Below, piece after piece: positions 1-64,000 of a DNA stretch of 64,000 bases (positions are counted from its first letter, which is position 1; every line of letters begins with the position of its first letter). The DNA comes from Spirochaetia bacterium (lineage in GTDB: Bacteria > Spirochaetota > Spirochaetia > SZUA-6 > Bin103). The notes below the pieces were generated by a model. That model worked only from the letters and a program-made list of their open reading frames with translations. It did not search any database and was not told the origin of the DNA. The stretch covers positions 3,904,001 to 3,968,000 of the forward strand of contig OZ241863.1 in NCBI GenBank assembly GCA_965203055.1. The letters run 5' to 3'. Position numbers and translations under genes: made by a program.

Positions 1-713
1 TCCCCCACCAGCACGCCGTCGAAGCCGGCCGCGCGCGCGAACGCGGCGTCTTCGGCGCATTCGATGCCCGATTCGTACAGCAGGGTGGTGGGCCAGTCCA
101 CCGCCGGGCGCAACCGCGCCGGCAGCGTCGAGTCCACCGCGAAGGTGGTCAGGTCGCGGCTGTTGATGCCGGTCAACCGCGGGCGCACCGCGCGCGCCTT
201 GGCCAGGTCCGCGGCGTCGTGCACCTCCACCAGCGGGGTCATGCCCAGGGCGAGGGCGCGCCGGTGCAGCGCGTCCAGCTCCGGCGCGGAAAGGCAGGCG
301 GCGAGCAGCAGCACGGCATCGGCGCCGGCGCGCAGGGAGACCTCCAGGTCGCGTTCATCCAGCAGGAAGTCCTTGCGCAGCACGCTGAGCTGCGGGCAGG
401 CCGCCTTGACCGCGCTCAGGTCGGCCAGCGCGCCGCCGAAGTGGTCCGGCTCGGTGAGCACCGAGACGGCGCGCACCCCCGCGGCGGCATAGCGGCGCGC
501 CTGGCTCACCGCATCCAGCCCGGGGGCGATCGCCCCGCGCGACGGCGAGCGGCGCTTGATCTCGCATACCAGCAGCGCCCCGGGCGCCGCTCCCGGCGCG
601 AGCAACGGCACCAGCGGCTGCTCCCGCCGCGCCGGCAGCGGCTCGCCCAACGCCGCGCCTTCCGCCGCTACCCGGCGCCGGCGGCCGGCCACGATCTCCT
701 CCAGGTAGGCCAT
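1..713 (-). CDS. trpC: Indole-3-glycerol phosphate synthase, runs off the window start (possible TrpF fusion cannot be seen)
   Basis: Manual translation from ATG 713: MAYLEEIVAG...CEIKRRSPSRG...SVLTEPDHFGG...LRKDFL...LVEVH...GINSRDL...ESGI; follows trpGD. Confidence 0.93.
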   Translation of the reverse strand, partial: MAYLEEIVAGRRRRVAAEGAALGEPLPARREQPLVPLLAPGAAPGALLVCEIKRRSPSRGAIAPGLDAVSQARRYAAAGVRAVSVLTEPDHFGGALADLSAVKAACPQLSVLRKDFLLDERDLEVSLRAGADAVLLLAACLSAPELDALHRRALALGMTPLVEVHDAADLAKARAVRPRLTGINSRDLTTFAVDSTLPARLRPAVDWPTTLLYESGIECAEDAAFARAAGFDGVLVG

Positions 714-728
714 CGGGTCAGCGCCCCC

Positions 729-2426
729 TCATCCGCCGGCGCCGGCGGGACGGCCGGGCGCGGCCGCGGCCGGCGCCCCCTCCGCTCCCGGCGCGCCCCT
801 CGCGGCCGGCGCCGGCGGCGGCTCATCGAGCACGGCGCGGATGGCGGCCAGCACCTGCTCCAGCTTGGCCGCGGCGGCGCCGCCGGCCAGCGCCTCGCGG
901 GCGCGCCGATACCCTTCCGCGATGTGGGGCGCGGCGCCGCACACGTAGAGCGCCGCGCCGGCGTTCAGCGCTACCGCGTCGCGCAACGCCGGGCGCCCGC
1001 CGCCGGCCAGCAGCTCGCGCGCCAGCGCCGCGTTGCCGGCCGCGCCGGCGCCCTTCAGCTCCTCCAGCGCGGCGACGGAAATACCGCACGCCGCGGGGTC
1101 GAACAGGTATTCGTGACACTGGTCATCTTCCCCGATCTCCACCACGTGGGTAATGCCGGTCACCGAAATCTCGTCCTGGCCGTCGGCGCCGTGCACCACC
1201 AGCACGCGCCGCACGCCGAGCATGCGCGCCGCGCGCGCCAGCGGCTCGCACAGCGCCCGGTCGTACACCCCGATGAGCTGGAACTCCGCCCCCGCCGGGT
1301 TGACCAGCGGCCCGACCAGATTCAGCACCGTCTTGATGCCCAGCTCGGCGCGCACCGCGGCGGCGTGGCGCATGGCGCCGTGGTAGGCGGGCGCGAACAG
1401 GAAGGCGAACCCGGTCCGCGCCAGCACCGCCGCGGCCTGCGGCGGCGTCAACCCCGGGTCCACGCCGAGGGCGGCGAAGAAGTCGGCGCTGCCGGTAGGG
1501 GAGCTGACCCCGCGGTTGCCGTGCTTGGCCACCGGCACCCCGCAGCTCGCCGCCACCAGCGCCGCCAGCGACGAGATGTTGAAGGTCGCCAGGCCGTCGC
1601 CGCCGGTGCCGCAGGTGTCCACCACGAAGCCGCCGGCCCGCTCCAGGCGCTGCTTCTTGCGCGCCAGCACCGAGGCGCAGCCGGCGATCTCCTGCGCCGC
1701 GTGGCCCTTCATGCTGAGCGCCACCAGCATGGCGGCGAGCTGGCTGGCCGGCAGCCGTCCTTCGGTCACTTCGTCCATCAGCTCGGCCGCGGACTCCACG
1801 CTCAGCGCGGCGCCGTTCATGACCTGTTCCAGGAGCGGGCGGAAGGCGAACGGCTCGCGCCGGTAGTCGAGGAAGTTGGCCAGGACGCGCCGCCCCGCCT
1901 CGGAGGCGATCGACTCGGGATGGAACTGCACCCCTTCCACGATCCAGGTGCGATGGCGGATGCCCATCACCTCGCCGTCCGGCGCCGCGGCGGTGACCTC
2001 GAACTCCGCCGGCAGGGTGTCGCGCTGCACCGCCAGCGAGTGGTAGCGGGTGAACTCCGCGGGGGAGGGAATGCCGCGGAACAGGCCGCGCCCGTCGAGG
2101 CTGATCCGATCGGTCTTGCCGTGCACGATGCGGCCCGCGCCGACGATGCCGGCGCCGAACGCCTGTCCGATCACCTGCTGGCCCAGGCACACCCCCAGCA
2201 GCGGCACGCGGCCGGCGAAGTGACGCACCACCTGCAGCGAGATGCCGGCATCCTCCGGGCGCCCCGGCCCCGGCGAAATCACGATCCCCTGCGGCTGCAA
2301 CTGCTCCAGCCGGTCCAGCGTGACGCGGTCGTTGCGGAACACCCGCACCGGGGCGTCGGTGAGCTCCGACAGGTACTGGAACAGGTTGTAGGTAAACGAA
2401 TCGTAGTTGTCGATGATGACGTACAT
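729..2426 (-). CDS. trpD: Bifunctional anthranilate synthase component II / anthranilate phosphoribosyltransferase (TrpG-TrpD fusion)
   Basis: N-terminal [24 protein letters not shown] (glutamine amidotransferase); C-terminal [22 protein letters not shown]. Confidence 0.95.
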
Positions 2427-2450
2427 GAACCGCGGCCTCCTGCCGTACCG

Positions 2451-3881
2451 CTACAGCTTCACGCCCACGGCCGCGGTCAGGGCGCGCAGCTTGTTCTGCG
2501 TCTCTTCATACTCGCGCCGCGGCACCGAGTCGTAGACGATGCCGGCGCCGGCGTGCAGCACCAGCCGGTTGCCCCGCTTGACCGCCGAGCGGATCGCGAT
2601 GCAGGAATCGAGCGACCCGCCCGGCTCCACGTAGCCGACGATCCCGGCGTAGAAGCCGCGCGTTTCGCTCTCCAGGGCATCCAGGGTCTCCATCGCCTGG
2701 ATCTTCGGCGCCCCCGTCACGGTGCCAGCGGGGAAGGTGGCGCGCACCGCGTGGGCGCCGTTCATCCCCGGCTGCAGGTCGCTTTCCACCTGCGACACGA
2801 TGTGCATCACGTGCGAGTAGTGCTCGATGACGTTGCGCTCGGTCACCGCCACGCTGCCCGGGCGCGACACCCGGCCCAGGTCGTTGCGCGCCAGGTCCAC
2901 CAGCATCAGGTGCTCGGCCAGCTCCTTCTCGTCGGACAGCAGGTCCGCCTGCAGCGCCTCGTCCTCGCGCCGGTCGGCGCCGCGGCGCCGGGTGCCGGCA
3001 ATCGGGCGCATGAGCGCGCGCCCGCCGGAGACCTTGACGTGCACCTCCGGCGACGCGCCGAAGAGCTGGAACTCGCCGTAGTCCAGGTAGAACATGTAGG
3101 GCGAGGGATTGGTCGAGCGCAAGTTGCGGTACGCTTCCAGCGCCGGCAGCGGGGTATCGATCACCAGGCGGCGCGACAGCACCGCCTGGAACAGGTTGCC
3201 CTTGATGATCTCGCCGCGCAGGAACTCGACGCCGTCCAGGTACCATTCCTCGTCGCCGCTGCCGGTCACCTGCGCCGCCGGCTGCGCCGGCGCCGCGGTC
3301 ATGAAGTTGAAGTCCAGGTCGTTGATGCGCCGTTCGGTGTCGTCGAGGGCGCGCTCCAGGTCGATGCGGTGCTCGTGGTAGTTGACCCCCAGCAGAATGA
3401 GGGAGTCGGTGTAGTGATCGAACACCACGAACACGTGGCCGAACACGAACCAGGCGTCCGGCAACTCCAGCGAGTCGCTCTTGCGCTCCAGGCGCACGGT
3501 GTCGAAGCGGGTCGCGTACTCATAGGAAAGGTAGCCGATGCCGCCCGCCGGAAACGGAAACGGATGCTGCGCCCCGGCGTGTTGATCGGCGAAGTAGCGC
3601 AGCACGTCGAGCACGTCGCGCCCGCTGCTGCGCAGCCGCAGGCGGCTGCCGTCGCGGGTCATGATCATCTCGCCGCGGCGTTCCCGGACGGTAAACGCCG
3701 GCTGCAGCAGCAGGATGCTGTAGCGCTCCCGGCCGCGGTGAAAGGAGGCCGATTCCAGCAGCACGCTGGCGTCGAGCTTGCGCGCCAGCGTGTAGGGCGT
3801 GAAGCGCTCCCCCGGAATGGTGCGCAGGACCGTGTCCGGTTGGGGCCGCCCGGCCGCGGCGCCGGCAGTTGTCGTATTCAT
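2451..3881 (-). CDS. trpE: Anthranilate synthase component I
   Basis: LLES, NPSPYM, ASPE, PIAGTR, EHLMLVDLARND, FPAGT, AGAGIV motifs. Confidence 0.95.
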   Translation of the reverse strand: MNTTTAGAAAGRPQPDTVLRTIPGERFTPYTLARKLDASVLLESASFHRGRERYSILLLQPAFTVRERRGEMIMTRDGSRLRLRSSGRDVLDVLRYFADQHAGAQHPFPFPAGGIGYLSYEYATRFDTVRLERKSDSLELPDAWFVFGHVFVVFDHYTDSLILLGVNYHEHRIDLERALDDTERRINDLDFNFMTAAPAQPAAQVTGSGDEEWYLDGVEFLRGEIIKGNLFQAVLSRRLVIDTPLPALEAYRNLRSTNPSPYMFYLDYGEFQLFGASPEVHVKVSGGRALMRPIAGTRRRGADRREDEALQADLLSDEKELAEHLMLVDLARNDLGRVSRPGSVAVTERNVIEHYSHVMHIVSQVESDLQPGMNGAHAVRATFPAGTVTGAPKIQAMETLDALESETRGFYAGIVGYVEPGGSLDSCIAIRSAVKRGNRLVLHAGAGIVYDSVPRREYEETQNKLRALTAAVGVKL

Positions 3882-3950
3882 GGTGCTCCTCGTCGTCGAA
3901 TGGGCGCCGGGGCCGGGTCACCGGGGGAGCGGGCTTGCAGGCGGTTCGGC

Positions 3951-4013
3951 AAACAAAGAGCCGCCGGCCCCGGTCGCTCCCGGCAACCGGAACCCGCGGC
4001 TTTCACAGGGCGC
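3951..4013 (-). terminator. trp attenuator terminator hairpin
   Basis: Minus strand AGCCGC-G-GGUUCCGGUUGC-CGGGA-GCGACCGGGGCC-G-GCGGCU followed by CUUUGUUU, between trpL and trpE. Confidence 0.8.
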
Positions 4014-4043
4014 ATGGCGCCCGTTTGGCGTGGCGGCTCCCGG

Positions 4044-4091
4044 TTACTCCGAGGGCCACCACCGGAGGTGGCTCGCTACGGCCAACGTCAT
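4044..4091 (-). CDS. trpL: trp leader peptide MTLAVASHLRWWPSE (alternative start 4100)
   Basis: Tandem TGG TGG codons, stop TAA 4044-4046; GAGCCGCC after the stop can pair with GGCGGCUC of the terminator (antiterminator). Confidence 0.85.
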   Translation of the reverse strand: MTLAVASHLRWWPSE

Positions 4092-4098
4092 GGCCGCC

Positions 4099-4128
4099 AT
4101 GATACGGAAGGCCGCGGCAACGGGTCAA
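4099..4128 (-). promoter_or_regulatory. sigma70-type promoter of the trp operon
   Basis: TTGACC (4128-4123), 18 nt, TATCAT (4104-4099); ATG 4091 follows after 7 nt. Confidence 0.7.
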
Positions 4129-4162
4129 CCGCCCGCGCGGCGGCCTCGGCGGCCGCCCGGCG

Positions 4163-4570
4163 CTACGATGCCGCCTCCTGCGGCGCGGGCGCGGCGGCCT
4201 CATCGTGGCCGTGGCCGTTGCCGTGGCCGTTGCCGGCAGCGCGGCGGCGCGGCTGGAACTCGACGTGCTCGGCCACGATCAGCACCTTGGCGCGGGAATT
4301 GCCCTCCGCATCCTCCCAGCGATCCTGCTTGAGCCGGCCGACCACGCGCACGCCGCGCCCCTTCGTCAGGTGCTCGGCGCACACCGCCGCCAGCTTGCCC
4401 CAGGCCGTGGTCTCGATGAACGAGACCTCGTCATGGCGTTCGCCCTCTATCTTGTAGGAGCGGTTCGAGGCCACCACCAGCGTGCACACCGGGGTGCCCT
4501 TCGGGGTGTAGCGCAGTTCGGGGTCCCGGCACAGGTTCCCTTCCATCAGCACGGAGTTGAGGTTATTCAC
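4163..4570 (-). CDS. ssb: Single-stranded DNA-binding protein
   Basis: GTG start after GGAGG; LNSVLMEGNLCRDPELRYTPKG...AWGKLA...KGRGVRVVGRL OB fold; no acidic DDIPF tail. Confidence 0.9.
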   Translation of the reverse strand: MNNLNSVLMEGNLCRDPELRYTPKGTPVCTLVVASNRSYKIEGERHDEVSFIETTAWGKLAAVCAEHLTKGRGVRVVGRLKQDRWEDAEGNSRAKVLIVAEHVEFQPRRRAAGNGHGNGHGHDEAAAPAPQEAAS

Positions 4571-4665
4571 GGTATCCCTCCAGGTAAGATCGGCGGCGCC
4601 GCGGCCGCGGCCCGCCGTCACCTGCTATCAACTGCGCCCCGTGCGGCGCGCTTCAAGATGAGCTC

Positions 4666-4700
4666 AAAAAAAAGCGGCGCACCCGCAAGGGGTGCGCCGC
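4666..4700 (-). terminator. Rho-independent terminator after the msp-like gene
   Basis: GCGGCGCACCC-CTTGC-GGGTGCGCCGC followed by T8 on the minus strand. Confidence 0.9.
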
Positions 4701-4739
4701 CGTGGTAGCGAGGGGTGTATTGAGAACCCTGCGCGCCGC

Positions 4740-6194
4740 CTAGGAGTAGGTGATCTTGGCCCAGGCGGTGACTTCGCCCTGCTTGGCCTTCTTGCTCGCC
4801 CCTTCCCCGTCGGTCAACTGGGTGCTCTCCCACTGCAGGCCGAACTCGGTGGCCGGAACCGCCTCGGTCAGAACCGCGGCGATCTTCAGCCCCACGTCGG
4901 CAGCGTCATCGTCGAGCTGGTTGAGCGTCACCGTCGCCTGCGGAGTCAGCGCTCCGCCCATGGCGTCGAGCTTGTAGCTCAACTTGCCCTCGAGGAACAT
5001 GTCCATGACGTTGTTTCGGTGATTGAGGGCCTCGGTACCTTCGTTACCGCCGTTGATGTCGAACAGCCCCCAGGTAAGGCCCATGCCGAGCCGGTCCACC
5101 AGGCCGCCGCTGTCATCCAGCTTCACCATGACGTCGCTGGCGACGTCCCTCTTGGTAGAGTAGATGTAGTCCGCGCCGAGGGTGGTCTTGTTGTCGTCCA
5201 TCGCGACCAGCGTCACGTCGGCGCCGGCGCCGAACTCGAAGTCCATCGATTCGTTTACGTCGGTGGTCTCGATGTTATCGGCATCACCGGTCATTACGAC
5301 GTCGGCGCCGCCGCGCAACGTGATGGCGCGGCCCTCGCCGAAGCTGGTGGACAGCTCGGCCGCAAAGCCGGTGTCGTCCGCATTCGCGGTCGTGTCCTTT
5401 TCGCCCTTGAGGCCCTGTACCACCTGCAGCTTGAGGCCGGCCGGACCCAGGGAGACGCCCATGTCGGCGCTGACGACGAAGCTTCCCTCGTTGGGCTTCT
5501 TGGCGTCGTCCCACCCCAAGCTCGAGGTAATCCCCAGCGCGACCTTCAGGTCGCCGGAGTCGTAGCCAAGCGCGATCCCGGCGCCGCCCAGGTCGAGGCC
5601 GACGTCCTTGCCGTCGTCATCGCTCTCGGCGGTGCGGTCGCCCATCGGATCACCCTCGGATACCTCGTCGTCCTCGATGTGAGCGACCAGGTCCGCCTCG
5701 TTGTCCGGCGCGCTGTGAATCTGCAGGAACAGCGGCCCGTTCTTCAGCTTGGCGGTGACATCGGGCGCCTCGACGATCAAATGGGAACGCGACGTCGTCG
5801 TCTTTTCGCACTTGTTGATCGCTAGCTGATTCTCCTTGACGCCGTCGTTATCCAAATCGTCTTGGCACTGGTCCGCGTCGTAGCGCAGCTCGGAGTCCTC
5901 GTCGTCGCTGTCGATGATGATCTTGAAATCCTTCAACTCGATCGAACCGACCCAGCCCGGCTCCATCATGTCGTCGCCCATCATGTTGCTGGTGCTCTGC
6001 TCGGCGACCAGCTCGATCTTGATGTCGGCGCTGGCGTCGTTCTTGAAGCCGAAGTGCGAGTCGTCGATGTCGTACCCAGCGGTGGTCTTCGCGTCGCCGG
6101 AGAGACTGAAGTTCGTTCCGATTGCCATTTGCCCATACAGGCCGGCCGAGCCCGCGGCAAGTAGCACCACTAGCAGAAGTGATAGCTTCTTCAT
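4740..6194 (-). CDS. Spirochaete major outer sheath protein (Msp/Tpr)-like outer-membrane beta-barrel
   Basis: Signal peptide MKKLSLLLVVLLAA, strong AAGGAGG RBS, SLSGDAKTTAGYDID..GFKND N-terminal pattern, C-terminal strand TAWAKITYS, own terminator. Confidence 0.72.
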   Translation of the reverse strand: MKKLSLLLVVLLAAGSAGLYGQMAIGTNFSLSGDAKTTAGYDIDDSHFGFKNDASADIKIELVAEQSTSNMMGDDMMEPGWVGSIELKDFKIIIDSDDEDSELRYDADQCQDDLDNDGVKENQLAINKCEKTTTSRSHLIVEAPDVTAKLKNGPLFLQIHSAPDNEADLVAHIEDDEVSEGDPMGDRTAESDDDGKDVGLDLGGAGIALGYDSGDLKVALGITSSLGWDDAKKPNEGSFVVSADMGVSLGPAGLKLQVVQGLKGEKDTTANADDTGFAAELSTSFGEGRAITLRGGADVVMTGDADNIETTDVNESMDFEFGAGADVTLVAMDDNKTTLGADYIYSTKRDVASDVMVKLDDSGGLVDRLGMGLTWGLFDINGGNEGTEALNHRNNVMDMFLEGKLSYKLDAMGGALTPQATVTLNQLDDDAADVGLKIAAVLTEAVPATEFGLQWESTQLTDGEGASKKAKQGEVTAWAKITYS

Positions 6195-6368
6195 CACTTC
6201 CTCCTTCACTTATTGCCGGGGCCTGTGTACGGGGCCTTTAGTCGGGCCAACGGCCCGGCAGAACCCTGCCCCCGCTATCCGATGGCGCAACAATGTACAC
6301 GCAATCGAATGTTGTCAACACTGTTGGCTGGCGGCGGCGCGCCGCCACTGCTGGCGGCCACGGACCGG

Positions 6369-6647
6369 CGCCCCGGTACCTTACTCGATGCCCACGCGCT
6401 CCGCAACGCGCACCCGAGCCCTGCGGGATACCGCCAGATCGCCTTCCCCGGGCGCCGGCGGCGCGCAGGACCTTAGCCCGCGGCGCGCGCCGCAGCGCAC
6501 TGCTGCCGGCGCCGAGACGGCTGAGGGTCACCTCACCCAAGAACGCCCACGGTAGCATCAGCCGGAGAGCTTGTCCAGTGCGCCGCCGGGCCGGCTTGCG
6601 CCAACCCTGCGTGCCCCGTGCATGCCGGCCCCGCGCCGGTACCGGGG
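6369..6647 (-). ncRNA. Candidate structured non-coding RNA (~275 nt), family unknown
   Basis: Promoter directly upstream; ends pair (CCCCGGUACC 6647-6638 / GGUACCGGGG 6380-6371); nested stems 6586-6576/6502-6492, 6491-6482/6414-6405, 6469-6420; GCAA-tetraloop hairpin 6607-6588; G-U pairs favour the minus strand. Confidence 0.45.
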
Positions 6648-6650
6648 GCG

Positions 6651-6679
6651 ACCATGGCCGATTCCCCTCTGCCTGTCAA
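6651..6679 (-). promoter_or_regulatory. sigma70-type promoter firing leftward into the structured region
   Basis: TTGACA (6679-6674), 17 nt, CATGGT (6656-6651). Confidence 0.55.
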
Positions 6680-7092
6680 GCCGCCGCCGCCCCTGCCGGG
6701 CAACCTGGCTTTCCCCTTACATCATCGGCCCCGGAGCGCCCCCCCGTTACCGCAACTTGCCCGCGCCCCACACCACCCCTGCGACCCTGCGCCAACACAC
6801 CACCCCTGCGCGCCCTGCACCAATCCCATCGACGAGCGCGTTAGCTGAGCAGCTACGCTGCGGCAGCAGGTACGGCGTCCGGCAAGCGGCCGCGCTCGCT
6901 CGCGGCCACCGCCGACGGCGCCCCCTGGTGCCCGATTGGGCTGACGCGCTCATCTTCGACTCCCCGCGCCGCCATGTAAAGCGCTGCCGACGCCGCGCCG
7001 TTGTAGGTCATCGATGGCGCCGCCGCTGCTCCGGCGCACGGCCACCTGTTCCGCGGCCACGTCCGGCACGCGCCGCCATCGACGGAGACCCC

Positions 7093-8067
7093 ATGAACGA
7101 CCCTTCGTACAAGCGCCTGCTCAACCACCGGCGCATCATCAAGGACCTGCTGCTCGGCTTCATCGCCCCGCTGCGCCCGCCCGGTTGGGCTGACTCGCTC
7201 GACTTCGACTCCCTGCGCGACGGCCCGACCGAGCAAATCACCGATGACCTGCGCCGGCGCTTCAGCGACGTCGTCTGGTCCATCGACCGGCGCGCCGCAG
7301 GCGATCGCGCGCAGACCGTGCAGGTAGTGATCGAGCACCAGTCATCGGTGGACCACTCGATGCCGCTGCGGTTCCTCAACTACAGCAGCCTGCACTACCA
7401 GCGGAAGTACCGCGACCACCAGTGGCGCAAGGGCGACACTGCCGACCTGGTGCTGCACGTCGTGCTGTACAACGGCAGCGCCCGCTGGAACGCCCCGCAG
7501 TCGCTGGCGGAGCTGGTGCCGAGGTGGGAACACGACGGTCCGGCGCAGCTCGCGCTGAGCTATGACGTGGTTGATCTGGTGGCGCTGGCAGCGGATGACC
7601 TGCCGCGCCCCAACCTGATAACCTGGATGGCGGACGTGGAGCGCAGCCGGCGCGCCGGCGAGCTGGCGGAGCGGGTGCGGGAGTTGGGACAGTGGCTCGC
7701 CGCAGAGGACGAGCCGGAACTGACGAAGAGTTTCGACCTGTGGCTCGGCGCCATGACCCGGAAGTGGGGCGTCAAGTTGCCGTCGATTCGCGACCACGAG
7801 GAGGCACGCGCAGTGTTCTTGGAGAAGATCGATCGCTGGGAAGCTGAGTTCCTGCAAGAGGGACGTCAGCAAGGCCGCCAGGAGGGCCGGTTGGAAGGCC
7901 GCCAGGAGGGCCGCCAGGAAGGCCGGTTGGAAACTATCGAAGGGTTCCTGCGAGCGGGCATCGGGTGGCCGGTGATCGAATCCGCCACCGGCATCGACGA
8001 GCACACCTACCGCACCCTCAAACACGACTCCGCCAACGGCATGGAGCCGGCCGCGCCGCCGCGTTAA
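7093..8067 (+). CDS. Rpn/YhgA-like recombination-promoting nuclease (PD-(D/E)XK; RpnL)
   Basis: GGAG RBS, NDPSYKRLL, LDFDSL, RFSDVVW, VIEHQSSVDHSMPLRFLNY, VVLYNG..W, C-terminal EGRQ repeats. Confidence 0.9.
   Translation: MNDPSYKRLLNHRRIIKDLLLGFIAPLRPPGWADSLDFDSLRDGPTEQITDDLRRRFSDVVWSIDRRAAGDRAQTVQVVIEHQSSVDHSMPLRFLNYSSLHYQRKYRDHQWRKGDTADLVLHVVLYNGSARWNAPQSLAELVPRWEHDGPAQLALSYDVVDLVALAADDLPRPNLITWMADVERSRRAGELAERVRELGQWLAAEDEPELTKSFDLWLGAMTRKWGVKLPSIRDHEEARAVFLEKIDRWEAEFLQEGRQQGRQEGRLEGRQEGRQEGRLETIEGFLRAGIGWPVIESATGIDEHTYRTLKHDSANGMEPAAPPR
7813..8067 (+). CDS. Putative in-frame internal small protein (RpnS-like, 84 aa)
   Basis: GAGGAGG at 7798-7804, 8 nt before in-frame GTG 7813, just before the EGRQ-repeat domain. 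Confidence 0.6.
   Translation: MFLEKIDRWEAEFLQEGRQQGRQEGRLEGRQEGRQEGRLETIEGFLRAGIGWPVIESATGIDEHTYRTLKHDSANGMEPAAPPR
7858..7929 (+). repeat. 12-bp tandem coding repeats (EGRQ/QGRQ/EGRL, 6 units)
   Basis: Six imperfect 12-nt units; the second copy (10258-10305) has four. Confidence 0.8.
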
Positions 8068-8069
8068 CT

Positions 8070-8233
8070 TCCTGCTGTCTGGGCACGTCTACCGCGAGCG
8101 CGGCCGCCCCCGTGCTGGCAACCTCGACCGCGCCCCAGACCGGCGCGCGTTCCCGCCGCCGCCCGCGCAGAATGATGTCGGTAGCGATGACCCGGTGCTC
8201 CTGCGCCGCAATGATACGGCCCTCGTCGGCGGC
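8070..8233 (-). pseudogene. Start-less fragment of a PD-(D/E)XK-like domain gene
   Basis: Reads AADEGRIIAAQEHRVIATDIILRGRRRERAPVWGAVEVAST; D...E spacing like restriction-fold domains. Confidence 0.35.
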
Positions 8234-8291
8234 TTGGCGGCCAAGCCCAAGTCCCAGTCCCAGTGTAGATGACGTTTCTCGGAGATCTTGA

Positions 8292-9656
8292 TCACCGGTC
8301 TACCGGCGCCTGACCATCCTCGCCGGGGCGCCCGAATCCGGCGCCGGCGTGGCGGTAGCGGTGATGGGCGGCGCACAGCAGCCGGAGATTGTTCGGCTCG
8401 GCGGCGCCGCCGCAGGCATACGGCACGACGTGATCGATCTGCAGCAGGTGTTGGGAGCCGCAGCGGCGCCCGCTGGTGCGGTCCACGTAGCGGCAGCGGC
8501 CCCCGTCGCGCCGCCAGACCTCGCGCTTGACCGCCGCCGGGATGGCGCGGCCGGTCGCGCCGCCGGCCTTCGCTGCCGAAGTCTCGGTCCGCGCCGGCGG
8601 CGCAGCCCGCGCCACGCACGCCACCGCAGCCGGCCGGCCGAGGCGCCGCGTCTTCGGCGCCGAAGCTGCGTCGCCCGCCGGCTTCGCTGCCGAAGTGTCC
8701 GAGCGGTCAGCGGCTGCGTCTCCCGGCTGCGCCGGCGCCTGAGCCGATACCTTCGCCGCCGAAGGAGCGGCGCGGTCCGCGCTGGCCTCCTGCTTCGCTG
8801 CCGGGGCAGCGCCGCGAGCCGAGGCTGCCTGCGTCTTCGCCGCCGAAGTCTGCTCGGCGCCTTTGGCCGGCGCGGCGCGCCGCCCGCGCGGCGGCCGGGC
8901 CGGGTCGTGACGGTCGAGCCCTTCCCGCACCAGCCGCCCCATGAGCTGCCCCATCGTCAGGTGCGGATCGACGTGGGACAGGAGGCCCTTGAGCCGCTCC
9001 AAGCCGCGCCGGCACTCATCGTCGATCACCGCCTTGAGCTCCCAGCGCCCGCCGCCCAGCGGCCGCACCCGATCCGCCGGCGCCGCCAGCTCCGGGTCCA
9101 CCTCGGCCAGCAACTGCATCACCTGCCGGCTGCTCTTGCCGGACGCCTGCTCCACCAGCTCCCGCCGCGCCTCCGGGTCCAGCACCGGCGCCGGCGCCGG
9201 CTTCCGCTCCGCCGGCCGCGGCGGCGCCGAGCCGTTCTGCGACTGGGCGGCAGCCCCGCACCCGACACCGCCCGGCGCGCTACGCGCCGCCCGTTCCTTC
9301 TTGCGCTCCTGACGGTCGAAGGCATGCTGCAACTGCGCGGCCGCGTTCAGCGTCATCGTGCCATTCTGCAGGCGTTCGCGCACGCCCTCGACGTCCGCGC
9401 AGAGCCGCATCGCCTTGATGCGCCGCCACGCTGCGGCGTCGCTGTAACCCAGTTCGCGCACCGCGTAGTCGAACAGGCTGGAGAACCCGCGGCGCAGATA
9501 CAGGCGCCGCTTCTGAATCTCGCGCAGGTGGTCGATGACGACCACTTCGAGATGGTGTTCGATGCCGGACAGTTCCTTGGTCCGCTCCAGCAGGCGGTCG
9601 TCTGAGAGGGCGGAAACGGTAGTGGTGACGGCCTCGTCGGAAGCCTGATCGTTCAT
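8292..9656 (-). CDS. DUF222-like / HNH endonuclease
   Basis: N-terminal LSDDRLL...HLREIQKRRLYLRRGFSSLFDY...LGYSDAAAWRRI; C-terminal IPAAVKREVWRRDGGRC...C...LQIDHVVP..GG....NLRLLCAAHH. Confidence 0.9.
   Translation of the reverse strand: MNDQASDEAVTTTVSALSDDRLLERTKELSGIEHHLEVVVIDHLREIQKRRLYLRRGFSSLFDYAVRELGYSDAAAWRRIKAMRLCADVEGVRERLQNGTMTLNAAAQLQHAFDRQERKKERAARSAPGGVGCGAAAQSQNGSAPPRPAERKPAPAPVLDPEARRELVEQASGKSSRQVMQLLAEVDPELAAPADRVRPLGGGRWELKAVIDDECRRGLERLKGLLSHVDPHLTMGQLMGRLVREGLDRHDPARPPRGRRAAPAKGAEQTSAAKTQAASARGAAPAAKQEASADRAAPSAAKVSAQAPAQPGDAAADRSDTSAAKPAGDAASAPKTRRLGRPAAVACVARAAPPARTETSAAKAGGATGRAIPAAVKREVWRRDGGRCRYVDRTSGRRCGSQHLLQIDHVVPYACGGAAEPNNLRLLCAAHHRYRHAGAGFGRPGEDGQAPVDR
8568..8848. 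repeat. Six copies of a 14-bp palindromic repeat CTTCG(C/G)(T/C)GCCGAAG inside the HNH linker
   Basis: Copies at 8568, 8652 (perfect palindrome), 8682, 8751, 8793 (degenerate) and 8835; they encode SAAK/SAPK/PAAK. Confidence 0.75.
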
Positions 9657-9662
9657 GACATA

Positions 9663-9693
9663 AGTATAATCATGGGAACTACTTGAGTCAAGT
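9663..9693 (-). promoter_or_regulatory. Near-consensus leaderless promoter of the HNH gene with a palindrome over the -35 box
   Basis: TTGACT (9691-9686), 17 nt, TATACT (9668-9663), 6 nt, ATG 9656; ACTTGA-G-TCAAGT at 9681-9693. Confidence 0.75.
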
Positions 9694-9733
9694 TATTCGG
9701 CCCGGAAGATGCCACCTGCGGGCGTGACTCGGC

Positions 9734-9956
9734 GGCGCATTTCCAAGCGGCTGGACGTTACTTCAGATGCTGCTGCCGAGAATGTCGCCGGCGTCGACAG
9801 GGCGCGATCTGCCGGGTACCGACGGGCCGGCTGCGGCGCCGGCGCGGGCGGCGTTGAGGGCGAGCACGCGGGCGAGCACTTCGTCGCGGACTCCGGCGCG
9901 GTCCTTTCAGCGGCTTCGAGGGCGGGATCGGTACCAACAAATTGGAAGTGCGTCCC
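9734..9956. mobile_element. Putative MITE derived from an ISKra4/ISLre2-like IS
   Basis: Imperfect terminal inverted repeats GGCGCATTTCCAA (9734-9746) and TTGGAAGTGCGTC (9942-9954); the right end shares TTGGAAGTGCG with the IS remnant end at 62386-62396. Confidence 0.55.
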
Positions 9957-9999
9957 GACCGGACCGGCCGTCGGGGTCGGCCGCGGGATCGCGCGCCCG

Positions 10000-10447
10000 C
10001 CGCGCCCGAACCTGATATAACCTGGATGGCGGACGTGGAGCGCAGCCGGCGCGCCGGGGAGCTGGCGGAGCGGGTGCGGGAGTTGGGACAGTGGCTCGCC
10101 GCAGAGGACGAGCCGGAACTGACGAAGAGTTTCGACCTGTGGCTCGGCGCCATGACCCGGAAGTGGGGCGTCAAGTTGCCGTCGATTCGCGACCACGAGG
10201 AGGCACGCGCAGTGTTCTTGGAGAAGATCGATCGCTGGGAAGCTGAGTTCCTGCAAGAAGGCCGTCAGCAGGGCCGCCAGCAGGGCCGCCAGGAAGGCCG
10301 GTTGGAAACTATCGAAGGGTTCCTGCGAGCGGGCATCGGGTGGCCGGTCATCGAATCCGCCACCGGCATCGACGAGCGCACCTACCGCACCCTCAAACAC
10401 GACGCCGCCAACGGCACGGAGCCGGCCGCGCCGCGTTAGCTTCCCGC
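10000..10447 (+). repeat. Near-identical direct copy of the 3' part of the rpn gene (~7603-8075)
   Basis: Direct comparison: differs by a TA insertion near 10017-10020, two fewer 12-bp units, a 3-bp deletion and a few SNPs. Confidence 0.92.
10212..10439 (+). CDS. Stand-alone RpnS-like small protein (75 aa; alternative ATG 10026)
   Basis: Retains GAGGAGG plus GTG and an intact C-terminal domain; nuclease domain absent. Confidence 0.55.
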   Translation: MFLEKIDRWEAEFLQEGRQQGRQQGRQEGRLETIEGFLRAGIGWPVIESATGIDERTYRTLKHDAANGTEPAAPR

Positions 10448-10566
10448 TGCCCGCCCCGCGCTACCATCCGGTCGCCGTCCCTGGGTCCCTTGGCCTTGTG
10501 TGCCTTGGTGTGCCTTGGCGCCGTTGTTGACCGGAGGCGAAGGGGGCCGCTACCATCGCCCCCCTA

Positions 10567-11736
10567 ATGGCGGCCGAATTCAGTCTTTCGATCTATCCTT
10601 GGGTCTACGTCAGCAAGTTCGACGGCGAGGCGTGGGAGCGGCAGTACGTCGAGAAGCGCCATCTGACCCCCGCCGAGGAGGAGGCGCTGCCGGAGGCGGA
10701 ACGCGAGCGGCTCTACCGCGAGCGCAACGAGTTCCCCGGCCTGCCGCTGGTCAACTACACCACCCAATACGCGATGGCCTGCTTCGAGGGCCTCAAGGCG
10801 TTCCCGCAGCCGGACGGCTCGCTCAAGCTGTTTCGCCCGCGCGAGAACGGGGTGCGCATGCAGCGCTCCATGGAGGGGCTGTACATGCCGGGCGTGCCGG
10901 CGGATCAGTTCGTGGCGGCCGCGCGCGGGGTGGTGGCGCGCAACCAGGCCATCGGCTTTGCGCCGGCCTACGATCCGGCCTGGGAGCGGGACGACTTCGC
11001 CGCCGGCCACTCGGTGTACGTGCGGCCCTTCTCCCTGGCCGAGGGCGGCATCGGCGTGAACCTGAGCCGCACGCCCTGGTTCATCGTGGTCACCACCCGC
11101 GTCGGCTCCTACTTCGCCGACGACGCGGCCTCGAGCGCGGTCACCACCAGCCGGGTGCGCGCCACGCCCGGCGGCACCGGCTGGATCAAGTGCAGCGCCA
11201 ACTACGTGGTCAGCGCGCTGGCCAAGCGCGAGGCGGAGGCGGCCGGGTTCATCGAGTGCGTGTTCCTGGACGCCGCACACCACCGCTACGTCGAGGAAGG
11301 CTCCTCCTGCAACCTGTTCTTCGTACTCGGCGGCGGCCGCCTGGTGACGCCGGCGCTCGGCGATACGGTGTTGCCCGGCATCACCCGCCGCACCATCATC
11401 GAGGTGGCGCAGGAAGAGGGAATGGCGGTCGAGGAACGCCCGGTGCCGATCGATGAGGTGCTCGATGACGCGGTCGAAGCGTTCGGCACCGGCACCGCGG
11501 CCGGGGTGACCTACTTCAGTTCACTGCGCCACGAAGGCACCGAGAAGGTATTCGGCGACGGCCGCATGGGGCCGGTGAGCCGCCGCTTCCTGCGCACCCT
11601 GAAGGGGGTGCAGTACGGCGCCCTGGAGGATCGCCATGGCTGGATGGTGCCGGTGACGGAGGGCGGCGCGGGCGCGGAAGCTGACGGCGCCGCCACTGCG
11701 GCGGCCGCGGTGAGCCTTGCCGGCGCCGCACGCTGA
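10567..11736 (+). CDS. ilvE: Branched-chain amino acid aminotransferase (PLP class IV)
   Basis: ACFEGLKAF, LFRP..N..R, IKCSANY, EEGSSCNLFF, LPGITR, GTGTAA; upstream TTGACC-18-TACCAT. Confidence 0.88.
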   Translation: MAAEFSLSIYPWVYVSKFDGEAWERQYVEKRHLTPAEEEALPEAERERLYRERNEFPGLPLVNYTTQYAMACFEGLKAFPQPDGSLKLFRPRENGVRMQRSMEGLYMPGVPADQFVAAARGVVARNQAIGFAPAYDPAWERDDFAAGHSVYVRPFSLAEGGIGVNLSRTPWFIVVTTRVGSYFADDAASSAVTTSRVRATPGGTGWIKCSANYVVSALAKREAEAAGFIECVFLDAAHHRYVEEGSSCNLFFVLGGGRLVTPALGDTVLPGITRRTIIEVAQEEGMAVEERPVPIDEVLDDAVEAFGTGTAAGVTYFSSLRHEGTEKVFGDGRMGPVSRRFLRTLKGVQYGALEDRHGWMVPVTEGGAGAEADGAATAAAAVSLAGAAR

Positions 11737-12124
11737 CGCGCGGCGGCGCCGGCTGGTGCGCGCGGCGCTGGTGCCGTACGCGCTGCTGGTGCTGGCGGCG
11801 TCACTCTACCCGTCGGTGCCGGCCTGGGCGGCGGGGGGCGCCGACCGCGCCGCTCACTTCCTTGCCTATCTGGTGTTGGGCGCGCTGCTCGCGCTGAGCC
11901 TGGGAGTTGCGGCCCGCGACGCGGCCGGCCGCCCGCTGCCGGGCGGCTGGTGGCGCGCCGGCGGCGCGCTGCTGATCGGCGCCTGCTACGGCGCCGGCCT
12001 GGAAGCGCTGCAACGCTTTACCGGGCGGGTACCGGAACTGGACGACGTGGCCGCCGATCTGCTGGGCGCCGCGGCCGGGGTGGTCGGCGCCACGCTGTTC
12101 AGTCGGCTGCGCGGAGCAGCGTGA
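11717..12124 (+). CDS. VanZ family membrane protein
   Basis: DRAAHFLAY..LG, GAGLEALQ.F..R....DVAAD.LG. Confidence 0.75.
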   Translation: MPAPHADARRRRLVRAALVPYALLVLAASLYPSVPAWAAGGADRAAHFLAYLVLGALLALSLGVAARDAAGRPLPGGWWRAGGALLIGACYGAGLEALQRFTGRVPELDDVAADLLGAAAGVVGATLFSRLRGAA

Positions 12125-13874
12125 GCGCGTTGCTGCGCATCCCGGTAGTGGCGGCCAGCGCCGCGGCCAGACGCCGGTGCAGGGCGCGCCAGCGCGCGCC
12201 GTCGGCCGCCACCGCGGCCACGAGGCGCGCGTGCTGCGGATGGCGCGCGCGCAGGCGCCCCGCCCACAGGGCCAGCAGATTGGCCACGGCGGCAGCCTCC
12301 TGCTGCAGCAGGTAGGCCTGGAATTCATTGACCACCAGCCATTCGTAGTCGGTATCGTAGCCGACCGCGTCCAGCAGCAGATGCCAGTACTGCCGCTCGC
12401 CGGGGGTCAGCTCCTGCCACAGCGCGCGGGCCGCTTCCTGATAGGGGAGGTGGATGAAGTAGAGTCCGTGCAGCGCTTCGTGGCGCAGCAGCAGGCGGCG
12501 CAGCTCGCGCCCGGAGCCTTGCGATATCGACAGCACGGCGCCGGCGCCGGCGCGCCAGCCGGCGGCCGCCGGGTCGGGCTCGATGATGCCGTGGGTCACC
12601 GCCACCGCGCGCAGCAGCAGCTCCTCGCCGGTCAGGGTCAGGCCGGCCGCCTGCGCCGCGGTGAAGAACCGCGCCAGGTCGGGAGCGGCGTAGTCGTGGG
12701 CGTTGTAGCCGCGCAGTCCGCCCAGCTCGCGGTCGCTGAGCAGCCGCCCGCGGTAGCCGCGCTTTTCGACGTAGAACGCGAGCCGGCGGAAGAAACGCGC
12801 CTGGGTGGCGTAATCCGCGGTATCGAACACCAGCAGCGGGGCGTCCCGGTTTTGGCGCGCGCCGTTCCAGGCATAGAGCTCGAACTCCGGGCGCCGCCAC
12901 CGCGCCGGGGGCAGGCGCAAGGTGGTGCTGAGATCGGCCGGCAACGCCACCAGGTCCGCGCCCGGCTGCGCGGCCGGCAGCGCCTCCACCGCGGCGGTTG
13001 CCAGACCGGTGTGCGGCCCCCCCTCCTCCACCTGCTGCAACCGCAGGCGCTGCGGCCGAAAGCCGATCTCGCCGCCGTGCAGATGGATCAACTGGCGGCC
13101 CGGGCGCAGGGTGACCAGCCAGGCGCGGCGCGCGGCGCCCGCTTCCAGGACCACGCGCAGCTCGCGGTAGTCGGCGGCGGCGGCGTTCCGCAGACCGATG
13201 ACCAGCAGCCACTGCAGGGCGCCGGGGCCGCCGTCCCCGGCGCCCTGCTCCGGGTAGTGCCAGGGGGCCAGCTCCAGGTCCACCGGCCACAACGCGGCGC
13301 CGTCGAAGCGGGCGCCGGCGCGCGCGGCGAAGCCGCTGCCGGCGAGCAGCGTCCCGTCCCGCGCCAGCAGCGGCCCGCCGCGCCGCGTCACCGCGGCCGC
13401 GCGCAACTCCAGGCGCCCGCCGGCCGCGGCCGCCGGCGCGCGCAGTTGCAGGCCCCCCAGCTCCAGCGGCTGCTCGATGGCCAGCCGATAGCGCAGTTGG
13501 CCGCGCCCGCCGATCCGTACCTGCTCGCTGCGCGCCACGCGGTCGGCGGCGTCGTACAGCTCGACGGTGAAGGTCTCCAGCTCGCTGGTCAGGTCCAGCG
13601 CCAGCGCTTCGCCCGGGCGCAGCGGCACCGGCGCGGCCAGCTCGAAGCGCGCCGTGGCCAGGATGCCGTGCTGCGGCGCGATCGCGGCGCCGGCCACCTG
13701 CGCGGCGCGCGCGGCCGCGGCCTCGGCGCCGGAGCGGCGCACGGCGCGCAGCGCGACCGGCTCCCCCGCCGCAGTGGTGAACGGCACCTCGTCCGCGCCG
13801 GCCAGCCCGCAGGCGGCGGCCGCGGCGGCCAGCGCCGCCGCCGCGGCCGCGCGCAGCAGGGAGCGCAGCCGCAT
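12099..13874 (-). CDS. Putative lipoprotein with C-terminal HExxH motif
   Basis: MRLRSLLRAAAAAALAAAAAAC lipobox-like start overlapping the upstream stop; RRLAFYVEKRGYRG, YNAHDY, HEALH, NEFQAY. Confidence 0.65.
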   Translation of the reverse strand: MRLRSLLRAAAAAALAAAAAACGLAGADEVPFTTAAGEPVALRAVRRSGAEAAAARAAQVAGAAIAPQHGILATARFELAAPVPLRPGEALALDLTSELETFTVELYDAADRVARSEQVRIGGRGQLRYRLAIEQPLELGGLQLRAPAAAAGGRLELRAAAVTRRGGPLLARDGTLLAGSGFAARAGARFDGAALWPVDLELAPWHYPEQGAGDGGPGALQWLLVIGLRNAAAADYRELRVVLEAGAARRAWLVTLRPGRQLIHLHGGEIGFRPQRLRLQQVEEGGPHTGLATAAVEALPAAQPGADLVALPADLSTTLRLPPARWRRPEFELYAWNGARQNRDAPLLVFDTADYATQARFFRRLAFYVEKRGYRGRLLSDRELGGLRGYNAHDYAAPDLARFFTAAQAAGLTLTGEELLLRAVAVTHGIIEPDPAAAGWRAGAGAVLSISQGSGRELRRLLLRHEALHGLYFIHLPYQEAARALWQELTPGERQYWHLLLDAVGYDTDYEWLVVNEFQAYLLQQEAAAVANLLALWAGRLRARHPQHARLVAAVAADGARWRALHRRLAAALAATTGMRSNALTLLRAAD

Positions 13875-14431
13875 CAGCGCAACTCCGGCAGGCGCCGCGC
13901 CGCCTCCGCCTGCAGCACAGCGCGAACCTGCGCCGCGGCCAGCGGATAGCCGGCCGCGGCCAGCGTGGTGCAGAACTCGCGGTGACCGCGCCCGCGCCGG
14001 TAGTCGGGCGCGCGCGGCGGAAAGGGCAGGAAGCGCTCGAACTCGGCGGGATCGTTGTTCACCAGCAGGCTCGCCTGGTAGAACAGCGCCCGGCGGCGGC
14101 GGAACACGCTGCTGCCGGCAATCTTGCGGTCGCCGATCGCCAGGTCCGAGATGCCGCGCTGCTCCACCCCCTGCACGCCGCAGCGGCGCAGGGCGGCAAT
14201 GAACCACTCGTTGATGGCGCGCGCATAGGCGCGGTTGCGGTAGGGATGGTCCACCTCGGTCACCAGCGCCACCACTACCTGGCCGGGGGTGAGCAGCACG
14301 GTGCCGCCGCCGCCGCGGCGGCGCCGGATCGGCACCCCCGCGGCGCGCGCCGCGGCCTCATCCACCTCGGCCGCGGCGGCGCCGGCCGCGCCCAACACCA
14401 CTACCCGCCGGCGCGGCTCGTAGACCCGCAA
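13874..14431 (-). CDS. Lipoate-protein ligase A family catalytic domain (true start may be slightly upstream)
   Basis: IRRRRGGGGTVLL.PG, SDLAIGDRKIAGSS, YQASLL. Confidence 0.8.
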   Translation of the reverse strand: MRVYEPRRRVVVLGAAGAAAAEVDEAAARAAGVPIRRRRGGGGTVLLTPGQVVVALVTEVDHPYRNRAYARAINEWFIAALRRCGVQGVEQRGISDLAIGDRKIAGSSVFRRRRALFYQASLLVNNDPAEFERFLPFPPRAPDYRRGRGHREFCTTLAAAGYPLAAAQVRAVLQAEAARRLPELR

Positions 14432-14510
14432 CTGCGGCTGCCGGGACGACTCCCAGGCGGCCAGCAGGTCATCGTTCTCGAGCCGGCCGGCGCCCTCCGC
14501 GCCGGCCGGC

Positions 14511-15734
14511 TCAGGCGCCGTAGCGCGCCACCTTGCCGGCGTGGCCCAGGGCGATCGGCAGCAGCGCCCGTCCCGGAACCACGCCCCAGGAGCCGCCGGC
14601 GCAGGCGCGTTCGCCGAACGCGCGCACCGCGTCGGGGCGCGCGCCCGCGGCGTGGATCAGGAACGGCACCGGGTGGGCGGTGTGCGCCCGCGCGGCGCTG
14701 GGCGTGGAGTGGTCGCCGGTGACGATGACCACGTCGGGTCCCGGCGCGAGCAGCTCCGGCAGGAACGCGTCCACCCGCTCGATTTCCGCCACCTTGGCGT
14801 CGAAGTCGCCATCCTCGCCGGTGGAGTCGGTGTACTTGTGATGGACGAAGAAGTAGTCGTGGTCCGGCCAGGCCGCGGCCAGCGCGCGCGCCTGCGCCGG
14901 CAGATCGGCGAGGCCGTCGATCACCGCCATCCCTACGAGGCGGCTCACTCCCTTGTAGTCGGGGTACACCGCCAGGGCCACCGGGCGCAGGCCGAAGCGC
15001 TCCCCCAGACCCGGTATCTCAGGCAGTTGCGCGAAGCCGCGCAGCAGCACCTCGTTGGCCGGCGCCGCGTCCGCCAGCAGCTCGCGGGCGCGCGCCGCGA
15101 AGGCCGCGATCAGCGCCGCGGTGCGCTCCCCGCCGGGAGCGGTCGCGCGCGGCTCCCGCGCCGGTACGCCGGTGACCTGCGGGTCGGTGTCGGCCACTGC
15201 GGCGCTGAGGCCGGCGCCGCGCAACACCACCACGGCGCGGTAGTCGCGCACCGGCCGTACCGCCAGCTCCACGCCGGGCAGCTCGATGGCGTCCAGCCGC
15301 GCCGCCAGCTCGGCGCAGCGCGCGGTAGCGATGCGCCCGGCGCGCCGGTCGGTCACCGCGCCGGCGGCGTCGCGGGTAGCGAAGTTCAAGCGCACCGCGA
15401 GGTCGCCGCCGCGCACCGGAAAGCCGATGCCGAGCGCGGCGACGATGCCGCGCCCGATCGGGTAGCGCAGCGGATCGTAGCCGAACAGGGCCAGGTGCCC
15501 GGGCGCCGAACCGGGGGCGATGCCGTAGTCGACCGGGAGCTGCAGGCCGCACTCCGCGGCGCTCGCCAGGGCGTCGAGGTTCGGCGTACGCGCCGCCTCC
15601 AGCTCGGTGGGTCCGCCGGGGGCGCGCGGCAGACCGCCCAAGCCATCCATCACCAACAACAGGATGCGCCGGTCGTTGCGCACCTGCAGGGCGGCGAGCG
15701 GGTCGCCGGCGGGACCGTGAGTAGCGTGTTGCAT
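14511..15734 (-). CDS. apgM: 2,3-bisphosphoglycerate-independent phosphoglycerate mutase (ApgM type)
   Basis: LLVMDGLG, TELEAARTPNLD, PGSAPGHLALFGYDP, TDSTGEDGD, TGDHSTP. Confidence 0.88.
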   Translation of the reverse strand: MQHATHGPAGDPLAALQVRNDRRILLLVMDGLGGLPRAPGGPTELEAARTPNLDALASAAECGLQLPVDYGIAPGSAPGHLALFGYDPLRYPIGRGIVAALGIGFPVRGGDLAVRLNFATRDAAGAVTDRRAGRIATARCAELAARLDAIELPGVELAVRPVRDYRAVVVLRGAGLSAAVADTDPQVTGVPAREPRATAPGGERTAALIAAFAARARELLADAAPANEVLLRGFAQLPEIPGLGERFGLRPVALAVYPDYKGVSRLVGMAVIDGLADLPAQARALAAAWPDHDYFFVHHKYTDSTGEDGDFDAKVAEIERVDAFLPELLAPGPDVVIVTGDHSTPSAARAHTAHPVPFLIHAAGARPDAVRAFGERACAGGSWGVVPGRALLPIALGHAGKVARYGA

Positions 15735-15769
15735 TGCGATGGCGGCAGTGTGCGGGCTGAACCGCCGCC

Positions 15770-16492
15770 TTAGCAAGAGGCCGGCGCCGCGCAGGAGGGG
15801 CACAGCGCCGCTACCACGCAGCGCCCGCACTGCGGCCGGCGCGCGCTGCAGCAGCGGCGGCCATGGTAGTTGACCACCGCCGACAGCTCGGTCTGGTGGC
15901 GCCGCGGCACGAAGCTGCGGATCTCCGCCTCGATCCGGTCGGGTGCGGTGGCCGCGGTCAGCCCGAGGCGCCCGGCGACGCGCCGGAAGTGGGTATCCAC
16001 CACCACCGCCGGCCCCCCGAACCAGTGCGCCAGCATCACGTTGGCGGTCTTGCGCCCGACCCCCGGCAGCGCCGCCAGGGCGGCGAGCGAGTCGGGCACC
16101 CGGCCGCGGTGGCGGAGGCCGATGGCGCGCGCGCAGGCAATCAGGTTGCGCGCCTTGTTGCGGAAGAAGCCGGTGGAGCGGATCAGTTGCTGCAGCTCCG
16201 CCGGGTCCGCGGCGGCAAGCGCGGCCGGCTCCGGGTAGCGGCGAAACAGCGCGGGCGTGACCGCGTTTACCCGCTCGTCGGTGCACTGCGCCGAGAGGAT
16301 GGTGGCTACCAGCAGCTCGTAGGCGTTGCGATGGCGCAGCGGGCAGGGGGTGTGCGGATACTCCTTGCGGAGGGCGGCGCGGATGCGCGCGGCCCGGTCC
16401 CGCAACACGGCGGGTTCCCGCAGCGCGCTACGGTCCGCGCGCGAGCCGGCGCCCTCCCCGCGCCCGGCGGGGGGCGCCGCGGCCGGCGTCAT
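15770..16492 (-). CDS. nth: Endonuclease III
   Basis: LLVATILSAQCTDERVN, HhH LPGVGRKTANV, VDTH, 4Fe-4S motif C-x6-C-x2-C-x5-C. Confidence 0.93.
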   Translation of the reverse strand: MTPAAAPPAGRGEGAGSRADRSALREPAVLRDRAARIRAALRKEYPHTPCPLRHRNAYELLVATILSAQCTDERVNAVTPALFRRYPEPAALAAADPAELQQLIRSTGFFRNKARNLIACARAIGLRHRGRVPDSLAALAALPGVGRKTANVMLAHWFGGPAVVVDTHFRRVAGRLGLTAATAPDRIEAEIRSFVPRRHQTELSAVVNYHGRRCCSARRPQCGRCVVAALCPSCAAPASC

Positions 16493-16539
16493 GCGGCGCT
16501 GGCCGCGGGCCGATACACTGGCCTCGGGGGCGGCGCGCG

Positions 16540-17418
16540 GTGGCGATCGGCGGCAACGGTCAACGGCAACGGTTCGTGGCGCTCACCGGCGCCGGGCGCG
16601 GCATCGGCGCCGCCACTGCGCGCGCGTTGCGCGCCGCCGGCTACACGGTGGTGGCGGGCGTCCGCCAGCCGCCCGCCGGCGCCGCCGCGGGGCGCCGCGG
16701 GGCGGCGCCGGGCGGGGTGCGCTACCTGCCCCTCGACCTGACCGACGGCGGCTCCATCGAGCGGTTCGCCGCGGCCACCGCGGAGCTGGCCTCCGGCTCC
16801 CTGCTGGCGGCCATCAACAACGCCGGGGTGGGCGCGCTCGGCCCCGCGGAACAGTTTCCGGCAGCGCGCGCGCGGCAGGTGTTCGAGGTCAACCTGTGGG
16901 GGGCGGTGCAGCTCACCCAGCGCCTGCTGCCGTTGCTGCGCGCCCATGCCGCGCGCGCGGCGCCCGCCTATCTGCTCAACGTCGGCTCCCTGATCGCCGA
17001 GTACCCGGTGCCCTACCACGCGCTGTACGCCGCCTCCAAGGGAGCGCTGCGCGCCTACAGCCTGGCGTTGCGCGGCGAGCTGACCCGGCAGGGCGTGGCG
17101 GTGGTCCTGCTGGAGCCGGGCGACGTCGCCACCGGCAGCGCGCCGCTGCGCGGCGCCGCCGCAGCCGAGGCGTACCGCGCCGGCTACGCCCGGGTGGAGG
17201 CGGCCCGGGCGCGCAAGATGGCGGCCGCGCCGGCGCCGGAGGTGGTGGCGCGGCGGGTGGTGCGGGTGCTGGGCGCGCGCCGCCCGCCGCCGATCGTGGC
17301 ATGCGGGCGCGGCGCCGCGGGGCTGCGCTTCCTGCGGCGCCTGCTGCCGGACCGGCTCGCCGAAGCGCTCACGCTGCGCGCCTACGGCCTGCACCGGGGC
17401 GCCGGCAGCGGGCCCTGA
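16540..17418 (+). CDS. SDR family oxidoreductase
   Basis: TGAGRGIG, NNAG, YAASK. Confidence 0.88.
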   Translation: MAIGGNGQRQRFVALTGAGRGIGAATARALRAAGYTVVAGVRQPPAGAAAGRRGAAPGGVRYLPLDLTDGGSIERFAAATAELASGSLLAAINNAGVGALGPAEQFPAARARQVFEVNLWGAVQLTQRLLPLLRAHAARAAPAYLLNVGSLIAEYPVPYHALYAASKGALRAYSLALRGELTRQGVAVVLLEPGDVATGSAPLRGAAAAEAYRAGYARVEAARARKMAAAPAPEVVARRVVRVLGARRPPPIVACGRGAAGLRFLRRLLPDRLAEALTLRAYGLHRGAGSGP

Positions 17419-17446
17419 GCGGCGCGCGCGGCGCCGCCGGCGAGCG

Positions 17447-18661
17447 TTACAGGTAGCGCTGCTCGACGGCATCGAGTTGGCGCGGGCGCAATGACACGGC
17501 TTCCGGGTCGCGCCCGAAGCACACGCCGAGCGCCTCGTAGAACGCCACCGTCTCCGGCGCGACGTGACACTGCTCGATGGCGGCCGCGGTCGCCAGATAG
17601 CGCACTTCGCCGCGGTCGCCGCCGGCGGCCGTCACCCCCGAGATGCCGGCCGCCAGTAGGGCGACTGCGCCGGCGCCGATCTGCTTGCCGAAGTTCACGT
17701 CGTAGGCGGTCGAGCCGCCGGAGCGCACCAGGTGGCTGGGGGTCAACTCGCGCACCTCGGGAGTCTCGTAGATGCCGGCCACGAACTGGCCGGTGGCGCG
17801 CATGTAGGCGCCGGTATCGGGGTCGGCCGCGATGCGCTGCTCCAGCCCGGCACGCACGTACCTGCCGGCCCCGGCCAGCTTGCCGTGGCCGAAGGCGTCC
17901 ACCCCCGCGCCGGCGTCGGTCATCACCGCCCCGCCGGCGTCGCGCAGCCCCTCGGCCACCACGATGGTGTAGGTGCCGGCGTACACGTCGCTGCCGCGCA
18001 CGCGCCGGAACAGGCGCTCCTTGGCATGGCGGTAGACCACCTCCAGATCGGCCGGCACCTCCGGCAGCAGGATGCAGTCGGCATCCGCCGCCACCCCGCC
18101 GCGCAGCGCGGTGTGGCCGGCGTAGCGGCCGAACACCTCGGTGATCATGATGCGATTGTGGGTGGCGCCGGTGGTCTTGGCGTCCTGCACCAGGCGCGCG
18201 ATCCGGTTGACCGCCGAATCGCCGCCCACCGAGTAGGTTTGCAGGTCGAGGTCCATGGTCTTCGGCGCGTGCACGCAGCGAATCCCCTGCGCCACCAGGT
18301 CCACCACCACGCTGCCGGTATCGTCGCCGCCGGAGATCACCAGCGCGTCGAGCGCGTGGCGCTCCAGGCCGCGCTTGATGCGTTCGTACTTGCCGGGATC
18401 GTCGATCTTCGAAATCTTGACCCGGGAATGGCCGGCCTCGGAGCCGGCGCGGGTGGAATCAATGCGGTCGGCCCGCTCCCGGTCCAGCCGCACCAGGCGC
18501 GCCAGATCGACCAGGTTGTAGAGGCCGGCGTAGCCGTTCGGAATGACGTACGCGCCGATTCCCAGGTGCTCGCACATTCCGGCCATGCCGCGGATGACGC
18601 CGTTCAATCCGCCCGCATCACCGCCGCTGGTGATGATGCCGACGTTGCGGAGCTCTGCCAT
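17447..18661 (-). CDS. pfp: 6-phosphofructokinase family, PPi-dependent signature
   Basis: TSGGDAGGLN, SGGDDT, PKTMD, EVFGRYAG; leaderless promoter TTGACA-18-CAAGGT-6-ATG. Confidence 0.8.
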   Translation of the reverse strand: MAELRNVGIITSGGDAGGLNGVIRGMAGMCEHLGIGAYVIPNGYAGLYNLVDLARLVRLDRERADRIDSTRAGSEAGHSRVKISKIDDPGKYERIKRGLERHALDALVISGGDDTGSVVVDLVAQGIRCVHAPKTMDLDLQTYSVGGDSAVNRIARLVQDAKTTGATHNRIMITEVFGRYAGHTALRGGVAADADCILLPEVPADLEVVYRHAKERLFRRVRGSDVYAGTYTIVVAEGLRDAGGAVMTDAGAGVDAFGHGKLAGAGRYVRAGLEQRIAADPDTGAYMRATGQFVAGIYETPEVRELTPSHLVRSGGSTAYDVNFGKQIGAGAVALLAAGISGVTAAGGDRGEVRYLATAAAIEQCHVAPETVAFYEALGVCFGRDPEAVSLRPRQLDAVEQRYL

Positions 18662-18730
18662 GGCGTGACCTTGCCGCCGGGCGCCCGCCCCTGTCAACGC
18701 GAACGGAGGCGTGGGCGGCGTGGGCCGCGG

Positions 18731-19378
18731 CTACAGCAGGTAGTGGGCCACGACGCCGGCTCCCACCGGCAACACCAGGTTGTCGTAGTCGCGGGTCGGC
18801 GCCGCCTCCAGCAGCGCCGCGGCCACGGCCAGGATCAGGGACGCGGCCAGGTCGCCGGTGAGGCGCAGGCTGATCGCAAGCACCACGACGCAGCAGGCCA
18901 TGCTGCCGGCCACGCTCTTGCCCCCGGTGCCGGGGATCTTGATGCGCCCCAGCGCGGTGCCCACCACCCCCGCGGCGCTGTCGCCGAAGGCGAGCGCGTA
19001 GATGGCCAGGGAGGCGGCCGGTTCCGGGTACAGCAGCAGGGCCAGCATGGCGCCCAGGCCGAGGGTCACCGGACCGAGCACGAACCCGCGGCCGTCGCGC
19101 TCGCGCAACGCGAGCATGGTAACGTCAGAGATCACGGCCACGTGGATCCCCAGCAGCCGCGCCTGCTCCGCGGCGACGTAGATCACGATGCCCACGCCGA
19201 GCAACCCGGCCGCCAACGACACGTCGACCGCCGCAATGGCGGGGACCGCCGCAATCGCCACGTGGATCGCCTTGCGGAACAGCTCGATCTGCGTCGCGCT
19301 GCGCGTCTCCGGGCGCGCGGCGCCGCGCGCCGCGCGGCCAAGCTGAGTTGCGGCGAAGACGATGCGATCCAGGCGCAC
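18731..19378 (-). CDS. Diacylglycerol/polyprenol (phytol/dolichol) kinase family membrane protein
   Basis: ELFRKAIH, LAFGDSAAGVVG, GKSVAGS, DNLVLP; start chosen at GTG 19378. Confidence 0.8.
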   Translation of the reverse strand: MRLDRIVFAATQLGRAARGAARPETRSATQIELFRKAIHVAIAAVPAIAAVDVSLAAGLLGVGIVIYVAAEQARLLGIHVAVISDVTMLALRERDGRGFVLGPVTLGLGAMLALLLYPEPAASLAIYALAFGDSAAGVVGTALGRIKIPGTGGKSVAGSMACCVVVLAISLRLTGDLAASLILAVAAALLEAAPTRDYDNLVLPVGAGVVAHYLL

Positions 19379-19452
19379 TGTATCCAATGGTGCCAACCGC
19401 CGGCGCGCCCGGTCAATACCCACCGAGAAGAGAAGGAAGGCTGGCTGACGTA

Positions 19453-19482
19453 TTGACAGGCGGGCTGCGCGGCGGATAGGTT
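19453..19482 (+). promoter_or_regulatory. sigma70-type promoter for tRNA-Val
   Basis: TTGACA, 18 nt, TAGGTT. Confidence 0.55.
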
Positions 19483-19511
19483 TCATCCGCGGGGCCGCCG
19501 GCGGCCCCGGA

Positions 19512-19583
19512 GGGCGATTAACTCAGCGGTAGAGTGCTACCTTCACACGGTAGAAGCCACTGGTTCGATCCCAGTATCGCCCA
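19512..19583 (+). tRNA. tRNA-Val (anticodon CAC), 3' CCA not encoded
   Basis: Acceptor GGGCGAT/ATCGCCC plus discriminator A, anticodon arm CTACC-TTCACAC-GGTAG, T-loop GGTTCGATCC. Confidence 0.96.
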
Positions 19584-19594
19584 GCGCAGGCGGG

Positions 19595-20650
19595 TCAGCG
19601 CAGCTTCTTGCGCATCCGGCGCAGCATGGCGCGGCGCGCGTTGCCGCGCCCCGCAGTGCCGCCCAGGCGCTGGTTGCCCAGCCGCCGCTGCCCCCCCGGC
19701 GGATGGCTGGCGAGGATCATCAGCATCGCCACCCCGCCGACGATCATCGCCGCGCTCAACAGTTGGCCGGTGGTGAAGTTCCACATGCTGAACTGCGCCG
19801 GGTTGGCGGTGGCGGCGAAGGAGAGCGGAAATCCCAACCCTTCGTCCGGCTCGCGCAGATACTCGACGGCGAACCGCACCACCCCGTAGCCGATCACGTA
19901 CATGATCAGCAGGAAGCCGGGGAACGGCCGCCTCTTGCGCAACACGAACCACAGCAGCGCCCACAGGAACACCCCCTCGAAGAACGCCTCGAAGAGCTGG
20001 GACGGGTAGCGCGGCAGGTTGACCAGCGCCGCGCCTTCGGCGAGCGGCAGGCCGGCCTCCGCCGCCACCTCGCGCACCCACTGCTCGCTGGTCGGGTATT
20101 CCGGCGCCGTCGGGAATATGATCCCGATCGGGGAGCTGGTAATACGCCCGTAGAGCTCGCCGTTGATGAAGTTGCCCAGCCGCCCGAAGGTGTAGCCGAG
20201 GGGCGCGCAGGCGGCGATCAGGTCGGCCACGTGCAACGTTGGCAAGCGCTTTACGCGGCAGTAGATCAACACCGCGAGGATCGCCCCCGCCAGCCCCCCG
20301 TGATAGGACATGCCCTGCAGCCCGGTGAAGCGCAGTGCCCCGTCCACCCGTTGAAACGGAAACACGATCTGCAGCGGGTTGCGCAGGTAGAACCCGGTCG
20401 GGTCGTAGATCAGGACCGAGAACAGGCGCCCGCCGAGCAGCACGCCGACGATTCCCCAGAAGAACAGGCTGAGCACCGTGTCCCGATCGGTCTGCAGCTC
20501 GCCGCGCTTCACTGCGAGCTGCACGAACAGGTAGTAGGTGACGGCAAACGCCACCAGGTACATCAGCCCATACCATCGAATGGGCAACCCGGGAATTATC
20601 TCCGGCCGCAACCAGGTGGGAAACTCCGCGTAACCGATCATTCGTGCCAA
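19595..20650 (-). CDS. lgt: Prolipoprotein diacylglyceryl transferase (alternative ATG 20641)
   Basis: IRWYGLMY, GMSYHGG, GRLGNFINGELYGR, PSQLFEAFFEG. Confidence 0.95.
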   Translation of the reverse strand: MARMIGYAEFPTWLRPEIIPGLPIRWYGLMYLVAFAVTYYLFVQLAVKRGELQTDRDTVLSLFFWGIVGVLLGGRLFSVLIYDPTGFYLRNPLQIVFPFQRVDGALRFTGLQGMSYHGGLAGAILAVLIYCRVKRLPTLHVADLIAACAPLGYTFGRLGNFINGELYGRITSSPIGIIFPTAPEYPTSEQWVREVAAEAGLPLAEGAALVNLPRYPSQLFEAFFEGVFLWALLWFVLRKRRPFPGFLLIMYVIGYGVVRFAVEYLREPDEGLGFPLSFAATANPAQFSMWNFTTGQLLSAAMIVGGVAMLMILASHPPGGQRRLGNQRLGGTAGRGNARRAMLRRMRKKLR

Positions 20651-20690
20651 TGCCCCGCCGCAGGCACTATACTTCTTTCACGGCACCGAG

Positions 20691-22148
20691 ATGCAAGCGA
20701 CCATGACGCTTCTACCGCTGCGCCGGCTGGCGGGCAGACCCTGGACCCGGCGCGCGCGGACCGCCGTGCTCTCGCCCCTCCTGCTGCTCATGACCGTGGC
20801 GCCGCACGCCATGGCGCAGGAGGAGGATGAGCAGGCTCGCCAATTCGTCGGGATGTTCGCGGAGGTGTTCGAATTCATCCGCGACAACTACGTCGACGAA
20901 ACCAGCGTCGATCCCGAGCTGCTCATCGAAGGCGCCCTGGACGGCATGTTCGAGGCGCTCGACGACCCCTACTCCGCCTATATCCGGCCGGACGAAGTGG
21001 TGGAGATTACCGATCTGACGCGGGGCGAGTTCGGCGGCGTAGGGATGTACGTGGCGGCGCACAGCGACGGCGGCGTGGAGGTGATCTCGCCGATCGAGGG
21101 CCAGCCCGCCTATCGGGCGGGGGTCCGGGCCGGGGACCTGATCGTGGCGGTCGACGGCGAATCGGCGCTGGAGTTCGAGGTCAGCGACATCATCACCCGC
21201 CTGCGCGGGACGCCGGGCACCACCGTGAACGTCACGTTTCGGCGCCACGGCACCGTTACCTTCGAAGTCGCCATCGAACGGGCCATGATCGAAGTGGTCA
21301 CCGTGCGGCACGCGTTCATCGACGACGCCATCGGCTACCTGCGCATCAGCCAGTTCACCCGCCTCACCCCGGAACGGGTGGCGCAGGCGCTGCGGGAGTT
21401 GCAGGGCGCCGCCGGACTGATCGTCGATCTGCGCAGCAATCCGGGCGGGCTGCTCTCCGCGGTGGTGCAGGTGGCCGACTACTTCCTCTCCTCGGGGGTG
21501 ATCGTCGCGACCCGCTCGCGGGTGGAGGCCGAGAATCAGGTCCACACCGCCGCGCAGCACACCACGGTGGTGGACGCCGGGCTGCCGCTGGTGGTGCTGA
21601 TCGACCGCGGCTCGGCCTCGGCGTCCGAGATCCTGGCGGCCGCGCTCGGCGAGAACGACCGCGCCTGGCTGCTCGGCGAGCAGACCTACGGCAAGGGCTC
21701 GGTGCAGCAGGTACGCCACTTCGACGAGCGCGCCGTGAAGGTGACCACGGCGCGCTATCTTACGCCCAGCGGCGCCAGCATCGACTCGGTCGGCGTGACC
21801 CCGCATCAGGAGCTGGCCGAACCGGAGCGCTCGGAGGAGGAGAAGGCGGAGCTGGAGGAGCTGTTCGAGAGTGGCCGGCTGCGCGCCTTCGTGCGCGAAA
21901 CCCCGCAGCCGAGCGCCGCGCAGAGCGAGACCTTCGTCGCCGAGCTGCAGCGCTCGGGGGTAGAACTGGACGCCGACCTGCTGCGGCGCCTGATCCACGA
22001 TGAAGTGCGCCGCGCCATGCCGGCGCCTCCGGTATACGATCTGCGCTACGACCTGGTGCTGCAGGAGGCGGTCCGCCTCCTGCAGCAGGGACTGGTACCG
22101 GCCCGCGCCGCGCAGCAACGGCGCGAACCCGCCGCGGCCGCCTCCTGA
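20691..22148 (+). CDS. ctpA: S41 family carboxyl-terminal processing protease
   Basis: LDDPYS, PDZ (GEFGGVG), DLRSNPGG, SASASEI, TYGKGSVQ. Confidence 0.9.
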   Translation: MQATMTLLPLRRLAGRPWTRRARTAVLSPLLLLMTVAPHAMAQEEDEQARQFVGMFAEVFEFIRDNYVDETSVDPELLIEGALDGMFEALDDPYSAYIRPDEVVEITDLTRGEFGGVGMYVAAHSDGGVEVISPIEGQPAYRAGVRAGDLIVAVDGESALEFEVSDIITRLRGTPGTTVNVTFRRHGTVTFEVAIERAMIEVVTVRHAFIDDAIGYLRISQFTRLTPERVAQALRELQGAAGLIVDLRSNPGGLLSAVVQVADYFLSSGVIVATRSRVEAENQVHTAAQHTTVVDAGLPLVVLIDRGSASASEILAAALGENDRAWLLGEQTYGKGSVQQVRHFDERAVKVTTARYLTPSGASIDSVGVTPHQELAEPERSEEEKAELEELFESGRLRAFVRETPQPSAAQSETFVAELQRSGVELDADLLRRLIHDEVRRAMPAPPVYDLRYDLVLQEAVRLLQQGLVPARAAQQRREPAAAAS

Positions 22149-22192
22149 ATCTCCGCGCCGGCTGCCGCGCCCCGCGCGCGCCGGGTTGAGGG

Positions 22193-23041
22193 ATGCGTCA
22201 GTTCCTGCTGCCGGCGGCGCGCCCCGGCGCCGAGGTGGAGGTGGCCGGCGCCGACTTTCACCACCTGGTACGGGTGCGGCGGCTGGCCGCCGGCGCCGCG
22301 CTCATCGTGGTGGACGCGGCCGGCGCGCGCTACCGGGCCACCGTGACGCAGGTGGCGGAGCGCTCCCTGCGCCTCACCATCGGCGGCCCCGCGGCGGCGC
22401 CCGGCGGCGGACCGCCCGCCGGCTGCCGGCTGGCGTTGATCCAGGCGCTGCCCCGGGGCGCGCTGATGGACCGGATCGTCCGCCAGGCTACCGAGTTGGG
22501 AGCGGCCGCCATCGTGCCGGTAGTCGCGGCGCGCACCCAGGGACGGCCCGCGCCCGCGGCGCTGGCGCGCATGCGGGCGCGCTGGCAGCGCATCGCCCGC
22601 CAGGCCGCGCAGCAGAGCGGCGCGCCGGCGCCGCTGATCGGTGAGCCGCAGGCGCTGGCGCAGTACCTGCGGCAGCGCCCGCCGGCCGCGCTGGAGTTGC
22701 TGTTCCACCCCGGCGCGGCGCCGCTGCATGAGGTTGCTGATGGGGGCCGGGGCGCGGCGCCCGGCCTGGAGGTGCGCTGCGCCGTGGGGCCCGAAGGCGG
22801 CTTCTCGGCGGCCGAGCAGGAGTTGTTTCGCGCCTGCGGCTTTCGCTGCGCCGGCCTGCCGGCGGCGGTGCTGCGCGTGGACACCGCCGCGGTGGCGGCG
22901 CTGGCGGCGACCGGTCAGTTGCTGGCCGCGGCCGCAGCCGCCTGTCGGCCGCCCGCGCCGCCGCCGGCGCAGCCCTGCGCGGCCCCCCGCCGGACCGCCG
23001 GCGCGGCCGGACGGCAGCCGCATTTGCCCGCCCCGCAGTAA
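22193..23041 (+). CDS. rsmE: 16S rRNA m3U1498 methyltransferase
   Basis: HHLVRVRR, ATELG, AAQQS, VGPEGGFS, VLRVDTA. Confidence 0.85.
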   Translation: MRQFLLPAARPGAEVEVAGADFHHLVRVRRLAAGAALIVVDAAGARYRATVTQVAERSLRLTIGGPAAAPGGGPPAGCRLALIQALPRGALMDRIVRQATELGAAAIVPVVAARTQGRPAPAALARMRARWQRIARQAAQQSGAPAPLIGEPQALAQYLRQRPPAALELLFHPGAAPLHEVADGGRGAAPGLEVRCAVGPEGGFSAAEQELFRACGFRCAGLPAAVLRVDTAAVAALAATGQLLAAAAAACRPPAPPPAQPCAAPRRTAGAAGRQPHLPAPQ

Positions 23042-23060
23042 CCGGATAAGGTGGCGAATC

Positions 23061-24233
<1,173 letters not shown>

Positions 24234-24256
24234 TATAATAGGAGCGGATTGACGAA

Positions 24257-24637
24257 ATGGCAGACCCTGCAAAGATCGAAAGCTTTCTGCTCTCCCTGTC
24301 GCTTACCTACGAAGAAGTGGGCGACCAGACCTGGGTGATCAACGACGACGAAAAGGGCCTCGAGAACGTCCTCGTGATCCTCGCGCACCCGGTGGTCATC
24401 ATCCGGGTCAAGGTGATGGCCATTCCCGCCACGGAACGGGAACGGTTCTTCGAGCAACTGTTGCGGCTGAATCAGTCGGACATGATTCACGGCGCCTACG
24501 CGCTGGAGGGCGACGACGTGATCCTGCTCAACACCCTGGTCGGAGAGACGCTCGACCTCGAGGAATTCCAGGCGACCCTGGACGCGATCGGACTCGCCCT
24601 GGCCCAGCACTACCAGATGCTGGCCGGGTACCGCTAG
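24257..24637 (+). CDS. YbjN/CesT-like chaperone-fold protein
   Basis: 126-aa acidic protein with LLRLN....GAYAL pattern, directly upstream of pspA. Confidence 0.7.
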   Translation: MADPAKIESFLLSLSLTYEEVGDQTWVINDDEKGLENVLVILAHPVVIIRVKVMAIPATERERFFEQLLRLNQSDMIHGAYALEGDDVILLNTLVGETLDLEEFQATLDAIGLALAQHYQMLAGYR

Positions 24638-24657
24638 GAGAGAGAGGAGGCCACCGG

Positions 24658-25365
24658 ATGGGATTGTTCAAGCGCTTCCAGCGCGTAGTGCGCTCCAACA
24701 TCAACGACATGATCAGCAAGGCGGAGAATCCGGAGAAGATGCTCAACCAGTTGATCGTGGAGATGAACGAGCAGCTCATCGACTCCAAGAAGAGCGTGGC
24801 GTCGGCCATCGCCGACGAGAAGCGGCTGCAGCGCCAGCTTCTGGAGCAGCGCCGCAGCGCCGACCTGTGGGAGCAGCGGGCGATGGATGCGGTGCGCGCC
24901 GGCAAGGACGATCTGGCCAAGCAGGCGCTGGTCCGCAAGCAGGAACACGCCGACTACGCGGCCGACTACCAGAAGCAGTACGACGCCCAGCACACCTCGG
25001 TGGAGCAGCTCAAGGACTCGTTGCGCCATCTCCAGCAGAAGATCGACGAAGCCAGCCGCAAGAAGAACCTGCTCCTCGCGCGCGCCAAGCGGGCGGAGGC
25101 GCAGCAACGTATTCAGGCCACCATCGGCGCGGCCCGCAACACCTCCGCCTTCGACGCCTTCGACCGCATGGCCGCCAAGGTGGAGCAGGCCGAGGCGGAA
25201 GCGGAGGCGACCGACGACCTGGCCAAGCTGGACGCCGGGGGCGCCGACCTGGAGCGCCAGTTCAAGGAGCTGGAAGGCGGCAGCGCGGACCAGCTGCTCG
25301 AAGACCTGAAGTCGAAGATGAAGCAGATCGAGGACAAGAGCTCCCCGGGAGACTCCCGCTCGTAG
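24658..25365 (+). CDS. pspA: PspA/IM30 family protein
   Basis: MGLFKRF...SNINDMISKAENPEKMLNQ, coiled coil, AFDRMAAKV; strong RBS. Confidence 0.92.
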   Translation: MGLFKRFQRVVRSNINDMISKAENPEKMLNQLIVEMNEQLIDSKKSVASAIADEKRLQRQLLEQRRSADLWEQRAMDAVRAGKDDLAKQALVRKQEHADYAADYQKQYDAQHTSVEQLKDSLRHLQQKIDEASRKKNLLLARAKRAEAQQRIQATIGAARNTSAFDAFDRMAAKVEQAEAEAEATDDLAKLDAGGADLERQFKELEGGSADQLLEDLKSKMKQIEDKSSPGDSRS

Positions 25366-26069
25366 GAGCCCGGCGGCGCCCGCAGGCGCGGGGCCGGCGC
25401 CGGGCCGCGCGGCGATGACCGATTCGGCGGACCTCGCAAGGGTGCTGTTCGTGTCGCAGGATCCGCTGCTCGACGCGCGCCTGCGCCGCGTCCGGAGCGG
25501 CGCGCGGCGCGGCCGCGGCGGCTTCCGGCTGCTGCTGGCCCGAGAGTTCGACCCGCACCTCGACGTCGCCCTGTTCATCCTGCCGGCGGCGGCCACCAAC
25601 ACGATACTGGCGCCCGACGGGCGCCTGGCGCTGCCGGTGCTGGCCTACGGCCCGGAGCAGGGGCTGGCCGGCGCGCTGCTGCGCGGCTGCGTCGATTACC
25701 TGCGCGACCCGTGGACGTTGACCGAGCTGGAGCTGCGGGTCAGCCGCTGGCTGGAGGGGCGCCCGGCGGCGCGGCGCTTCGGCGGCGGCCTGCGGCTCGA
25801 CGGCACCACCCTGCAGGGGCCGGCCGGCGCGGTGGCGCTGTCGGTAGCCGAGACGCGGCTGCTGGGGATGCTGCTGGACAACGCCGGCCGGGTCACCAGC
25901 CGCGAAGCCCTGTTCTACCGGCTGTGGGGCAGGCAGCCCGACCCGCCCAGCCGGGTGGTGGACGTGCACGTGGCCGCGCTGCGCCGCAAGTGCCGCCGCG
26001 CCGGCGGCCGCGGCCTGACCATCAGCGCGGTGCGCGGCGAAGGCTACCTGCTGGCCGCCGCCGACGGCG

Positions 26070-28352
<2,283 letters not shown>

Positions 28353-28532
28353 TGGTGCCTCGCAGTGAAGTTCGCCCACGCTGTCCGCCCTCCCGTGGCA
28401 CTGCGCGCAGCGCGGGAGGCGCCGGAACAGGAGCATGGCAGCAGGGGTGTGGGGTTCGCATCTAAGGTAGTGCCGGCGCGTGGTTGGCGTCAAACCAACG
28501 AAGTAGCGGCAAAGTAGCGGCAAGGGCACGAA

Positions 28533-29045
28533 TTGACGGATTCCGGCCCGGCCCCTATGGTGCGCCGGGTGCGGGCACGGATCACGTTGCGCTCCAATCC
28601 GCGCGTGCTGATCCCCGTCGCCGCGGCGGCGGGGCTGGTGGCGGGAGCGGTACTGCTGGCGGCGCTGGTGCAGATCGTAGCGGGGGGCTTGGCGCTGCTG
28701 CTGACCGGTTACTTCGGCTACCGCATCGTGCGCTTCGTCAGCAAGCAGCTCGCCAGTTACGTCGCCGCCGACGCCGGCGGGGTGACGATTTGCGAGTACG
28801 GCGAGGAGACCCATCACTACCCGTGGGAGCAGGTTACCTGCGCCGGGCACGCCCGCGCCGCGGACGGCGGCGAGCTGCTCTACGTGTACGTGGAACGCGA
28901 CGACCGCCTGGTCACCATCTCCCCGGAGTTCGAGAACTTCCGGCCGCTGCGGGGCGAGTTGCAGCGCTACCTCCCCGCCGCCGACCTGGAGCTGGCGGCC
29001 GGCGAGTCGCTGGCCGACCGGCTGCGCCGGCGCCTCTCGACGTAA
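28533..29045 (+). CDS. Hypothetical membrane protein (two TM helices plus PH-like domain)
   Basis: Coding-like ORF with two hydrophobic segments then YPWEQV; start uncertain. Confidence 0.6.
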
Positions 29046-29055
29046 GGAGGAGCGG

Positions 29056-32000
29056 ATGTCGCTTGAAGAGCGGGCGAAGGAGTGGCCGGCGCAGTGGCTG
29101 CGGGAAGGCCGCGCGCAGGATACGCGGTTGATCGAGCGGTGGCTGCCGATCGCGGCGCTTGGGATCGAGAGTATCCGCGAGCGGACGCCGATGACCCCGT
29201 TCCCGGCGCCGAACCGGTTGCACGTGTGGTGGGCGCGGCGGCCGTTGGTGGCGTCGCGGGCGGCGGTGCTGGCGTCGCTGCTGCCGGCGGACGCGGACCG
29301 GGATAGGTTTCTGCATGTGCTCGGCATCCACGGCGACCCGGTGGCCACGCGCCGCCGGATCGACGCCGCCAAGAGATCGGGGAACCGATTCAAGGGGCAG
29401 GCTTACAGCTATCCGCGCGCGTTTGGTTACGCGCCGGGGCAAACGGATCAGGAGTGGTTGCGTACCGCTCTCGAGACGCCGCTGAGTGAGTGCAACATCC
29501 TCGATCCTGCGGCAGGAGGCGGCAGCATCCCCTTCGAGACGATACGGCTCGGAGCGGCGGCTATCGCCAACGATCTCAATCCGGTGTCGGCGCTGATAAT
29601 GGATGCTTCGGTGAAGTGGCCTTCCTCATTCGGCTCGGATCTCCACCGCGAGTTCGATGACCTGTCGAAGCGGTTCATTGCGGCGAGAGAAGATCGCCTT
29701 GCCCCGTACTTCCCCAAGGAGGAAGGAACCAGGCCAAGACCGGATGATGTCGTCAATGCCATAGCCACCAACTTTCTGTGGGCGCGGACGGTGAGTTGTC
29801 CGTATTGCGGGGGGCGGGTGCCGCTGGCGCCGAACTGGCGGTTGGCGCCGGACGGGACGGGGGTGCGGCTGGAACCGCAGCCCGGCGGTGATTCAAGTAA
29901 TCCGAGTGCGCCGGGTGAGGCGCCGGGAGCGCCGGGGCGGGTGTGCCGGTTCGAGGTGGTGCATTCGGCGCGGGAGCAGGCGGCGGGGACGGTGGCACGC
30001 GGGGCGGGCAGCTGCCCGTGGCCGGATTGCGGGCGGGTGATCTCGGGCGACGAGATCAAGGCGCAGGCGCAGGCCGGAGCGATGGGCGAGCAACTGTTCG
30101 CGGTGGTCTACAAGGAACGGGTGAACACGTATACCAAGACCGGCCGCCGGCGCGAGAAGTGGGTGCGCCGCTACCGCGCGCCGCGCCCGGAAGACGACAA
30201 CGCCGCCGAGATAGCGGCGCGGCTGGCGGAGAAGCTGCCGGAGTGGGAGGCGTTCGACCTGGTGCCAAGCGAGCGGTTCTCGGAGGAGAGCAACGACGAT
30301 CGCCCGATCCAGTACGGCATGCCGCGCTGGCGGGACCTGTTCTCCCCGCGGCAGCTCCTGTGCCACGGCACCGGCGTAGAGGTGTTCCGCGAGTTGCTGG
30401 AAGCCGACCGCGCCGCCGGCGCGCTGACCCCGCTGCGCCAGGCCGCCTACGGCTTCCTGGCCCTCTCGCTCGACAAGACCCGTGACTACAACTCCCGCAT
30501 GACTCGCTGGCACGTAGGGCGCGAAGTAATGGTCAATACCTTCGACCGGCACGACTTCTCCTTCAAGTGGTCCTACGCCGAGATGGCGCCGCTGATCACC
30601 GGCCTGGGCTACGACTGGGCCATCCGCCAGACCGCCAAGTGCATCCGGGAACTGGTCGCCCTGGTGCGTCCCGGCGCCGGCGGCTCCGGTGCTCTAGGAG
30701 ATCTGTTCCCTGAGTCGGGCGCGCGGCCCGCCGTCACCATCACCTGCAAGCCGGGCGACAACCTCGACCATATCCCCGACGGCAGCGTCGACGCCGTGGT
30801 CATGGACCCGCCCTACTACGACAACGTGATGTACGCCGAGCTGTCCGACTTCTTCTACGTCTGGCTCAAGCGCACCGCCGGCCACGTCTTTCCCGCGCTG
30901 TTCCGCCGCCGCCTCACCGACAAGGAGAACGAGGCGGTCGCCAATCCCGCCCGGTTCCGCGGCCAGCCGGGCGCGCAGGCGCTCGCCGGGCGCGACTACC
31001 AGGAGCGGATGGCGAGCATCTTCGCCGAGATGCGCCGCGTGCTGAAATCCGACGGGGTGATGACGCTGATGTTCACCCACAAGGCGGCCGGCGCCTGGGA
31101 CGCGCTGACCACCGGGCTGATGGAGGCCGGCTTCGCGATCACCGCGTCATGGCCGATCAACACCGAGGCGGAGGGCAGCCTGCACGTGCGCAACAAGGCG
31201 GCTGCCAACAGCACCATCTTCCTGGCCTGCCGCCCGCGCACCGCGGCGCGCGAAGCGGACGAGACCCCGTACTACTGGGAAGACATCGAGCCTCGGGTAG
31301 CGGGCGCGGTGCGCGCCCGGGTGGCGGAGTATCAGGCGGCCGGCATCCGCGGGGTCGATCTCTACCTGGCCTGCTTCGGTCCTGCCCTGGAAGAATTCTC
31401 GCGCCACTGGCCGCTGGCGCGCGGCACGCCGCGCCCGGCGCCGCAGGAACGGCGGCGGGGCCGACGGCAGCCGGAGTTGGAGGCGGAGCGGGACCCCTAC
31501 GCGGTGAGCCCGGAAGACGTGCTGGACACCGCCCGGCGGGAGGTGAAGCGCTGGCGGCTGGAGCAGTTGACGCAGCGGCGGGCGGACGCCGACCTGGACC
31601 CTGCCACCGCCTTCTTCGTGCTGGCGTGGGACGCCTTCGAGGCGCCGGTGTTCGCCTACGACGAGGCGCTGCGGCTGGCGCGCGCGGTGGGCGTCGACCT
31701 GGAGCGGGAGGTGGTGGGCCGGCTGGCGGAGAAGCGCGGCAGCGACCTGCGGCTGTGGGACTCGACGCGGCGCGCCGCCGGCGGAGCGCTGGGGCCGCCC
31801 GACGGGGCGCGCGGCATGATCGACGCCGTGCACCACGCCGCCAACCTGGCGCGCACCCGCTCGCTCGACGATGCCCGCAAGCTGCTCGACGAGAAGCTGG
31901 GGACGCGCGAGGGGGCGTTCCTGACCGCGCTGGAAGCGGTGCTGGAAGTGCTGCCGGTCAGCAAGAGGTGGACCGGGATCGACCTGCCGGGAGAGGCGGC

Positions 32001-32109
32001 GGCCGCGGGCAGCGACTTCGAGGCGCTCTACCATCTGGCGCGCCTGGCGTACGGCGACCGGATCGACGAACCGAAGCAGCTCCGGCTATGGCAGGAGGAC
32101 GCCGCCTGA
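29056..32109 (+). CDS. DUF1156 family adenine-specific DNA methyltransferase with zinc ribbon
   Basis: [13 protein letters not shown] (DUF1156), motif [15 protein letters not shown] and CPWPDC, motif IV DPPYYDN. Confidence 0.9.
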
Positions 32110-32288
32110 CCCTGCTCGCCGGAGACCGGTTCCTCCACGAAGAAGACCGCCGCACGCGGCGTCGGAGCCGGCCCTGCGGGCAGCTTGCCGACACGTTGGT
32201 TGGTGCTCCCGACAGCCCGGCACAGCCCGGCAGGGCGGCGGTAGCGGACTTGCCGCGCCCGGAGTATGGTTGGCGTGGAGGATCACCG

Positions 32289-33098
32289 ATGGCTTACGCG
32301 GCAGGTGCGCCAGGCACGGCACTCGCTCCGGTTGCTCCGGTCGAGATCGACTACCCCAGTTCGGACGGTAAGCCTTTGGCGGAAAGCTATTTTCAACTCA
32401 TCCCTCTGGTCTACGCCTTCGACGCGCTGCGGCGCCACTACGCCCACCGCGACGACGTGTTCGTAGCGGCCGACCTGCTGATCTACTACCAGAGGAGAAC
32501 CAAGAAGTCGGTTGCGCCGGACGTGTTCGTGGTGTTCGGCGCGGAGAATCGACCGCGCCACTCCTACCTGTTGTGGCAGGAACCGAAGGGGCCGGACTTC
32601 GTGCTGGAGGTCACCTCGGCGAGCACCCAGGACAAGGACCTGGGGCCGAAGCGAGAGACGTACCGGCGGTTGGGAGTGCGGGAGTACTGGCAATACGACC
32701 CGACGGGGGACTATCTGAAACCGCCGTTGCAGGGGCTGGAGCTGATCGGGGGAAGGTACCAGCGGCTGCCGGCGGAGGAGTTGGCGGACGGGACGCTGCG
32801 GCTGGAGAGCGAGGTGCTGGGGCTGGAAGTGCGTCAGGAAGAGGAGAGGCTGCGGTTCTACGATCCGGCGACAGGGAGCTATCTGCTGTCGTCGGACGAA
32901 GAACAACAGGGGCGGCTGCGGGAAGCCGCCGCCCGTCGCAAAGCGGAAGCCGCTCAGCGCCAGACGGAAGCGCGGCTCCACGACGAAGCCGCCGCCCGCC
33001 GCCAGGCGGAGGCCGCCCAGAGCCAAGCGGAAGCGCGCATCGCCGCGCTTGAGGCGCTGCTCCGCGAGCGGGGCGAGAGCGACACGCCAAGCAGATAA
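32289..33098 (+). CDS. Uma2 family (DUF820) PD-(D/E)XK endonuclease with coiled-coil tail
   Basis: GGAGG RBS; YPSSDGKPLAES, VAPDVFVVFG, PDFVLEVTS.ST...D...K...Y..LGVREYW.YDP. Confidence 0.9.
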   Translation: MAYAAGAPGTALAPVAPVEIDYPSSDGKPLAESYFQLIPLVYAFDALRRHYAHRDDVFVAADLLIYYQRRTKKSVAPDVFVVFGAENRPRHSYLLWQEPKGPDFVLEVTSASTQDKDLGPKRETYRRLGVREYWQYDPTGDYLKPPLQGLELIGGRYQRLPAEELADGTLRLESEVLGLEVRQEEERLRFYDPATGSYLLSSDEEQQGRLREAAARRKAEAAQRQTEARLHDEAAARRQAEAAQSQAEARIAALEALLRERGESDTPSR

Positions 33099-33180
33099 AC
33101 CGCCAACGAGGATGCGTTCGACCGGTGATAAAGAAGCTATTCGCGCGAGGCTGGGAAGCTGAGTAGACGTCGCAGGGTCG

Positions 33181-33939
33181 TCAGGGAGCGGCGCCGCCGC
33201 GTTTCCAGGGGGCGCGGCGCAGCACCGGGGCGTAGGCGTCATCTTCCAGGCTGATGCGCAGCGCCTGCAGCTCGGCGGCGCTCGGCTCGCGCGCCTGGAA
33301 TTCGAGGCGCCCGGCATCTTCCACCAGCGCCGCCGGCGTCTGTTCGGCTCCTTCCCCCATCTCCAGGACCGCGGCCGCGGCCAGTGACTGCACCAGGTTG
33401 GTCTTTTCCATGGTCAGGCGCCGGCCATACAGATCGGGCGCGCCGACGTAGTCGCGTAGCGCCAGAAAGCCGCAATGGGCGATGCCGCGGCCTACCACGC
33501 CCCAGTTCAGCGGAATACCGCCGCTGTCGGCGATTACCACGCCGAGCCGCGCGCGGCCCGCGGTGCGCTCCCGCAGCCGCCGCCACAGGTGGTTGGCGCT
33601 CCGCTGCGGGTCGCGCGGCCACAACGCCAGCCGGCCGGCGCCGTTGGACTGATCGATACCGGCGTTGACGAACATCCAGTTGCCCTTGATCGTAAGCATG
33701 ATGTCGTAACGCGAGGCGTGCGGCTCGAGGTACCACTCCGCTTCGGCGCGCACCAGCTCGTGCAGTTGCCGGCGGTCGCCGGCGCGCCCGGTCAGCCGGC
33801 CCTCGGCGATGCTGACCACCTTGGAAGCCACCACCACCACGCAACGGTCGGGCAACGGCAGCGGCAGGCTGGCGGCCAGCTCCTGCGCCAGGTCGCTGCC
33901 GGGCCGGATCAGCGGAGTGCGGATCGCGGTGACGGTCAC
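33181..33939 (-). CDS. CofE-family gamma-glutamyl ligase, resembling the folate-associated CT611/FolC2 type
   Basis: ASKVVSIAEGR, NAGIDQSN, GVVIADS, DYVGAPDLYGRRL, MGEGAEQTP, EDDAYAP. Confidence 0.78.
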   Translation of the reverse strand: MTVTAIRTPLIRPGSDLAQELAASLPLPLPDRCVVVVASKVVSIAEGRLTGRAGDRRQLHELVRAEAEWYLEPHASRYDIMLTIKGNWMFVNAGIDQSNGAGRLALWPRDPQRSANHLWRRLRERTAGRARLGVVIADSGGIPLNWGVVGRGIAHCGFLALRDYVGAPDLYGRRLTMEKTNLVQSLAAAAVLEMGEGAEQTPAALVEDAGRLEFQAREPSAAELQALRISLEDDAYAPVLRRAPWKRGGAAP

Positions 33940-33946
33940 CCGCAGG

Positions 33947-35425
33947 TCACGGGAGGCAGTGCTGGTAGCCGCGGGCGTTGGCCAGGGCGAGCCCGCCGGC
34001 GATGCTGCGATAGAAGTCGAAGCGCACGATGCGTCCCGGAAACAATTCCTCCAGCCGCGCCTGCACCGGCAGGAGTTGCGACGAGCCGCCGGTGCACACC
34101 ACCCGATCGACCTGCTCGGCCGCGACGCCGGTCCGGTGCAGCAACGCCGCCACTACCGCGTCGATCTCCGCCACTACCGGCTGCAGGATCTCCTCCAACC
34201 TGGCGCGGTCCAGCGTCACTTCCAGATCGATCTCCGGCAAACAGATCGCCGCCCGGTCGGCCTGCGACAGGCGCGCCTTGGCCCGTTCGGTGGCGTTCAG
34301 CAGAGCATACGCGTAGTTGCCGCGGATCAACCGCCACAGTCGGCCCAGCTTGCGCTGCTGGTCGGCGCCGGAACGCAGCGCGGCGAACAACGTTTCCATC
34401 AGGTCGGGTTGGTTCATCATGTAGGCCATCTGCCAGTTCAGCAGGTAGTCGGCGTAGCGATAGAACGGAAACACGGTGTCCGGCTGGCGCAGATGTTGGG
34501 CGCTCTTGATCGGGCTTCCCTCGCCCAGCTCCGGGAACACCAGCCGTTTGATGATGAGCTGATCGATATGGTTGCCGCCCAGCGGCAGCCCCTCGGTGCC
34601 CAGCACGTGGAACTGCGCGCCGCGGCACTCCAGCAGGCACAGATCCAGGGTGCCGCCGCCGAAGTCGAAGGTAAGCAGGACCTGCGCGCCGGCCTGCTGC
34701 GCCGCGCGCGCCGCGGCAAGCAGCCCGCGGCGCGCCGGCGCTGCCGCCGCCGGGGCGGCCTGGCCGCGGGCGTGCAGGTAGCTGAGGCTCGCCGCCACCG
34801 GCTCCGGGTAGAACGAGAAGTTGGTGAAGCCGGCATGGCGGCAGGCCTCGGTCAGACGCGCCATGGCGATGGTGTTGGCGTCGTCGTCGCCGACGAAGCG
34901 GACCGGGCGGCCGAGGTGCAGCGTGCGGCTGACGTCGCGGCCCGCGGCGGCAATGCGCTTGCGCAGCTCGGTAAGGATCAGGGTAACCAGCGCTACGGTG
35001 CGGAACTGGCGATGGAACACCTTGAATCGTTCCTGGGCGCGGATTCCGAGGTAGCTCTTGAGCCCGCGAAACAGCCGTCCGGGAAGTTCCGCGTCGTCGT
35101 CGCCGCGCACGCGCACCGCGACCTCGACCGCGTCGCCCTCGGCGTGGCCCGGCGCGCTGCCGCCGTCGGTGGCGTTTACCGTCATGGCGATGGTGCCCAG
35201 ATCTATCTTGCGCAGGCGCACTACCCGGCCGACGTTGTCGCCCAGGTAGCCGGCGATGGCGGCGCTGCCGACGGTGTGCTCCATGGAGCGCCGAATATAG
35301 AGAGCTGTCGGCATCACGGTGGCAGGCTCAGCGAGCGGATCAAGTTTGAGGTACGTGATCTGGTCGCCATCGGCCACTGCAACCGTGGTGTTGGTGGTGC
35401 CGAAATCGAGTCCGATGCCGATCAT
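33947..35425 (-). CDS. Hsp70 family protein (YegD-like)
   Basis: IGLDFGTTNT, GRPVRF, EPVAA, FDFGGGTLD, TGGSS. Confidence 0.85.
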   Translation of the reverse strand: MIGIGLDFGTTNTTVAVADGDQITYLKLDPLAEPATVMPTALYIRRSMEHTVGSAAIAGYLGDNVGRVVRLRKIDLGTIAMTVNATDGGSAPGHAEGDAVEVAVRVRGDDDAELPGRLFRGLKSYLGIRAQERFKVFHRQFRTVALVTLILTELRKRIAAAGRDVSRTLHLGRPVRFVGDDDANTIAMARLTEACRHAGFTNFSFYPEPVAASLSYLHARGQAAPAAAAPARRGLLAAARAAQQAGAQVLLTFDFGGGTLDLCLLECRGAQFHVLGTEGLPLGGNHIDQLIIKRLVFPELGEGSPIKSAQHLRQPDTVFPFYRYADYLLNWQMAYMMNQPDLMETLFAALRSGADQQRKLGRLWRLIRGNYAYALLNATERAKARLSQADRAAICLPEIDLEVTLDRARLEEILQPVVAEIDAVVAALLHRTGVAAEQVDRVVCTGGSSQLLPVQARLEELFPGRIVRFDFYRSIAGGLALANARGYQHCLP

Positions 35426-35513
35426 GTTTGGGTGAACGAGACCAAGTATGTTAGGAGCCAGGCGCACGGTGCAAGAGTTTTCTTGAATGAGTCGGTTGGG
35501 GTATGCTGCGCAT

Positions 35514-36245
35514 ATGAATCCGCACAGCGGCGAGTGGGAAACTCTGAAGGTCGGCGGCGCCGCGATGCGCACGTTCGTGGCGCGCCCCGCGGCGGCGGCC
35601 GCGGCGGAGCGGGCGCCGGGGGTACTGGTGATCCAGCACGCGGGCGGCGTGGATCAGTTCGTACAGGGGATGGCGCGGCGTCTGGCGGCGGCCGGATACG
35701 TGGCCGCCGCCCCGGAGCTGTACCACCGCCAGGACCCGCCGCCGGAGGAGCCGCTGGAACGGATGGGGCAGCTCCGCGACGCGGAGATCATCGCCGACAG
35801 TGACGCGGCGCTCGACTGGCTCGGCGCGGCCGGGAGCGGCGGCGCGCGGCCGCTCGGGGTGGTCGGCTTCTGCATGGGGGGCCGCGCGGCCTACCTGTTG
35901 GCCGCGGCCAGCGATCGGCTGCAGGCGGCGGTGGCGTTCTACGGCGGCAACACCCGCGAGCCGTGGGGGAAGGGAGCCTCCCCCTTCGAGCGCCTCGGCG
36001 AGATCAGTTGTCCGGTGCTGGGGTTCTTCGGCGGCCGCGACGCCAATCCCTCGCCCGAGGACCGCGACGCGATCGCCGCCGAACTGACGCGCCACGGCGT
36101 GGAGCACCAGTTTCACCGCTATGCCGGCGCCGGTCACGGCTACATGGACTTCACCAACCCGACGCGCTACCACACCGAGGCCGCCAGCGATTCCTGGAGC
36201 CTGACGCTGGAGTTTCTGCAGCGCCATCTCTCCCGCGGAAGCTGA
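35514..36245 (+). CDS. Dienelactone hydrolase family protein
   Basis: GVVGFCMGG, FYG, GHGY. Confidence 0.88.
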   Translation: MNPHSGEWETLKVGGAAMRTFVARPAAAAAAERAPGVLVIQHAGGVDQFVQGMARRLAAAGYVAAAPELYHRQDPPPEEPLERMGQLRDAEIIADSDAALDWLGAAGSGGARPLGVVGFCMGGRAAYLLAAASDRLQAAVAFYGGNTREPWGKGASPFERLGEISCPVLGFFGGRDANPSPEDRDAIAAELTRHGVEHQFHRYAGAGHGYMDFTNPTRYHTEAASDSWSLTLEFLQRHLSRGS

Positions 36246-36262
36246 CGGAACAGGGCGGCGAG

Positions 36263-37045
36263 TTGGCCGGCGCCGAATTCGAGAATCGGGCGGCGCTGGT
36301 GCCCGGCGGCGGCGGCGGCATCGGCCGCGCCGTGTGCCGGGCGCTGGCGCAGCGGGGCGCGCAGGTCACGGTTGCCGACCTGGACCCGGAGCGGGCGCAG
36401 GGGGTGGCCGCGGCCTTGCCGGGGGCCGCGGCGCATGCCGCCCTGGCGGTCGACGTCAGCGACCCCGCGGCGGTGGCGGCCGCGGTTGCGGGGTTGGCGC
36501 GGATCGACTTCCTGGTGTACTGCGCGGGCAACAACGTCAAGGCGCCCTCCCTGGAATTGAGCGCCGAACAGTGGCGCGCCGCCCTCGACAGCCACCTGAC
36601 CGGCGCCTTTCTGTTCAGCCAGGCGGTGGGCCGGCGGCTGGTCGCCGGCGGCCGGGGCGGGCGCATCGTCTATATCTCGTCGGTCGGCGCGTGGGCGCCG
36701 ATCCCGGAACGCGGCGCCTACAGTCCCTCCAAGGCCGCCCTCAACAGTCTCGCCGGAATGCTGGCCGTGGAGTGGGCGCGCTACGGCATCAACGTCAATG
36801 CCGTATGCCCCGGCGTGGCGGACACGCCGATGACGAAGCTGGTCTATGCCCGCGACCCGGCGCTGCAGGCGGCGCGGCGCAAGCGCATGCCGATCCCGCG
36901 CGAGGTGCGGCCGGAAGAAATCGCGGAACTGGTGGCGTTTCTCTGCGGGCGCGGCGGCAACTACGTCAACGGCGCGGCCATTCCGATCGACGGCGGCTTC
37001 CTGCAGTCCGGCTTCATGCCGGAACCGGCGCCCGGCAACCAGTAG
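36263..37045 (+). CDS. SDR family oxidoreductase
   Basis: PGGGGGIG, YSPSK, NAVCPG, IDGG; start approximate. Confidence 0.85.
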   Translation: MAGAEFENRAALVPGGGGGIGRAVCRALAQRGAQVTVADLDPERAQGVAAALPGAAAHAALAVDVSDPAAVAAAVAGLARIDFLVYCAGNNVKAPSLELSAEQWRAALDSHLTGAFLFSQAVGRRLVAGGRGGRIVYISSVGAWAPIPERGAYSPSKAALNSLAGMLAVEWARYGINVNAVCPGVADTPMTKLVYARDPALQAARRKRMPIPREVRPEEIAELVAFLCGRGGNYVNGAAIPIDGGFLQSGFMPEPAPGNQ

Positions 37046-37046
37046 G

Positions 37047-37250
37047 TCACGGCCGCGGGCCGGGCGCTCGTTCGCGCAGCAGGGCCTCGACCTCGCGCCG
37101 CAAGGCGCCGGCGCCGACTCCGTTGCGGGCGCACGCATCGTAGACGTGGGCGATCAGGTCGTCGACCTCCACCGGCGCCGCGTAATCGCGCGGCAGCAGG
37201 CCGCGCGCGCGCAGCAGGTTGATGGTGGCGTTGACCTCCAGCCGATTCAC
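37047..37250 (-). CDS. Small hypothetical protein
   Basis: Fills the gap, GC-rich third positions, no motif. Confidence 0.45.
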   Translation of the reverse strand: MNRLEVNATINLLRARGLLPRDYAAPVEVDDLIAHVYDACARNGVGAGALRREVEALLRERAPGPRP

Positions 37251-37364
37251 CGCGCCGCCAGTCTATGGGTTGCGGGAGTGCCCGGCAACCGCCCGCTTGC
37301 CGGCCGTCCGCCGCAACGAACCGGTCGGTAGCGGGCGGGGCCTGCGGCGTGATAGGTTGCCGGC

Positions 37365-37886
37365 ATGACCAGCCAACCGGGGCGCCTGCTGGCAATCGCT
37401 ACTCGACACCGCTCGCGCGGCGCCATGCTGGAGTTGCCGCGCGCCGCCGTTACCGGCCGCGGCGGCGTGGCGGACGACTTCCGCGGGCGCCCGGGACGGC
37501 GCCAAGTGACGGTGTTGAGCCTGGAGGATTGGCAGGCGGCGTGCGCCCAGGCGGGCCGCCCGGAGCTGCCGTGGACCACGCGCCGCGCCAACCTCCTGGT
37601 GACCGGCATCGAGCTGGCGGCCGCCAACCAGGCCGCCGCGGCCAGCGCCGCGGGGGGCGTACTGCGCGTCGGCGCGGTAGAACTGGAAGTGACCGGCGAG
37701 ACCGCGCCCTGCGACCGGATGGAAGAGGCCTGCCCGGGGTTGCGCGCCGCGCTGGCGGTGGGCGGGCGCGGCGGGGTGACCTGCCGCGTGCTGCGCGGCG
37801 GCGAGCTGGCCGCCGGCGACCCGGTGCGGCAGGAGCCGGCGCGGGCCGCGGCCGGAGCCGCGCCGGCACGGAGCGGCTCCGGCTAA
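37365..37886 (+). CDS. MOSC domain protein
   Basis: RQVT, RRANLLV.G, PCDRME, GGVTCRVLRGG....GD. Confidence 0.85.
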   Translation: MTSQPGRLLAIATRHRSRGAMLELPRAAVTGRGGVADDFRGRPGRRQVTVLSLEDWQAACAQAGRPELPWTTRRANLLVTGIELAAANQAAAASAAGGVLRVGAVELEVTGETAPCDRMEEACPGLRAALAVGGRGGVTCRVLRGGELAAGDPVRQEPARAAAGAAPARSGSG

Positions 37887-37895
37887 GCCAAGACG

Positions 37896-39437
37896 ATGCG
37901 GTTGGCGGAACTGGCGGCGACTTCGCAGGAGGTCGCGCAGACCCGCTCGCGCAGCGCCAAGGTAGCCGCCCTGGCCGCCTGCCTGCGGCGGCTGGAGGAG
38001 GGCGAGCGCACCGCCGCCGTCGCTTGGCTGGCGGGTGAGCTTCCGCAAGGCCGGCTGGGGGTGGGCTACGCCGCCCTGGCGCAACCCGCGGCGCCGGCCG
38101 CGGGCGCGGCCTCGCTCGAGCTGCGGGAGGTGGGCGGCCTGCTGGACGCGGTGGCCGCGGCGCGCGGGCCGGGGGCGCGGCAACGGCGGGCGGAGTTGCT
38201 CGGGCGCCTCATGGCCCGGGCTACCGCCGAGGAGCAGCGCTTCCTGCGCCGGCTGGTGCTGCAGGAGCTGCGCCAGGGCGCCCTGGAAGGCGTCATGGTG
38301 GAGGCCCTCGCCGCGGCCGCCGGGGTCGCCGCCGCGGCGGTCCGGCGGGCGCTGTTGGTCGGCGGCTCACTGCCGGCGGTGGGCAGCGCGCTGCTTGGCG
38401 GCGGCGAGGCTGCGCTCGCCCGGTTCCGGCTCACGCTGTTCCGCCCGTTGCTGCCGATGCTGGCCCAGACCGCGCCCGACGTCGCCGGCGCGCTGCGGCG
38501 CACCGGCCCGGCCTCGGTGGAGACCAAGTATGACGGCGCGCGGGTCCAGGTCCACCGCGCCGGCTCGCGGGTCGAGATCTACACGCGCAATCTGCGCGAG
38601 CTGTCCGCCAACCTGCCGGAAATCGCGGCCGCGGCGGCGCGGCTGCCGCTGGACCGCATGATTCTGGACGGCGAGGTGATCGCGTTGCGCCGCGACGGCC
38701 AACCGCATCCGTTCCAGGTCACCATGAGCCGCTTCGGCCGCCGGCAGGCGCCGGCGCGCGGCGCCGCGGCTCTGCCCCTCAGCGCCTTCTTCTTCGATTG
38801 CCTGCATCTGGACGGGGCCGACCTGCCGGACCGTCCCCTGAGCGAGCGGCTGGAAGCGCTGGATGCGGCCTGTCCCGCGGCGCTGCGCGTGCCTCGGCTG
38901 GCCACCTCCGATCCCGAGCAGGCCGAGCGCCAAGCCGCGCAGGCCCGGGCCGCCGGCCACGAGGGAGTGATGCTCAAGTCTCTCGCCAGCCCCTACGCCG
39001 CGGGGCGGCGGGGCGCGGGTTGGCTCAAGGTCAAGCCGGCCCATACCTTCGATCTGGTGGTGGTGGCGGTGGAATGGGGCTCGGGCCGCCGCCGCGGGCA
39101 CCTGAGCAACCTGCACCTGGCGGCGCGCGACGCCGAACGCGGCGGGTTCGCGCCGGTCGGCAAGACCTTCAAGGGCCTGAGCGACGAGCTGCTGCGCTGG
39201 CAGACGCAACGGTTCCTGGGCCTGGAGACCCACCGCCGGGGGCCGGTGGTATACGTGCGCCCGGAGCAGGTGGTGGAAATCGCCTGCGACGGCATCCAGA
39301 CCAGCTCCCGCTACGCATGCGGGATGGCGCTGCGCTTCGCGCGCGTCCGGGGCTACCGCGCGGACAAGCCGGCGGCGGCGGCCGACACCGTCGCCGCCCT
39401 GCGCGCCCTCCACCGCCAGGCTCTTGGCGCCGCGTGA
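37896..39437 (+). CDS. ATP-dependent DNA ligase (actinobacterial LigB-like)
   Basis: PMLAQ, ETKYDGARVQVH, LDGE, EGVMLK, WLKVK, LRFAR. Confidence 0.92.
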   Translation: MRLAELAATSQEVAQTRSRSAKVAALAACLRRLEEGERTAAVAWLAGELPQGRLGVGYAALAQPAAPAAGAASLELREVGGLLDAVAAARGPGARQRRAELLGRLMARATAEEQRFLRRLVLQELRQGALEGVMVEALAAAAGVAAAAVRRALLVGGSLPAVGSALLGGGEAALARFRLTLFRPLLPMLAQTAPDVAGALRRTGPASVETKYDGARVQVHRAGSRVEIYTRNLRELSANLPEIAAAAARLPLDRMILDGEVIALRRDGQPHPFQVTMSRFGRRQAPARGAAALPLSAFFFDCLHLDGADLPDRPLSERLEALDAACPAALRVPRLATSDPEQAERQAAQARAAGHEGVMLKSLASPYAAGRRGAGWLKVKPAHTFDLVVVAVEWGSGRRRGHLSNLHLAARDAERGGFAPVGKTFKGLSDELLRWQTQRFLGLETHRRGPVVYVRPEQVVEIACDGIQTSSRYACGMALRFARVRGYRADKPAAAADTVAALRALHRQALGAA

Positions 39438-39470
39438 CCGGCGGCGCCTGCCCCGCTACCATGGGGCCAC

Positions 39471-39878
39471 GTGAACGCCGCAGCATCCAGTTCGAACGAC
39501 GACCCGCTGATCACCTGGTTGGTGGGCATCGACGGCGTGGTACCACCGAATTGCGTGGAGGTGGTGCTCGCCGACGGCAGCCGCTACGCGCTGCACTCGA
39601 TGGCCCACCACGACAAACGTACCGGCGCCGCCCTGATGCGCATCTGGGACTTTCGCGCGCTGTCCGACGACGACATGGATAACCTGCGCGAAAAGGTCCA
39701 GACCCTTACCGACGCTGCTTCCCTGGCGCAGCCCGCTACTCTGCACCCGCAGTTGTCCTGGGCCGTGGTACGCTTGCGCCTGGACGACGTGGCGCATTGC
39801 GTGGAGAGCTACGTGCCGCTGTGGCCGGAGCGGCAGGAGCCGCCGCCGGACCGGCCGCGCGGCATCGGCTTTCGGTAG
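39471..39878 (+). CDS. Hypothetical protein ending in IGF motif
   Basis: Coding-like ORF, TACCAT 8 nt upstream, C-terminus RPRGIGFR. Confidence 0.6.
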   Translation: MNAAASSSNDDPLITWLVGIDGVVPPNCVEVVLADGSRYALHSMAHHDKRTGAALMRIWDFRALSDDDMDNLREKVQTLTDAASLAQPATLHPQLSWAVVRLRLDDVAHCVESYVPLWPERQEPPPDRPRGIGFR

Positions 39879-39944
39879 TGCCGCAGGGACAGGCCACGCC
39901 GGGCAGGTCGGCCAGGCGAACGAGGTGCGCGCGCCGCCGATCGC

Positions 39945-40715
39945 TCATCGCGTGCCCCCGTCCACGTCGAGCAGGTAGCGCTGCGCCGGCGACAGCCGGG
40001 CCGCGGTCGGCGGGCGCAGAAAGGCGCGCTGGTCGGTCTGCTGCGCCTGGCCGCGCGGGTTAAAGTAGCAGTGCAGCGCCCGGCGTTGCGCGGCCCGGGT
40101 CCGGTTCAAGGTACCGCCGTGCCAAGTGTAGGAGTTGAACACGGCGACGCTGCCGGCGGGGCCGACCAGCAGTTCCTGCTGCGGGTGCGGCGCCGCGGGG
40201 TCGTCCAGCGCCTCCGCCGGCGGCGGGCGCCGCCAGGAGCCGGGCACTACGCGGGTGCAGCCGTTCTCCGCGCTGAAGTCGTCGAGCATCCACACCGAGT
40301 TGCAGCCGTAGCGCGGCGGGGCCGCGTCGCGCCGCCCGTCCTGATGCAGGGCCTGCAGCCCTTCGCCGGGCAGGGCGTCGCGCGCGTTCAGCGAACCGAG
40401 GTGGAACGGGGCGCCGATTACCTCATGGACCGCGGCCAGCAGCCGCGGATGCGACCACACGCCGTCGAACACGCTGCCCTTGTTCACCAGATCGGCCAGC
40501 CGCCGCGCGCCCGCCTCCTGATGCACCTCCAGGCCTGCCTTGGCCCCCTCCTCCGCCACCAGCTCCTCGAAGCGGGCGCGCAACGCCGCCAGCCACGCCT
40601 GATCGATCACCCCGCGCAGCAGGGTGTATCCTTTGTGCCGCAACTCGCGGCGCTGGCGGTCACTGAGCAACTCGGGCGCTGCCCCCAGCTCCCGGAGACA
40701 CTGATTCATCGTCAT
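39945..40715 (-). CDS. Phytanoyl-CoA dioxygenase (PhyH) family
   Basis: LHQD, NGCTRVVPGS, WHGG..N. Confidence 0.88.
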   Translation of the reverse strand: MTMNQCLRELGAAPELLSDRQRRELRHKGYTLLRGVIDQAWLAALRARFEELVAEEGAKAGLEVHQEAGARRLADLVNKGSVFDGVWSHPRLLAAVHEVIGAPFHLGSLNARDALPGEGLQALHQDGRRDAAPPRYGCNSVWMLDDFSAENGCTRVVPGSWRRPPPAEALDDPAAPHPQQELLVGPAGSVAVFNSYTWHGGTLNRTRAAQRRALHCYFNPRGQAQQTDQRAFLRPPTAARLSPAQRYLLDVDGGTR

Positions 40716-40870
40716 GGCAGTTTCGCAGGAACAGCATGGCGCGCAACGGGCAGACAAGGCAAACGGCGCCGCGCGGGCGTCCTGCGCCGGGTGGCGGCCA
40801 GCGCGGCGGGGCTGCTACCCTGCCGGCGGGCCGCTGCCGGCGCGCGCGGCCGGCATGAGGAGGAGACCGG

Positions 40871-41671
40871 ATGGACTTGGAACTGCAGGGACGCACCGCG
40901 GTGGTGACCGGAGGCAGCCGCGGCATCGGTCGCGCGGTGGCCGCGGAGCTGGCTGCGGCCGGGGTGGCGGTAGTCATCGCGGCGCGCCGGCGCGGGCCGC
41001 TGCAGGCCGCGGCCGAGCAACTGGGCGGCGGCGCGCGCCGGCGGGTGGTCGCGGTGCCGGCGGACACGACCGACGACGCCTCGGTACGCGCCTTGATGCA
41101 ACGCGCGGCCGCGGAGCTGGGCGGCGTCGACATTCTGGTCAACTGCGCGGCGCCGGTGGCGTGGCTGGCCCCCAACCCGCGGCTCGCCGATCTCACCGGC
41201 GATCAGTTCGAGCAGGCGCTGGACGTGAAGGTGATGGGCTACCTGCGCTGTGCGCGGGAGGCCGCCCCGCTCATGCGCCGGCGCGGCTGGGGCCGCATCA
41301 TCAACGTTGCCGGGCTGGCGGCGCGGCGCGCAGGCTCCATAATCGGCAGCATCCGCAACGCCGGGGTGGTGGCGCTCACCAGGAATCTCGCCGCCGAGCT
41401 GGGCGCGCACGGCATCAACGTGACCTGCGTCCATCCCGGGGCCACGCGCACCGAGCTCACCCCGGAGCTGGTCGCGCGGCGCGCCGCGGCGGAGCGCCGG
41501 CCGGCCGCGGCAATCGAACAGGAGCTGGCCGCCGACACGGCGATCGGGCGCATGGTCACGGCGCACGACGTCGCCTGCCTGGTGTGCTTCCTCGCCTCGC
41601 CGCGCTCCGCCGCCCTGCAGGGCGACGTGATAACAGCCGCCGGCGGCGCGAGCGGCGAAATCCGCTATTGA
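40871..41671 (+). CDS. SDR family oxidoreductase, atypical (no YxxxK)
   Basis: TGGSRGIG, DILVN, GSIRNAG in place of YxxxK; strong RBS. Confidence 0.85.
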   Translation: MDLELQGRTAVVTGGSRGIGRAVAAELAAAGVAVVIAARRRGPLQAAAEQLGGGARRRVVAVPADTTDDASVRALMQRAAAELGGVDILVNCAAPVAWLAPNPRLADLTGDQFEQALDVKVMGYLRCAREAAPLMRRRGWGRIINVAGLAARRAGSIIGSIRNAGVVALTRNLAAELGAHGINVTCVHPGATRTELTPELVARRAAAERRPAAAIEQELAADTAIGRMVTAHDVACLVCFLASPRSAALQGDVITAAGGASGEIRY

Positions 41672-41698
41672 GAGCGCTAGCGAGGAGGCGCGGGAGTC

Positions 41699-42721
41699 AT
41701 GCTGTTGAAATTGGGGGTTGCGGGGCTCGGCCACGGCGCCACGCTGCTGCAGGCCAACACGCCGGCCGGCCGGCACCTGCCGCTGCGGGTGACGGCGGTG
41801 TGCGACAGCGACGGCGCGCGGGCGCAGGCCGCGGCCGAGCGCTACGCGGTTCCGGTGGTCACCAGCGACTTTGCCGAGCTGGTGGCGCGCCCGGAGCTGG
41901 ACGTGATCGGCATCTACACTCCCGGCCCGCTGCACGGCGCCCAGATCCTGGCCGCGCTCGACGCCGGCAAGCACGTCATGGTGACCAAGTCGATGGTCTA
42001 CACCATGGCCGAGGCGGAACAGGTGGTGGCGGCGGTCGCGCGCAGCGGGCGGGTGCTGCTGGTGAGCCAGTCGCTGCGCGGGCGGCTCGACTTCCTGGAG
42101 GCCAAGCGCGCCTGCGACGCCGGCGAGATCGGCGAGTTGTTCCTGGCCGAGTCGCACTACGTCCACGACCTGCGCCCGGTGTACGACTACTCGCCGTGGC
42201 GGGTGGAGATGCCTCAGGACCTGCTCCTCGGCGGCGCTTGCCACCCGATCGACCTGCTGCGCTGGTTCATGGGCGACATCGACGAGGTGCACTGCTACGG
42301 ACTGCGCAGCGGCCTGGCGCCCGACTACCCGCAGGAGGACAACTTCGTGGTCAACGTGCGCTTTGCCAGCGGCAAGATCGGCCGCATCGCCGCGTTCCTG
42401 GGGGTGGTGGAACCGCCCGCCGCAGCGATGAACGAGCTCACCGTATACGGCACCCGCGGCACCCTGCGCAATGCCCGCAAGCGGATTGACGGCGCCGGCT
42501 ACCTGCCGGCGCGCTCCTCCGAGGTGACCTTCTCCGGCACCCTCCCATTGGGCCATCACCAGGAGATGCTGGTGCTGATGGAGCACTTGGCGGACTGCAT
42601 TCTGCACGGCCGCTCACCCTGGGTCGGGGCGCGCGAAGGCGCGCGGGTGGTAGCCACCGGCCTGGCGTGCTGGGAGTCGCTGCGCCGCGGGCGGCCGGCA
42701 CGGGTGCGCAATGAGTTCTGA
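41699..42721 (+). CDS. Gfo/Idh/MocA oxidoreductase
   Basis: GVAGLG, AGKHVMVTK, CHPIDL. Confidence 0.85.
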   Translation: MLLKLGVAGLGHGATLLQANTPAGRHLPLRVTAVCDSDGARAQAAAERYAVPVVTSDFAELVARPELDVIGIYTPGPLHGAQILAALDAGKHVMVTKSMVYTMAEAEQVVAAVARSGRVLLVSQSLRGRLDFLEAKRACDAGEIGELFLAESHYVHDLRPVYDYSPWRVEMPQDLLLGGACHPIDLLRWFMGDIDEVHCYGLRSGLAPDYPQEDNFVVNVRFASGKIGRIAAFLGVVEPPAAAMNELTVYGTRGTLRNARKRIDGAGYLPARSSEVTFSGTLPLGHHQEMLVLMEHLADCILHGRSPWVGAREGARVVATGLACWESLRRGRPARVRNEF

Positions 42722-43325
42722 GCCGGGCGCCGGGCAGCCGCAGCTCAAGATGCGGTTTGGCGCCTTTGCCGGGTTGGCGCCGGTGCGGCTGGCGCCGGCC
42801 TGCGCATTGGCGACGCTGGCGCAGCGCGGCGCGGAGGAGTGGATCGCGGTGCTCAACGCCACCGGCCATCTCGGCGCCTGGGACGACCGCCGCGCCGAGG
42901 CGGCCCTGGCGGGCGAACGCCCGGTGCTGGCGGCCGGCACCTATCTGATCCTGGCCGCCGGCCGCGCGGTCGCCACCGCCTGCACCATACCGCCGACGCC
43001 GGCCGAGTCACGCTCCGAGCTGGGCTGGGTGGCGGTGGCGCCGAGCCATCAGGGACGCGGCCTGGGATTGCAGGTATGCCGCGCGGTGCTGTGGTACGCG
43101 CGCCGCCGCGGCTGGCCGGCCACCATGCTCTACACCGACGACTGGCGGCTGCCGGCCATCAAGACCTATCTGAAACTCGGCTTCGAGCCGGAGCTGACCC
43201 ACGCCAGCCACCGCGCCCGCTGGCAGGCGATCCGGCGCCGGCTCGACGCCGGGCCGGCCCGGCTCAGCGCCGGCGCGCCAGGTGAGCCGCGGCGCCGCGC
43301 ACCAGGGCCGCCAGCAACCAGATGA
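42711..43325 (+). CDS. GNAT N-acetyltransferase
   Basis: WVAVAPSHQGRGLG, AIKTYLKLGF. Confidence 0.85.
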   Translation: MSSEPGAGQPQLKMRFGAFAGLAPVRLAPACALATLAQRGAEEWIAVLNATGHLGAWDDRRAEAALAGERPVLAAGTYLILAAGRAVATACTIPPTPAESRSELGWVAVAPSHQGRGLGLQVCRAVLWYARRRGWPATMLYTDDWRLPAIKTYLKLGFEPELTHASHRARWQAIRRRLDAGPARLSAGAPGEPRRRAPGPPATR

Positions 43326-43536
43326 AGAACAGGAGCAGCAGCAACGCCATGAAGCCCAGCCCGAGCGCCACCGCCACCCGGCCCGCGAGCGGGGTGGGCG
43401 CGCTGAGGAGGGCGCCCACCACCCGCGCCAAGCGCCCGCCGCCGGCCACCGCCACCGCCGCCATGATCGCCATGGCCAGCAGCCACACCACGAGATTGAC
43501 GACCGGATGGGCAGTCCTGCGGTCGCGCTCCGCCAT
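43264..43536 (-). CDS. Small two-helix membrane protein
   Basis: Two hydrophobic segments; TATGCT upstream. Confidence 0.5.
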   Translation of the reverse strand: MAERDRRTAHPVVNLVVWLLAMAIMAAVAVAGGGRLARVVGALLSAPTPLAGRVAVALGLGFMALLLLLFFIWLLAALVRGAAAHLARRR

Positions 43537-43565
43537 GCCGCCGGCAGCATACCCTGAAATCGGCC

Positions 43566-44879
43566 ATGCCTGATCGGCCTGAGCGGCCCAACCTGTTGCT
43601 GCTGCTTCCCGATCAGCACCGCGCCGACTGGCTGGCCGGCGGCGGCCTGCCGCTGCGCACGCCGACGCTGGCGCGGCTGGCGGAGCGGGGCGTTTCCTTT
43701 ACGCGCGCCTACTGCACCGCGCCGCTGTGCGCCCCGTCGCGCGCCAGTCTCGCGGCCGGGCGCCACTACGCCCACTGCGGCGTACCCGGCAACGGCCACG
43801 ACTACCCGCTGCGGCAGCCGACCTTCTACCAAGCGTTGCGCGCCGCCGGCTACCGCGTCGCCGGGGTCGGCAAGTTCGACCTGCACAAGGACATCAGCGA
43901 CCCGGCCAAGCTCTGGTGGGAGCTGGACGGCTCGCGGTTGCTGGCCGAATGGGGGTTCACCGACGGCATCGACAGCGAGGGCAAGCTGGATGGCAGCCGT
44001 TCCTACCGCGCCGCGGGCGCGCCGCGCGGCCCCTACCTGAAGATGCTCCACGAGCGCGACCTCGCGCAGCGCTACGTGCAGGAACACGCCGCCCGCCGCG
44101 AGCACCTGGGAGGCTACGTCACCGCGCTCCCGGACGACGCCTACGGCGACAACTGGGTGGCCGGCAACGCCCTGCGGGTGCTGCGGGAGCTGCCGCGCGC
44201 CGCGCCCTGGTTCCTGCAGGTGAACTTCCTCGGCCCGCACGATCCGTTCGACGTCACGGCTTCGATGCGCGCCCGCTGGGAACGGGTCCAGTTCCCGCTG
44301 CCGCACGCCAACGAGCACCCCGACCGCGCCGCGCTGCTGCGCGCCCGGCAGAACTACGCCGCGATGATCGAGAACATCGACGCTTGGTGCGGGCGGCTGC
44401 TGGACGCGGTGGCCGCGCGCGGCGAGCTGCGGAACACCATCGTGGTGTACGCCTCGGACCACGGCGAGATGCTCGGCGACCACGGCCGCTGGGGCAAGAG
44501 CACCTGGCGGGAGGCGGCGGTACGGGTACCGCTGCTGGCCGCCGGGCCCGGCTGCGCGCAGGGCGCGGTGTCGAACGCGCTGGTGAGTCTGCATGACCTG
44601 GCCGCCACTTTTCTGGACTACGCCGCGGCGGCGCCGTTGCCGGCCATGGACGCGGTGTCGCTGCGCCCGCTGCTGGAGGGGCGCCGCCGCCGCCATCGGC
44701 CGGTAGCCGTAGCCGGCCTGGCCGGGTGGCGCATGGCCACCGACGAACGCTACAAACTGGTGCTCGATCCGGCCCACCGGCCGCTTCTGTTCGACCGCAG
44801 CGCCGACCCGCTGGAGGAGCACGATCTCGCCGCCGCCCGGCCGGAGGTGGCGGACCACCTGCGGCTGCATCTGGTCTGA
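43566..44879 (+). CDS. Formylglycine-type sulfatase
   Basis: PNLLLLLPDQHR, CAPSR (CxPxR), GPHDP, SDHGEMLGDHG..GK. Confidence 0.92.
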   Translation: MPDRPERPNLLLLLPDQHRADWLAGGGLPLRTPTLARLAERGVSFTRAYCTAPLCAPSRASLAAGRHYAHCGVPGNGHDYPLRQPTFYQALRAAGYRVAGVGKFDLHKDISDPAKLWWELDGSRLLAEWGFTDGIDSEGKLDGSRSYRAAGAPRGPYLKMLHERDLAQRYVQEHAARREHLGGYVTALPDDAYGDNWVAGNALRVLRELPRAAPWFLQVNFLGPHDPFDVTASMRARWERVQFPLPHANEHPDRAALLRARQNYAAMIENIDAWCGRLLDAVAARGELRNTIVVYASDHGEMLGDHGRWGKSTWREAAVRVPLLAAGPGCAQGAVSNALVSLHDLAATFLDYAAAAPLPAMDAVSLRPLLEGRRRRHRPVAVAGLAGWRMATDERYKLVLDPAHRPLLFDRSADPLEEHDLAAARPEVADHLRLHLV

Positions 44880-45041
44880 CCGTGGCCGGCCGCTTTCAGG
44901 GTCCGGTGGCCGGGGCGTCGAACACCGCGCCCACGTCCTTGCGCGCCCACCCGCGGGTGCGATAGCTCCACAGCGTCATCGCTTGTTCCTCGTACAGTTC
45001 CACCCGGCAAGCGGCATCTCGACGGCATAGCGCTCTGCTCG

Positions 45042-45575
45042 TTATCTGCGGGCCTCGCGGCGGGCGGCTACCGCAAACTCGAAGATCTCCGTGAGCCAGG
45101 CGGGCTTGGGCGGCGGCTCGGGGGCGTCGAGGCAGGTTTCGACCTCATGCCATGCGGCTGCCTGGTCGGGCGAGCGCAGCCAGCGGCGCCGGGCGGCGCG
45201 GGTTTCGGCGCCGGCGGTGAGCAGCGTATGCAGCAGGTCGATCTGCCGAGCGCGGCGGATGCGGCGCCGCATCACGGCGGCCTCGCGGTCGCGGTCCCAT
45301 TGGGGCGCGCCGGGGATGGTCCGCGGCCGGTGCTTGGTAAGATACTCGACCGCGTCGTCCTCCAGCATTCCCAGGAGCGAGCCGCGGCCGGGATAGTCCA
45401 GCGTCCGGTAGTAGCGCAGCAACCAACGCACGGCGTCTTCGTCGGACAGTTCCTTTGAGCTGATGATCTCATGGGTGATGCGCCAGGGGCTGGTTCCGCG
45501 CGGCAGCAGCATGAACCACACCAGCCCCATCAGTCCGATCATCGCCGCCGGCAACAATCCCAGAACCACGTCCAT
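45042..45575 (-). CDS. Hypothetical protein with N-terminal membrane anchor
   Basis: N-terminal hydrophobic helix; no family motif. Confidence 0.55.
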   Translation of the reverse strand: MDVVLGLLPAAMIGLMGLVWFMLLPRGTSPWRITHEIISSKELSDEDAVRWLLRYYRTLDYPGRGSLLGMLEDDAVEYLTKHRPRTIPGAPQWDRDREAAVMRRRIRRARQIDLLHTLLTAGAETRAARRRWLRSPDQAAAWHEVETCLDAPEPPPKPAWLTEIFEFAVAARREARR

Positions 45576-45604
45576 GGCGCCAGTCAGCCGCTACCGCAGC
45601 GCGG

Positions 45605-46000
45605 TCACGCCAAGTTGTCCGGGCCGAACGAGGCGGGCAGCAGGTCGGCCAGGGTGAAGCGCCGGCGCAGGCCGTCCGGGCCGCACACCAGGATCGGGAC
45701 CGTGTCGGCGGCGAACTCGCGGATCTTCTGGCGGCAGCCGCCGCAGGGGGTGCACAGTTGGCCGCCGCCGCCGGCAACCGCGAGCGCGGTGATGCGGCGC
45801 TCGCCGGCCATGACCAGCGCCGCGATCGCCGCGGCCTCGGCGCAGATGCCCTCCGGGTAGGCGGCGTTCTCGACGTTGCAGCCCTGGTAGACGGCCCCGC
45901 TCTCCGCCTGCACCGCGGCGCCGACGTGGAATCCCGAATAGGGGGCGTAGGCCGCGGCCCGCGCGGCAATCGCGGCGGCGATAGTGGCGTCGGCGTCCAT
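45605..46000 (-). CDS. cdd: Cytidine deaminase
   Basis: AYAPYSGFHVGAA, NVENAAY, CAE, PCGGCRQ. Confidence 0.95.
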   Translation of the reverse strand: MDADATIAAAIAARAAAYAPYSGFHVGAAVQAESGAVYQGCNVENAAYPEGICAEAAAIAALVMAGERRITALAVAGGGGQLCTPCGGCRQKIREFAADTVPILVCGPDGLRRRFTLADLLPASFGPDNLA

Positions 46001-46004
46001 TCGC

Positions 46005-46997
46005 CTACCGGGCCGCCAGCTCCGAGAACTGGGCGCCGGCGTGGTAGGAGGAGCGCACCAAGGGGCCGGCCTCGCAGTGCATGAAGCCCATAGCGCGCGC
46101 CGCGGCCCGCAGCGCCGCGAACTCGTCGGGATGCCAGTAGCGCACCACGGTCTGCTGCTGCGCGGTGGGCTGCAGGTACTGGCCGAGGTTGACGATCTGC
46201 ACGCCGGCGGCGCGCAGGTCGCGCAGCGTAGCCAGCACCTCCTCGGTGGTCTCGCCGAGGCCCACCATCAGGCTGGACTTGATCAGCAGGTCCGGGGCCA
46301 GGCCGCGCGCCGTCTCCAGGAAGCCCAGCGAGCGCTCGTAGGTGGAGTGGGAGCGCACCAGTCGGGTCAGCCGCGGCACCGTCTCGACGTTGTGGGACAG
46401 TACTTCGGGCGCCGCCGCGGCCACGGTGGCAATCGCTTCCCGGTCGCCGCCCAGATCGGAGGTGAGCAGCTCCACGCTGCAGCGCGAGACCGCGCGCACC
46501 GCCGCTACCGTGGCGGCGCATACCTCGGCGCCGCCGTCCCGCAGATCGTCGCGCGCGACCATGGTAACGACCACGTGGCGCAGCTCCATCGCGGCGACGG
46601 CCGCGGCTACCCGCTCCGGTTCGGCCAAGTCCAGTTCGGTCGGCAGGCCGGTGGCCACGGAGCAGAAGCGGCAGCGCCGGGTGCACACGCTGCCCAGGAT
46701 CATGAAGGTGGCGGTGCGGTGCGCGCCCCAGCACTCGTGGATGTTCGGACAGCGCGCTTCCTCGCACACGGTTGCGAGCCGGTTGGCGCGCAGCAGGCGG
46801 CGTACTTCCCCGAAGGCGGCGCTGGCCCGCGGGCGGGTGCGCAGCCAGGCGGGTTTGCGCTGATACGCCGCGGCGGCCGGCGGGGCCGGCGCCGCGGGCG
46901 GAGGCGCTACGGTTGAGGTTGTCGTTTCCGGTGCGATGACGAACCGCCTGCAAGTCCCTTGAAATCCCTCCGGGTCTGGACCGGAGGACGCCAACAA
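46005..46997 (-). CDS. lipA: Lipoyl synthase (start uncertain)
   Basis: KPAWL, CEEARCPNIHEC, CTRRCRFC, HNVETV, RSSYHA. Confidence 0.95.
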   Translation of the reverse strand: MLASSGPDPEGFQGTCRRFVIAPETTTSTVAPPPAAPAPPAAAAYQRKPAWLRTRPRASAAFGEVRRLLRANRLATVCEEARCPNIHECWGAHRTATFMILGSVCTRRCRFCSVATGLPTELDLAEPERVAAAVAAMELRHVVVTMVARDDLRDGGAEVCAATVAAVRAVSRCSVELLTSDLGGDREAIATVAAAAPEVLSHNVETVPRLTRLVRSHSTYERSLGFLETARGLAPDLLIKSSLMVGLGETTEEVLATLRDLRAAGVQIVNLGQYLQPTAQQQTVVRYWHPDEFAALRAAARAMGFMHCEAGPLVRSSYHAGAQFSELAAR

Positions 46998-47014
46998 ACG
47001 TAGGGTGAGGGGCC

Positions 47015-48028
47015 GTGCAAGTCAATTCGTTCTGGGACACCCTGCCGCGCCCGATGCTGCTGCTGGCGCCGATGGCCAACGTCACCGACACCGCGTTCCG
47101 GCAGATCATCGCGCGCTGCGGCCGGCCCGACCTGATGATGACCGAGTTCACCTCCTGCGAAGGGCTGTGTTCGCGCGGGCGCGAGCGGCTGCTGGCGGAG
47201 CTCGCCTTCCATCCCAGCGAGCGCCCGCTGGTGGTGCAGTTCTTCGGCCCGCGGCCGGAGACCTTCTACCAATGCGCCCAGCTCGCGCGCCGCCTCGGCT
47301 TCGACGGCATCGACATAAACACCGGCTGCCCGGACCGGCGCGTGCTGAGGCAGGGCGCCGGCGCCGCGCTGATCGCCGACCCCGGCCGCATGCGCGAGAT
47401 CTACGCTGCCGCGCGCGACGGCGCGGGCGGTCTGCCGGTGTCGATCAAGACCCGGCTCGGCATCGAGCGCGACATCCTCGACCAGTGGCTTGGGGTACTG
47501 CTGGAGTTGCGCCCCGCGGCCATCACCCTGCACGCGCGCACCGTGCGCGAGCTGTCGAACACCGCCGCCCACTGGGACGCGGTAGGGCGCGCCGTCCGCC
47601 AGGCGCGCGGCAGCGGCGTCCCGATCATCGGCAACGGCGACGCGCGCGACCCCGTCCATGCCCGCGAACTGGCCGCTGCGACCGGCGCCGACGGGGTGAT
47701 GTTGGGGCGCGCCATCTTCGGCAATCCGTGGCTGTTCCACCCGACCGTGACCAAGCAGCAACTCGGCCTCGACGCGGTACTGGAGGTGATGCTGGAGCAC
47801 GCCGGGTTGTTCGACCGGCTGCTAGGCGAGGTACGCCCGTTCGTCGAGATGCGGCGCCACTTCAAGGCCTACCTGAGCGGATTTCCCGGCACGAAGTCGT
47901 TGCGCGTCGCGCTGATGGAGACCGCCGATCTCGCCGCCGCGCAGGCGGTGGTGCAACAGTTCCGCGCCGGCTCGGCGCCGCGGCCCGCTCGCTCCGCTCG
48001 GGAGCTGGTTTCCGCCGCCGCTTCGTAG
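47015..48028 (+). CDS. dus: tRNA-dihydrouridine synthase
   Basis: LAPMANVTD, DINTGCP, SIKTRLG, LHART, IIGNGD, GVMLGR. Confidence 0.92.
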   Translation: MQVNSFWDTLPRPMLLLAPMANVTDTAFRQIIARCGRPDLMMTEFTSCEGLCSRGRERLLAELAFHPSERPLVVQFFGPRPETFYQCAQLARRLGFDGIDINTGCPDRRVLRQGAGAALIADPGRMREIYAAARDGAGGLPVSIKTRLGIERDILDQWLGVLLELRPAAITLHARTVRELSNTAAHWDAVGRAVRQARGSGVPIIGNGDARDPVHARELAAATGADGVMLGRAIFGNPWLFHPTVTKQQLGLDAVLEVMLEHAGLFDRLLGEVRPFVEMRRHFKAYLSGFPGTKSLRVALMETADLAAAQAVVQQFRAGSAPRPARSARELVSAAAS

Positions 48029-48099
48029 AAGCCCGCCGCGCGCGGCGGAGACGCCGGCCGGCCAAGCGGGCTATAACGGGGGGAGCAGGGGGATGCGCG

Positions 48100-48807
48100 A
48101 TGTATGATCTGACGGGGAAGATTGCGCTGGTGACCGGCGCCAGCCGGGGCATCGGCCTGCACGTCGCCCGCGCGCTGGCCGCGGCGGGGGCGCGGGTGGT
48201 GGTGACCGGTCGTTCGCGCGCTCGCCTGGAGCCGGCGGCGGCGACCATCGCCGGAACGTGTCTGCCGCTGGTGTGCGATCAGTCGGACCCGAGCGCCATC
48301 GAAGCGCTCGCCGAAGCGGTGCAGGAGCGGTGGGGGGCGCCGGACATCCTGGTGAACAACGCCGGCGGCGGGGGCGGCGGTCCGGTCCCGCGGATGGCAT
48401 TGCAGGAGTGGCAGCGGGTGATTGCCACCAACCTGACCGGCGTGTTCTATACGACGCGCTGCTTCCTGCCGGGGATGCTGCGCAAGGAGCGGGGCGACAT
48501 CTTCATCATCAGCTCGATGAGCGGAAAGAAGGGTTCGCCCGGGGCCGCGGCGTACGCGGCCAGCAAGTTCGGTCTGCAGGGCTTCGCTCAGTCGCTGCTG
48601 TATGACGTGCGCCGCTCCAACATCCGGGTGATGGTGATCAATCCGAGCCGGACCGATACCGGTGAGGACACGAGCCCGCCGCACGGACCGGGCGTCCACC
48701 TGCACGCCGCGGACATCGCCGCCACCATCGTGCACCTCGCACGTCTGCCCGGCCGCACGCTGGTGCGCGACCTGGACGTTTGGGGCACCAATCCGTTTCG
48801 GCCGTGA
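48100..48807 (+). CDS. SDR family oxidoreductase
   Basis: TGASRGIG, NNAG, YAASK. Confidence 0.88.
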   Translation: MYDLTGKIALVTGASRGIGLHVARALAAAGARVVVTGRSRARLEPAAATIAGTCLPLVCDQSDPSAIEALAEAVQERWGAPDILVNNAGGGGGGPVPRMALQEWQRVIATNLTGVFYTTRCFLPGMLRKERGDIFIISSMSGKKGSPGAAAYAASKFGLQGFAQSLLYDVRRSNIRVMVINPSRTDTGEDTSPPHGPGVHLHAADIAATIVHLARLPGRTLVRDLDVWGTNPFRP

Positions 48808-48814
48808 CCGGCTT

Positions 48815-49321
48815 TCAGCGGCGCGCGATGCCGGCGGCGCGCAGGGCGGCGCACCACTCGGCAAGTGCCTGCGCGCGTGACTCCGGGGTGTTCCAGTGCC
48901 GCGGCCGCGGGCTGGTCGACGGCAGCGCCACCGCGCCGGCGTCCAGCTCTGCAAAGTGCCGCCGCCACTCGCGGGCGCGGCGTCCGTTGAGCAGGATCGG
49001 GAACGGACCGCGTTCCGCCAGCAGCGTTCCGATCGGGTTGGGCTCGGCATCCGTGATGCGGTCGTCGCCGGAGCCGGGCCGGCGTACCCGGGCATAGAGG
49101 TCCCAGACCGCCAACCCGCGGCGGCGCAGCGCCGCGATCCGTTCGGCGTAGGGCGCGGCGTGGTCGGCGATGACGCCGCAGTGGGCCAGTACGCGCCAGA
49201 ACCAGTTGTGCGGGTTGCCGTAGTACTGGCCCGCCTCGAGGGAGGCGACGCTCGGAAACGAGCCGAGCAGCAGCGCCCGGATCGGCCCGGCCGGCAGGAT
49301 CGGAGGCAGCCCGGCAAGCAG
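48815..49321 (-). CDS. Uracil-DNA glycosylase superfamily (family 6 / deoxyinosine glycosylase-like); probable CTG start
   Basis: Manual translation: LLLGSFPSVASL..QYYGNPHNWFW...VWD...SGD...NG...LPSTSP; the frame extends beyond the ORF-track TTG. Confidence 0.8.
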   Translation of the reverse strand: MLAGLPPILPAGPIRALLLGSFPSVASLEAGQYYGNPHNWFWRVLAHCGVIADHAAPYAERIAALRRRGLAVWDLYARVRRPGSGDDRITDAEPNPIGTLLAERGPFPILLNGRRAREWRRHFAELDAGAVALPSTSPRPRHWNTPESRAQALAEWCAALRAAGIARR

Positions 49322-49370
49322 CGGCGCGGCAGGATCGGCAGGCTGCCCGGAATGGGCCGGCCGGCGGCGG

Positions 49371-50477
49371 TCAGATGCCCAGGTCGTAGCGATCGTAATC
49401 GGCCAACACTGCCGCGCGGGTGGCGGCGTTGCAGCGGTTGGCCTCGACTTCGCCGGCGAGCGGCTGATAGAGGAACCGCGGTTCGGCGGGATAGCGCTGC
49501 CGGCGGGCGTCGATGGCGAGCGCGATGACCCGCGCCCGGCGGTGGATGCGCTCGTCGTCGTACGGCTCCGGCGCCTCGCCGCGCACGCCGGCGATACTGG
49601 CGCGGCGGTGAAAGCCGAACGTCAGCGTCACGCGGCGGCGGTCGGAACGGTTGGCGAAGGCGCCGTGCAGGAGCTGGCGGTTGACGATCGCTACGTCGCC
49701 GGGAGCGCACACCAGCGGCACGGCGCCGGGCAGCCGGTCGGAGCCGCGGTTGGCGGCGACGCGCGCCTTGATGTCGATCTTGCCCTCGCGGTGCGAACCG
49801 GGAATCAGCCACAACCCGTTCTCCGGCGTGGTGGGATAGAGCTGGGCCATGAAGTTGAAGCCGTGGGTGCCGGCGTCCAGCTCCGGGTTGTCCCAGTGGG
49901 TGGTGCCGTCCTGATGCCACGCGGTCGACGGCCCCAACCCGGCCTCCTTGATCCACAGCGCCTCGCGGAAGGGAACGAAGTCGGGGCCGTTGATCTGCGC
50001 GGCGACGGCCAGAAGCCGCGGATGGCCGTACAGACACAGGAAGCTGTCCATGAACTGCAGGGGGCCGACGACGTTGACCAGCACCTCGGCGGGGGCGCCG
50101 GCCGGAGCGGCGTACTCGGTCATCCGCGCCTGGTACCGGCCGCGCGCCGCGCCGGTGCCGCCGAACGGATCGCTCAGCGGGCGGCCGAACTTGAAGCGGG
50201 CCATCCCCGGCGGGCCGGAACCGAGGGCCGGGCGTCCCGCCGCGTCGGTGGCCGCGGCGCTCGAAGTCGGCGCGCGTTCCAGCAACCGTTCGAAGTCGGC
50301 CGCCAGAGCGGCGACCTCGTCCGCGCCGAGCACCCCTTCGAAGAGATAGAACCCGGTGCGCCAGTACGCCGCGGTAATCCGCTGCCGCAGCCTGCCGTCG
50401 GCTTCGAACTCCAGCGGTCCGCGGTTCCCCAACTCGGCCGCGCGCCGGCTTCCTGCCGCCAGGTACTCATCTTCCAT
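49371..50477 (-). CDS. Phytanoyl-CoA dioxygenase (PhyH) family
   Basis: WHQD, ENGLWLIPGSH, LHGAFAN...R. Confidence 0.88.
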   Translation of the reverse strand: MEDEYLAAGSRRAAELGNRGPLEFEADGRLRQRITAAYWRTGFYLFEGVLGADEVAALAADFERLLERAPTSSAAATDAAGRPALGSGPPGMARFKFGRPLSDPFGGTGAARGRYQARMTEYAAPAGAPAEVLVNVVGPLQFMDSFLCLYGHPRLLAVAAQINGPDFVPFREALWIKEAGLGPSTAWHQDGTTHWDNPELDAGTHGFNFMAQLYPTTPENGLWLIPGSHREGKIDIKARVAANRGSDRLPGAVPLVCAPGDVAIVNRQLLHGAFANRSDRRRVTLTFGFHRRASIAGVRGEAPEPYDDERIHRRARVIALAIDARRQRYPAEPRFLYQPLAGEVEANRCNAATRAAVLADYDRYDLGI

Positions 50478-50527
50478 AACGCCACATGATAGCACGCCGC
50501 GGCGGCGCTGCGGCGCCACGCCCGCGG

Positions 50528-52342
50528 CTACGGGCCGCCGGCGTGGGGGGCGCGCAGCGCGGCGATTTCTTCCAGCAACGCGGCGCCGAGTTGGTCCGTC
50601 GGGACGACTCGGCGTTCCGCCGCGCCGCGCCGCGACAGTTCCGCGCCGCCCGCCGCCAGCGAGCGTTCGCCCACTACCACCCGCAACGGCAGGCCGCGCA
50701 GATCGGCGTCGGTCAGCTTGACCCCGGCGCTCAGCCCGCGGCGGTCGTCGTAGAGCACCTCGATGCCGGCGGCCGTCAACTCCGCGAACAGGCGCTCGGC
50801 GGCCTGCCAGGTCTCCGGCTTGCGGGCCAGCGCGACCAGGGAAACCTGATACGGGGCGACCGACACCGGCAGCGCCAGACCGCGCGCGTCGTGATGCTCC
50901 TCGGCCACGCACGCCAGCAGCCGCTCCAAGCCGATGCCGTACGACCCCATCACGATGGGGTGGGCGGCGCCCGCCGCGTCGGTGAAGCGCGCCTCCTGGG
51001 CCTCCGAGTAACGGGTGCCGAGTTGGCGCAGGGCGCCCACCGCGACCCCGCGGGCGAGGCGCAACGGGGCGCCGCAGGAAGCGCACGGCGCGCCGTCGAA
51101 GGCGGCGGCAACCAAGCCCACTACCGTCGGCTGGTAGTCTCGCCCGCAGCACACGTTGCGCAGGTGGTAGCCGGCCCGGTTGGCGCCCATCACCAGGTTG
51201 GCGCTCTCCGCCACCCAGCGATCGACCACGAAGACCGCCTTCCCCGGTTCGACGCCTACCGGCGAGGCGAAGCCCGGCACCATGCCGGCAGCGGCGATCT
51301 CATCCGCGTGCGCCGGCCGCAGCTCCCCCACTCCGGCCAGTTCCTGCACCTCGACCGGATTCGCCTCCAGGTCGCCGCGCACGACCGCGGCTACCACGGT
51401 GACGTTCGCCGCGCCCGCACCGGCCCCCTCCCCGGCACCGTCCCCAGCGCCCGCCGCGGCGGCGTCTGCCGGGGCGTAGAACACCATCTTCGCCGCTTGC
51501 TGCGGGGCGATTCCCAGGAACGCCGCCAACTCGTCGATGGTGGCGGCGCCCGGCGTGGGCACCTCCTCCAGCGCCGCGGGCTCTCCAGCCGCCGGCTCCA
51601 GCGCGAAGCGGGCGGCCTCGCGCCGGGCGGCGTAGCCGCACTGCGCGCACCGCGCGATACCGTCCTCGCCGCCGGCGGTCAGGTACATGAACTGATGGGC
51701 CGCGGCGCCGCCGATCGGGCCGCGGTCGCTGCGCGCCGCCGTCAACGGCACTCCGACGCGCCGCCCGATGCGCTGGAACGCCTCGTAGTGAGCGAGGTAC
51801 TGGCGCTCCAGCCCCGCCTGATCGCGGTCCAGGGAGTAGGAGTCCTGCCGGCGGAACTCGCGCAGCCGAAGCAGGCCGCCGCGCGGGCGCAGCTCGTCCC
51901 GGAAGCTGGTCCGCACCTGGAACACCAGCGCGGGGAGTTGCCGGTAGGAGGAGATTTCCGCGGCGGCGTGGAACGCCAGCGCCGCCTCGTGAGCCGTCGC
52001 CAGCACCAGGTCGCGCTCGCGGCGGTCGCGAAAACGCGCCGGACCGGCGTCGAGTTCAGGCCGGCGGCCCGCGGCCTGCCACAGCTCCGCCGGCTGGACC
52101 AGCGGCAGAGACAGCTCCTGGCCGCCGATCCGCTCCAGCTCCTCGCGCACGATCTGCTCGAGCTTGCGCAGCGCCCGCCAGCCGAGCGGCAACAGGGAAA
52201 CAATGCCGGGCGCCACCGGGCGCACGTAGCCGGCGCGCAGCAGCAGGGCATGCGATTCCCCCTCCGCCTCGGGGGGCGCATGCCGCAACGTGCTCCCGAA
52301 CAAGTTGGAAACCCGCTGCCCGATTCGTTCACCGCCCTGCAT
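50528..52342 (-). CDS. proS: Proline--tRNA ligase homolog (bacterial type with editing domain), degenerate active site
   Basis: LLLRAGY, FRDE.RPR.GL.R.REF, INS domain with GFASP, MGSYGIGLERL, anticodon domain; several catalytic motifs altered. Confidence 0.8.
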   Translation of the reverse strand: MQGGERIGQRVSNLFGSTLRHAPPEAEGESHALLLRAGYVRPVAPGIVSLLPLGWRALRKLEQIVREELERIGGQELSLPLVQPAELWQAAGRRPELDAGPARFRDRRERDLVLATAHEAALAFHAAAEISSYRQLPALVFQVRTSFRDELRPRGGLLRLREFRRQDSYSLDRDQAGLERQYLAHYEAFQRIGRRVGVPLTAARSDRGPIGGAAAHQFMYLTAGGEDGIARCAQCGYAARREAARFALEPAAGEPAALEEVPTPGAATIDELAAFLGIAPQQAAKMVFYAPADAAAAGAGDGAGEGAGAGAANVTVVAAVVRGDLEANPVEVQELAGVGELRPAHADEIAAAGMVPGFASPVGVEPGKAVFVVDRWVAESANLVMGANRAGYHLRNVCCGRDYQPTVVGLVAAAFDGAPCASCGAPLRLARGVAVGALRQLGTRYSEAQEARFTDAAGAAHPIVMGSYGIGLERLLACVAEEHHDARGLALPVSVAPYQVSLVALARKPETWQAAERLFAELTAAGIEVLYDDRRGLSAGVKLTDADLRGLPLRVVVGERSLAAGGAELSRRGAAERRVVPTDQLGAALLEEIAALRAPHAGGP

Positions 52343-52378
52343 CGCTATAGTCCTGCCGGCCGCGTCGTAATCTCTTAC

Positions 52379-52861
52379 TCAGAGTGGATACTGGAGGCCC
52401 TCAGGTTTCAGCCGCTTCATTTCTATGGCCTTGATCAAAATGTTCTTGACCTTCTTCTTCGATAACACTCGGTACTGATCCTTCGCTAGTGCTGCGACGA
52501 TACACTTGGCGGTCGCGCCTAGCCGTTCATAGTCGAGACCGTGTAGATCGACATGCTGATTAACCAAATCGGCGACCGGTGTCCTTCCGTTCGTGGACTT
52601 CAGCCGCTGATCGGCGGCATCCCGTAGTACCTTGTCTGCAACCCACACTACCTCGATCTTGTCCAAACGTTGTCCAGCCGATGCCATCGCCAGCACGACG
52701 TCTTCGACCTCGTGCTTCTTACCGTCACCGCATCTCCAGAATGACAGCGTTTTCCCATGTGTACGCAGGTCTGCAGTAACAGCGTCGGCTGAAATTTCGT
52801 CATCTCCTATATCTTGCCGATCTTCCCATTTCGACCGTGTGATCTTGCGAGCAAGGAACAT
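52379..52861 (-). CDS. Hypothetical protein, possible ART/RES-like fold
   Basis: Low GC; pattern R-K(N-terminal)...LSFW...HVDL; starts 4 nt after the upstream stop. Confidence 0.6.
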   Translation of the reverse strand: MFLARKITRSKWEDRQDIGDDEISADAVTADLRTHGKTLSFWRCGDGKKHEVEDVVLAMASAGQRLDKIEVVWVADKVLRDAADQRLKSTNGRTPVADLVNQHVDLHGLDYERLGATAKCIVAALAKDQYRVLSKKKVKNILIKAIEMKRLKPEGLQYPL

Positions 52862-52865
52862 CTAG

Positions 52866-53600
52866 CTACGATGTCTTGAGATCGTTGACGACCATATCAA
52901 TATACTGTGCAAGCCACTGTTCTGACTCGTCGTGGCCCTCAAGAACCGAAATCAAGTCCGAATCTGCCCAGTGTTCAGCGGCTTGTACCGCCGCGTCTCT
53001 GATCTGAACGTTTTTCACAACCAACGCTTTGCACACGAGATCAGCCCGCCATACGGCTGTTCCAGGATCAGTTCGACGCCCCAAACAGCGCAGTAGCGAG
53101 GCCGCGAAAGACGGCCGTCCGGCGTCCAAAGAAACCTCACTCAACCACGCAAGAAGCGGCTGATCATCCCCGAGGCTCAACGCATTCTCCAGGACATCGT
53201 CGGCTGGATGGGCCATACCGTCTTCAAGTACTTCGGAATCGAACGCAGCGTACAGGGTACGCTCGAGGCGTGCTATTGCCTCGTCAGTCCACTCAGTAGA
53301 AACGCGTTGCGGTTCTCGTGTGTGGTCCCTCATCGCACTCTTGGCTACCATATGCGTAGCCGCAGCGACGACCAGCGGGGGCTTGGCTGACACGATTAGT
53401 GGCGGTATAAGTACCGCTTGGTTCGATACAGCAAGAGAACTTCTCGCAAGTATAAATACCTCTTCCTTCGGTACTACAAGTAAACCCTCTTCTTCAATCC
53501 AGACCTGTTGGTAAGTGGATTGTGCAGAGTCTCCGATTCGACGATAATCGACTATCGGAAGACCATACTCTCGAATCAGCGTCGTCTGCTCAGTCTGCAT
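52866..53600 (-). CDS. Hypothetical protein with C-terminal HEAT-like helices
   Basis: Low GC; ATG 53600 overlaps the end of the upstream gene; IRDAAVQAAEHW...ESEQWL. Confidence 0.6.
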   Translation of the reverse strand: MQTEQTTLIREYGLPIVDYRRIGDSAQSTYQQVWIEEEGLLVVPKEEVFILARSSLAVSNQAVLIPPLIVSAKPPLVVAAATHMVAKSAMRDHTREPQRVSTEWTDEAIARLERTLYAAFDSEVLEDGMAHPADDVLENALSLGDDQPLLAWLSEVSLDAGRPSFAASLLRCLGRRTDPGTAVWRADLVCKALVVKNVQIRDAAVQAAEHWADSDLISVLEGHDESEQWLAQYIDMVVNDLKTS

Positions 53601-54357
53601 CGAAAAGCTCTCTGGACTTGTCCGTGATGACGGCCTCGAACGCAGACCGCTCTCGATCACGTAGATCTTGTGCCTTTTCCATAGCTATATCCTTTCCTAC
53701 AGCAGCTTCCGTTTCCCAAATAACATCGAGATCGAGAACTATCTGGGCGTCATCCGTTGAACTCGAAATTCTTGCTTGCGATAGAATGAGGCGCACGCCG
53801 TCTTCATAGGAAAGCTCCGTACGACTTACATACTCACTCATCCGCGGCGGTAATTCCGGGACAACCGGCAACGCGCACCTCAGATATTCTCCGATATTTG
53901 CCGGCCCTTGCGGAATGCCGATCCGGTTGAGGTACCGAACTCCAATTCTCTTGACACCATTCGGCTTGGCTACCATCCAGTATGCATCGAGAGTCTGCTG
54001 GATTCGACTCCGAAATTCTTCCCAGCCACCGCTCCGGTCGGCAGTACGATGATAGGGCCGAAGCATATGTACGCTAACCACATCGGGACCGACGCCAACA
54101 ATTCTCTTGCCGTCATCCGTTATTAACTGGACTCTTACCAGTCTTTCGCCATGTTGTAACGCGGAAGGTTGTCCATTCCGCACTGCTAGCCCGACCCGTA
54201 CCACGTTCTGCTGCCGCGGCTTACCTGAATATTCGTCACCCAGTTTACTGTGGAGCTTGCCTGGAATGGTAAGGTCCCACTCTTCGCTTGGATCAAAATG
54301 AAATTCGCATAGCGCTTCCTCAATCGGCGGATTCCTGTATCGACGACGGGTGTCCAT
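53590..54357 (-). CDS. TIGR04255 family protein
   Basis: AGGAG RBS; YRNPPIEEALCEFHF, VKRIGVRYLNRI, VLDLD, FEAVIT. Confidence 0.8.
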   Translation of the reverse strand: MDTRRRYRNPPIEEALCEFHFDPSEEWDLTIPGKLHSKLGDEYSGKPRQQNVVRVGLAVRNGQPSALQHGERLVRVQLITDDGKRIVGVGPDVVSVHMLRPYHRTADRSGGWEEFRSRIQQTLDAYWMVAKPNGVKRIGVRYLNRIGIPQGPANIGEYLRCALPVVPELPPRMSEYVSRTELSYEDGVRLILSQARISSSTDDAQIVLDLDVIWETEAAVGKDIAMEKAQDLRDRERSAFEAVITDKSRELFDAD

Positions 54358-54482
54358 CAGTCTCCTCTCTGAGCGTGCGATGTCTCCCACTGTCGCGGCA
54401 CGCGCAACGCTTCCTTCGCAAGGTCCCTAAGGAAGTATACCGTGACCGCACCGTGTGAGGCCGCGGGCCAGGGCAAGGGCGG

Positions 54483-56216
54483 TCAGCCGCCGCCGACGGT
54501 GACTGCCAGCTCCGGCGCCCGCCGGCGCTTGCCGAGGCGGTCCGCGCGGCGCCGTTCGAGGCGCTTCAGGTGCTGCTGCTCGCTGATCGGCGCATGCGGA
54601 AACCAGCGCTGGCCGCGCAGGTAGGGCACCAGGGCCGCGTACGCGTCCGGCGTGCCGGTGCGGAAGAGCTGTTCGGCGGCGTAGGCTCCGACGTAGCCGT
54701 CGGCATCGTCCAGCGCCGCGGCCAGCGCCGCGATACCCGCGCCGCCGGTGGGGCCGATGCGGAACAGCGCCTGCAGCACGTACTGGCGCAGTTCGCTCTC
54801 CGGCTCACGCTGCAGGCGCTCCAGCAGCGCCTCTTCGATCCCGTCCGCGGGCGCGGCGATGATGCCGATGGCCGACAAGGCGTGCCGGCGCACGTTGGGC
54901 GCCGGGTCGCCGGCCGCGGCCAGCAGGCGCGGCAGCGCGACCGCCGCCGGGCGGCCGATCTCGCCGAGGGCGTAGGCGGCCCAGGCGCGGGTGTGCTCGC
55001 CGGCGGCCGTGAGGCGCTCCGCCAACGGCGCGACCGCCGCCGCTCCCATGGCGCCCAGGGCGTGGGCGGCGATGGAGACGTGGGTCACCGGATCGAACTC
55101 GTAGAACGCCGCGTCCGCGGCCAACAGCTCCAGGAGCGGCGCCTGTGCAGGGGCTCCCGCCGCGCCGAGCGCATAGGCGGCGTTGAGCCGCACCGGTTCG
55201 TAGTCATCGCGCAACGCGCGCACCAGCGCCGCGACCACCGCCTCGACGTCTCCGCCGGCGCCGCGCAGGAAGCCCAGCTCGTTGGCCGCCTGCAACCGGT
55301 GCTCCGCTACCGGTGCCTGCAGCCGGTCGATCAGCGCGCCGGCGGTGAGGCGCTGCCCCCGCTCGCCGGGGCCGCGCTGAAAGCGGTCGGCGGCGCCGCG
55401 CATCCAGTTCCAGACGTAGGTCCAGAGAATCTCATGGTCGGGAATCGCCCGCACGTCGGGCTGCTCCCAATCCGCCGTCCGATTGTCCCAGGTCGGCGCC
55501 GCCGGCTCCTCGGTGCGCATGAACACGAACTTCTGCCCGTAGCGGTGCTGTTGCGCGAGATTTTCGATCACCGAGTGGCCGACGTCGAAGTGCATGATCG
55601 AGACCGCGCCGAGACCGCCGGTCAGCGGCACCATGGTGCGGTGGATGTAGTGCTCGGGGAGTCCATAGGTACCGCTGTCGTGCGGCGTCAGGGTCAGCAG
55701 CGGGTCGGGGTCGCCGCGCCGCGCGAGATTGTGCTGATAGTGGGAGCGCGGCACGATCACCGTGGGCCCCTGCTCGTCGGGACACTCCTGCGGGTAGTAG
55801 AACAGGATCGCCCAGCGCGGCACCCGGTGGCGCGGCTTCTGGCCGCCGGCGTGCCCATCCTTGTGAATCCCCATGATCAGCCGGCGCCCGTTCGCGCCGG
55901 CGGCGGCCGGCCTGGCGAAGTTGGGATGGCAGTGGCGGTGCGGCAGCATCACGTAATTGCGGCCCAGCAGGCTGGTCAGGGCGCCGCGCACCTGCGGCGC
56001 GTCCATGATCCGCTGCAGCTCCGGCACCACCGGCAGCACGTTGTTCAGCGGATTGTACGCCCATTCCACCTCCGGGCTTCTGATCTTGGAGAAGATGGCG
56101 TCAGTCTTTTCGAAGATGGCGCGGTGCACCGCTTCCGGCAGCTCGGCCTGCACCTGCACGTAGCCGTCGACGATGAACCGGCGGACCGCGGCGTCCGACA
56201 ACAGATGGGTACTCAT
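54483..56216 (-). CDS. PhyH-family dioxygenase fused to HEAT repeats
   Basis: N-terminal F..DGY, HKD, GPT.IVP.SH; C-terminal VRLNAAYALG / AAYALGEIG repeats. Confidence 0.85.
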   Translation of the reverse strand: MSTHLLSDAAVRRFIVDGYVQVQAELPEAVHRAIFEKTDAIFSKIRSPEVEWAYNPLNNVLPVVPELQRIMDAPQVRGALTSLLGRNYVMLPHRHCHPNFARPAAAGANGRRLIMGIHKDGHAGGQKPRHRVPRWAILFYYPQECPDEQGPTVIVPRSHYQHNLARRGDPDPLLTLTPHDSGTYGLPEHYIHRTMVPLTGGLGAVSIMHFDVGHSVIENLAQQHRYGQKFVFMRTEEPAAPTWDNRTADWEQPDVRAIPDHEILWTYVWNWMRGAADRFQRGPGERGQRLTAGALIDRLQAPVAEHRLQAANELGFLRGAGGDVEAVVAALVRALRDDYEPVRLNAAYALGAAGAPAQAPLLELLAADAAFYEFDPVTHVSIAAHALGAMGAAAVAPLAERLTAAGEHTRAWAAYALGEIGRPAAVALPRLLAAAGDPAPNVRRHALSAIGIIAAPADGIEEALLERLQREPESELRQYVLQALFRIGPTGGAGIAALAAALDDADGYVGAYAAEQLFRTGTPDAYAALVPYLRGQRWFPHAPISEQQHLKRLERRRADRLGKRRRAPELAVTVGGG

Positions 56217-56291
56217 GACCGGATCAGCATACGGAAATCGCGCCCGCCCGCCCACCGCTGCGCAACCGCCGCGCGGGGTGCCGATTACCGG

Positions 56292-57077
56292 TTACGCGGC
56301 GCCGGCAGCCGCCCGACTCCGATCGCGGTAGTGAACCCGCCGCGTTCCGTCGAACGAGATGCGCGGCCAATCGCGGTCCCAGTTCTCGGAGCCGCGGGGG
56401 ATGTAGTGGCACGCCAGCGCGTGGCGGGGCGTCCCGGGGCGCAGCACCGCGGCGCCGCCGTGGATCAGCCGGCCGTGGAACAGCACCACGTCTCCCCGAT
56501 CCACCAGCACCTGCGCCTCGTCCTTCCCGTTCTGCCGAAAGACCTCCCGTACCAGGGGGAAGTAGCGTTCGCGCTGTTGCTGCCGGTAGGTCTCTCCCGC
56601 CCGCAGCGTATGCCGCGCGTCCTGCTTGGTGACGAGCCGGCCCCGGTGGGAACCGGGCTGGACCACCAGCGGGCCATTGCTCGCGTCGACGTCGACCATG
56701 GCGATCCACGCCGACATGCAATCGGGCAGGTAGTACTGGTCCTGGTGGAACGGATGCTCGGAACCCTCGAAGAAGTGCATCGTCTGAATCGCCTCCGGTT
56801 CGTCGCCGAAGCAATCCGCAAGCGGCTGACGCAGACGCGGATCGACCAGGAACTGCAGCGCGTGCGGATCATACCGATGCTGATTGAAGGTGCGGCTCCC
56901 GTAATCTTCCTGCTGAGAAAATCCGCTGATCCGCTTTCGTCCGCGGCGCAGATCATCCACGTGTTCGACGAATCTCCGGCACTCGTCCACCGAGAACACT
57001 CGCCGCAGTACGACGTAGCCGTCGTCCCGGTACTGCGCCCGCTGTTCCGGCGTCAAACCACCTCGCTCAGACCCCAT
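56292..57077 (-). CDS. Phytanoyl-CoA dioxygenase (PhyH) family
   Basis: LTPEQ..QY.DDGY, FHQD, NGPLVVQPGSH, IHGG. Confidence 0.88.
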   Translation of the reverse strand: MGSERGGLTPEQRAQYRDDGYVVLRRVFSVDECRRFVEHVDDLRRGRKRISGFSQQEDYGSRTFNQHRYDPHALQFLVDPRLRQPLADCFGDEPEAIQTMHFFEGSEHPFHQDQYYLPDCMSAWIAMVDVDASNGPLVVQPGSHRGRLVTKQDARHTLRAGETYRQQQRERYFPLVREVFRQNGKDEAQVLVDRGDVVLFHGRLIHGGAAVLRPGTPRHALACHYIPRGSENWDRDWPRISFDGTRRVHYRDRSRAAAGAA

Positions 57078-58618
57078 AGCTCCTCCCTTCGCGCCATCAG
57101 CATGTCGTCCCTGTCAGCGACTCGTTTCTTTACCACCGGGACAGCCTGAGCCGCTGGCACAACCGGATTCAGGTATGCCAGGAGATCGCCGCGCGCTGCG
57201 TGTTCGCTCTCTGTTGCTCGCCACGTCTCCGACAGACACAGAAACCGGGCTCGTTTGAAGCGGCGTCCTGTCTTGTCCATATCTTCGGTTTCCTTGACGA
57301 ACAAGACGCTTTCGTCGGCGACCTGCTGAAACACCGCCGGCGAATGGGTGTTGACGATCACCTGACGGAGCGGGTTGTCGTCGCCAACGGACTCCTGAGT
57401 GTCGACCGCTATGTCAGACAACAGATCCAGAACCGCGGGGATTCGTGCAGGATGAATTCCATTCTCAGGTTCTTCCAGGCAGAGAACCCCTTGCATGGTC
57501 GGATCGCTTTCCATTATGGACAGTGCGAGGAACCGCAGCGTGCCGTCGGATAGTGCTCGGGCAGGATGCGGCGTACCGTCTCTGTCCTTTACGTAGAGCG
57601 TCATGAGCTCTCGCTTTTCGTCGAGATCGACGGAGATGTCATGTACGTCGTCGATCAATTCACGTAAACGGTTGGTAATCTGACTATAGGCTTGCTCCGT
57701 TCGCACTCCCGTGACGGAGGCCATACGGTTGCCGCCGCGCCGCTGCGGTCCGGAATTGCGCGCCAAGTGGTAGAGCGTCGCGGCCAGATGACGCCCGTCG
57801 GCTCCCAGATGGGTAGGAGAAACAAACGCGTCCGGCTGCCGCATGGCTGACGGTTCCAGTTGCACCAACCGCCATGACTCCATCTCCCGGCGCGCAACCA
57901 ATACCGTGGGGCTCTCGGCTGCATTGGCTACCGACAATACGGTGCGCGGCAGATTGGCGGCCGGCCGCCGCAACGGACGTCCGCTGCTGCCGCCATCCTG
58001 ATGCAGCTTTATGACTCTGCCTTCACCTTCTCCTTCTGTTGAAATAAAGTATTGCGCAGTTCGCCGTCCCGTCACTACGGACTTACGCCAATCTTTTGCG
58101 CTATGGGGAAACAGAAGATGTCGGGGCGCGTCCCGCTGCGCGACGTGGACCAACTCCTCTTTGACGATCTCAAGCGCACCTCGCTCCAGGTGATCATTCG
58201 ATTCCCGGTACGCGAGCTCAAGGGAGTAGCGCAAGAAGGTGATGCTCGCCCTGGCCTCCTGCCCCAGGTCATCGACCGCCTTCCCCGGCACGACCATCTC
58301 CGCCTCGAAGGCAATACGATCGGCATAGTGAGAACCGGTATGATGAAAGAGGTCCCTCACTTGCGTCGTGCGGCCGTGCTGGTCGCGCACCGAGATGGCG
58401 GCCTCCATGAGCGTGCGATTGGCCAGTGCGCTCAGAAACCGAATCGCGTCGAACAGATTCGACTTCCCGGCCCCATTCGGCCCGACTACGCAGGTAAACG
58501 AACCAAGGCGCAGATCAACGTCGACCAGATTCTTGAAACCGGAAACTTGCAGCCGAGTCAACACGAGCGGGGTTGTTCCTTCGCCGCGGATACTGTCGCC
58601 CTCGCGCGGCTCTGTCAA
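57053..58618 (-). CDS. ABC-type/AAA_21 ATPase of the defence-associated class
   Basis: Walker A GPNGAGKS, signature LSDGT, Walker B LEEPENGIHP, H-loop NTHSP; lower GC; start uncertain. Confidence 0.85.
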   Translation of the reverse strand: MTEPREGDSIRGEGTTPLVLTRLQVSGFKNLVDVDLRLGSFTCVVGPNGAGKSNLFDAIRFLSALANRTLMEAAISVRDQHGRTTQVRDLFHHTGSHYADRIAFEAEMVVPGKAVDDLGQEARASITFLRYSLELAYRESNDHLERGALEIVKEELVHVAQRDAPRHLLFPHSAKDWRKSVVTGRRTAQYFISTEGEGEGRVIKLHQDGGSSGRPLRRPAANLPRTVLSVANAAESPTVLVARREMESWRLVQLEPSAMRQPDAFVSPTHLGADGRHLAATLYHLARNSGPQRRGGNRMASVTGVRTEQAYSQITNRLRELIDDVHDISVDLDEKRELMTLYVKDRDGTPHPARALSDGTLRFLALSIMESDPTMQGVLCLEEPENGIHPARIPAVLDLLSDIAVDTQESVGDDNPLRQVIVNTHSPAVFQQVADESVLFVKETEDMDKTGRRFKRARFLCLSETWRATESEHAARGDLLAYLNPVVPAAQAVPVVKKRVADRDDMLMARREELWGLSEVV

Positions 58619-58704
58619 CTGGCGTCTGGCTCAGCGCCGGCGTCCCTTGATTCGCGGGCGCATGGTACGCGATACTACGCGGCCATTACCGCGGGAGAAA
58701 TGCC

Positions 58705-59700
58705 ATGAGCAAGCAAGAGCCGCAGCCCACGCCTGCGGGCCAGTGGGTGTCCTACCGCCCGGAGATCAAGGTGCTGGACTGTACCATCCGGGACGGCGGC
58801 CTGATGAACGATCACCAATTCGCCGACGAGACCGTGCGCGCCGTGTACCAGGCGTGCGTCGCCGGCGGCGTCGACTACATGGAGATCGGCTACCTCAACT
58901 CCCGCGCGCAGTTTCCGCCAGGCCCGCACGGGCCGTGGAAGCACTGCCGTGAGGAGGACCTTCGCCGCATCGTGGGCGACAACGACACGCCGTTGAAGCT
59001 GTCCGCCATGGCCGACGCCGAAAAGAGCGACTACCGCGAGGACATCCTGCCCCGAGCGGAGAGTGTGCTGGACCTGATCCGCGTCGCCGCCTACATCCAC
59101 CAGATCCCCCTGGCCCTGGACATGATCAAGGACGCCCACGACAAGGGCTACGAGACGTCTCTCAATCTGATGGCCCTCTCCACGGTGCCCGAGCGCGAGT
59201 TGAACGAGGCGCTGTACCTGGCGGCCCGCTCCGAGGTGGAGGTCATCTGCATCGTCGACAGCTTCGGCGCGCTCTACAGCGAGCAGATCGACGACTACAT
59301 GGACAAGTTCCTGAGCTACGCGGCCGCGGCCGGCAAGGAGGTGGGCATGCATGCCCACAACAACCGGCAGCTTGCCTTCGCCAACACCATCCAGGCCACC
59401 ATCCGGGGCGCCAACCGGTTGGACGCCAGCATGGCCGGGCTGGGCCGCGGCGCGGGCAACTGTCCGATGGAGCTGCTGCTCAGCTTTCTGCACAACCCCA
59501 AGTTCCGGCTGCGCCCGGTGCTGCACTGCATCCAGCACGCCATCGAACCGCTGCGGCAGGACCTGAAGTGGGGTTTCGACTACCCCTACATGATCACCGG
59601 GGTGCTCAACCAGCATCCGCGCGCCGGGATGCGGTTCAACGAATCGGAGCACCGCGGGGACATCATCAGATTCTACGACTCCCTCGAACACGAAGATTGA
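58705..59700 (+). CDS. DRE-TIM/HMGL-like aldolase catalytic domain protein
   Basis: LDCTIRDGG, VDSFG, GMHAHNN, GLGRGAGN. Confidence 0.85.
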   Translation: MSKQEPQPTPAGQWVSYRPEIKVLDCTIRDGGLMNDHQFADETVRAVYQACVAGGVDYMEIGYLNSRAQFPPGPHGPWKHCREEDLRRIVGDNDTPLKLSAMADAEKSDYREDILPRAESVLDLIRVAAYIHQIPLALDMIKDAHDKGYETSLNLMALSTVPERELNEALYLAARSEVEVICIVDSFGALYSEQIDDYMDKFLSYAAAAGKEVGMHAHNNRQLAFANTIQATIRGANRLDASMAGLGRGAGNCPMELLLSFLHNPKFRLRPVLHCIQHAIEPLRQDLKWGFDYPYMITGVLNQHPRAGMRFNESEHRGDIIRFYDSLEHED

Positions 59701-59828
59701 TCCGCCGGCACTGGCACGGGAGCAACCCAATCGCGCCCATCCTCGGCGTCGCGCAGATCACCGCGCACACCGCTGATAACGGTCCGCGCCGGCAGCCCGG
59801 TCAGCCGGGATCAGCCGGGTGTCCTACC

Positions 59829-59858
59829 TTGACGGCCGCCCGGCCGAACGTCTACCAT
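59829..59858 (+). promoter_or_regulatory. sigma70-type promoter
   Basis: TTGACG, 18 nt, TACCAT. Confidence 0.55.
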
Positions 59859-59864
59859 GACAAC

Positions 59865-59997
59865 GATAGCACCCTCGGACCGCCCTATGTCGGGCTGCCC
59901 GCGGAATACAACAACCGCATACCACCCGGAACTAGCTACTTCGGGCGCCGGTGAATACGCGGGAACAACCCTGCCTTTGGTCTGTGGTGGTGCTATC
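59865..59997 (+). ncRNA. Candidate rod-shaped structured RNA or 5' leader
   Basis: Begins 6 nt after the -10 box; GAUAGCACC/GGUGCUAUC closing stem, CGGACC/GGUCUG, CCCGCG/CGCGGG, apical CCCGGA/UUCGGG. Confidence 0.35.
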
Positions 59998-60014
59998 AAG
60001 ACGGCCCGGCACCT

Positions 60015-61037
60015 ATGCGGGAGTCGGCAAGAGTAACTTCGATGATCACAGATAAAGCGCGCGCCCTGCGACGAACAATCGCCTCCGCCCTACTCAGTTG
60101 CGTGGCCATCACCGTGCTATTGGCCTGCGAAGAACCGGTAAGGCGGAGCGCGTCGGCACCCACGAAGCCAACCACGCCGACAACAACTCCGCCGGCGCAG
60201 AGTAACAATTGTGTGCCAAACGTGGCGATTCACAGCACGGCAACCGGAGGAGCAATCCAAGGAGCAATCAAAGACCAGGTTCTATACTGGGCAGGAACCC
60301 GATCAAACGTTGAATGCTTACCGGAAGCACAACAGAACCAGAAGCAATTGAATCGTGTCGGCAGCACGCACGAAGGAACGCCGACCTACCGAGTGATACG
60401 AGTACATCGAACCATCGGTACCCGGTATTACATGTTGAAGTATCTCAACGACATACCGGTATGCATCATCGACGTAACCGGCGCCTGCGACCGAATGTTA
60501 TCAGCATTAGGCAATTACGACATAGATGACCTACCGGATGAAGCACCGGCGCTTGATGGTTCAACAACGACGTCTGTACCGAGAGACTACTTGTTTACGC
60601 TGCGCTCCGACGACTTCACGGTCGTAGGAACCACACCGACGGCGGCAGCGATCGTCGACTACAAGATCGACGTTACGGCTGCCGACGTGAGGGACGGTGT
60701 GATAACGGCACAATTGCAGCGTTCAGCATCGGAAGGGACTTGGGAACCCTTCCCTTACACGATCAACGGCTTTGTTCCTCATACCGAGCCAAAACGTGCT
60801 GCTTCATTGACGTTGACCTACCAAGTATCGGCGGGATACGTGCGGCTCATAGCAACAGCTCACCTGACAGGAGCCGAAATGAGCCGCGCCCTTATCCTTT
60901 TCAACGACTTCAAGATTCGTATTCGGATCGTGCACTACCCCTGGACGATCCTTTGCCGGCACCCGTGGTTTCCTTGCAGCCGGCACGGTGGTACTTCGCC
61001 ACTGGGCGATCACGCCGGCGCCGCACCCGACCCGTAA
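60015..61037 (+). CDS. Low-GC putative lipoprotein (alternative ATG 60042)
   Basis: Basic plus hydrophobic N-terminus ending in LLAC, Pro/Thr linker, two probable domains. Confidence 0.65.
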   Translation: MRESARVTSMITDKARALRRTIASALLSCVAITVLLACEEPVRRSASAPTKPTTPTTTPPAQSNNCVPNVAIHSTATGGAIQGAIKDQVLYWAGTRSNVECLPEAQQNQKQLNRVGSTHEGTPTYRVIRVHRTIGTRYYMLKYLNDIPVCIIDVTGACDRMLSALGNYDIDDLPDEAPALDGSTTTSVPRDYLFTLRSDDFTVVGTTPTAAAIVDYKIDVTAADVRDGVITAQLQRSASEGTWEPFPYTINGFVPHTEPKRAASLTLTYQVSAGYVRLIATAHLTGAEMSRALILFNDFKIRIRIVHYPWTILCRHPWFPCSRHGGTSPLGDHAGAAPDP

Positions 61038-61242
61038 CGATCACTTACGGCGGCGCCGTAGGTGGTGTAAAGAAGACCGTCAACGGTACCGACTACAACG
61101 TCCATAATAGCCGATCCTTCCGGGCCGCGTTGTCCTTTCAGCCGGCCAAGCCGACCAAACGGCACGTCCGGCCCGGGCGCTCGGCTTGGTTACCGGCTGC
61201 ATCCACGGACCGTCGCTTGCCTGCGGGTAGAACTCTTAGGGC

Positions 61243-61935
61243 TTATTCAACCGCCCCGTCGGCCATGTCGAAGCGGCGGCGCAGGCCCTCCAGCGAGAAC
61301 TCGCCGCCGCGTACGAAGTCGATCATCTCCTGCTCGCGGGCGGCGATCTCCGCGGCTGCCTGCGGCACCCGGGCGGCGATCTCCAACGGGATCTTCACCA
61401 CGCCGTTGCGGTCGCCGTGAATCAGGTCGCCGGGCAGTACCTCCACTTCGCTGACCACCACCGGCAGGTTCACGTCGACCACTTGGTGGCGGCCGTGCGC
61501 CGGCGTCATCCCCGGCGCGAAGTACTGGAACCCCAAAGGGGCGACCCCTTCCAGGTCGCGGACGCCGCCGTCGGTGACCAGCCCGATGGCGCCGAGGGCG
61601 TGGGCGGTGTTCGCCATCACGTCGCCGCAGTGGCAGGAGTGGGAGTTGCGCGGCGAGATGTCCTTGAACACCAGCACCACCGGCTTGGAGGCCGCGGCAA
61701 CCGCCTCCCACAGGCGCATCATCGGCACCCGGCTCTGCTGCCGCGACGGCGTCATGGAGTCCACGGTGGCGGTCACGGCGTAGCCGAGCATCACCCCCAA
61801 CTCCGGGAACTGACAGCGGATCTCCCAGCCCATGAATCCTTCCGAATCGCGCCGCACCCGGAACGGCTCGATGGCGTTGCAGATGGTGGGCGTGTCGATC
61901 TTCCTGAGGGCCTCGAACTGCTGCGAAGTAAGCAT
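61243..61935 (-). CDS. RraA / HMG-aldolase family protein
   Basis: DTPTICNA, GYAVT, GDVMA, VTDGGVRD, PGDLIHGDRNGVVKIP. Confidence 0.88.
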   Translation of the reverse strand: MLTSQQFEALRKIDTPTICNAIEPFRVRRDSEGFMGWEIRCQFPELGVMLGYAVTATVDSMTPSRQQSRVPMMRLWEAVAAASKPVVLVFKDISPRNSHSCHCGDVMANTAHALGAIGLVTDGGVRDLEGVAPLGFQYFAPGMTPAHGRHQVVDVNLPVVVSEVEVLPGDLIHGDRNGVVKIPLEIAARVPQAAAEIAAREQEMIDFVRGGEFSLEGLRRRFDMADGAVE

Positions 61936-62148
61936 GGCCGCAGCATGACCTACCGGCGCACGACGGCCAAGCCCCCTGCCCGCTGCCTCGGGCATGGTCC
62001 CGACGGACGGGAACTCACTCATTCGACCGTCCCGTCGGCCATACGGTAGCGGCACCGGGCACCGGGCAGCGATCGCCAACGGGATCGTCACCAGCAGCAC
62101 CCCACTTCGCTTGCATCACCCCCAACTGCTGCGGAGTGACCATGGCCG

Positions 62149-62399
62149 CGCATAACCTACCGGCGGTACCGGCGGGAGGGGCTGCCGATCGGCAGTGGCA
62201 CGGTGGAGAGCACGTGCAAGAACATGGTGGCGGGGGATGATCTGGTCGTTGGGAGGGGCGCGGGGGATGCCGCAGATCTGCACCTCCGGTGAAGAGCGGG
62301 CGGTTCTAAAAGGGACTACGCGAACCTGCTGTCCGCCTCGGTGCCGCAGGAGGCCAGCCACAGGCCGCCTGACGCTACCTACGTTTTGGAAGTGCGCCC
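62149..62399 (+). mobile_element. ISKra4/ISLre2-like transposase C-terminal remnant with right end
   Basis: RITYRRYRREGLPIGSGTVESTCKNMV, then after a deletion/frameshift GMIWSLGGARGM; ends TTGGAAGTGCGCCC. Confidence 0.75.
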
Positions 62400-62418
62400 G
62401 CCCACCCACGCGGGCCTA

Positions 62419-62447
62419 TTGACAACACCTCAACCAAGAGATACCCT
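62419..62447 (+). promoter_or_regulatory. sigma70-type promoter of the helicase gene
   Basis: TTGACA, 17 nt, TACCCT; GGAGGA RBS at 62484-62489. Confidence 0.6.
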
Positions 62448-62494
62448 ATCATACCAATCGTCCGCCCTCATATCTCAAGCAACGGAGGACACTC

Positions 62495-64000
62495 TTGGCC
62501 AATATGCAAGAAGTTTTTAGTCGAATGATAGTCGCCAACGATTTGACCTGTGTCGATCGAATAGACCTGCCAGAGCGCCCTCAACGACTCGCTACGATAC
62601 CCCAGCAATTCCGCTCTGGGGCTCCAGGTCGATGGCTGACAAATGACCAGAATATCAAAGGAACCCTGTGGTTACACCAAGCCAACGCAATGAGAGCCGC
62701 AGCTCACGGAAAAAATGTGATAATTTCAACTGGAACCGCATCCGGGAAATCGCTAATCTTTCAATCTGTAGCGCTACGTATCCTGGATACCGACGATGAT
62801 GCCGTGGTGCTCGTCTTCTACCCACTCAAGGCGCTCACAAATGACCAATTCATTTCATGGTGTACAGCTATCGAAATGGCAGGATTAGACCGCTCGTTAG
62901 TCGACAAAATAGACGGCACAGTACCTCGTAAAGAACGGACACCAAAGCTACGTAATGCGCGAGTGATACTAATGACTCCAGACGTCTGCCATGCATGGTT
63001 AATGCAGGAAATATCAAATCCTGACCATCAAGACTTCATTTCCAAACTTGCGTTGATTGTTATCGACGAATCACATGTTCTAGAGGGTGTGTTCGGCAGT
63101 AATTTTGCATATCTATTTCGACGTCTATGTGCGATTCGGTATCGTATTCTACACCATTTTAAGAAAAGACGTTCCTCTTTGCAAGTTATTGCCGCCAGTG
63201 CTACAATACGAGACCCTGAAAAACATCTTCATAACCTCACCGGAGTACAGTACGTTACGGTCGACGATTCCGATGACGGGTCACCACGTAAGGAACAAGC
63301 TATCGTCCATATTCAAGCGACAGAGCCATACAGCGAGTACGGTACTATATTGAGGAGATTGGTAACTGAGTCGGACTCCGGAAGTTGTATTATGTTTATT
63401 GACTCGCGCCAGGGCGCCGAACGTGTCGCCGTGCAAGCAGATCTTCCTAAACAAATACTGCCATACAGAAGTGGTTTTGAACGGGATGACCGTACCGCTA
63501 TCGAAAACGCGCTTCGGCAAGGTTCCCTTAGGGGAGTTGTCTCTACACCCGCACTAGAACTTGGAATTGATATCCGTCATTTTTCAGTAGGACTGAACGT
63601 CGGAGTACCGCGTTCACGTAAGTCGTTTCGTCAACGTCTAGGACGCGTCGGGCGTGTAGGACCAGGTGTATTTGGCATAATCGCCCCGACCTACGCGTTC
63701 AATCGTTTTGGCATGACCTTGATGGACTACTATCAAGAATCAGTTGAGCCTTCGTACCTGTATTTGCATAATCGGTTCATGCAGTACGCGCACGCGCGAT
63801 GTCTTGCAGAAGAGATGGAGATGCTCGGTATCGGTGGTCGTAAGAAGGTCCCCGCCCGAGTGTCATGGCCAGATGGTTTCAGTGAGAAGTTCGATTTCGC
63901 GTATGCCAGAAGTCCTGCGGCTCGGCCTCGGGTGTACGATCAGATGTTCAATATCGGCGGTGATCAACCACATTTCAACTATCCGTTGCGGAACATAGCC
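62495..64000 (+). CDS. DEAD/DEAH-box SF2 helicase, YprA/MrfA/Hrq1-like; runs off the window end
   Basis: Manual translation: LWLHQ, TGTASGKS, YPLKALTNDQ, TPD, IDESH, GVFGS, SAT, TPALELGIDI, QRLGRVGR; markedly lower GC. Confidence 0.9.
   Translation, partial: MANMQEVFSRMIVANDLTCVDRIDLPERPQRLATIPQQFRSGAPGRWLTNDQNIKGTLWLHQANAMRAAAHGKNVIISTGTASGKSLIFQSVALRILDTDDDAVVLVFYPLKALTNDQFISWCTAIEMAGLDRSLVDKIDGTVPRKERTPKLRNARVILMTPDVCHAWLMQEISNPDHQDFISKLALIVIDESHVLEGVFGSNFAYLFRRLCAIRYRILHHFKKRRSSLQVIAASATIRDPEKHLHNLTGVQYVTVDDSDDGSPRKEQAIVHIQATEPYSEYGTILRRLVTESDSGSCIMFIDSRQGAERVAVQADLPKQILPYRSGFERDDRTAIENALRQGSLRGVVSTPALELGIDIRHFSVGLNVGVPRSRKSFRQRLGRVGRVGPGVFGIIAPTYAFNRFGMTLMDYYQESVEPSYLYLHNRFMQYAHARCLAEEMEMLGIGGRKKVPARVSWPDGFSEKFDFAYARSPAARPRVYDQMFNIGGDQPHFNYPLRNIA

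What the first reader, a model, noticed from the sequence alone, without database searches (positions are those of the whole stretch)
7093..10447. Rpn gene-within-gene plus a second, diversified stand-alone RpnS copy flanking an HNH gene
Seen: full rpn with internal GAGGAGG-8nt-GTG; about 2.4 kb downstream, a near-identical copy of only its 3' ~450 bp keeps the RBS and ORF but has 4 instead of 6 EGRQ-type units. An HNH gene, a MITE and a nuclease remnant lie between the direct repeats. Established: Rpn proteins encode a toxic RpnL and an internally translated RpnS antitoxin and act in phage defence. Inference: the orphan copy is a spare or variant antitoxin, or a recombination donor. A crossover between the repeats would swap the RpnL tail and excise the HNH gene, giving a tail-switching mechanism.
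Basis: partly seen in the sequence, partly recalled or inferred. Interest (0 to 1): 0.75.

Follow-up and report, generated by a model that had tools for sequence, protein, structure and literature searches.

The report
Rpn defence gene with orphan antitoxin copy
A bacterial toxin-antitoxin defence gene (rpn) is followed by a cut-down second copy that keeps only its antitoxin part; this layout is already described in E. coli, and here a selfish nuclease gene sits between the two copies.

Summary
The core observation holds. rpn (7093-8067, Pfam PF04754) has an in-frame GAGGAGG-8 nt-GTG at 7798-7815. A direct repeat of its last ~480 bp lies at 9996-10449. That copy keeps the ribosome-binding site, the GTG and an open frame, with 4 instead of 6 four-residue units. 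An HNH gene (8292-9656, minus strand) lies between the repeats. The "MITE" was not found. The "nuclease remnant" is only a lead.

The layout is not new in kind. Zhong et al. 2023 (PMC10400941) describe nested RpnS antitoxins, repeat-number specificity, stand-alone downstream copies (rpnSs, such as ypaA), and their loss by fusion to the rpn 5' part. In E. coli K-12, ypaA also differs from rpnE by one unit.

New here:
- The lineage is a high-GC Spirochaetia.
- The duplicate carries 215 nt upstream of the internal start.
- The HNH gene belongs to a high-copy family, with 12 of the best 120 hits on the source chromosome.
- A related genome has the same sandwich with a Uma2 nuclease gene instead.
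- The post-repeat tail occurs on different Rpn backbones, joined at the repeats.

Whether the orphan is expressed or selected stays open. By the published rule, a 4-unit RpnS should not neutralise the resident 6-unit RpnL. Verdict: new member of a known kind, moderate interest.

The parts
7093..8067 (+). rpn gene (RpnL, 324 aa): N-terminal YhgA-like PD-(D/E)XK nuclease domain plus C-terminal tail
   Evidence: PF04754 E=1.3e-18, residues 26-206. TIGR01784 'Rpn family' scores 42.7 bits, below its cutoff of 52.1. D59, E81, H82, Q83 and S84 are invariant in 44 homologs.
7798..7815 (+). internal Shine-Dalgarno GAGGAGG, 8-nt spacer and GTG start of the nested RpnS
   Evidence: Read directly. The same GAGGAGG-N8-ATG/GTG is present in 11 of 11 copies in the window and loci L001-L005. 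The residue is V (62) or M (23) in the 85 of 120 homologs with the motif.
7813..8067 (+). nested RpnS frame (84 aa), predicted antitoxin
   Evidence: AlphaFold model, mean pLDDT 64. Its C-terminal helices superpose on E. coli RpnA-S 7th0 (TM 0.71 by target, rmsd 1.3 A, 38 columns, 32% identity) but with E=1.5.
7858..7929 (+). six 12-nt (four-residue) units: EGRQ QGRQ EGRL EGRQ EGRQ EGRL
   Evidence: Unit number ranges from 1 to 12 among close homologs.
7599..8077 (+). direct repeat copy 1 (3' part of rpn plus about 10 nt past the stop)
8292..9656 (-). HNH endonuclease gene (454 aa), member of a high-copy family
   Evidence: PF01844 E=2.5e-6. 1877 relatives at E<=1e-5. 12 of the best 120 are on the same 4,557,819-bp contig as the window's own copy, at 84-92% identity apart from that copy itself.
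9663..9691 (-). promoter-like site TTGACT-17-TATACT upstream of the HNH gene
   Evidence: 10 of 12 matches. It is one of 2 sites found in 6700-10700; shuffles give a mean of 0.2.
9657..9906 (-). 5' flank shared with other HNH copies; possible 3' remnant of another gene (MmeI_C-like, lead only)
   Evidence: P0131 reads through the same flank as far as 9872, 84% identical over 107 residues. Frame read. Atlas score 0.94. Pfam finds nothing.
9996..10449 (+). direct repeat copy 2: 5'-truncated rpn copy (orphan, rpnSs-like)
   Evidence: tblastn maps it to Rpn residues 167-318. The 137-aa frame from ATG 10026 is an annotated protein of the source genome (P0248).
10197..10439 (+). orphan Shine-Dalgarno (10197-10203), GTG 10212 and 75-aa RpnS frame with four units (10257-10304)
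6930..6969 (+). short remnant of an rpn 5' end (codons ~30-42) upstream of the intact gene
   Evidence: 88% identical to 7179-7218, blastn E=2e-7. It also matches the rpn 5' ends in L001-L003.

Best explanation
This is an Rpn toxin-antitoxin defence gene of the gene-within-gene type, followed by a 5'-truncated copy of itself that keeps only the antitoxin module.

The parts:
- The long product (RpnL, 324 aa) is a PD-(D/E)XK nuclease.
- A short product (RpnS, 84 aa) would start at GTG 7813 and bind the identical tail of RpnL.
- The downstream copy (9996-10449) matches the rpnSs genes of E. coli (ypaA type). It keeps 215 nt of pre-start sequence, the ribosome-binding site, the GTG and a 75-aa frame, with 4 units instead of 6.

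Likely history (inferred): a partial or tandem duplication of rpn, as in the rpn arrays of related genomes. Then a copy of a high-copy HNH gene was inserted between the two copies, or it truncated the second copy.

Likely present state (inferred): the orphan makes a stand-alone RpnS. By the published repeat-number rule this RpnS does not match the resident 6-unit RpnL. It therefore acts as an alternative-specificity antitoxin, not a spare. It also remains a substrate for an occasional crossover. Such a crossover would give a matched 4-unit RpnL/RpnS pair and delete 2.4 kb including the HNH gene.

Shown: the anatomy, family membership, conservation of the internal start, recurrence of such orphans, and mosaic tails. 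Inferred: expression, binding, toxicity and defence.
For: Family and anatomy:
-.
- The internal start is conserved.
- Units begin at RpnS residue 16, within the published 8-20 range (passage read).
- The tail resembles RpnA-S 7th0.

Published precedent (PMC10400941, passages read):
- Separate rpnSs genes lie downstream of rpnE and rpnC, each derived from its own upstream gene.
- E. coli K-12 ypaA lies 12 nt after rpnE, is 83.5% identical over 176 nt, and differs by one unit.

Recurrence in relatives:
- L003 has rpnA, a Uma2 gene, an orphan starting at Rpn residue ~177, then rpnB, with 11, 10 and 12 units.
- L005 is a lone copy starting at residue 124.
- The four adjacent pairs of copies in the window, L001 and L003 all differ in unit number.

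Strain variants of this orphan carry 4, 5 or 6 units and share tail residues R304 and T317 (three of the four) and the short ...APR end (all four): P0249, P0247, P0246, P0256.

Constraint in L003, my three-way partition of the numbers:
- Orphan-specific nonsynonymous changes are 3 in the 186 nt before the internal start and 0 in the RpnS frame.
- The chance of that split is about 0.057.

HNH is a high-copy family with its own promoter-like site.
Against: - No promoter-like site was found inside rpn or upstream of the orphan.
- In the window, the orphan versus rpn RpnS frames show 4 synonymous and 4 nonsynonymous differences. pN/pS is 0.31 and P=0.096, so this is not distinguishable from neutral.
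- The copy is young (~97% identical), so an open frame proves little. Both indels are slippage-type and in frame by their nature.
- The strain variants come from predicted-protein sets, which list only open frames. That is an ascertainment bias.
- Tail-only and 5'-only rpn fragments also litter these loci: L001 4830-4928, L003 10001-10075, window 6930-6969. Decay is therefore common.
- PF14261 (DUF4351), the family the paper names for separate RpnS genes, does not match.
- The fold match to 7th0 has E=1.5.
- The repeat-number rule was shown only for E. coli RpnC.
Confidence: 0.55

Rival explanations
1. The orphan is a non-functional leftover. A second rpn copy of a tandem array lost its 5' two-thirds when the HNH segment arrived, and the rest is drifting. 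Its open frame and ribosome-binding site survive only because the event is recent.
For: - ~97% identity.
- pN/pS is not significantly below 1 in the window.
- No promoter-like site was found.
- rpn fragments of several kinds occur in the window and in L001, L003 and L005.
- The unit number is mismatched with the neighbouring RpnL.
- RefSeq annotates E. coli ypaA as a pseudogene.
Against: - Zhong et al. detected tagged YpaA protein (passage read).
- In L003, changes specific to the orphan fall before the internal start, not in the RpnS frame.
- Orphan alleles with 4, 5 and 6 units are all open, though the sample is biased towards open frames.
- 19 of 103 short relatives are predicted to start in the ten-residue bin (240-249) that holds the internal start.
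Confidence: 0.3
2. The orphan is kept as a recombination donor. It would be a stored alternative tail, like the orphan toxin-tip/immunity cassettes downstream of CDI and Rhs genes (comparison recalled, not tested). A crossover in the shared arm would switch RpnL and RpnS specificity in one step.
For: - Direct orientation, with a 215-nt arm carrying 1 difference upstream of the variable units.
- Because RpnS is nested, a crossover changes toxin and antitoxin together.
- Tails are mosaic. Window Rpn versus P0312 (same chromosome): 41 of 44 tail residues are identical, while the upstream part shares only about a fifth of its residues (my estimate from the alignment).
- Window versus L004 Rpn: 70% identical over residues 1-272, then unrelated.
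- DNA similarity to L004 and L005 ends at 7854 and 7886, at the units.
- 51 of 73 full-length homologs stop aligning before residue 300.
- The paper notes such fusions in E. coli.
Against: - The switch is a one-way deletion with a single stored tail.
- No recombined or excised junction could be looked for.
- In L003 the arm is no more conserved than the tail.
- Mosaic tails show past exchange, not a maintained mechanism.
Confidence: 0.12
3. The HNH gene caused or carries the duplication. Either a mobile HNH unit brings a copy of the rpn 3' end with it, or its cuts provoke repair that duplicates rpn sequence.
For: - The family is high-copy.
- An HNH relative lies within 3 kb of rpn in 2 of 6 rpn loci examined: the window and L004, where two HNH copies flank rpn.
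- A strain contig of 10,317 nt appears to hold both an orphan (P0247) and an HNH copy (P0220), judged only from the shared contig length.
Against: - In L003 the same sandwich holds a Uma2 gene, not HNH.
- The 4 loci of genome OZ241907.1 have no HNH within 10 kb, although that genome has HNH copies.
- E. coli rpnSs copies arise without any such gene.
- The HNH flanks share nothing with rpn.
- The ends of the HNH unit could not be defined.
Confidence: 0.05
4. The repeat is an assembly artefact.
For: Repeats of ~480 bp can be mis-joined in metagenome assemblies.
Against: - The two copies differ at about ten substitutions and three indels.
- Both copies have their own predicted proteins on the 4.56-Mb source contig (P0241 and P0248).
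- Independent strain contigs carry orphan-type proteins.
- L003 shows the same layout in another genome.
Confidence: 0.02

Closest known systems
E. coli rpnE-ypaA (rpnESs) and rpnC-rpnCSs: stand-alone RpnS copies downstream of rpn (Zhong et al. 2023, PMC10400941; abstract and passages read)
   Same: - Same strand, downstream of a full rpn, and derived from that gene's own 3' end.
- Keeps the ribosome-binding site, start codon and RpnS frame.
- Differs from the parent in the number of four-residue units. ypaA has one extra unit, KLEG.
- Can be lost by fusion with the rpn 5' part.
   Different: - In K-12 the copy starts ~11 nt before its ATG and lies 12 nt after the rpnE stop, at 83.5% identity.
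- Here the copy starts 215 nt before the internal start and lies 1.9 kb away, with an opposite-strand HNH gene between, at ~97% identity.
- The tail here is not matched by PF14261.
- The host is a high-GC Spirochaetia.
Tandem rpn arrays (Zhong et al. 2023; passage read)
   Same: Related genomes show head-to-tail rpn units with a ~146-nt spacer and truncated members: L001 10001-12147, and L003.
   Different: The window has one full copy plus fragments, not an array of full genes. Foreign nuclease genes (HNH, Uma2) sit inside the arrays.
Orphan toxin-tip/immunity modules downstream of cdiA and rhs genes (recalled from the literature; no paper read here)
   Same: A displaced 3' module sits downstream in direct orientation, sharing a homologous arm with the main gene, so that recombination can swap the specificity-bearing end.
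   Different: - Here the immunity function is nested inside the toxin gene itself.
- Only one stored module is present.
- No secretion system is involved, and no exchange has been observed.
EcoR124I/EcoR124II TAEL repeat change (cited within Zhong et al., passage read)
   Same: Specificity is set by the number of four-residue repeats in a helix.
   Different: That case concerns DNA-sequence specificity of a restriction enzyme, not toxin-antitoxin pairing.

Membership tests
Rpn (recombination-promoting nuclease) gene-within-gene toxin-antitoxin | N-terminal YhgA-like PD-(D/E)XK nuclease domain | tested here: met
   PF04754 E=1.3e-18, 67.8 bits against a cutoff of 21. The SDVVW...IEHQS motif is invariant in 44 homologs and is also present in E. 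coli RpnE. The fold search of the full model gave only weak restriction-endonuclease-like hits (best MspJI, E=0.019; none at E<=0.001).
Rpn (recombination-promoting nuclease) gene-within-gene toxin-antitoxin | Reaches NCBIfam's curated score for TIGR01784 'Rpn family' | tested here: not met
   42.7 bits against a cutoff of 52.1, though the match spans residues 3-303.
Rpn (recombination-promoting nuclease) gene-within-gene toxin-antitoxin | In-frame internal ribosome-binding site and start codon giving a small C-terminal protein | tested here: met
   GAGGAGG-8 nt-GTG at 7798-7815, kept in 11 of 11 copies. Only V or M occurs at that residue in 85 of 120 homologs. Actual translation is not testable here.
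Rpn (recombination-promoting nuclease) gene-within-gene toxin-antitoxin | Four-residue repeats starting 8-20 residues after the RpnS start, varying in number among close relatives | tested here: met
   The first unit starts at RpnS residue 16. Close homologs have 1 to 12 units. Near-identical strain proteins have 5 units against 6 here.
Rpn (recombination-promoting nuclease) gene-within-gene toxin-antitoxin | RpnS folds as the helical bundle of E. coli RpnA-S (PDB 7th0) | tested here: inconclusive
   Rank 3 of the PDB search: TM 0.71 by target, rmsd 1.3 A, 38 columns, 32% identity, probability 0.60, but E=1.5. The model's mean pLDDT is 64. There is no PDB match by sequence.
Rpn (recombination-promoting nuclease) gene-within-gene toxin-antitoxin | RpnL is toxic, RpnS neutralises it, and the pair protects against phage | not testable with these tools
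   Needs expression and phage assays.
rpnSs (separate downstream RpnS gene) | Small copy downstream of rpn that is closest to its own upstream gene | tested here: met
   ~97% identical to 7599-8077, against 78-87% identity to the copies in L001-L005.
rpnSs (separate downstream RpnS gene) | Matches DUF4351 (PF14261), the family named in the paper for separate RpnS genes in some species | tested here: not met
   No PF14261 hit at E<=0.1 for the orphan frame or the 84-aa RpnS.
rpnSs (separate downstream RpnS gene) | The small protein is made | not testable with these tools
   No promoter-like site was found by the consensus scan. No expression data are available.
   No such inverted repeats in 8060-8300 or 9650-10000. 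No other copy in the 64-kb window or in 101 kb of related loci. The rest of the source genome could not be searched.
Mobile or homing HNH endonuclease gene | HNH catalytic motif, with many near-identical copies in one genome | tested here: inconclusive
   PF01844 at residues 398-436. 12 of the best 120 relatives are on the source contig. The element's ends and any empty sites were not seen. Only the HNH motif matches plasmids or phages.

The most novel reading that the evidence does not exclude
Rpn tails may behave as exchangeable cassettes. The dodecamer repeat tract would be the joint at which whole tail domains are swapped between rpn backbones. The 5'-truncated copies left beside rpn genes would be stored tails that recombination can re-attach. 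Because the antitoxin is nested in the tail, each swap would reset toxin and antitoxin specificity together. That would make rpn loci a polymorphic-toxin-like system with built-in immunity switching, in which selfish nuclease genes (HNH, Uma2) lodged between the repeats are removed by the same crossover.
Probability: 0.2. Interest if true: 0.6.

Novelty: new member of a known kind. Interest (0 to 1): 0.35.

Why it matters
The Rpn gene-within-gene system was described only in 2023, and the role of the separate downstream RpnS copies is still open. This locus and its relatives give natural material for that question:
- Adjacent copies always differ in unit number.
- Orphan alleles with 4, 5 and 6 units exist among strains.
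- The same tail occurs on different backbones.

Together these make testable the idea that repeat number insulates paralogs and that tails are exchanged at the repeat tract. The locus does not reveal a new kind of system.

Tried and rejected
- MITE. There are no inverted repeats, no second copy of the flanks and no Rfam family.
- DUF4351/PF14261 for the tail: no hit.
- PADLOC gave only a weak 'putative invertase' hit to the repeat region (E=2.5e-4), which I treated as repeat-driven.
- PDB by sequence: nothing.
- The full-length fold search gave no match at E<=0.001.
- The apparent extension of orphan homology to 9930 is alignment run-on, not homology.
- Uma2 remnant between the repeats: none. 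The only Uma2 match in the window is at 32274-32909.
- HNH relatives on plasmids or phages match only the HNH motif, over 13-15% of the protein.
- MmeI_C for the HNH 5' flank: suggested by the Atlas but not confirmed by Pfam.
- Synteny: none of the five related loci shares the window's neighbours. rpn sits among unrelated housekeeping genes in each.
- A complex prediction was not run. The two RpnS forms are nearly identical, so a pass would not discriminate repeat-number matching.
- Supplements of Zhong et al.: only Dataset S2 could be searched, with no hits. The SI appendix PDF gave no text and Dataset S1 was too large. Their Figs S1B, S3 and S6 and Dataset S1 may already show spirochaete cases or intervening genes.
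- Literature searches found only Zhong et al. and its commentary on RpnS. I found no paper on an HNH or Uma2 gene between rpn and rpnSs in those searches.
Genome-wide counts therefore rest on protein tables.

Full report
WHAT IS THERE

The window is 70% G+C. The frame 7093..8067 (+) encodes a 324-aa protein that matches Pfam PF04754 (Transposase_31, YhgA-like). The match has E=1.3e-18 and 67.8 bits against a cutoff of 21, over residues 26-206. NCBIfam's 'Rpn family' model TIGR01784 aligns over residues 3-303 but scores 42.7 bits, below its cutoff of 52.1.

Inside the gene, GAGGAGG (7798-7804) is followed after 8 nt by an in-frame GTG (7813). This would give an 84-aa product. That product reads VFLEKIDRWEAEFLQ, then six four-residue units (EGRQ QGRQ EGRL EGRQ EGRQ EGRL), then a 45-residue tail.

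A direct repeat of 7599-8077 lies at 9996-10449:
- The ungapped blocks are 97% (284 nt) and 93% (181 nt) identical.
- blastn gives E=0, and it is the only long repeat in the window.
- The second copy has 2 extra nt at its 5' edge, lacks 24 nt (two units) and lacks 3 nt near the stop.
- It keeps GAGGAGG (10197-10203), GTG (10212) and an open 75-aa frame with four units.

Between the repeats lies a 454-aa gene on the minus strand (8292..9656). It has an HNH motif (PF01844, E=2.5e-6) and a promoter-like site TTGACT-17-TATACT at 9691 to 9663. A class IV aminotransferase gene follows at 10567. A 40-nt piece of an rpn 5' end lies upstream at 6930-6969.

WHAT WAS NOT FOUND

I found no MITE. There are no terminal inverted repeats in the two non-coding flanks. 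Those flanks do not recur in the window or in the related loci. There is no Rfam match.

The 'nuclease remnant' may be the minus-strand stretch 9766-9906, which reads a 47-residue C-terminal peptide. The same flank precedes another copy of the HNH gene (P0131 reads through it, 84% identical over 107 residues). The first 45 residues of P0131 resemble the MmeI C-terminal domain in the ESM Atlas (score 0.94; 28 of 30 hits). Pfam gives nothing, so this stays a lead.

WHAT IS ALREADY KNOWN

Zhong et al. 2023 (PMC10400941; abstract and passages read) show the following:
- rpn genes encode a toxic nuclease RpnL and, from an internal start, an antitoxin RpnS.
- The shared tail carries four-residue repeats that begin 8-20 residues after the RpnS start and vary among strains.
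- Only an RpnS with the same repeat number blocks RpnC.
- RpnS can also be a separate gene. ypaA (rpnESs) lies downstream of rpnE and rpnCSs lies downstream of rpnC, each derived from its own upstream gene.
- rpn arrays arise by tandem duplication.

The commentary (PMC10400984; passages read) adds that repeat variation should prevent inhibition in trans between copies.

I checked the E. coli K-12 case directly. ypaA starts 12 nt after the rpnE stop. It is 83.5% identical to the rpnE 3' end over 176 nt and has one more unit (KLEG) than RpnE. A downstream antitoxin-only copy with a different unit number is therefore a described kind of thing.

EVIDENCE THAT THE INTERNAL START IS REAL

In all 11 copies that I could read as DNA, GAGGAGG is followed after 8 nt by ATG (6 copies) or GTG (5 copies). 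These are the window (2 copies), L001 (3), L002, L003 (3), L004 and L005. Among the 120 best protein relatives, 85 carry the flanking motif. The residue at the start position is V in 62 and M in 23, and nothing else.

An AlphaFold model of the 84-aa product has a mean pLDDT of only 64. Its last three helices superpose on E. coli RpnA-S (7th0) with TM 0.71 by target, rmsd 1.3 A over 38 columns and 32% identity. The E-value is 1.5, so this supports the reading without being significant.

The full-length model (pLDDT 71.7) gave only weak hits to restriction-endonuclease-like nucleases and none at E<=0.001.

RELATIVES

Seven encode a relative, in five loci of two 'Spirochaetia bacterium' MAG chromosomes.
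- L001 has a tail-only remnant before one rpn gene, and a head-to-tail pair of rpn genes.
- L002 has a single rpn gene.
- L003 has a tail remnant, rpnA, a Uma2 (PF05685) gene, a 5'-truncated copy starting at Rpn residue ~177, then rpnB.
- L004 has an rpn gene flanked by two degenerate copies of the HNH gene.
- L005 has a lone copy starting at residue 124.

The 5' ends of the truncated copies differ, so no fixed site is involved. These ends are at about codon 171 in the window, codon 177 in L003 and codon 124 in L005.

Unit numbers by a uniform count are 6 and 4 in the window. In L003 they are 11, 10 and 12. In L001 they are 6, 7 and 11, and in L002 there are 8. The four adjacent pairs all differ in number.

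In each locus rpn sits among unrelated housekeeping genes, not in a defence island.

STRAIN VARIANTS

The window's Rpn and the 137-aa frame from ATG 10026 are both annotated proteins on a 4,557,819-bp contig (P0241, P0248).

Members of the same 90% cluster and close hits include:
- Full-length proteins with 5 units (P0001, P0243, P0244).
- Orphan-type proteins with 4 units (P0249), 5 units (P0247, P0256) and 6 units (P0246). All four have the short ...APR end of this orphan. Three of them (not P0249) also share its R304 and T317.
- P0098, which joins sequence like window 6709-6768 directly to Rpn residue 155 onwards.

On the source contig there are further short relatives: P0253, P0255, P0312, P0340 and P0347. 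Of the 103 short relatives I mapped, 63 keep the start motif. Nineteen are predicted to begin in the ten-residue bin (240-249) that holds the internal start. These sets list only open frames, so they cannot show that broken alleles are rare.

SELECTION

In the window, the RpnS frames of rpn and the orphan differ by 4 synonymous and 4 nonsynonymous changes. pN/pS is 0.31 and P=0.096. The 186 nt before the start differ by one synonymous change.

In L003, the orphan's RpnS frame against rpnA gives 4 synonymous and 1 nonsynonymous change (ratio 0.08, P=0.014). Against rpnB it gives 4 and 2 (ratio 0.16, P=0.03). I partitioned the three pairwise counts onto branches (my arithmetic). The orphan's own branch carries 3 nonsynonymous changes in the part before the start and none in the RpnS frame. 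The chance of that split is about 0.057. This is what an expressed RpnS-only gene would show, but the numbers are small.

TAILS ARE MODULAR

- Window Rpn and P0312, from the same chromosome, share 41 of 44 tail residues but only about a fifth of the residues upstream (my estimate from the alignment).
- Window Rpn and the L004 Rpn are 70% identical over residues 1-272 and unrelated after the units.
- DNA similarity to L004 and L005 ends at 7854 and 7886, where the units begin.
- Of 73 full-length relatives, 22 align through the tail and 51 stop before residue 300. Of those 51, 45 stop between residues 261 and 290.
- A search with the 45-residue tail alone found 41 cluster representatives at E<=0.001. 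Of these, 35 are shorter than 220 aa.
- Two hits carry two such modules in tandem, one of them ahead of a P-loop-like region.

THE HNH GENE

It has 1877 relatives at E<=1e-5. Twelve of the best 120 lie on the source contig, at 84-92% identity apart from the window's own copy, and several more lie on each of three other large contigs. It is therefore a high-copy, probably selfish gene, not a partner of Rpn. Only its HNH motif matches plasmids or phages. An HNH relative lies within 3 kb of rpn in 2 of 6 loci examined. That seems more than chance for about a dozen copies in 4.6 Mb, but the sample is tiny and the element's ends are unknown.

HOW IT MOST LIKELY WORKS

Shown: the anatomy, the family, the conserved internal start, the recurrence of antitoxin-only copies, and the mosaic tails.

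Inferred:
- rpn makes RpnL and RpnS.
- The orphan arose by partial or tandem duplication, and the HNH segment was inserted between the copies or truncated the second copy.
- The orphan makes a 4-unit RpnS that, by the published rule, does not neutralise the 6-unit RpnL.
- A crossover in the 215-nt arm would give a matched 4-unit pair and delete the HNH gene.

I put 0.55 on a maintained rpnSs-type gene, 0.30 on a drifting remnant and 0.12 on selection as a recombination donor. I give little weight to an HNH-driven origin or an artefact.

VERDICT

The 'spare antitoxin' idea conflicts with the repeat-number rule. This is a new member of a known kind, with useful comparative detail.

Noticed in passing
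window 8292-9656 (minus strand): The HNH gene belongs to a lineage-restricted, high-copy family. 12 of the best 120 relatives lie on the same 4.56-Mb contig, and several lie on each of three other large contigs. The N-terminal half looks DUF222-like from recall, but Pfam does not call it.
   Followed up: partly
window 9766-9906 (minus strand): A 47-residue C-terminal peptide upstream of the HNH gene, shared with another HNH copy (P0131). The ESM Atlas suggests an MmeI_C-like remnant, but Pfam finds nothing.
   Followed up: partly
window 29056-32909: A DUF1156 protein (1017 aa, PF06634) is followed by a Uma2 nuclease homolog (32274-32909, PF05685). That homolog is 56% identical to the Uma2 gene lying between rpnA and the orphan in L003.
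   Followed up: no
L003 10001-14121: The same sandwich in another genome: rpnA, a Uma2 gene, a 5'-truncated rpn copy, then rpnB, with 11, 10 and 12 units. An ISL3 transposase gene lies at 16770-18017.
   Followed up: yes
L004 7557-15001: An rpn gene with a different tail type is flanked by two degenerate HNH copies, one with an internal deletion and one frameshifted. 90-nt inverted copies lie at 13627-13716 and 14914-15001. A small membrane protein with four QQGV repeats lies at 14089-14472.
   Followed up: partly
P0098 (protein from a 7,754-nt contig): A related strain appears to join sequence like window 6709-6768 directly to Rpn residue 155 onwards, with 2 units and a 10-residue deletion. 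The main rpn copy there has lost its nuclease half.
   Followed up: partly
P0242 and P0245 (cluster of the window's Rpn): In some strain contigs the rpn gene is predicted as two pieces: a 144-aa piece aligning to residues 1-145, and a 166-aa piece from about residue 159 to the end. This is either a frameshifted RpnL that keeps RpnS, or an assembly error.
   Followed up: no
P0352, P0355, P0364 (hits of the tail search): These proteins carry two RpnS-like modules (repeats plus tail) in tandem. In P0355 the modules precede a long region with a P-loop-like motif.
   Followed up: no
window 6210-7092: About 880 nt between the outer-membrane-protein-like gene and rpn contain no convincing gene. They hold the 40-nt rpn 5' remnant and ~127 nt of upstream sequence shared with rpn paralogs in L001.
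   Followed up: partly

Follow-up and report, generated by a model that had tools for sequence, protein, structure and literature searches.

A fragment of an Rpn gene at the 5′ end of a DUF1156 adenine methyltransferase gene in a Spirochaetia bacterium

Rpn nucleases (YhgA-like, PF04754) are accompanied by an intragenic antitoxin, RpnS (Zhong et al. 2023, PMC10400941; commentary PMC10400984), whose synthesis in E. coli rpn genes is directed by an internal start. Independent copies of the RpnS-coding part, termed RpnSs, arise by recombination beside rpn genes, and Zhong et al. suggested that RpnL may initiate this recombination. Repeats and a helical bundle have been tied to RpnS dimerisation and specificity, with the number of repeats setting the specificity between RpnL and RpnS (PMC10400941). 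Rpn-promoted, RecA-independent recombination was described by Kingston, Ponkratz and Raleigh (2017, PMC5350276).

DUF1156 methyltransferases are found in two-gene systems together with a PLD-SNF2 helicase (PADLOC DUF1156_MTase / PLD_Helicase). These systems are related to Hma, with its HmaB/HmaA pair, and to DISARM, with DrmMI/DrmD.

The locus described here lies in a window of 64,000 nucleotides, the whole stretch of DNA analysed, from a Spirochaetia bacterium that is marine or sponge-associated. A DUF1156 methyltransferase gene in this window begins with a graft that resembles the start of RpnS (PMC10400941) in comprising a Shine-Dalgarno sequence (SD), an internal start, and the N-terminal stretch of the long first helix, and in ending where the repeats begin. 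The difference from RpnS and the RpnSs is that the first 21 residues alone were copied and that they head an unrelated methyltransferase of 1017 aa. No methyltransferase fusion or chimera was found in the text of PMC10400941, and the Rpn and RpnS literature searched contained no published case of another gene beginning with an RpnS start.

Composition and joints of the graft

The features of the locus are as follows.

28533..29045, + strand: ORF170, a resident gene, conserved and single-copy (28 of 41 genomes have it, with one match each)
29044..29119, + strand: Rpn-derived graft of 75 nt, with SD AAGGAGGAG, ATG at 29056 and 20 codons, matching 8 in-genome Rpn loci
29119..32109, + strand: body of a DUF1156 N6-adenine methyltransferase, from ancestral codon 3 (D22 of 1017 aa) to the stop (PF06634, E 4.3e-15)
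32289..33098, + strand: multi-copy Uma2-family endonuclease gene, the second gene of a 4.1-kb insert (PF05685, E 7e-19; PADLOC PDC-S03)
33181..33939, - strand: cofE-like gene (F420-0:gamma-glutamyl ligase), bounding the insertion hotspot on the right (PF01996, E 6e-34)

The methyltransferase frame (29056-32109, + strand) encodes a 21-residue tag followed at once by DUF1156 sequence, with the DTRLIE motif starting at D22. The SD occupies 29044-29052, 3 nt upstream of the ATG, and its AGGAGG core ends 5 nt upstream; together with the ATG it can be read in frame as K-E-E-R-M, as the preliminary description of this DNA had stated. In a BLASTN comparison of 28200-29500, Rpn matches covered 29044/5-29117/9, methyltransferase paralogs matched from 29119, in keeping with the earlier observation that DUF1156 sequence follows the tag directly, and 28200-29043 was unique.

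The left breakpoint lies exactly at the SD, a position equally expected from selection for a cassette and from chance. The right joint follows CAG-G, where 1 nt is common to both parents, which fits illegitimate joining, and the right breakpoint is exactly the first unit of a hypervariable 12-nt repeat encoding four residues; the donor sequence continues through CGCAGG if a 12-nt gap, one repeat unit, is allowed. A breakpoint at this first unit supports the suggestion of Zhong et al. (PMC10400941) that breakage and rejoining of rpn genes take place in this region. The 1-nt right joint and an Rpn-rich genome are also points of likeness to the recombination described in PMC5350276, but no sign of an Rpn enzyme as the maker of the joint was seen here, and slippage or breakage in the 12-nt array would suffice.

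Rpn homology stops at EGR-AQ, with DTRLIE next, leaving the tag without the RpnS repeats and helical bundle. Judged by sequence, the tag represents part of an RpnS and is not itself an RpnS. The proposal that an RpnS ribosome-binding site and first helix had been grafted onto the enzyme is upheld, as regards the ribosome-binding site, the start codon, and the first part of the helix, by DNA homology to Rpn paralogs, sharp breakpoints, and independent contigs.

Contigs of four independent studies bridge one or both joints. The X2 contig covers 28700-29158 with 0 differences and the X9 contig covers the same interval with 8 differences (of 459 nt), X3 and X4 contigs cover 28700-29105, and an X4 contig covers 29084-29151. 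The joint and reading frame are kept in the diverged strain X9, and the strain variant alters residue 2 of the tag. Strain X9 also has three donor-like bases, which may stem from gene conversion by Rpn paralogs or from ancestry. Because independent contigs of four studies cross the joints, one of them from a strain with 8 differences, the junction is not a misassembly. The predicted mRNA fold around the methyltransferase start resembles that of shuffled sequences (z -0.5).

Rpn donors and direction of transfer

The preliminary description compared the tag with the RpnS start of the Rpn gene in the window itself.

7093..8067, + strand: the window's own Rpn gene, of another subfamily (PF04754, E 3e-18)

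This gene has a candidate internal start, GAGGAGG with a GTG at 7813, ahead of (QEGR)n repeats. The resemblance is genuine but weak (BLASTP 10/24, E 0.001 for a single pair), and the gene is not the source of the graft, as the donor belongs to a different Rpn subfamily with 8 copies elsewhere in the genome. These copies were recovered by BLASTN of 29030-29130 against the bacterium's own genome, with 81-89% nucleotide identity over 70-75 nt and E values of about 1e-13 to 1e-20 (7e-20 to 3.7e-14 for the match to 29045-29117/29119); the best copy at the protein level has 21/25 residues identical (E 3e-12). All 8 lie within Rpn paralog sequence, seven in frames of 360-413 codons and one in a remnant of 214 codons, which by DNA comparison places the origin of the graft in an Rpn gene. 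A Pfam scan covering one of the 8 (the copy at C1:259291, in gene C1:258562-259644) gave PF04754 at E 1.1e-21, above the cut-off, and the graft-like module occupies codons 244-268 of the 360 in that gene, in its 3′ part.

The donor match falls on the codons LEEVR-M-TLEDRVKEWPAQWMREGREQ, immediately before (EQGL/EQGR)n repeats. Either GGAGGAGG or AAGGAG stands 5 nt upstream of the ATG in 8/8 donor copies, and GGAGGAG is present 5-9 nt upstream of an in-frame ATG or GTG in all four Rpn subfamilies examined. The four-residue repeats of the donors begin at about residue 17-21 after the Met and number from 3 to about 15 units among otherwise near-identical paralogs, so that the donor segment has the arrangement taken as diagnostic of RpnS, namely repeats 8-20 residues after a Met in numbers that vary between copies. 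The RpnS parts of the paralogs (92-145 aa) differ almost solely in repeat number; within their first 21 residues, 17 are invariant across nine aligned sequences and the other positions show conservative changes. This anatomy agrees with that described for RpnS (PMC10400941), and the internal ATG of the donor paralogs is a putative RpnS-type start. At E<=0.001, 1024 homologues of the RpnS-like domain were recovered; of the best 150, 19 have their N-terminus at the equivalent Met.

An AF2 model of the donor RpnS (pLDDT 85) consists of one long helix at residues 3-50 followed by three helices. This model had no match in the PDB at E<=0.001 by Foldseek and matched only generic helical bundles in a wide VIA-align search (best Z 8.7); searching the PDB by sequence yielded a single ribosomal match attributable to chance, and neither by sequence nor by fold was an RpnA-S chain recovered.

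The direction of transfer follows from the distribution of the peptide, which is present in none of 142 DUF1156 homologues fetched, whereas the RpnS-like domain has its many homologues; on this comparison the piece moved from Rpn to methyltransferase. The usual beginning of these homologues is M-x-DTRLIE. Among the best 120, DTRLIE starts within the first five residues in 97, and natural N-terminal extensions precede it in 19, which suggests that a tag at this position is tolerated. The best in-genome donors differ from the graft at 8-9 of 70-73 nt, which means either that the actual donor has not been sampled or that the joining happened long ago. A fusion of great age that remained in frame would equally be the outcome of selection on the tag.

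The graft is restricted to one species. No matches spanning the junction were found in 40 relatives, where apparent spans in two (G010 at 4086862 and G011 at 126701) proved on reading to contain no Rpn module, and the joint is absent from all 23 other genomes of the family. A degenerate junction pattern had no match in GTDB representative genomes or JGI metagenomes, and residues 1-40 gave 24 matches among 5.8 billion proteins, none with the peptide. A DNA scan of the bacterium's own genome with all Rpn loci found no second graft of an SD plus start on a non-Rpn gene; its remaining non-Rpn matches belonged to a dispersed repeat of 60 nt or only resembled the repeat arrays. Three long database proteins that begin with an RpnS-like part (P0248, P0205, and P0206) were not counted as fusions because they have no Pfam domain and their tails resemble run-on GC-rich frames.

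The methyltransferase and its neighbourhood

The body of the enzyme scores 56 bits against PF06634 (cut-off 24) and is recognised by PADLOC as HmaB (4e-66) and DUF1156_MTase. The residues D150-P-x-A-G-G-G (150-156, the AdoMet-binding motif) and D584-P-P-Y (584-587, catalytic) are invariant in 38 sequences, and D22 and R24 nearly so. The 1017-codon frame is intact, and pairwise comparison with two paralogs from aa 260 onwards puts dN/dS at 0.24 and 0.15 (dS about 0.13), in estimates that mix both lineages; by these values the enzyme body is under purifying selection.

Homology to the methyltransferase paralogs extends over 29119-32127, ending 18 nt past the stop. At genome position 1128170, a sister copy is followed by a PLD and SNF2 helicase whose start overlaps the methyltransferase stop, as in the two-gene DUF1156_MTase / PLD_Helicase systems. 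The window copy differs from these systems in having no helicase, a swapped variable segment (aa 100-250, relative to the sister copy), and a foreign start. The PLD-SNF2 partner occurs at the sister locus only, and Uma2 and then cofE follow the window copy, which has beside it neither the helicase nor the ATPase that mark DUF1156 methyltransferase plus PLD-helicase, Hma, and DISARM systems. One sister copy in the genome is interrupted by a TAG, and Rpn genes adjoin both other genomic copies of the methyltransferase.

The methyltransferase and Uma2 genes form a 4.1-kb insert in the variable spacer between ORF170 and cofE; over 20 copies related to the Uma2 gene occur genome-wide. Among same-genus relatives, cofE directly follows ORF170 in 4/8, and the other 4 carry a different insert of 1.8 kb. 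The acidic C-terminal tail of ORF170 is shortened in the window: homology to relatives, which run 8-15 codons longer, stops at about 29036, and the new stop (TAA, 29043-29045) overlaps the SD of the graft, with the new methyltransferase start 10 nt past it. No terminator-like site was found between ORF170 and the methyltransferase gene, and the two are probably co-transcribed. Among 23 sequencing runs, no RNA run containing this stretch was found.

Origin and possible role of the tag

The likely explanation is a natural chimera, in which a piece of Rpn was joined illegitimately to a methyltransferase that lacked a start and gave it a working one, with the tag as a passenger; the chimera is probably both real and accidental. 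By non-homologous recombination, a 75-nt Rpn piece would have become attached at codon 3 of a paralog of the DUF1156 adenine methyltransferases; the piece consists of the SD, the internal ATG that serves as the RpnS start in rpn genes, and the 20 codons with which the long first helix begins. The methyltransferase copy has lost its promoter region, ribosome-binding site, ATG, and PLD-SNF2 helicase partner, and the graft is now its only strong predicted translation start. Transcription would most likely be by read-through from ORF170, the 21 residues would most likely be tolerated and neutral, and the joint may have formed through instability of the Rpn repeats or through Rpn nuclease activity. 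The portable expression cassette proposed earlier may be an apt term, as it fits the anatomy of a gene whose native ATG is gone and whose only strong SD and ATG are those of the graft.

That the resemblance is fortuitous, the peptide a normal family N-terminus, or the junction an assembly chimera has next to no chance of being right. The alignment to the window's own Rpn gene, taken by itself, is as weak as such a reading would predict, but it is refuted by the E values of the 8 in-genome copies, the survey of homologues, and the contigs crossing the joints. It is also unlikely, though less so, that the graft is an untranslated scar, with translation starting downstream or the gene a silent, decaying orphan copy, and that its 21 open codons are luck. 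A random joint is in frame one third of the time, a stop is rare in 21 GC-rich codons, the partner helicase is missing, and a sister copy is broken. An in-frame TTG at 29128 is a possible alternative start, but it is preceded by AGGA alone, a weak signal, and its use would remove the conserved D-T-R residues, while the SD and its spacing from the ATG at 29056 make a near-ideal start and point to this ATG as the one used. The low dN/dS over an intact frame, and the preservation of joint and frame in a diverged strain, argue further against decay.

A functional tag, by which the methyltransferase would associate with the long and short Rpn-A proteins, titrate them, or share their regulation and so couple its presence to Rpn toxin control, seems very improbable. 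In E. coli RpnA the RpnS dimer interface is formed by a helix (PMC10400941) whose N-terminal part is represented by the tag and whose counterpart in the donor model is a single long helix; the fusion is in frame in two strains differing at 8/459 nt; Rpn genes lie beside both other methyltransferase copies; and the genome, with at least 47 near-full-length Rpn-like genes, offers many possible partners. The graft nevertheless lacks the four-residue repeats, whose number sets RpnL-RpnS specificity (PMC10400941), and the helical bundle, and it is confined to one species, with residue 2 changed in a strain variant. In the full methyltransferase model, which is mediocre (pLDDT 67.5, with residues 1-62 below 50) and says nothing on tag placement, the tag is predicted as a helix of low confidence (pLDDT 34-39) and carries no packing information. 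When methyltransferase residues 1-130 were modelled in complex with the 113-aa donor RpnS, the score was 0.00, against a mark of 0.34; this lack of support is no evidence either way. Slimmer still is the chance that the SD, ATG, and half-helix are a selected tag bringing the orphan methyltransferase into Rpn-A complexes or their translational control, so that an Rpn nuclease would sense loss or blockage of the methyltransferase in a guard-type coupling of methylation to abortive defence. The guard-like role that the preliminary description had raised found no positive evidence, and the graft ends before the repeats and helical bundle tied to RpnS dimerisation and specificity (PMC10400941).

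The locus is a clean and dated natural case in which an internal start, of the gene-within-a-gene type, has apparently been reused to begin an unrelated gene. For annotation, it warns that the true start can lie in a 5′ end of foreign appearance. Unless the tag turns out to bind Rpn proteins, the functional importance is modest. Elsewhere in the genome, Uma2 nucleases bear RpnS-like domains and RpnS occurs in tandem arrays, which together with the graft suggest that RpnS-coding pieces are shuffled widely.

The methyltransferase gene and its foreign 5' end

The DUF1156 methyltransferase gene opens with a graft, consisting of a Shine-Dalgarno sequence, an ATG, and 20 further codons (29044-29119), that encodes a 21-residue tag foreign to the DUF1156 family. 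The preliminary description of the tag and of the Shine-Dalgarno sequence AAGGAGGAG before the ATG is accurate, and the graft has the following setting.

28533-29045, forward strand: ORF170, 170 codons, with a TAA stop that overlaps the Shine-Dalgarno sequence of the graft
29056-32109, forward strand: methyltransferase gene, 1017 codons
32289-33098: Uma2 gene, with more than 20 relatives in the genome

The G+C content of the window is 70%, and inspection of the frame from the preceding stop to 29056 found no in-frame ATG, GTG, or TTG besides the start at 29056. The Shine-Dalgarno sequence occupies 29044-29052, and its AGGAGG core ends 5 nt before the ATG. Pfam places DUF1156 (PF06634) from residue 29 (E 4.3e-15), with weaker N6 methyltransferase matches downstream, and the top PADLOC models are HmaB (E 4e-66) and DUF1156_MTase. 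Across a 38-sequence alignment, the columns of the catalytic DPPY and of the AdoMet-binding motif do not vary. Since comparison with two paralogs from residue 260 to the end gives dN/dS values of 0.24 and 0.15, at a dS of ∼0.13, purifying selection has acted on the enzyme during most of the period since duplication. In relatives, as many as five copies of the gene occur per genome. Protein identity to the sister copy is 94-100% in most 50-column alignment blocks and 74% in one, and falls to only 40-56% at residues 100-250 (29350-29800), a segment matched at 94-96% by the metagenomic protein P0002. The low identity at residues ∼100-250 suggests a specificity region swapped among paralogs.

With residues 1-260 as the query, 4894 matches were obtained among 5.8 billion proteins. 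Among the best 120 of these, 116 have the motif (D/x)(T/x)RLIE within the first 60 residues, and in 97 it starts within the first five. Other, unrelated N-terminal extensions precede the motif in 19 of the 120 (up to about 20 residues in those inspected), and the family therefore accepts additional residues at the N-terminus. The tag itself was covered by none of the 24 proteins scored (32 candidates) in a search with residues 1-40, and E-W-P-x-Q-W was absent from the first 200 residues of all 142 fetched homologues, which bears out the view that the peptide is foreign.

Donor and breakpoints of the graft

Comparison of 28200-29500 with the genome by BLASTN gives a clean three-way split: 28200-29043 has no counterpart, Rpn paralogs match 29044/5-29117/9, and from 29119 onward the matches are two methyltransferase paralogs (94.7% and 85%). 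The preliminary description had aligned the tag with the RpnS start of the window's own Rpn gene (7093-8067, PF04754 E 3e-18), a match that is real but weak (10/24 identical, single-pair E 0.001). BLASTN with 29030-29130, repeated with a second query, found eight further copies of 29045-29117/29119 in the 4.56-Mb genome (81-89% identity over 70-75 nt, E 7e-20 to 3.7e-14). Each of the eight falls within Rpn paralog sequence, seven in open frames of 360-413 codons and one in a 214-codon remnant; the one donor-type frame scanned matches PF04754 at E 1.1e-21. The best copy (genome position 259291) agrees with the tag at 21/25 residues (E 3e-12). The donor consensus is (K/E)E(I/V)R-M-TLE(D/E)RVKEWPAQW(M/L)REGREQ, followed directly by EQGL/AQGL/EQGR units. 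Rpn genes also lie near both sister methyltransferases, one pair directly before the first copy and another pair 6-10 kb upstream of the second, and belong to subfamilies other than that of the donor.

Passages of Zhong et al. 2023 (PMC10400941) describe RpnS as a small protein translated from an internal ribosome-binding site and start of rpn genes, with a long first helix that forms the dimer interface, hypervariable 4-residue repeats that begin 8-20 residues after the initiating Met, and RpnL-RpnS specificity set by repeat number. The donor segment has the sequence-level features of RpnS; the tag, being a fragment, does not. GGAGGAG stands 5-9 nt upstream of an in-frame ATG or GTG in 4/4 Rpn subfamilies examined. 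Predicted RpnS parts of the donor subfamily have 92-145 residues and differ almost only in how many 4-residue units they hold (3 to about 15); of their first 21 residues, 17 are invariant across nine aligned copies, the remainder showing only conservative changes. An exhaustive profile-free search with the 97-residue donor RpnS brought up 1024 relatives (E<=0.001); in 19 of the best 150 the equivalent Met is the first residue, either of a small stand-alone protein or of the opening unit of a tandem array. The AF2 model (pLDDT 85) has one long helix at residues 3-50 and then three short helices, and the solved RpnA-S structure was not among the matches of fold and sequence searches with the donor RpnS. 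We infer that the donor RpnS is translated separately in this organism.

The right joint lies inside the first repeat units, because the donor (GAAGGCCGCG-AGCAAGGCCTTG-CGCAGG-GACTT) continues through the CGCAGG of the window (GAAGGCCGCG-CGCAGG-ATACG) once one 12-nt repeat unit is removed. About 1 nt is common to both parents, which is the signature of illegitimate joining. At the left joint, the alignment of ORF170 with its orthologues reaches about 29036 (LRRRL); beyond this point the orthologues run 8-15 codons more, and the window has S-T-stop and then the Shine-Dalgarno sequence. Since methyltransferase paralogs and orthologues begin ATG-xxx-GAC/GAT-ACx-CGG-CTG-ATC-GAG, and their upstream DNA is unrelated to that of the window and to one another, the graft has taken the place of the native upstream region, of the ATG, and of one codon. 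The joint may have formed when the 12-nt repeat array broke or slipped, or when one of the many Rpn nucleases cut the DNA and template switching ensued, as a passage of Kingston et al. 2017 (PMC5350276) proposes for RpnA-stimulated RecA-independent recombination.

Distribution, locus, and probable use of the joint

A 140-nt query spanning the junction met only Rpn-side or methyltransferase-side matches in 40 relatives; two that seemed to cross the joint did not do so on reading. A 765-nt query likewise met only such one-sided matches across all 23 other genomes of the family, and a degenerate pattern (EWPAQW..EGR, then DTRLIERW within 1-11 codons) had no match in GTDB representative genomes or JGI metagenome contigs. 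Public sequencing runs from 8 studies contain the stretch, and four runs of four studies were compared with the window. Contigs of X2 and X9 span 28700-29158, with 0 differences and with 8 differences in 459 nt, respectively; contigs of X3 and X4 span 28700-29105, and one of X4 spans 29084-29151. All four studies thus cross one or both joints. One of the runs may be the genome's own sample, and X9 is clearly another strain. Three of its eight differences fall inside the graft (29059 T>A, 29064 T>G, 29118 G>A), each being the majority base of the Rpn donor copies; the window's strain could have drifted away from an ancestor that was closer to the donors, or the graft could have exchanged sequence with Rpn paralogs by gene conversion. 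Given the negative searches and the contigs of four studies, including X9, the joint is real, species-specific, and older than the split of the two strains. Chance, a normal family N-terminus, and misassembly are excluded by the in-genome Rpn matches, the 142 homologues, and these contigs.

ORF170 is single-copy and present in 28/41 genomes searched, including 8/10 of the genus. In four of eight same-genus relatives a convergent cofE-like gene comes directly after it, and in the other four a different 1.8-kb insert intervenes (1518-3270 of locus L031 in G010, and the same place in G001, G003, and G005), with a 400-codon ATPase-like ORF starting MIKRIYVDNYKCL and a 208-codon ORF. Because these relatives hold different cargo there, the spacer behaves as a hotspot for defence-like inserts. 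In the window's genome the gap is about 4.1 kb and holds the graft, the methyltransferase, and the Uma2 gene. Homology to the methyltransferase paralogs stops 18 nt past the stop codon. At the sister locus, a PLD + SNF2 helicase gene follows, its start overlapping the methyltransferase stop; this partner is absent from the locus in the window, where the methyltransferase is an orphan copy. The enzyme is a member of the DUF1156 methyltransferases, but it belongs to no complete Hma, DISARM, or MTase-helicase system here.

Judged from sequence, the grafted Shine-Dalgarno sequence and ATG are the sole strong initiation signal of the methyltransferase body. As the interval from ORF170 to the methyltransferase holds no terminator-like or promoter-like site, and the stop codon of ORF170 overlaps the Shine-Dalgarno sequence, the simplest expression route would be transcriptional read-through from ORF170 with translational re-initiation at the graft. 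The main alternative is that the graft is a silent scar or that the methyltransferase starts downstream; the only other nearby in-frame start is TTG 29128, which has a weak AGGA upstream, and its use would drop the nearly invariant D22 and R24. The guard-like coupling envisaged in the preliminary description, or a regulatory use of the tag, has a low probability. The tag is taken to be a passenger because it is without the repeats and bundle tied to RpnS function in passages of Zhong et al. (PMC10400941), because the family tolerates N-terminal extensions, and because the fusion is limited to one species.

Stand-alone RpnS copies (RpnSs) and rpn rearrangements are already described in parts of Zhong et al. 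(PMC10400941). A term search of the text of that paper, its commentary, and literature searches returned no published case in which an RpnS start heads another gene. The graft is a well-documented case of internal start reuse, and it points to the Rpn repeat as a site of recombination.

Rpn and RpnS-like sequences elsewhere in the genome

The Rpn expansion is very large: in the 4.56 Mb, tblastn with 5 Rpn queries gave 47 near-full-length matches (>=250 aa) that do not overlap, plus 43 partial matches, and several stand in tandem arrays. Examples of the expansion are 795867-798882, 814813-826790, and 1713918-1717703 of contig C1 and the Rpn gene at 7093-8067 of the window. Zhong et al. (PMC10400941) quote, in one passage, 26 rpn copies in a Bacillus thuringiensis genome as a high-count example. 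Five open frames on contig C1 join an Uma2-like nuclease N-terminal part to an RpnS-like C-terminal domain.

1071689-1072747: Uma2-like and RpnS-like frame
1115869-1116921: Uma2-like and RpnS-like frame
2460197-2461198: Uma2-like and RpnS-like frame
2960973-2962466: Uma2-like and RpnS-like frame
2976191-2977771: Uma2-like and RpnS-like frame

Their C-terminal domain has a short repeat run and an ERALLxRxAAxKF helical part, and Uma2 (PF05685, E 3e-9) was confirmed in one of the two frames scanned with Pfam. Since these frames end in an RpnS-like domain, an RpnS-type domain is common to two nuclease families in this genome. Single frames at 2007122-2008165 and 4371667-4372185 carry tandem arrays of two to four RpnS-like domains, as do database proteins P0145-P0147, P0153, and P0158; the first unit of the 2007122 array starts LEEVRR-M, with a Shine-Dalgarno sequence GGAGGAAG just upstream. 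Within the window, 10026-10439 (forward strand), 2 kb downstream of the Rpn gene, is a stand-alone copy of its last ∼140 codons, 90% identical with one repeat unit fewer, and resembles the RpnSs genes as described in parts of Zhong et al. (PMC10400941). A 60-nt GC-rich dispersed repeat lies at 8830-8889 of the window and at about 50 other genome sites, with copies 86-98% identical, and one copy abuts an Rpn locus.

Follow-up and report, generated by a model that had tools for sequence, protein, structure and literature searches.

When a bacterial gene for a prolyl-tRNA synthetase (ProRS) keeps all the domains of its family but has lost residues that contact ATP and proline, does its product still charge tRNAPro, and, if not, why would the gene be kept? 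The question is raised by a gene in the window, by which we mean the whole stretch of 64,000 nucleotides of contig OZ241863.1 that was analysed. It would be labelled "proline--tRNA ligase" and could pass for a working enzyme. The preliminary description of the locus had reported a gene without a frameshift, and it is indeed an ATG-started open reading frame of 604 codons with no internal stop. The features discussed here are the following:

50528..52342, minus strand: whole gene including the stop codon (50528-50530); it encodes a P-type ProRS paralog of 604 aa whose synthetic site is degenerate
51650..52342, minus strand: N-terminal part, class II catalytic domain, residues 1-231 (catalytic-N)
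51050..51649, minus strand: INS editing domain, residues 232-431 (Pfam tRNA_edit, 67.5 bits)
51407..51472, minus strand: Ala/Gly-rich low-complexity insert within INS, residues 291-312 (from the alignment)
50849..51049, minus strand: C-terminal part of the catalytic domain, residues 432-498, with GVAVGALRQLG and an intact motif 3 (GSYGIGLER, R474)
50531..50848, minus strand: anticodon-binding domain, residues 499-604 (Pfam HGTP_anticodon, 51.6 bits)
52379..54390, minus strand: three low-GC genes, one of which encodes a TIGR04255 family protein (GC 0.565 in a 2-kb bin)

The protein has the catalytic, INS and anticodon-binding architecture of bacterial P-type ProRS. Pfam places tRNA-synt_2b at residues 104-483, tRNA_edit (PF04073, cut-off 25.5 bits) at 263-396 and HGTP_anticodon at 499-591; TIGR00409 is passed with 417.8 bits (cut-off 306.7), and the stricter equivalog NF006625 is narrowly missed (543.7 bits; cut-off 558). 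The AlphaFold model (pLDDT 83.8, pTM 0.83) has Enterococcus faecalis ProRS (2j3l_A) as its best fold match, with TM scores of 0.82/0.87, although as a prediction it supports the ProRS architecture only and is silent on pocket occupancy. Its pLDDT falls below 50 at residues 295-313, in the region of the Ala/Gly-rich insert, which varies in length from strain to strain, always in frame among the database proteins; for example, run X6 has 51 letters there in place of 18 in the window gene. The protein resembles known P-type enzymes (E. coli ProS; the E. faecalis enzyme, PDB 2J3L; TIGR00409) in its three domains, its 36% identity, its editing residues and its anticodon domain, but it differs from them in T109A, E410A, H413A, M157R, F415R, E209Q and K158Q (E. 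coli numbering) and in a relaxed catalytic domain. The neighbours give no functional link, with PhyH downstream, a HEAT-repeat protein upstream and the three unnamed low-GC genes between; the latter are an insertion, as relatives have the HEAT-repeat gene directly upstream of proS. A scan for promoters and terminators across 50200-54600 found neither (0 sites each) and is uninformative, and of the 20 sequencing runs listed as containing the gene, none is of RNA.

HMMER alignments to solved ProRS structures and an alignment to E. coli ProS locate the damage. They bear out the presence of LATAHEA, REFRRQDSYSL, AHQF and GVAVGALRQLG, as well as the retention of the arginines of motif 2 (R148, E. 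coli R140) and motif 3 (R474, E. coli R450), the INS lysine (K285, E. coli K279), GFASP and the anticodon domain, all as first described. The earlier statement that the TXE proline loop is lost holds for one half of the Thr and Glu pair for the proline imino group: the Thr is gone (T109A, A117 here), but the Glu is kept (E. coli E111, E119 here), and the residue after it, E112, is now Ala (A120). Similarly, the motif differences first quoted are damage only in part, as GP to AM, S to A in SHEF, F to L in YSF and H to N in GxEVGH are found phylum-wide in apparently normal orthologs. The truly derived changes are M108T, T109A, E112A, K138S, M157R, K158Q, E209Q, E410A, N/H413A, I414L, F415R and W86R, together with the 201-202 loop (E. 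coli numbering). Catalytic-N carries the altered TXE loop, AHQF (Q217), a variable proline-binding loop (residues ~205-212) and a motif 2 that reads S146, R148, E150, F163, R165 and Q166, in which E150 and F163 align with E. coli E142 and F155 and are kept; in the C-terminal part, E410A, H/N413A and F415R turn GxEVGH(I/V)F into GVAVGALR. Of the positions that are conserved in at least 97% of 115 normal orthologs, 129 lie in the catalytic domain, 45 in INS and 15 in the anticodon domain; the window protein departs from the normal orthologs at 20, 2 and 0 of these, respectively, a concentration that is far from chance.

What these positions do can be read from the Mycobacterium tuberculosis enzyme, for which Thr111 and Glu113 are described as holding the proline imino group, Glu422 as binding the ribose, His425 and Glu422 as holding the phosphate position, and Met159 and Phe427 as lining the ATP site (PMC13629369). 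Mapped by motif spacing, these contacts fall on E. coli T109, E111, E410, H413, M157 and F415, where the window protein has A, E, A, A, R and R. Such a pocket most likely no longer activates proline, while residual adenylate formation may persist, since the TXE Glu is still in place, as are Arg, Glu and Phe of motif 2 and Arg of motif 3.

The damage has a narrow distribution. At 77-81% identity, the nearest relatives in sequence are normal P-type ProRS from Gemmatimonadota of the same genus, and the 115 normal orthologs retain LAMTHEE, REFxMKDSYS, AHEF and GVEVGNIFQL. At those places, the degenerate sequences, which form a monophyletic clade on a long branch within the genus, show T/A/N/D, RQ/RH/VA/AA, A/S/D and LR/LV, respectively. 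At least two additional independent degenerate cases (L016 and L029) were found. With normal motifs in sister species of the same genus, and altered positions that differ among close relatives, the damage is young; the substitutions have their origin within one genus and do not amount to an old conserved family signature.

This variability bears on the question of whether the protein still works as a ligase, be it as a weak or conditional ProRS or as an enzyme now adapted to a different amino acid or acceptor. Such a role would agree with the retention of the main class II residues (R148, E150, F163, R474 and the TXE E119) and with the pass against TIGR00409, and there are precedents for active ProRS paralogs. 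For instance, Bacillus thuringiensis is described as having two functional enzymes, the P-type BtProRS1 and the E-type BtProRS2, each of which serves a P-type tRNAPro with G72/A73 (PMC11229370), and Streptomyces ProRSx is described as an active ligase that charges tRNAProA, a co-evolved tRNA with an Ala anticodon (PMC9437257). ProRSx is, like the window protein, a bacterial ProRS that has been duplicated and has taken on a different role, but the window protein has a degenerate synthetic site, and no tRNAPro-like tRNA with an Ala anticodon, or any other unusual tRNA, was found among the 60 tRNA genes that aragorn called in this genome (G000). In its four standard tRNAPro genes, the anticodon is GGG, CGG or UGG, together with C1:G72 and A73 (a fifth call, of 93 nt, is probably false), and each of the three tRNAAla genes combines G3:U70 with a normal acceptor stem. 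Furthermore, both the imino-binding Thr and the ribose-binding Glu are now Ala, and two Arg replace the Met and Phe of the ATP pocket. The earlier suggestion of a ligase for another substrate fits poorly with pocket residues that differ among close relatives, as there is no new settled set of them that a new specificity would call for. Together with the loss of catalytic constraint described below, this makes a retained ligase of any kind distinctly unlikely.

If the window protein does not charge proline, another enzyme should, and a second proS was looked for, as the preliminary description had advised. Only the window gene passes TIGR00409 in G000, and one other gene (G000:C1:1151203-1152699) passes TIGR00408, with 461.9 bits (cut-off 437). 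This E-type ProRS is ~60% like that of Thermus thermophilus with all of its motifs, keeping RPTSET, RWE..RTAEFLWQEGHT, QAGTSH and the C-terminal Tyr; it aligns to 1h4q at 1.5e-140 and is without a PF04073 editing domain. The genome resembles B. thuringiensis in combining a P-type and an E-type ProRS and in the C1:G72 and A73 of its tRNAPro, but substrate-contact residues have disappeared from its P-type copy. Among 41 relatives, the E-type enzyme passes the cut-off in 35 and is matched at E<=1e-60 in 37, including all 21 high-quality genomes. A P-type match at the same threshold was found in 26 and was absent from 15, three of which (G029, G032 and G035) have short N-terminal fragments. These counts mark the P-type copy as the accessory one.

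An accessory gene may simply be on its way out. The damaged copy would then be a redundant second ProRS with no function of its own, whose open frame and moderate dN/dS reflect a short time and past constraint. Besides the accessory status, several observations would agree with such a loss. The three degenerate species have genomes of 4.6-5.0 Mb, compared with 5.0-8.0 Mb in the others of the genus, and are missing a ProXp-x-like gene that is present in the normal species, which fits general gene loss. In one metagenome contig of run X6, 7 letters are omitted at 52059, and, if this is real, the frame shifts after about codon 95. There is also a C-terminal-only product of the window clade (P0097, 344 aa, on an 8.5-kb contig). 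On the other hand, the 12 database clusters of the window clade (89-98% identical) are of full or near-full length with indels in frame, and the degenerate genes of G006 and G010 have zero stops inside. No shorter homolog from the window clade was seen among 120 listed of 337 matches, the most similar of those listed being 85% identical; five shorter homologs that we examined are fragments of the normal type, two of them with out-of-frame tails. Separately from these points, we considered whether the co-loss of ProXp-x marks a functional hand-over to the degenerate protein, and set this aside, as genus g2 has a normal P-type ProRS without ProXp-x and there are only two independent events.

Selection speaks more directly to the possibility of loss. 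We estimated dN/dS by NG86 with 200 bootstraps, a crude method for genes of 72-75% GC, and the DNA of degenerate genes came from three genes only, with the window gene and L017 as the degenerate pair. For the whole gene, dN/dS rises from ~0.17 in normal to ~0.30 in degenerate comparisons, a rise that would agree with loss. Nevertheless, the upper bootstrap limits of the degenerate pair all lie within 0.40-0.67, and the gene is thus not decaying neutrally, which had been one of the outcomes to be checked. The window gene and L017 are joined by a path inside a clade in which M157/K158, F415 and K138 had already changed, yet along it, at a dS of 0.39, dN/dS is 0.30 and the frames are unbroken. 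The P-type catalytic domain has a dN/dS of 0.285 [0.20-0.40] in this pair, compared with 0.093 [0.06-0.136] in normal pairs, whereas the values for INS (0.29 and 0.20) and for the anticodon domain (0.35 and 0.28) have overlapping intervals. As a control, the catalytic core of the E-type enzyme gives 0.06-0.11 in three pairs of degenerate genomes and 0.04-0.11 in four normal pairs. The loss of constraint is about three-fold and restricted to the catalytic domain, which counts against a working ligase, and INS and the anticodon domain remain at the constraint of normal orthologs, which counts against loss of the whole gene. In the independent case of genus g2 (L029), catalytic dN/dS is 0.11-0.17 with nearer relatives and 0.23 with L027 and L028 (median 0.097), a slight rise in a case too recent to weigh.

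Divergence within the clade points in the same direction. In the window clade, the mean is 0.103 in catalytic-N, 0.043 in INS and 0.049 in the anticodon domain, and catalytic-N is the most variable part, with 67 of its 213 columns varying. The ratio of catalytic-N to INS amino-acid divergence is 2.39 in the window clade and 1.57 when the degenerate clade is taken as a whole, compared with 0.45 and 0.33 in normal clades. A strain of run X6 (~97.6% identical) has 17 synonymous and 12 non-synonymous changed codons in the 40 of 48 sites listed, of which 11 and 3 are in INS and 5 and 8 in the catalytic domain. Within the clade, INS and the anticodon domain have become better conserved than any other part, and constraint has shifted towards them from the catalytic domain. 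The INS value of 0.29 in the degenerate pair is not below the catalytic one, so what carries the argument is the shift away from the values of normal orthologs, together with the divergence within the clade. Taken with the five INS features described next, which are invariant in all degenerate sequences, these results lead us to regard loss of the gene as unlikely.

The catalytic residues of INS, which we take to be K279, T257, D350, H369 and the GXXXP loop of the E. coli enzyme, are intact in the window protein (T263, K285, PGFASP at 355-361, D374 and H393). In fact, T257, K279, D350, H369 and PGxxxP (E. coli numbering) are invariant in 21/21 degenerate and 115/115 normal sequences. K279A is described as an editing-defective mutant of E. 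coli ProRS (PMC3973320), and such residues would be needless in a protein that merely binds tRNA. A role in binding tRNAPro with no hydrolysis by its own INS, for instance as a platform for a free-standing deacylase, a buffer or regulator of the tRNA, or in some other moonlighting capacity, is for this reason decidedly improbable, even though the anticodon domain is conserved and tRNA-binding LeuRS paralogs that are poor in aminoacylation are known (PMC9437257). YbaK, which is described as having no tRNA specificity and depending on a complex with ProRS (PMC3973320), suggests how a platform could work, and G000 does keep one free-standing INS-like protein of 161 aa, with best matches to 3op6 (3.5e-14) and to ProXp-ala 5vxb (2e-8); a literature search for "3OP6" together with "YbaK" found nothing. 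However, the gene of this protein, at C1:2.91 Mb, is unlinked to the window gene at 3.95 Mb, and G006 has the degenerate ProRS with no free-standing PF04073 match. The 161-aa protein might already cover Ala-tRNAPro. Moreover, no PF04073 match was found in five genomes that have the E-type enzyme (G025, G028, G032, G035 and G040, 87-95% complete), and members of this order seem able to do without editing. Both points count against a gene kept for proofreading.

On balance, we lean towards a ProRS that is dead, or very poor, in charging and that is kept as a deacylase directed at tRNAPro. This is also the best-supported part of the preliminary proposal of a pseudoenzyme for trans-editing or tRNA binding, given the second proS, the non-neutral dN/dS and the invariant editing residues, with the reservation that the absence of charging is deduced from the sequence; nothing was found in favour of the heterodimer subunit that it also mentioned. 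The E-type ProRS, itself devoid of an editing domain, would be responsible for proline charging. The relic would use its anticodon-binding domain to bind tRNAPro, its catalytic domain would serve as scaffold and dimer body, and its intact INS would hydrolyse mischarged tRNAPro in trans. The most likely substrate would be Ala-tRNAPro; like the loss of aminoacylation, both the deacylase activity and this substrate are inferred. Retention of the whole length would be understandable, because full-length E. coli ProRS is described as deacylating pre-formed Ala-tRNAPro (PMC3973320). Two features that one would expect of an editing-only paralog are found here, namely, a separate synthetase without editing in the same genome, and editing and anticodon domains under selection with the synthetic site released.

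A parallel for such a deacylase is the crenarchaeal pair in which ThrRS-cat charges without editing and ThrRS-ed, made of editing and anticodon-binding domains, is described as clearing the mischarged product in trans (PMC3592468, PMC11295145). In both cases, a charging gene without editing stands beside an editing gene that derives from a synthetase and has an anticodon domain. However, ThrRS-ed belongs to another synthetase family, has another editing fold, and is ancient and fixed, whereas the split described here is a recent one that only a few species of a single genus share, its partners are ProRS of different types (E and P), the relic has a whole catalytic domain, and trans-editing is only predicted. 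A second comparison is with the free-standing INS deacylases (ProXp-ala, YbaK, ProXp-x and ProXp-ST1/2), a superfamily described as hydrolysing mischarged tRNA, with Ala-tRNAPro as the substrate of ProXp-ala (PMC11295145). The proposed job and the homologous catalytic fold are shared, but these proteins consist of a single domain and gain their specificity by reading the acceptor stem or by borrowing ProRS, whereas the window protein, with its synthetase body and anticodon domain, would select tRNAPro by the anticodon, as the INS domain in cis does (PMC3973320). A literature search that took in few subscription journals found no printed description of a dead ProRS kept for editing, and two reviews of synthetase paralogs name, in the parts available to us, only ProRSx and the YbaK/ProX proteins for ProRS (PMC9437257, PMC5388404).

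It is an evenly balanced question whether we have caught here, in a wider sense, a synthetase turning into a "ProRS-ed" that, guided by the anticodon, clears up behind the E-type enzyme, with charging given up at least three separate times. As the change is very recent and the sister orthologs are unchanged, the pair is well suited for asking what the catalytic body does in editing and how a duplicated synthetase is re-used. Proofreading of tRNAPro is otherwise carried out by the built-in INS domain of an active ProRS or by small single-domain proteins such as ProXp-ala and YbaK. If the proposal is true, the order of events could be read from the normal sisters, in that the pocket for ATP and proline would go first, along with the proline-binding loop, while the INS and anticodon domains would tighten. 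The genus would then offer a living model for the origin of trans-editing factors from duplicated synthetases, and the protein would represent a third route of tRNAPro proofreading, the ProRS counterpart of the archaeal ThrRS-ed.

The ProRS paralog is an uninterrupted reading frame, and it is separated by a low-GC segment from the HEAT-repeat gene found immediately upstream of proS at the genome loci L011-L015 and L017, the last of which also carries a degenerate copy, that is, one with eroded synthetic-site motifs.

Features of the proS region (window coordinates)
50528-52342, minus strand: ProRS open reading frame, 604 codons, ATG start
51407-51472, minus strand: Ala/Gly-rich low-complexity insert within INS, predicted to be disordered
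52379-54390, minus strand, as proS: three inserted genes between proS and the HEAT-repeat gene
53590-54390, minus strand: TIGR04255 family protein within the low-GC insert
54483-56255: HEAT-repeat gene

An AGGA lies about 10 bases upstream of the ATG, and the preceding gene stops only 36 bases before the ATG. Pfam places the class II core at residues 104-483, the tRNA_edit/INS domain at 263-396, and the HGTP anticodon-binding domain at 499-591. Among NCBIfam models, the protein passes TIGR00409 (bacterial-type ProRS; 417.8 bits, cut-off 306.7) and misses the stricter equivalog NF006625 (543.7 bits, cut-off 558). The top fold match of its AlphaFold model (42 aligned sequences as input; pLDDT 83.8, pTM 0.83) is E. 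faecalis ProRS 2j3l_A (TM 0.82/0.87). The Ala/Gly-rich insert is length-polymorphic among strains (proteins of 596 to 615 aa) and in frame in all database proteins. The inserted 2-kb segment has a GC content of 0.565, against about 0.72-0.75 around it, and neither Pfam nor NCBIfam matches its two other genes; the segment was probably acquired recently as an island and may now drive or disturb proS transcription. Among the loci compared, a PhyH dioxygenase lies downstream of proS only here and at L017. No function for the ProRS is suggested by the HEAT-repeat gene, the insert, or PhyH.

All the motif strings quoted in the preliminary description were seen in HMMER alignments to solved ProRS structures and in an alignment with E. 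coli ProS (from NC_000913), but not all of them represent damage, as GP to AM, S to A in SHEF, F to L in YSF, and H to N are phylum-wide in normal orthologs, which keep the motifs. The changes in this protein are, in E. coli numbering, W86R, T109A, E112A, K138S, M157R, K158Q, E209Q, E410A, H413A, and F415R, together with an altered 201-202 loop. Unchanged in the synthetic site are E111, R140, E142, F155, and R450, and class II core residues are still present. Thus, the reported loss of the TxE proline loop holds for the Thr (T109A) but not for the TXE Glu, whereas the editing domain is intact, as had been claimed, with T257, K279, D350, H369, and the PGxxxP loop in place. According to the available text of PMC13629369, MtbProRS holds the proline imino group through Thr111 and Glu113, the carbonyl through Arg142, adenine through Glu144, Phe157, and Arg462, ribose through Glu422, and the phosphate position through His425 and Glu422, with Met159 and Phe427 lining the ATP site. 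From the spacing of the motifs, we infer that these contacts correspond to E. coli T109, E111, R140, E142, F155, R450, E410, H413, M157, and F415, in which case one proline contact and several ATP/ribose contacts would be absent, and two arginines would now occupy the ATP pocket.

We aligned the best 120 database homologs, 19 genome loci, and E. coli ProS, setting aside four fragments. LAMTHEE, KFRD, REFxMKDSYS, AHEF, GVEVGNIFQL, and GSYGIGxxR are near-invariant in the 115 full-length orthologs, and the nearest relatives of the window protein are normal ProRS from the same genus; it does not belong to an old family of dead ProRS copies with an editing domain. In the aligned set, degenerate motifs are limited to the window's clade (P0001-P0012 and fragment P0097, 89-98% identical), P0047 with P0048, L017 with P0043, P0040, and P0041, L016/P0042, and L029. 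A FastTree LG tree built on 137 sequences unites the first three of these groups in a single long-branched clade inside the genus; L016/P0042 branch elsewhere, among normal sequences, and the genus of L029 is a different one, so degeneration had at least three origins. Active-site erosion at the two outlying loci, in other species, is independent, with AMACEE, RRQDSW, and AHGF at L016 (G006:C4:2221224-2222951) and MKGSCS, ADEF, GSICRL, and GSCGIG at L029 (G014:C2:1383560-1385263); INS residues are intact in both. Among the genus's 11 genomes, the P-type enzyme is normal and full-length in five, a normal N-terminal fragment in one (L033), degenerate in three (the window's own genome G000, G006, and G010), and without a match in two incomplete ones. 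The normal-type fragments P0137 and P0210, on contigs of 16.6 and 7.5 kb, have out-of-frame-looking tails, which could come from frameshifts or assembly errors in other genus members. A new specificity, also proposed earlier, was set aside because the altered sites differ among degenerate sequences, as with released constraint: T/A/N/D at 109, RQ/RH/VA/AA at 157-158, A/S/D/T at 413, and LR/LV at 414-415. In L017, a 7-residue deletion removes the 201-207 loop.

Of the positions with at least 97% conservation across the 115 normal orthologs, those at which the window protein deviates number 20 of 129 in the catalytic part and 2 of 45 in INS, and all 15 in the anticodon domain are unchanged. For dN/dS (pairwise NG86 on codon alignments, 200 bootstraps), the window gene and L017 (dS 0.39; both in the degenerate clade) were set against two independent normal pairs.

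Constraint by domain
dN/dS (bootstrap limits): window gene vs L017; normal pairs
Catalytic: 0.285 (0.20-0.40); 0.093 (0.06-0.136)
INS: 0.29 (0.17-0.46); 0.20 (0.135-0.305)
Anticodon domain: 0.35 (0.15-0.67); 0.28 (0.15-0.48)
Protein divergence: catalytic-N; INS; ratio
Window's clade: 0.103; 0.043; 2.39
Whole degenerate clade: 0.17; 0.108; 1.57
Normal clades: 0.060 / 0.044; 0.135 / 0.135; 0.45 / 0.33

Neutral decay, for which a dN/dS check had been suggested, is not the pattern found, the domain values being 0.285-0.35 with upper limits of 0.40-0.67. By domain, the pair L016 and L013 behaves like the window gene and L017. The E-type ProRS, which lacks the editing domain, served as a control: its catalytic core has dN/dS of 0.06-0.11 in degenerate-genome pairs (three pairs) and 0.04-0.11 in normal pairs (four pairs), so the relaxation is not genome-wide. 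In protein divergence, the conservation order of domains is reversed in the degenerate clade, and variable columns in the window's clade number 67/213 in catalytic-N, 32/178 in INS, 12/67 in catalytic-C, and 19/106 in the anticodon domain.

The window stretch returned 20 metagenome runs from 8 studies, many labelled sponge or marine metagenome, and four of these were aligned to it. In run X6, a single contig of 5,115 bases spans the whole gene, with 44 differing letters over 1,797 aligned bases (97.6% identical). The 40 of 48 differing sites listed include 29 changed codons, 17 synonymous and 12 non-synonymous (11/3 in INS, 5/8 in the catalytic part). Within the Ala/Gly-rich insert, 51 letters replace 18, in frame. 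Seven letters are missing at 52059, which, if real, shifts the frame after about codon 95; the gap may reflect a broken allele or an artefact of alignment or assembly. Database proteins of the clade that are full or nearly full length keep the frame in 12 of 12 cases. Judged from its sequence, the gene encodes a P-type ProRS that was inactivated recently and is still under purifying selection.

The second canonical proS that the preliminary description suggested looking for is present. G000 is one contig of 4.56 Mb, 95.9% complete, in which only the window gene passes TIGR00409 and one other gene, at C1:1151203-1152699, passes TIGR00408 (461.9 bits, cut-off 437). This 516-aa E-type protein matches T. 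thermophilus ProRS (1h4q) at 1.5e-140 and carries RPTSET, the motif 2 block, QAGTSH, and the C-terminal Tyr; no editing domain was found in it. Among 41 relatives searched, E-type matches (E<=1e-60) occur in 37 (21/21 high-quality genomes; cut-off passed in 35) and P-type matches at the same threshold in 26, so the E-type is the housekeeping enzyme and the P-type copy is accessory. The C-terminal domain of the E-type enzyme evolves fast in the genus (dN/dS 0.30-0.70 vs 0.04-0.11 for the catalytic core; G000:C1:1151203-1152699 and orthologs L005, L068-L074). Names of database homologs of the window ProRS point to Gemmatimonadota. In B. thuringiensis, the two types occur together, both reported active in the available part of PMC11229370. 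The four standard G000 tRNAPro genes have C1:G72 and A73; the 93-nt 'tRNA-Pro(ggg)' that aragorn reports at C1:3747395-3747487, outside the window, lies in repetitive, very GC-rich sequence and is probably spurious.

Several observations speak against an editing role. Five relatives encode an E-type ProRS and gave no match to PF04073, and editing is therefore not indispensable in the order; INS dN/dS is not below the catalytic value in the degenerate pair (0.29 vs 0.285); and the gap in X6 possibly breaks the frame. G000 also encodes a free-standing 161-aa INS-like tRNA_edit protein (C1:2909567-2910049; L031:1429-1911, plus strand), with 3op6 (3.5e-14, an uncharacterised structure) and ProXp-ala 5vxb (2e-8) as best PDB matches. 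It is not a YbaK equivalog and may belong to an uncharacterised ProXp family; it is conserved in genera g1 and g2. A second free-standing deacylase, like 2cx5 (E 6.5e-37 for the G003 copy), a structure named ProXp-x in the accessible text of PMC11295145, is found in all six genus members with normal P-type ProRS (five complete genomes and G004).

ProXp-x-like genes (set L063-L067, L059)
G005:C1:379220-379567
G008:C1:4920287-4920634
G001:C1:6210486-6210836
G003:C5:1678285-1678635
G007:C39:154259-154603
G004:C400:5208-5558

It was not found in the three degenerate genomes (G000, also by tblastn, G006, and G010). This absence amounts to at most two independent events, and the correlation with degenerate ProRS is thus weak; together with the smaller genomes of the degenerate species within the genus, it fits general gene loss.

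In the sections of PMC3973320 available, INS by itself is not tRNA-specific and needs recognition of the anticodon (G35/G36) by the anticodon-binding domain some 70 A away, full-length E. coli ProRS hydrolyses pre-formed Ala-tRNAPro, and K279A is editing-defective. A charging-dead ProRS could therefore still proofread, though only if it kept the body and anticodon domain, which matches the constraint pattern seen here. In the literature covered, which leaves out most subscription journals, we came across no account of a ProRS that has lost charging and is retained with its editing domain; in the available portions of two synthetase-paralog surveys, only ProRSx (PMC9437257) and only YbaK/ProX proteins (PMC5388404) are listed for ProRS.

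With kept editing residues, purifying selection, and a separate E-type ProRS, the trans-editing pseudoenzyme envisaged earlier is the best-supported mechanism, and we modestly favour an editing-only role on these sequence grounds. The original paper on crenarchaeal ThrRS-cat and ThrRS-ed reportedly dates from 2004. In a logic like that of this pair, as outlined in the accessible parts of PMC3592468 and PMC11295145, the editing-less E-type ProRS would charge tRNAPro, and the relic ProRS would clear Ala-tRNAPro in trans.
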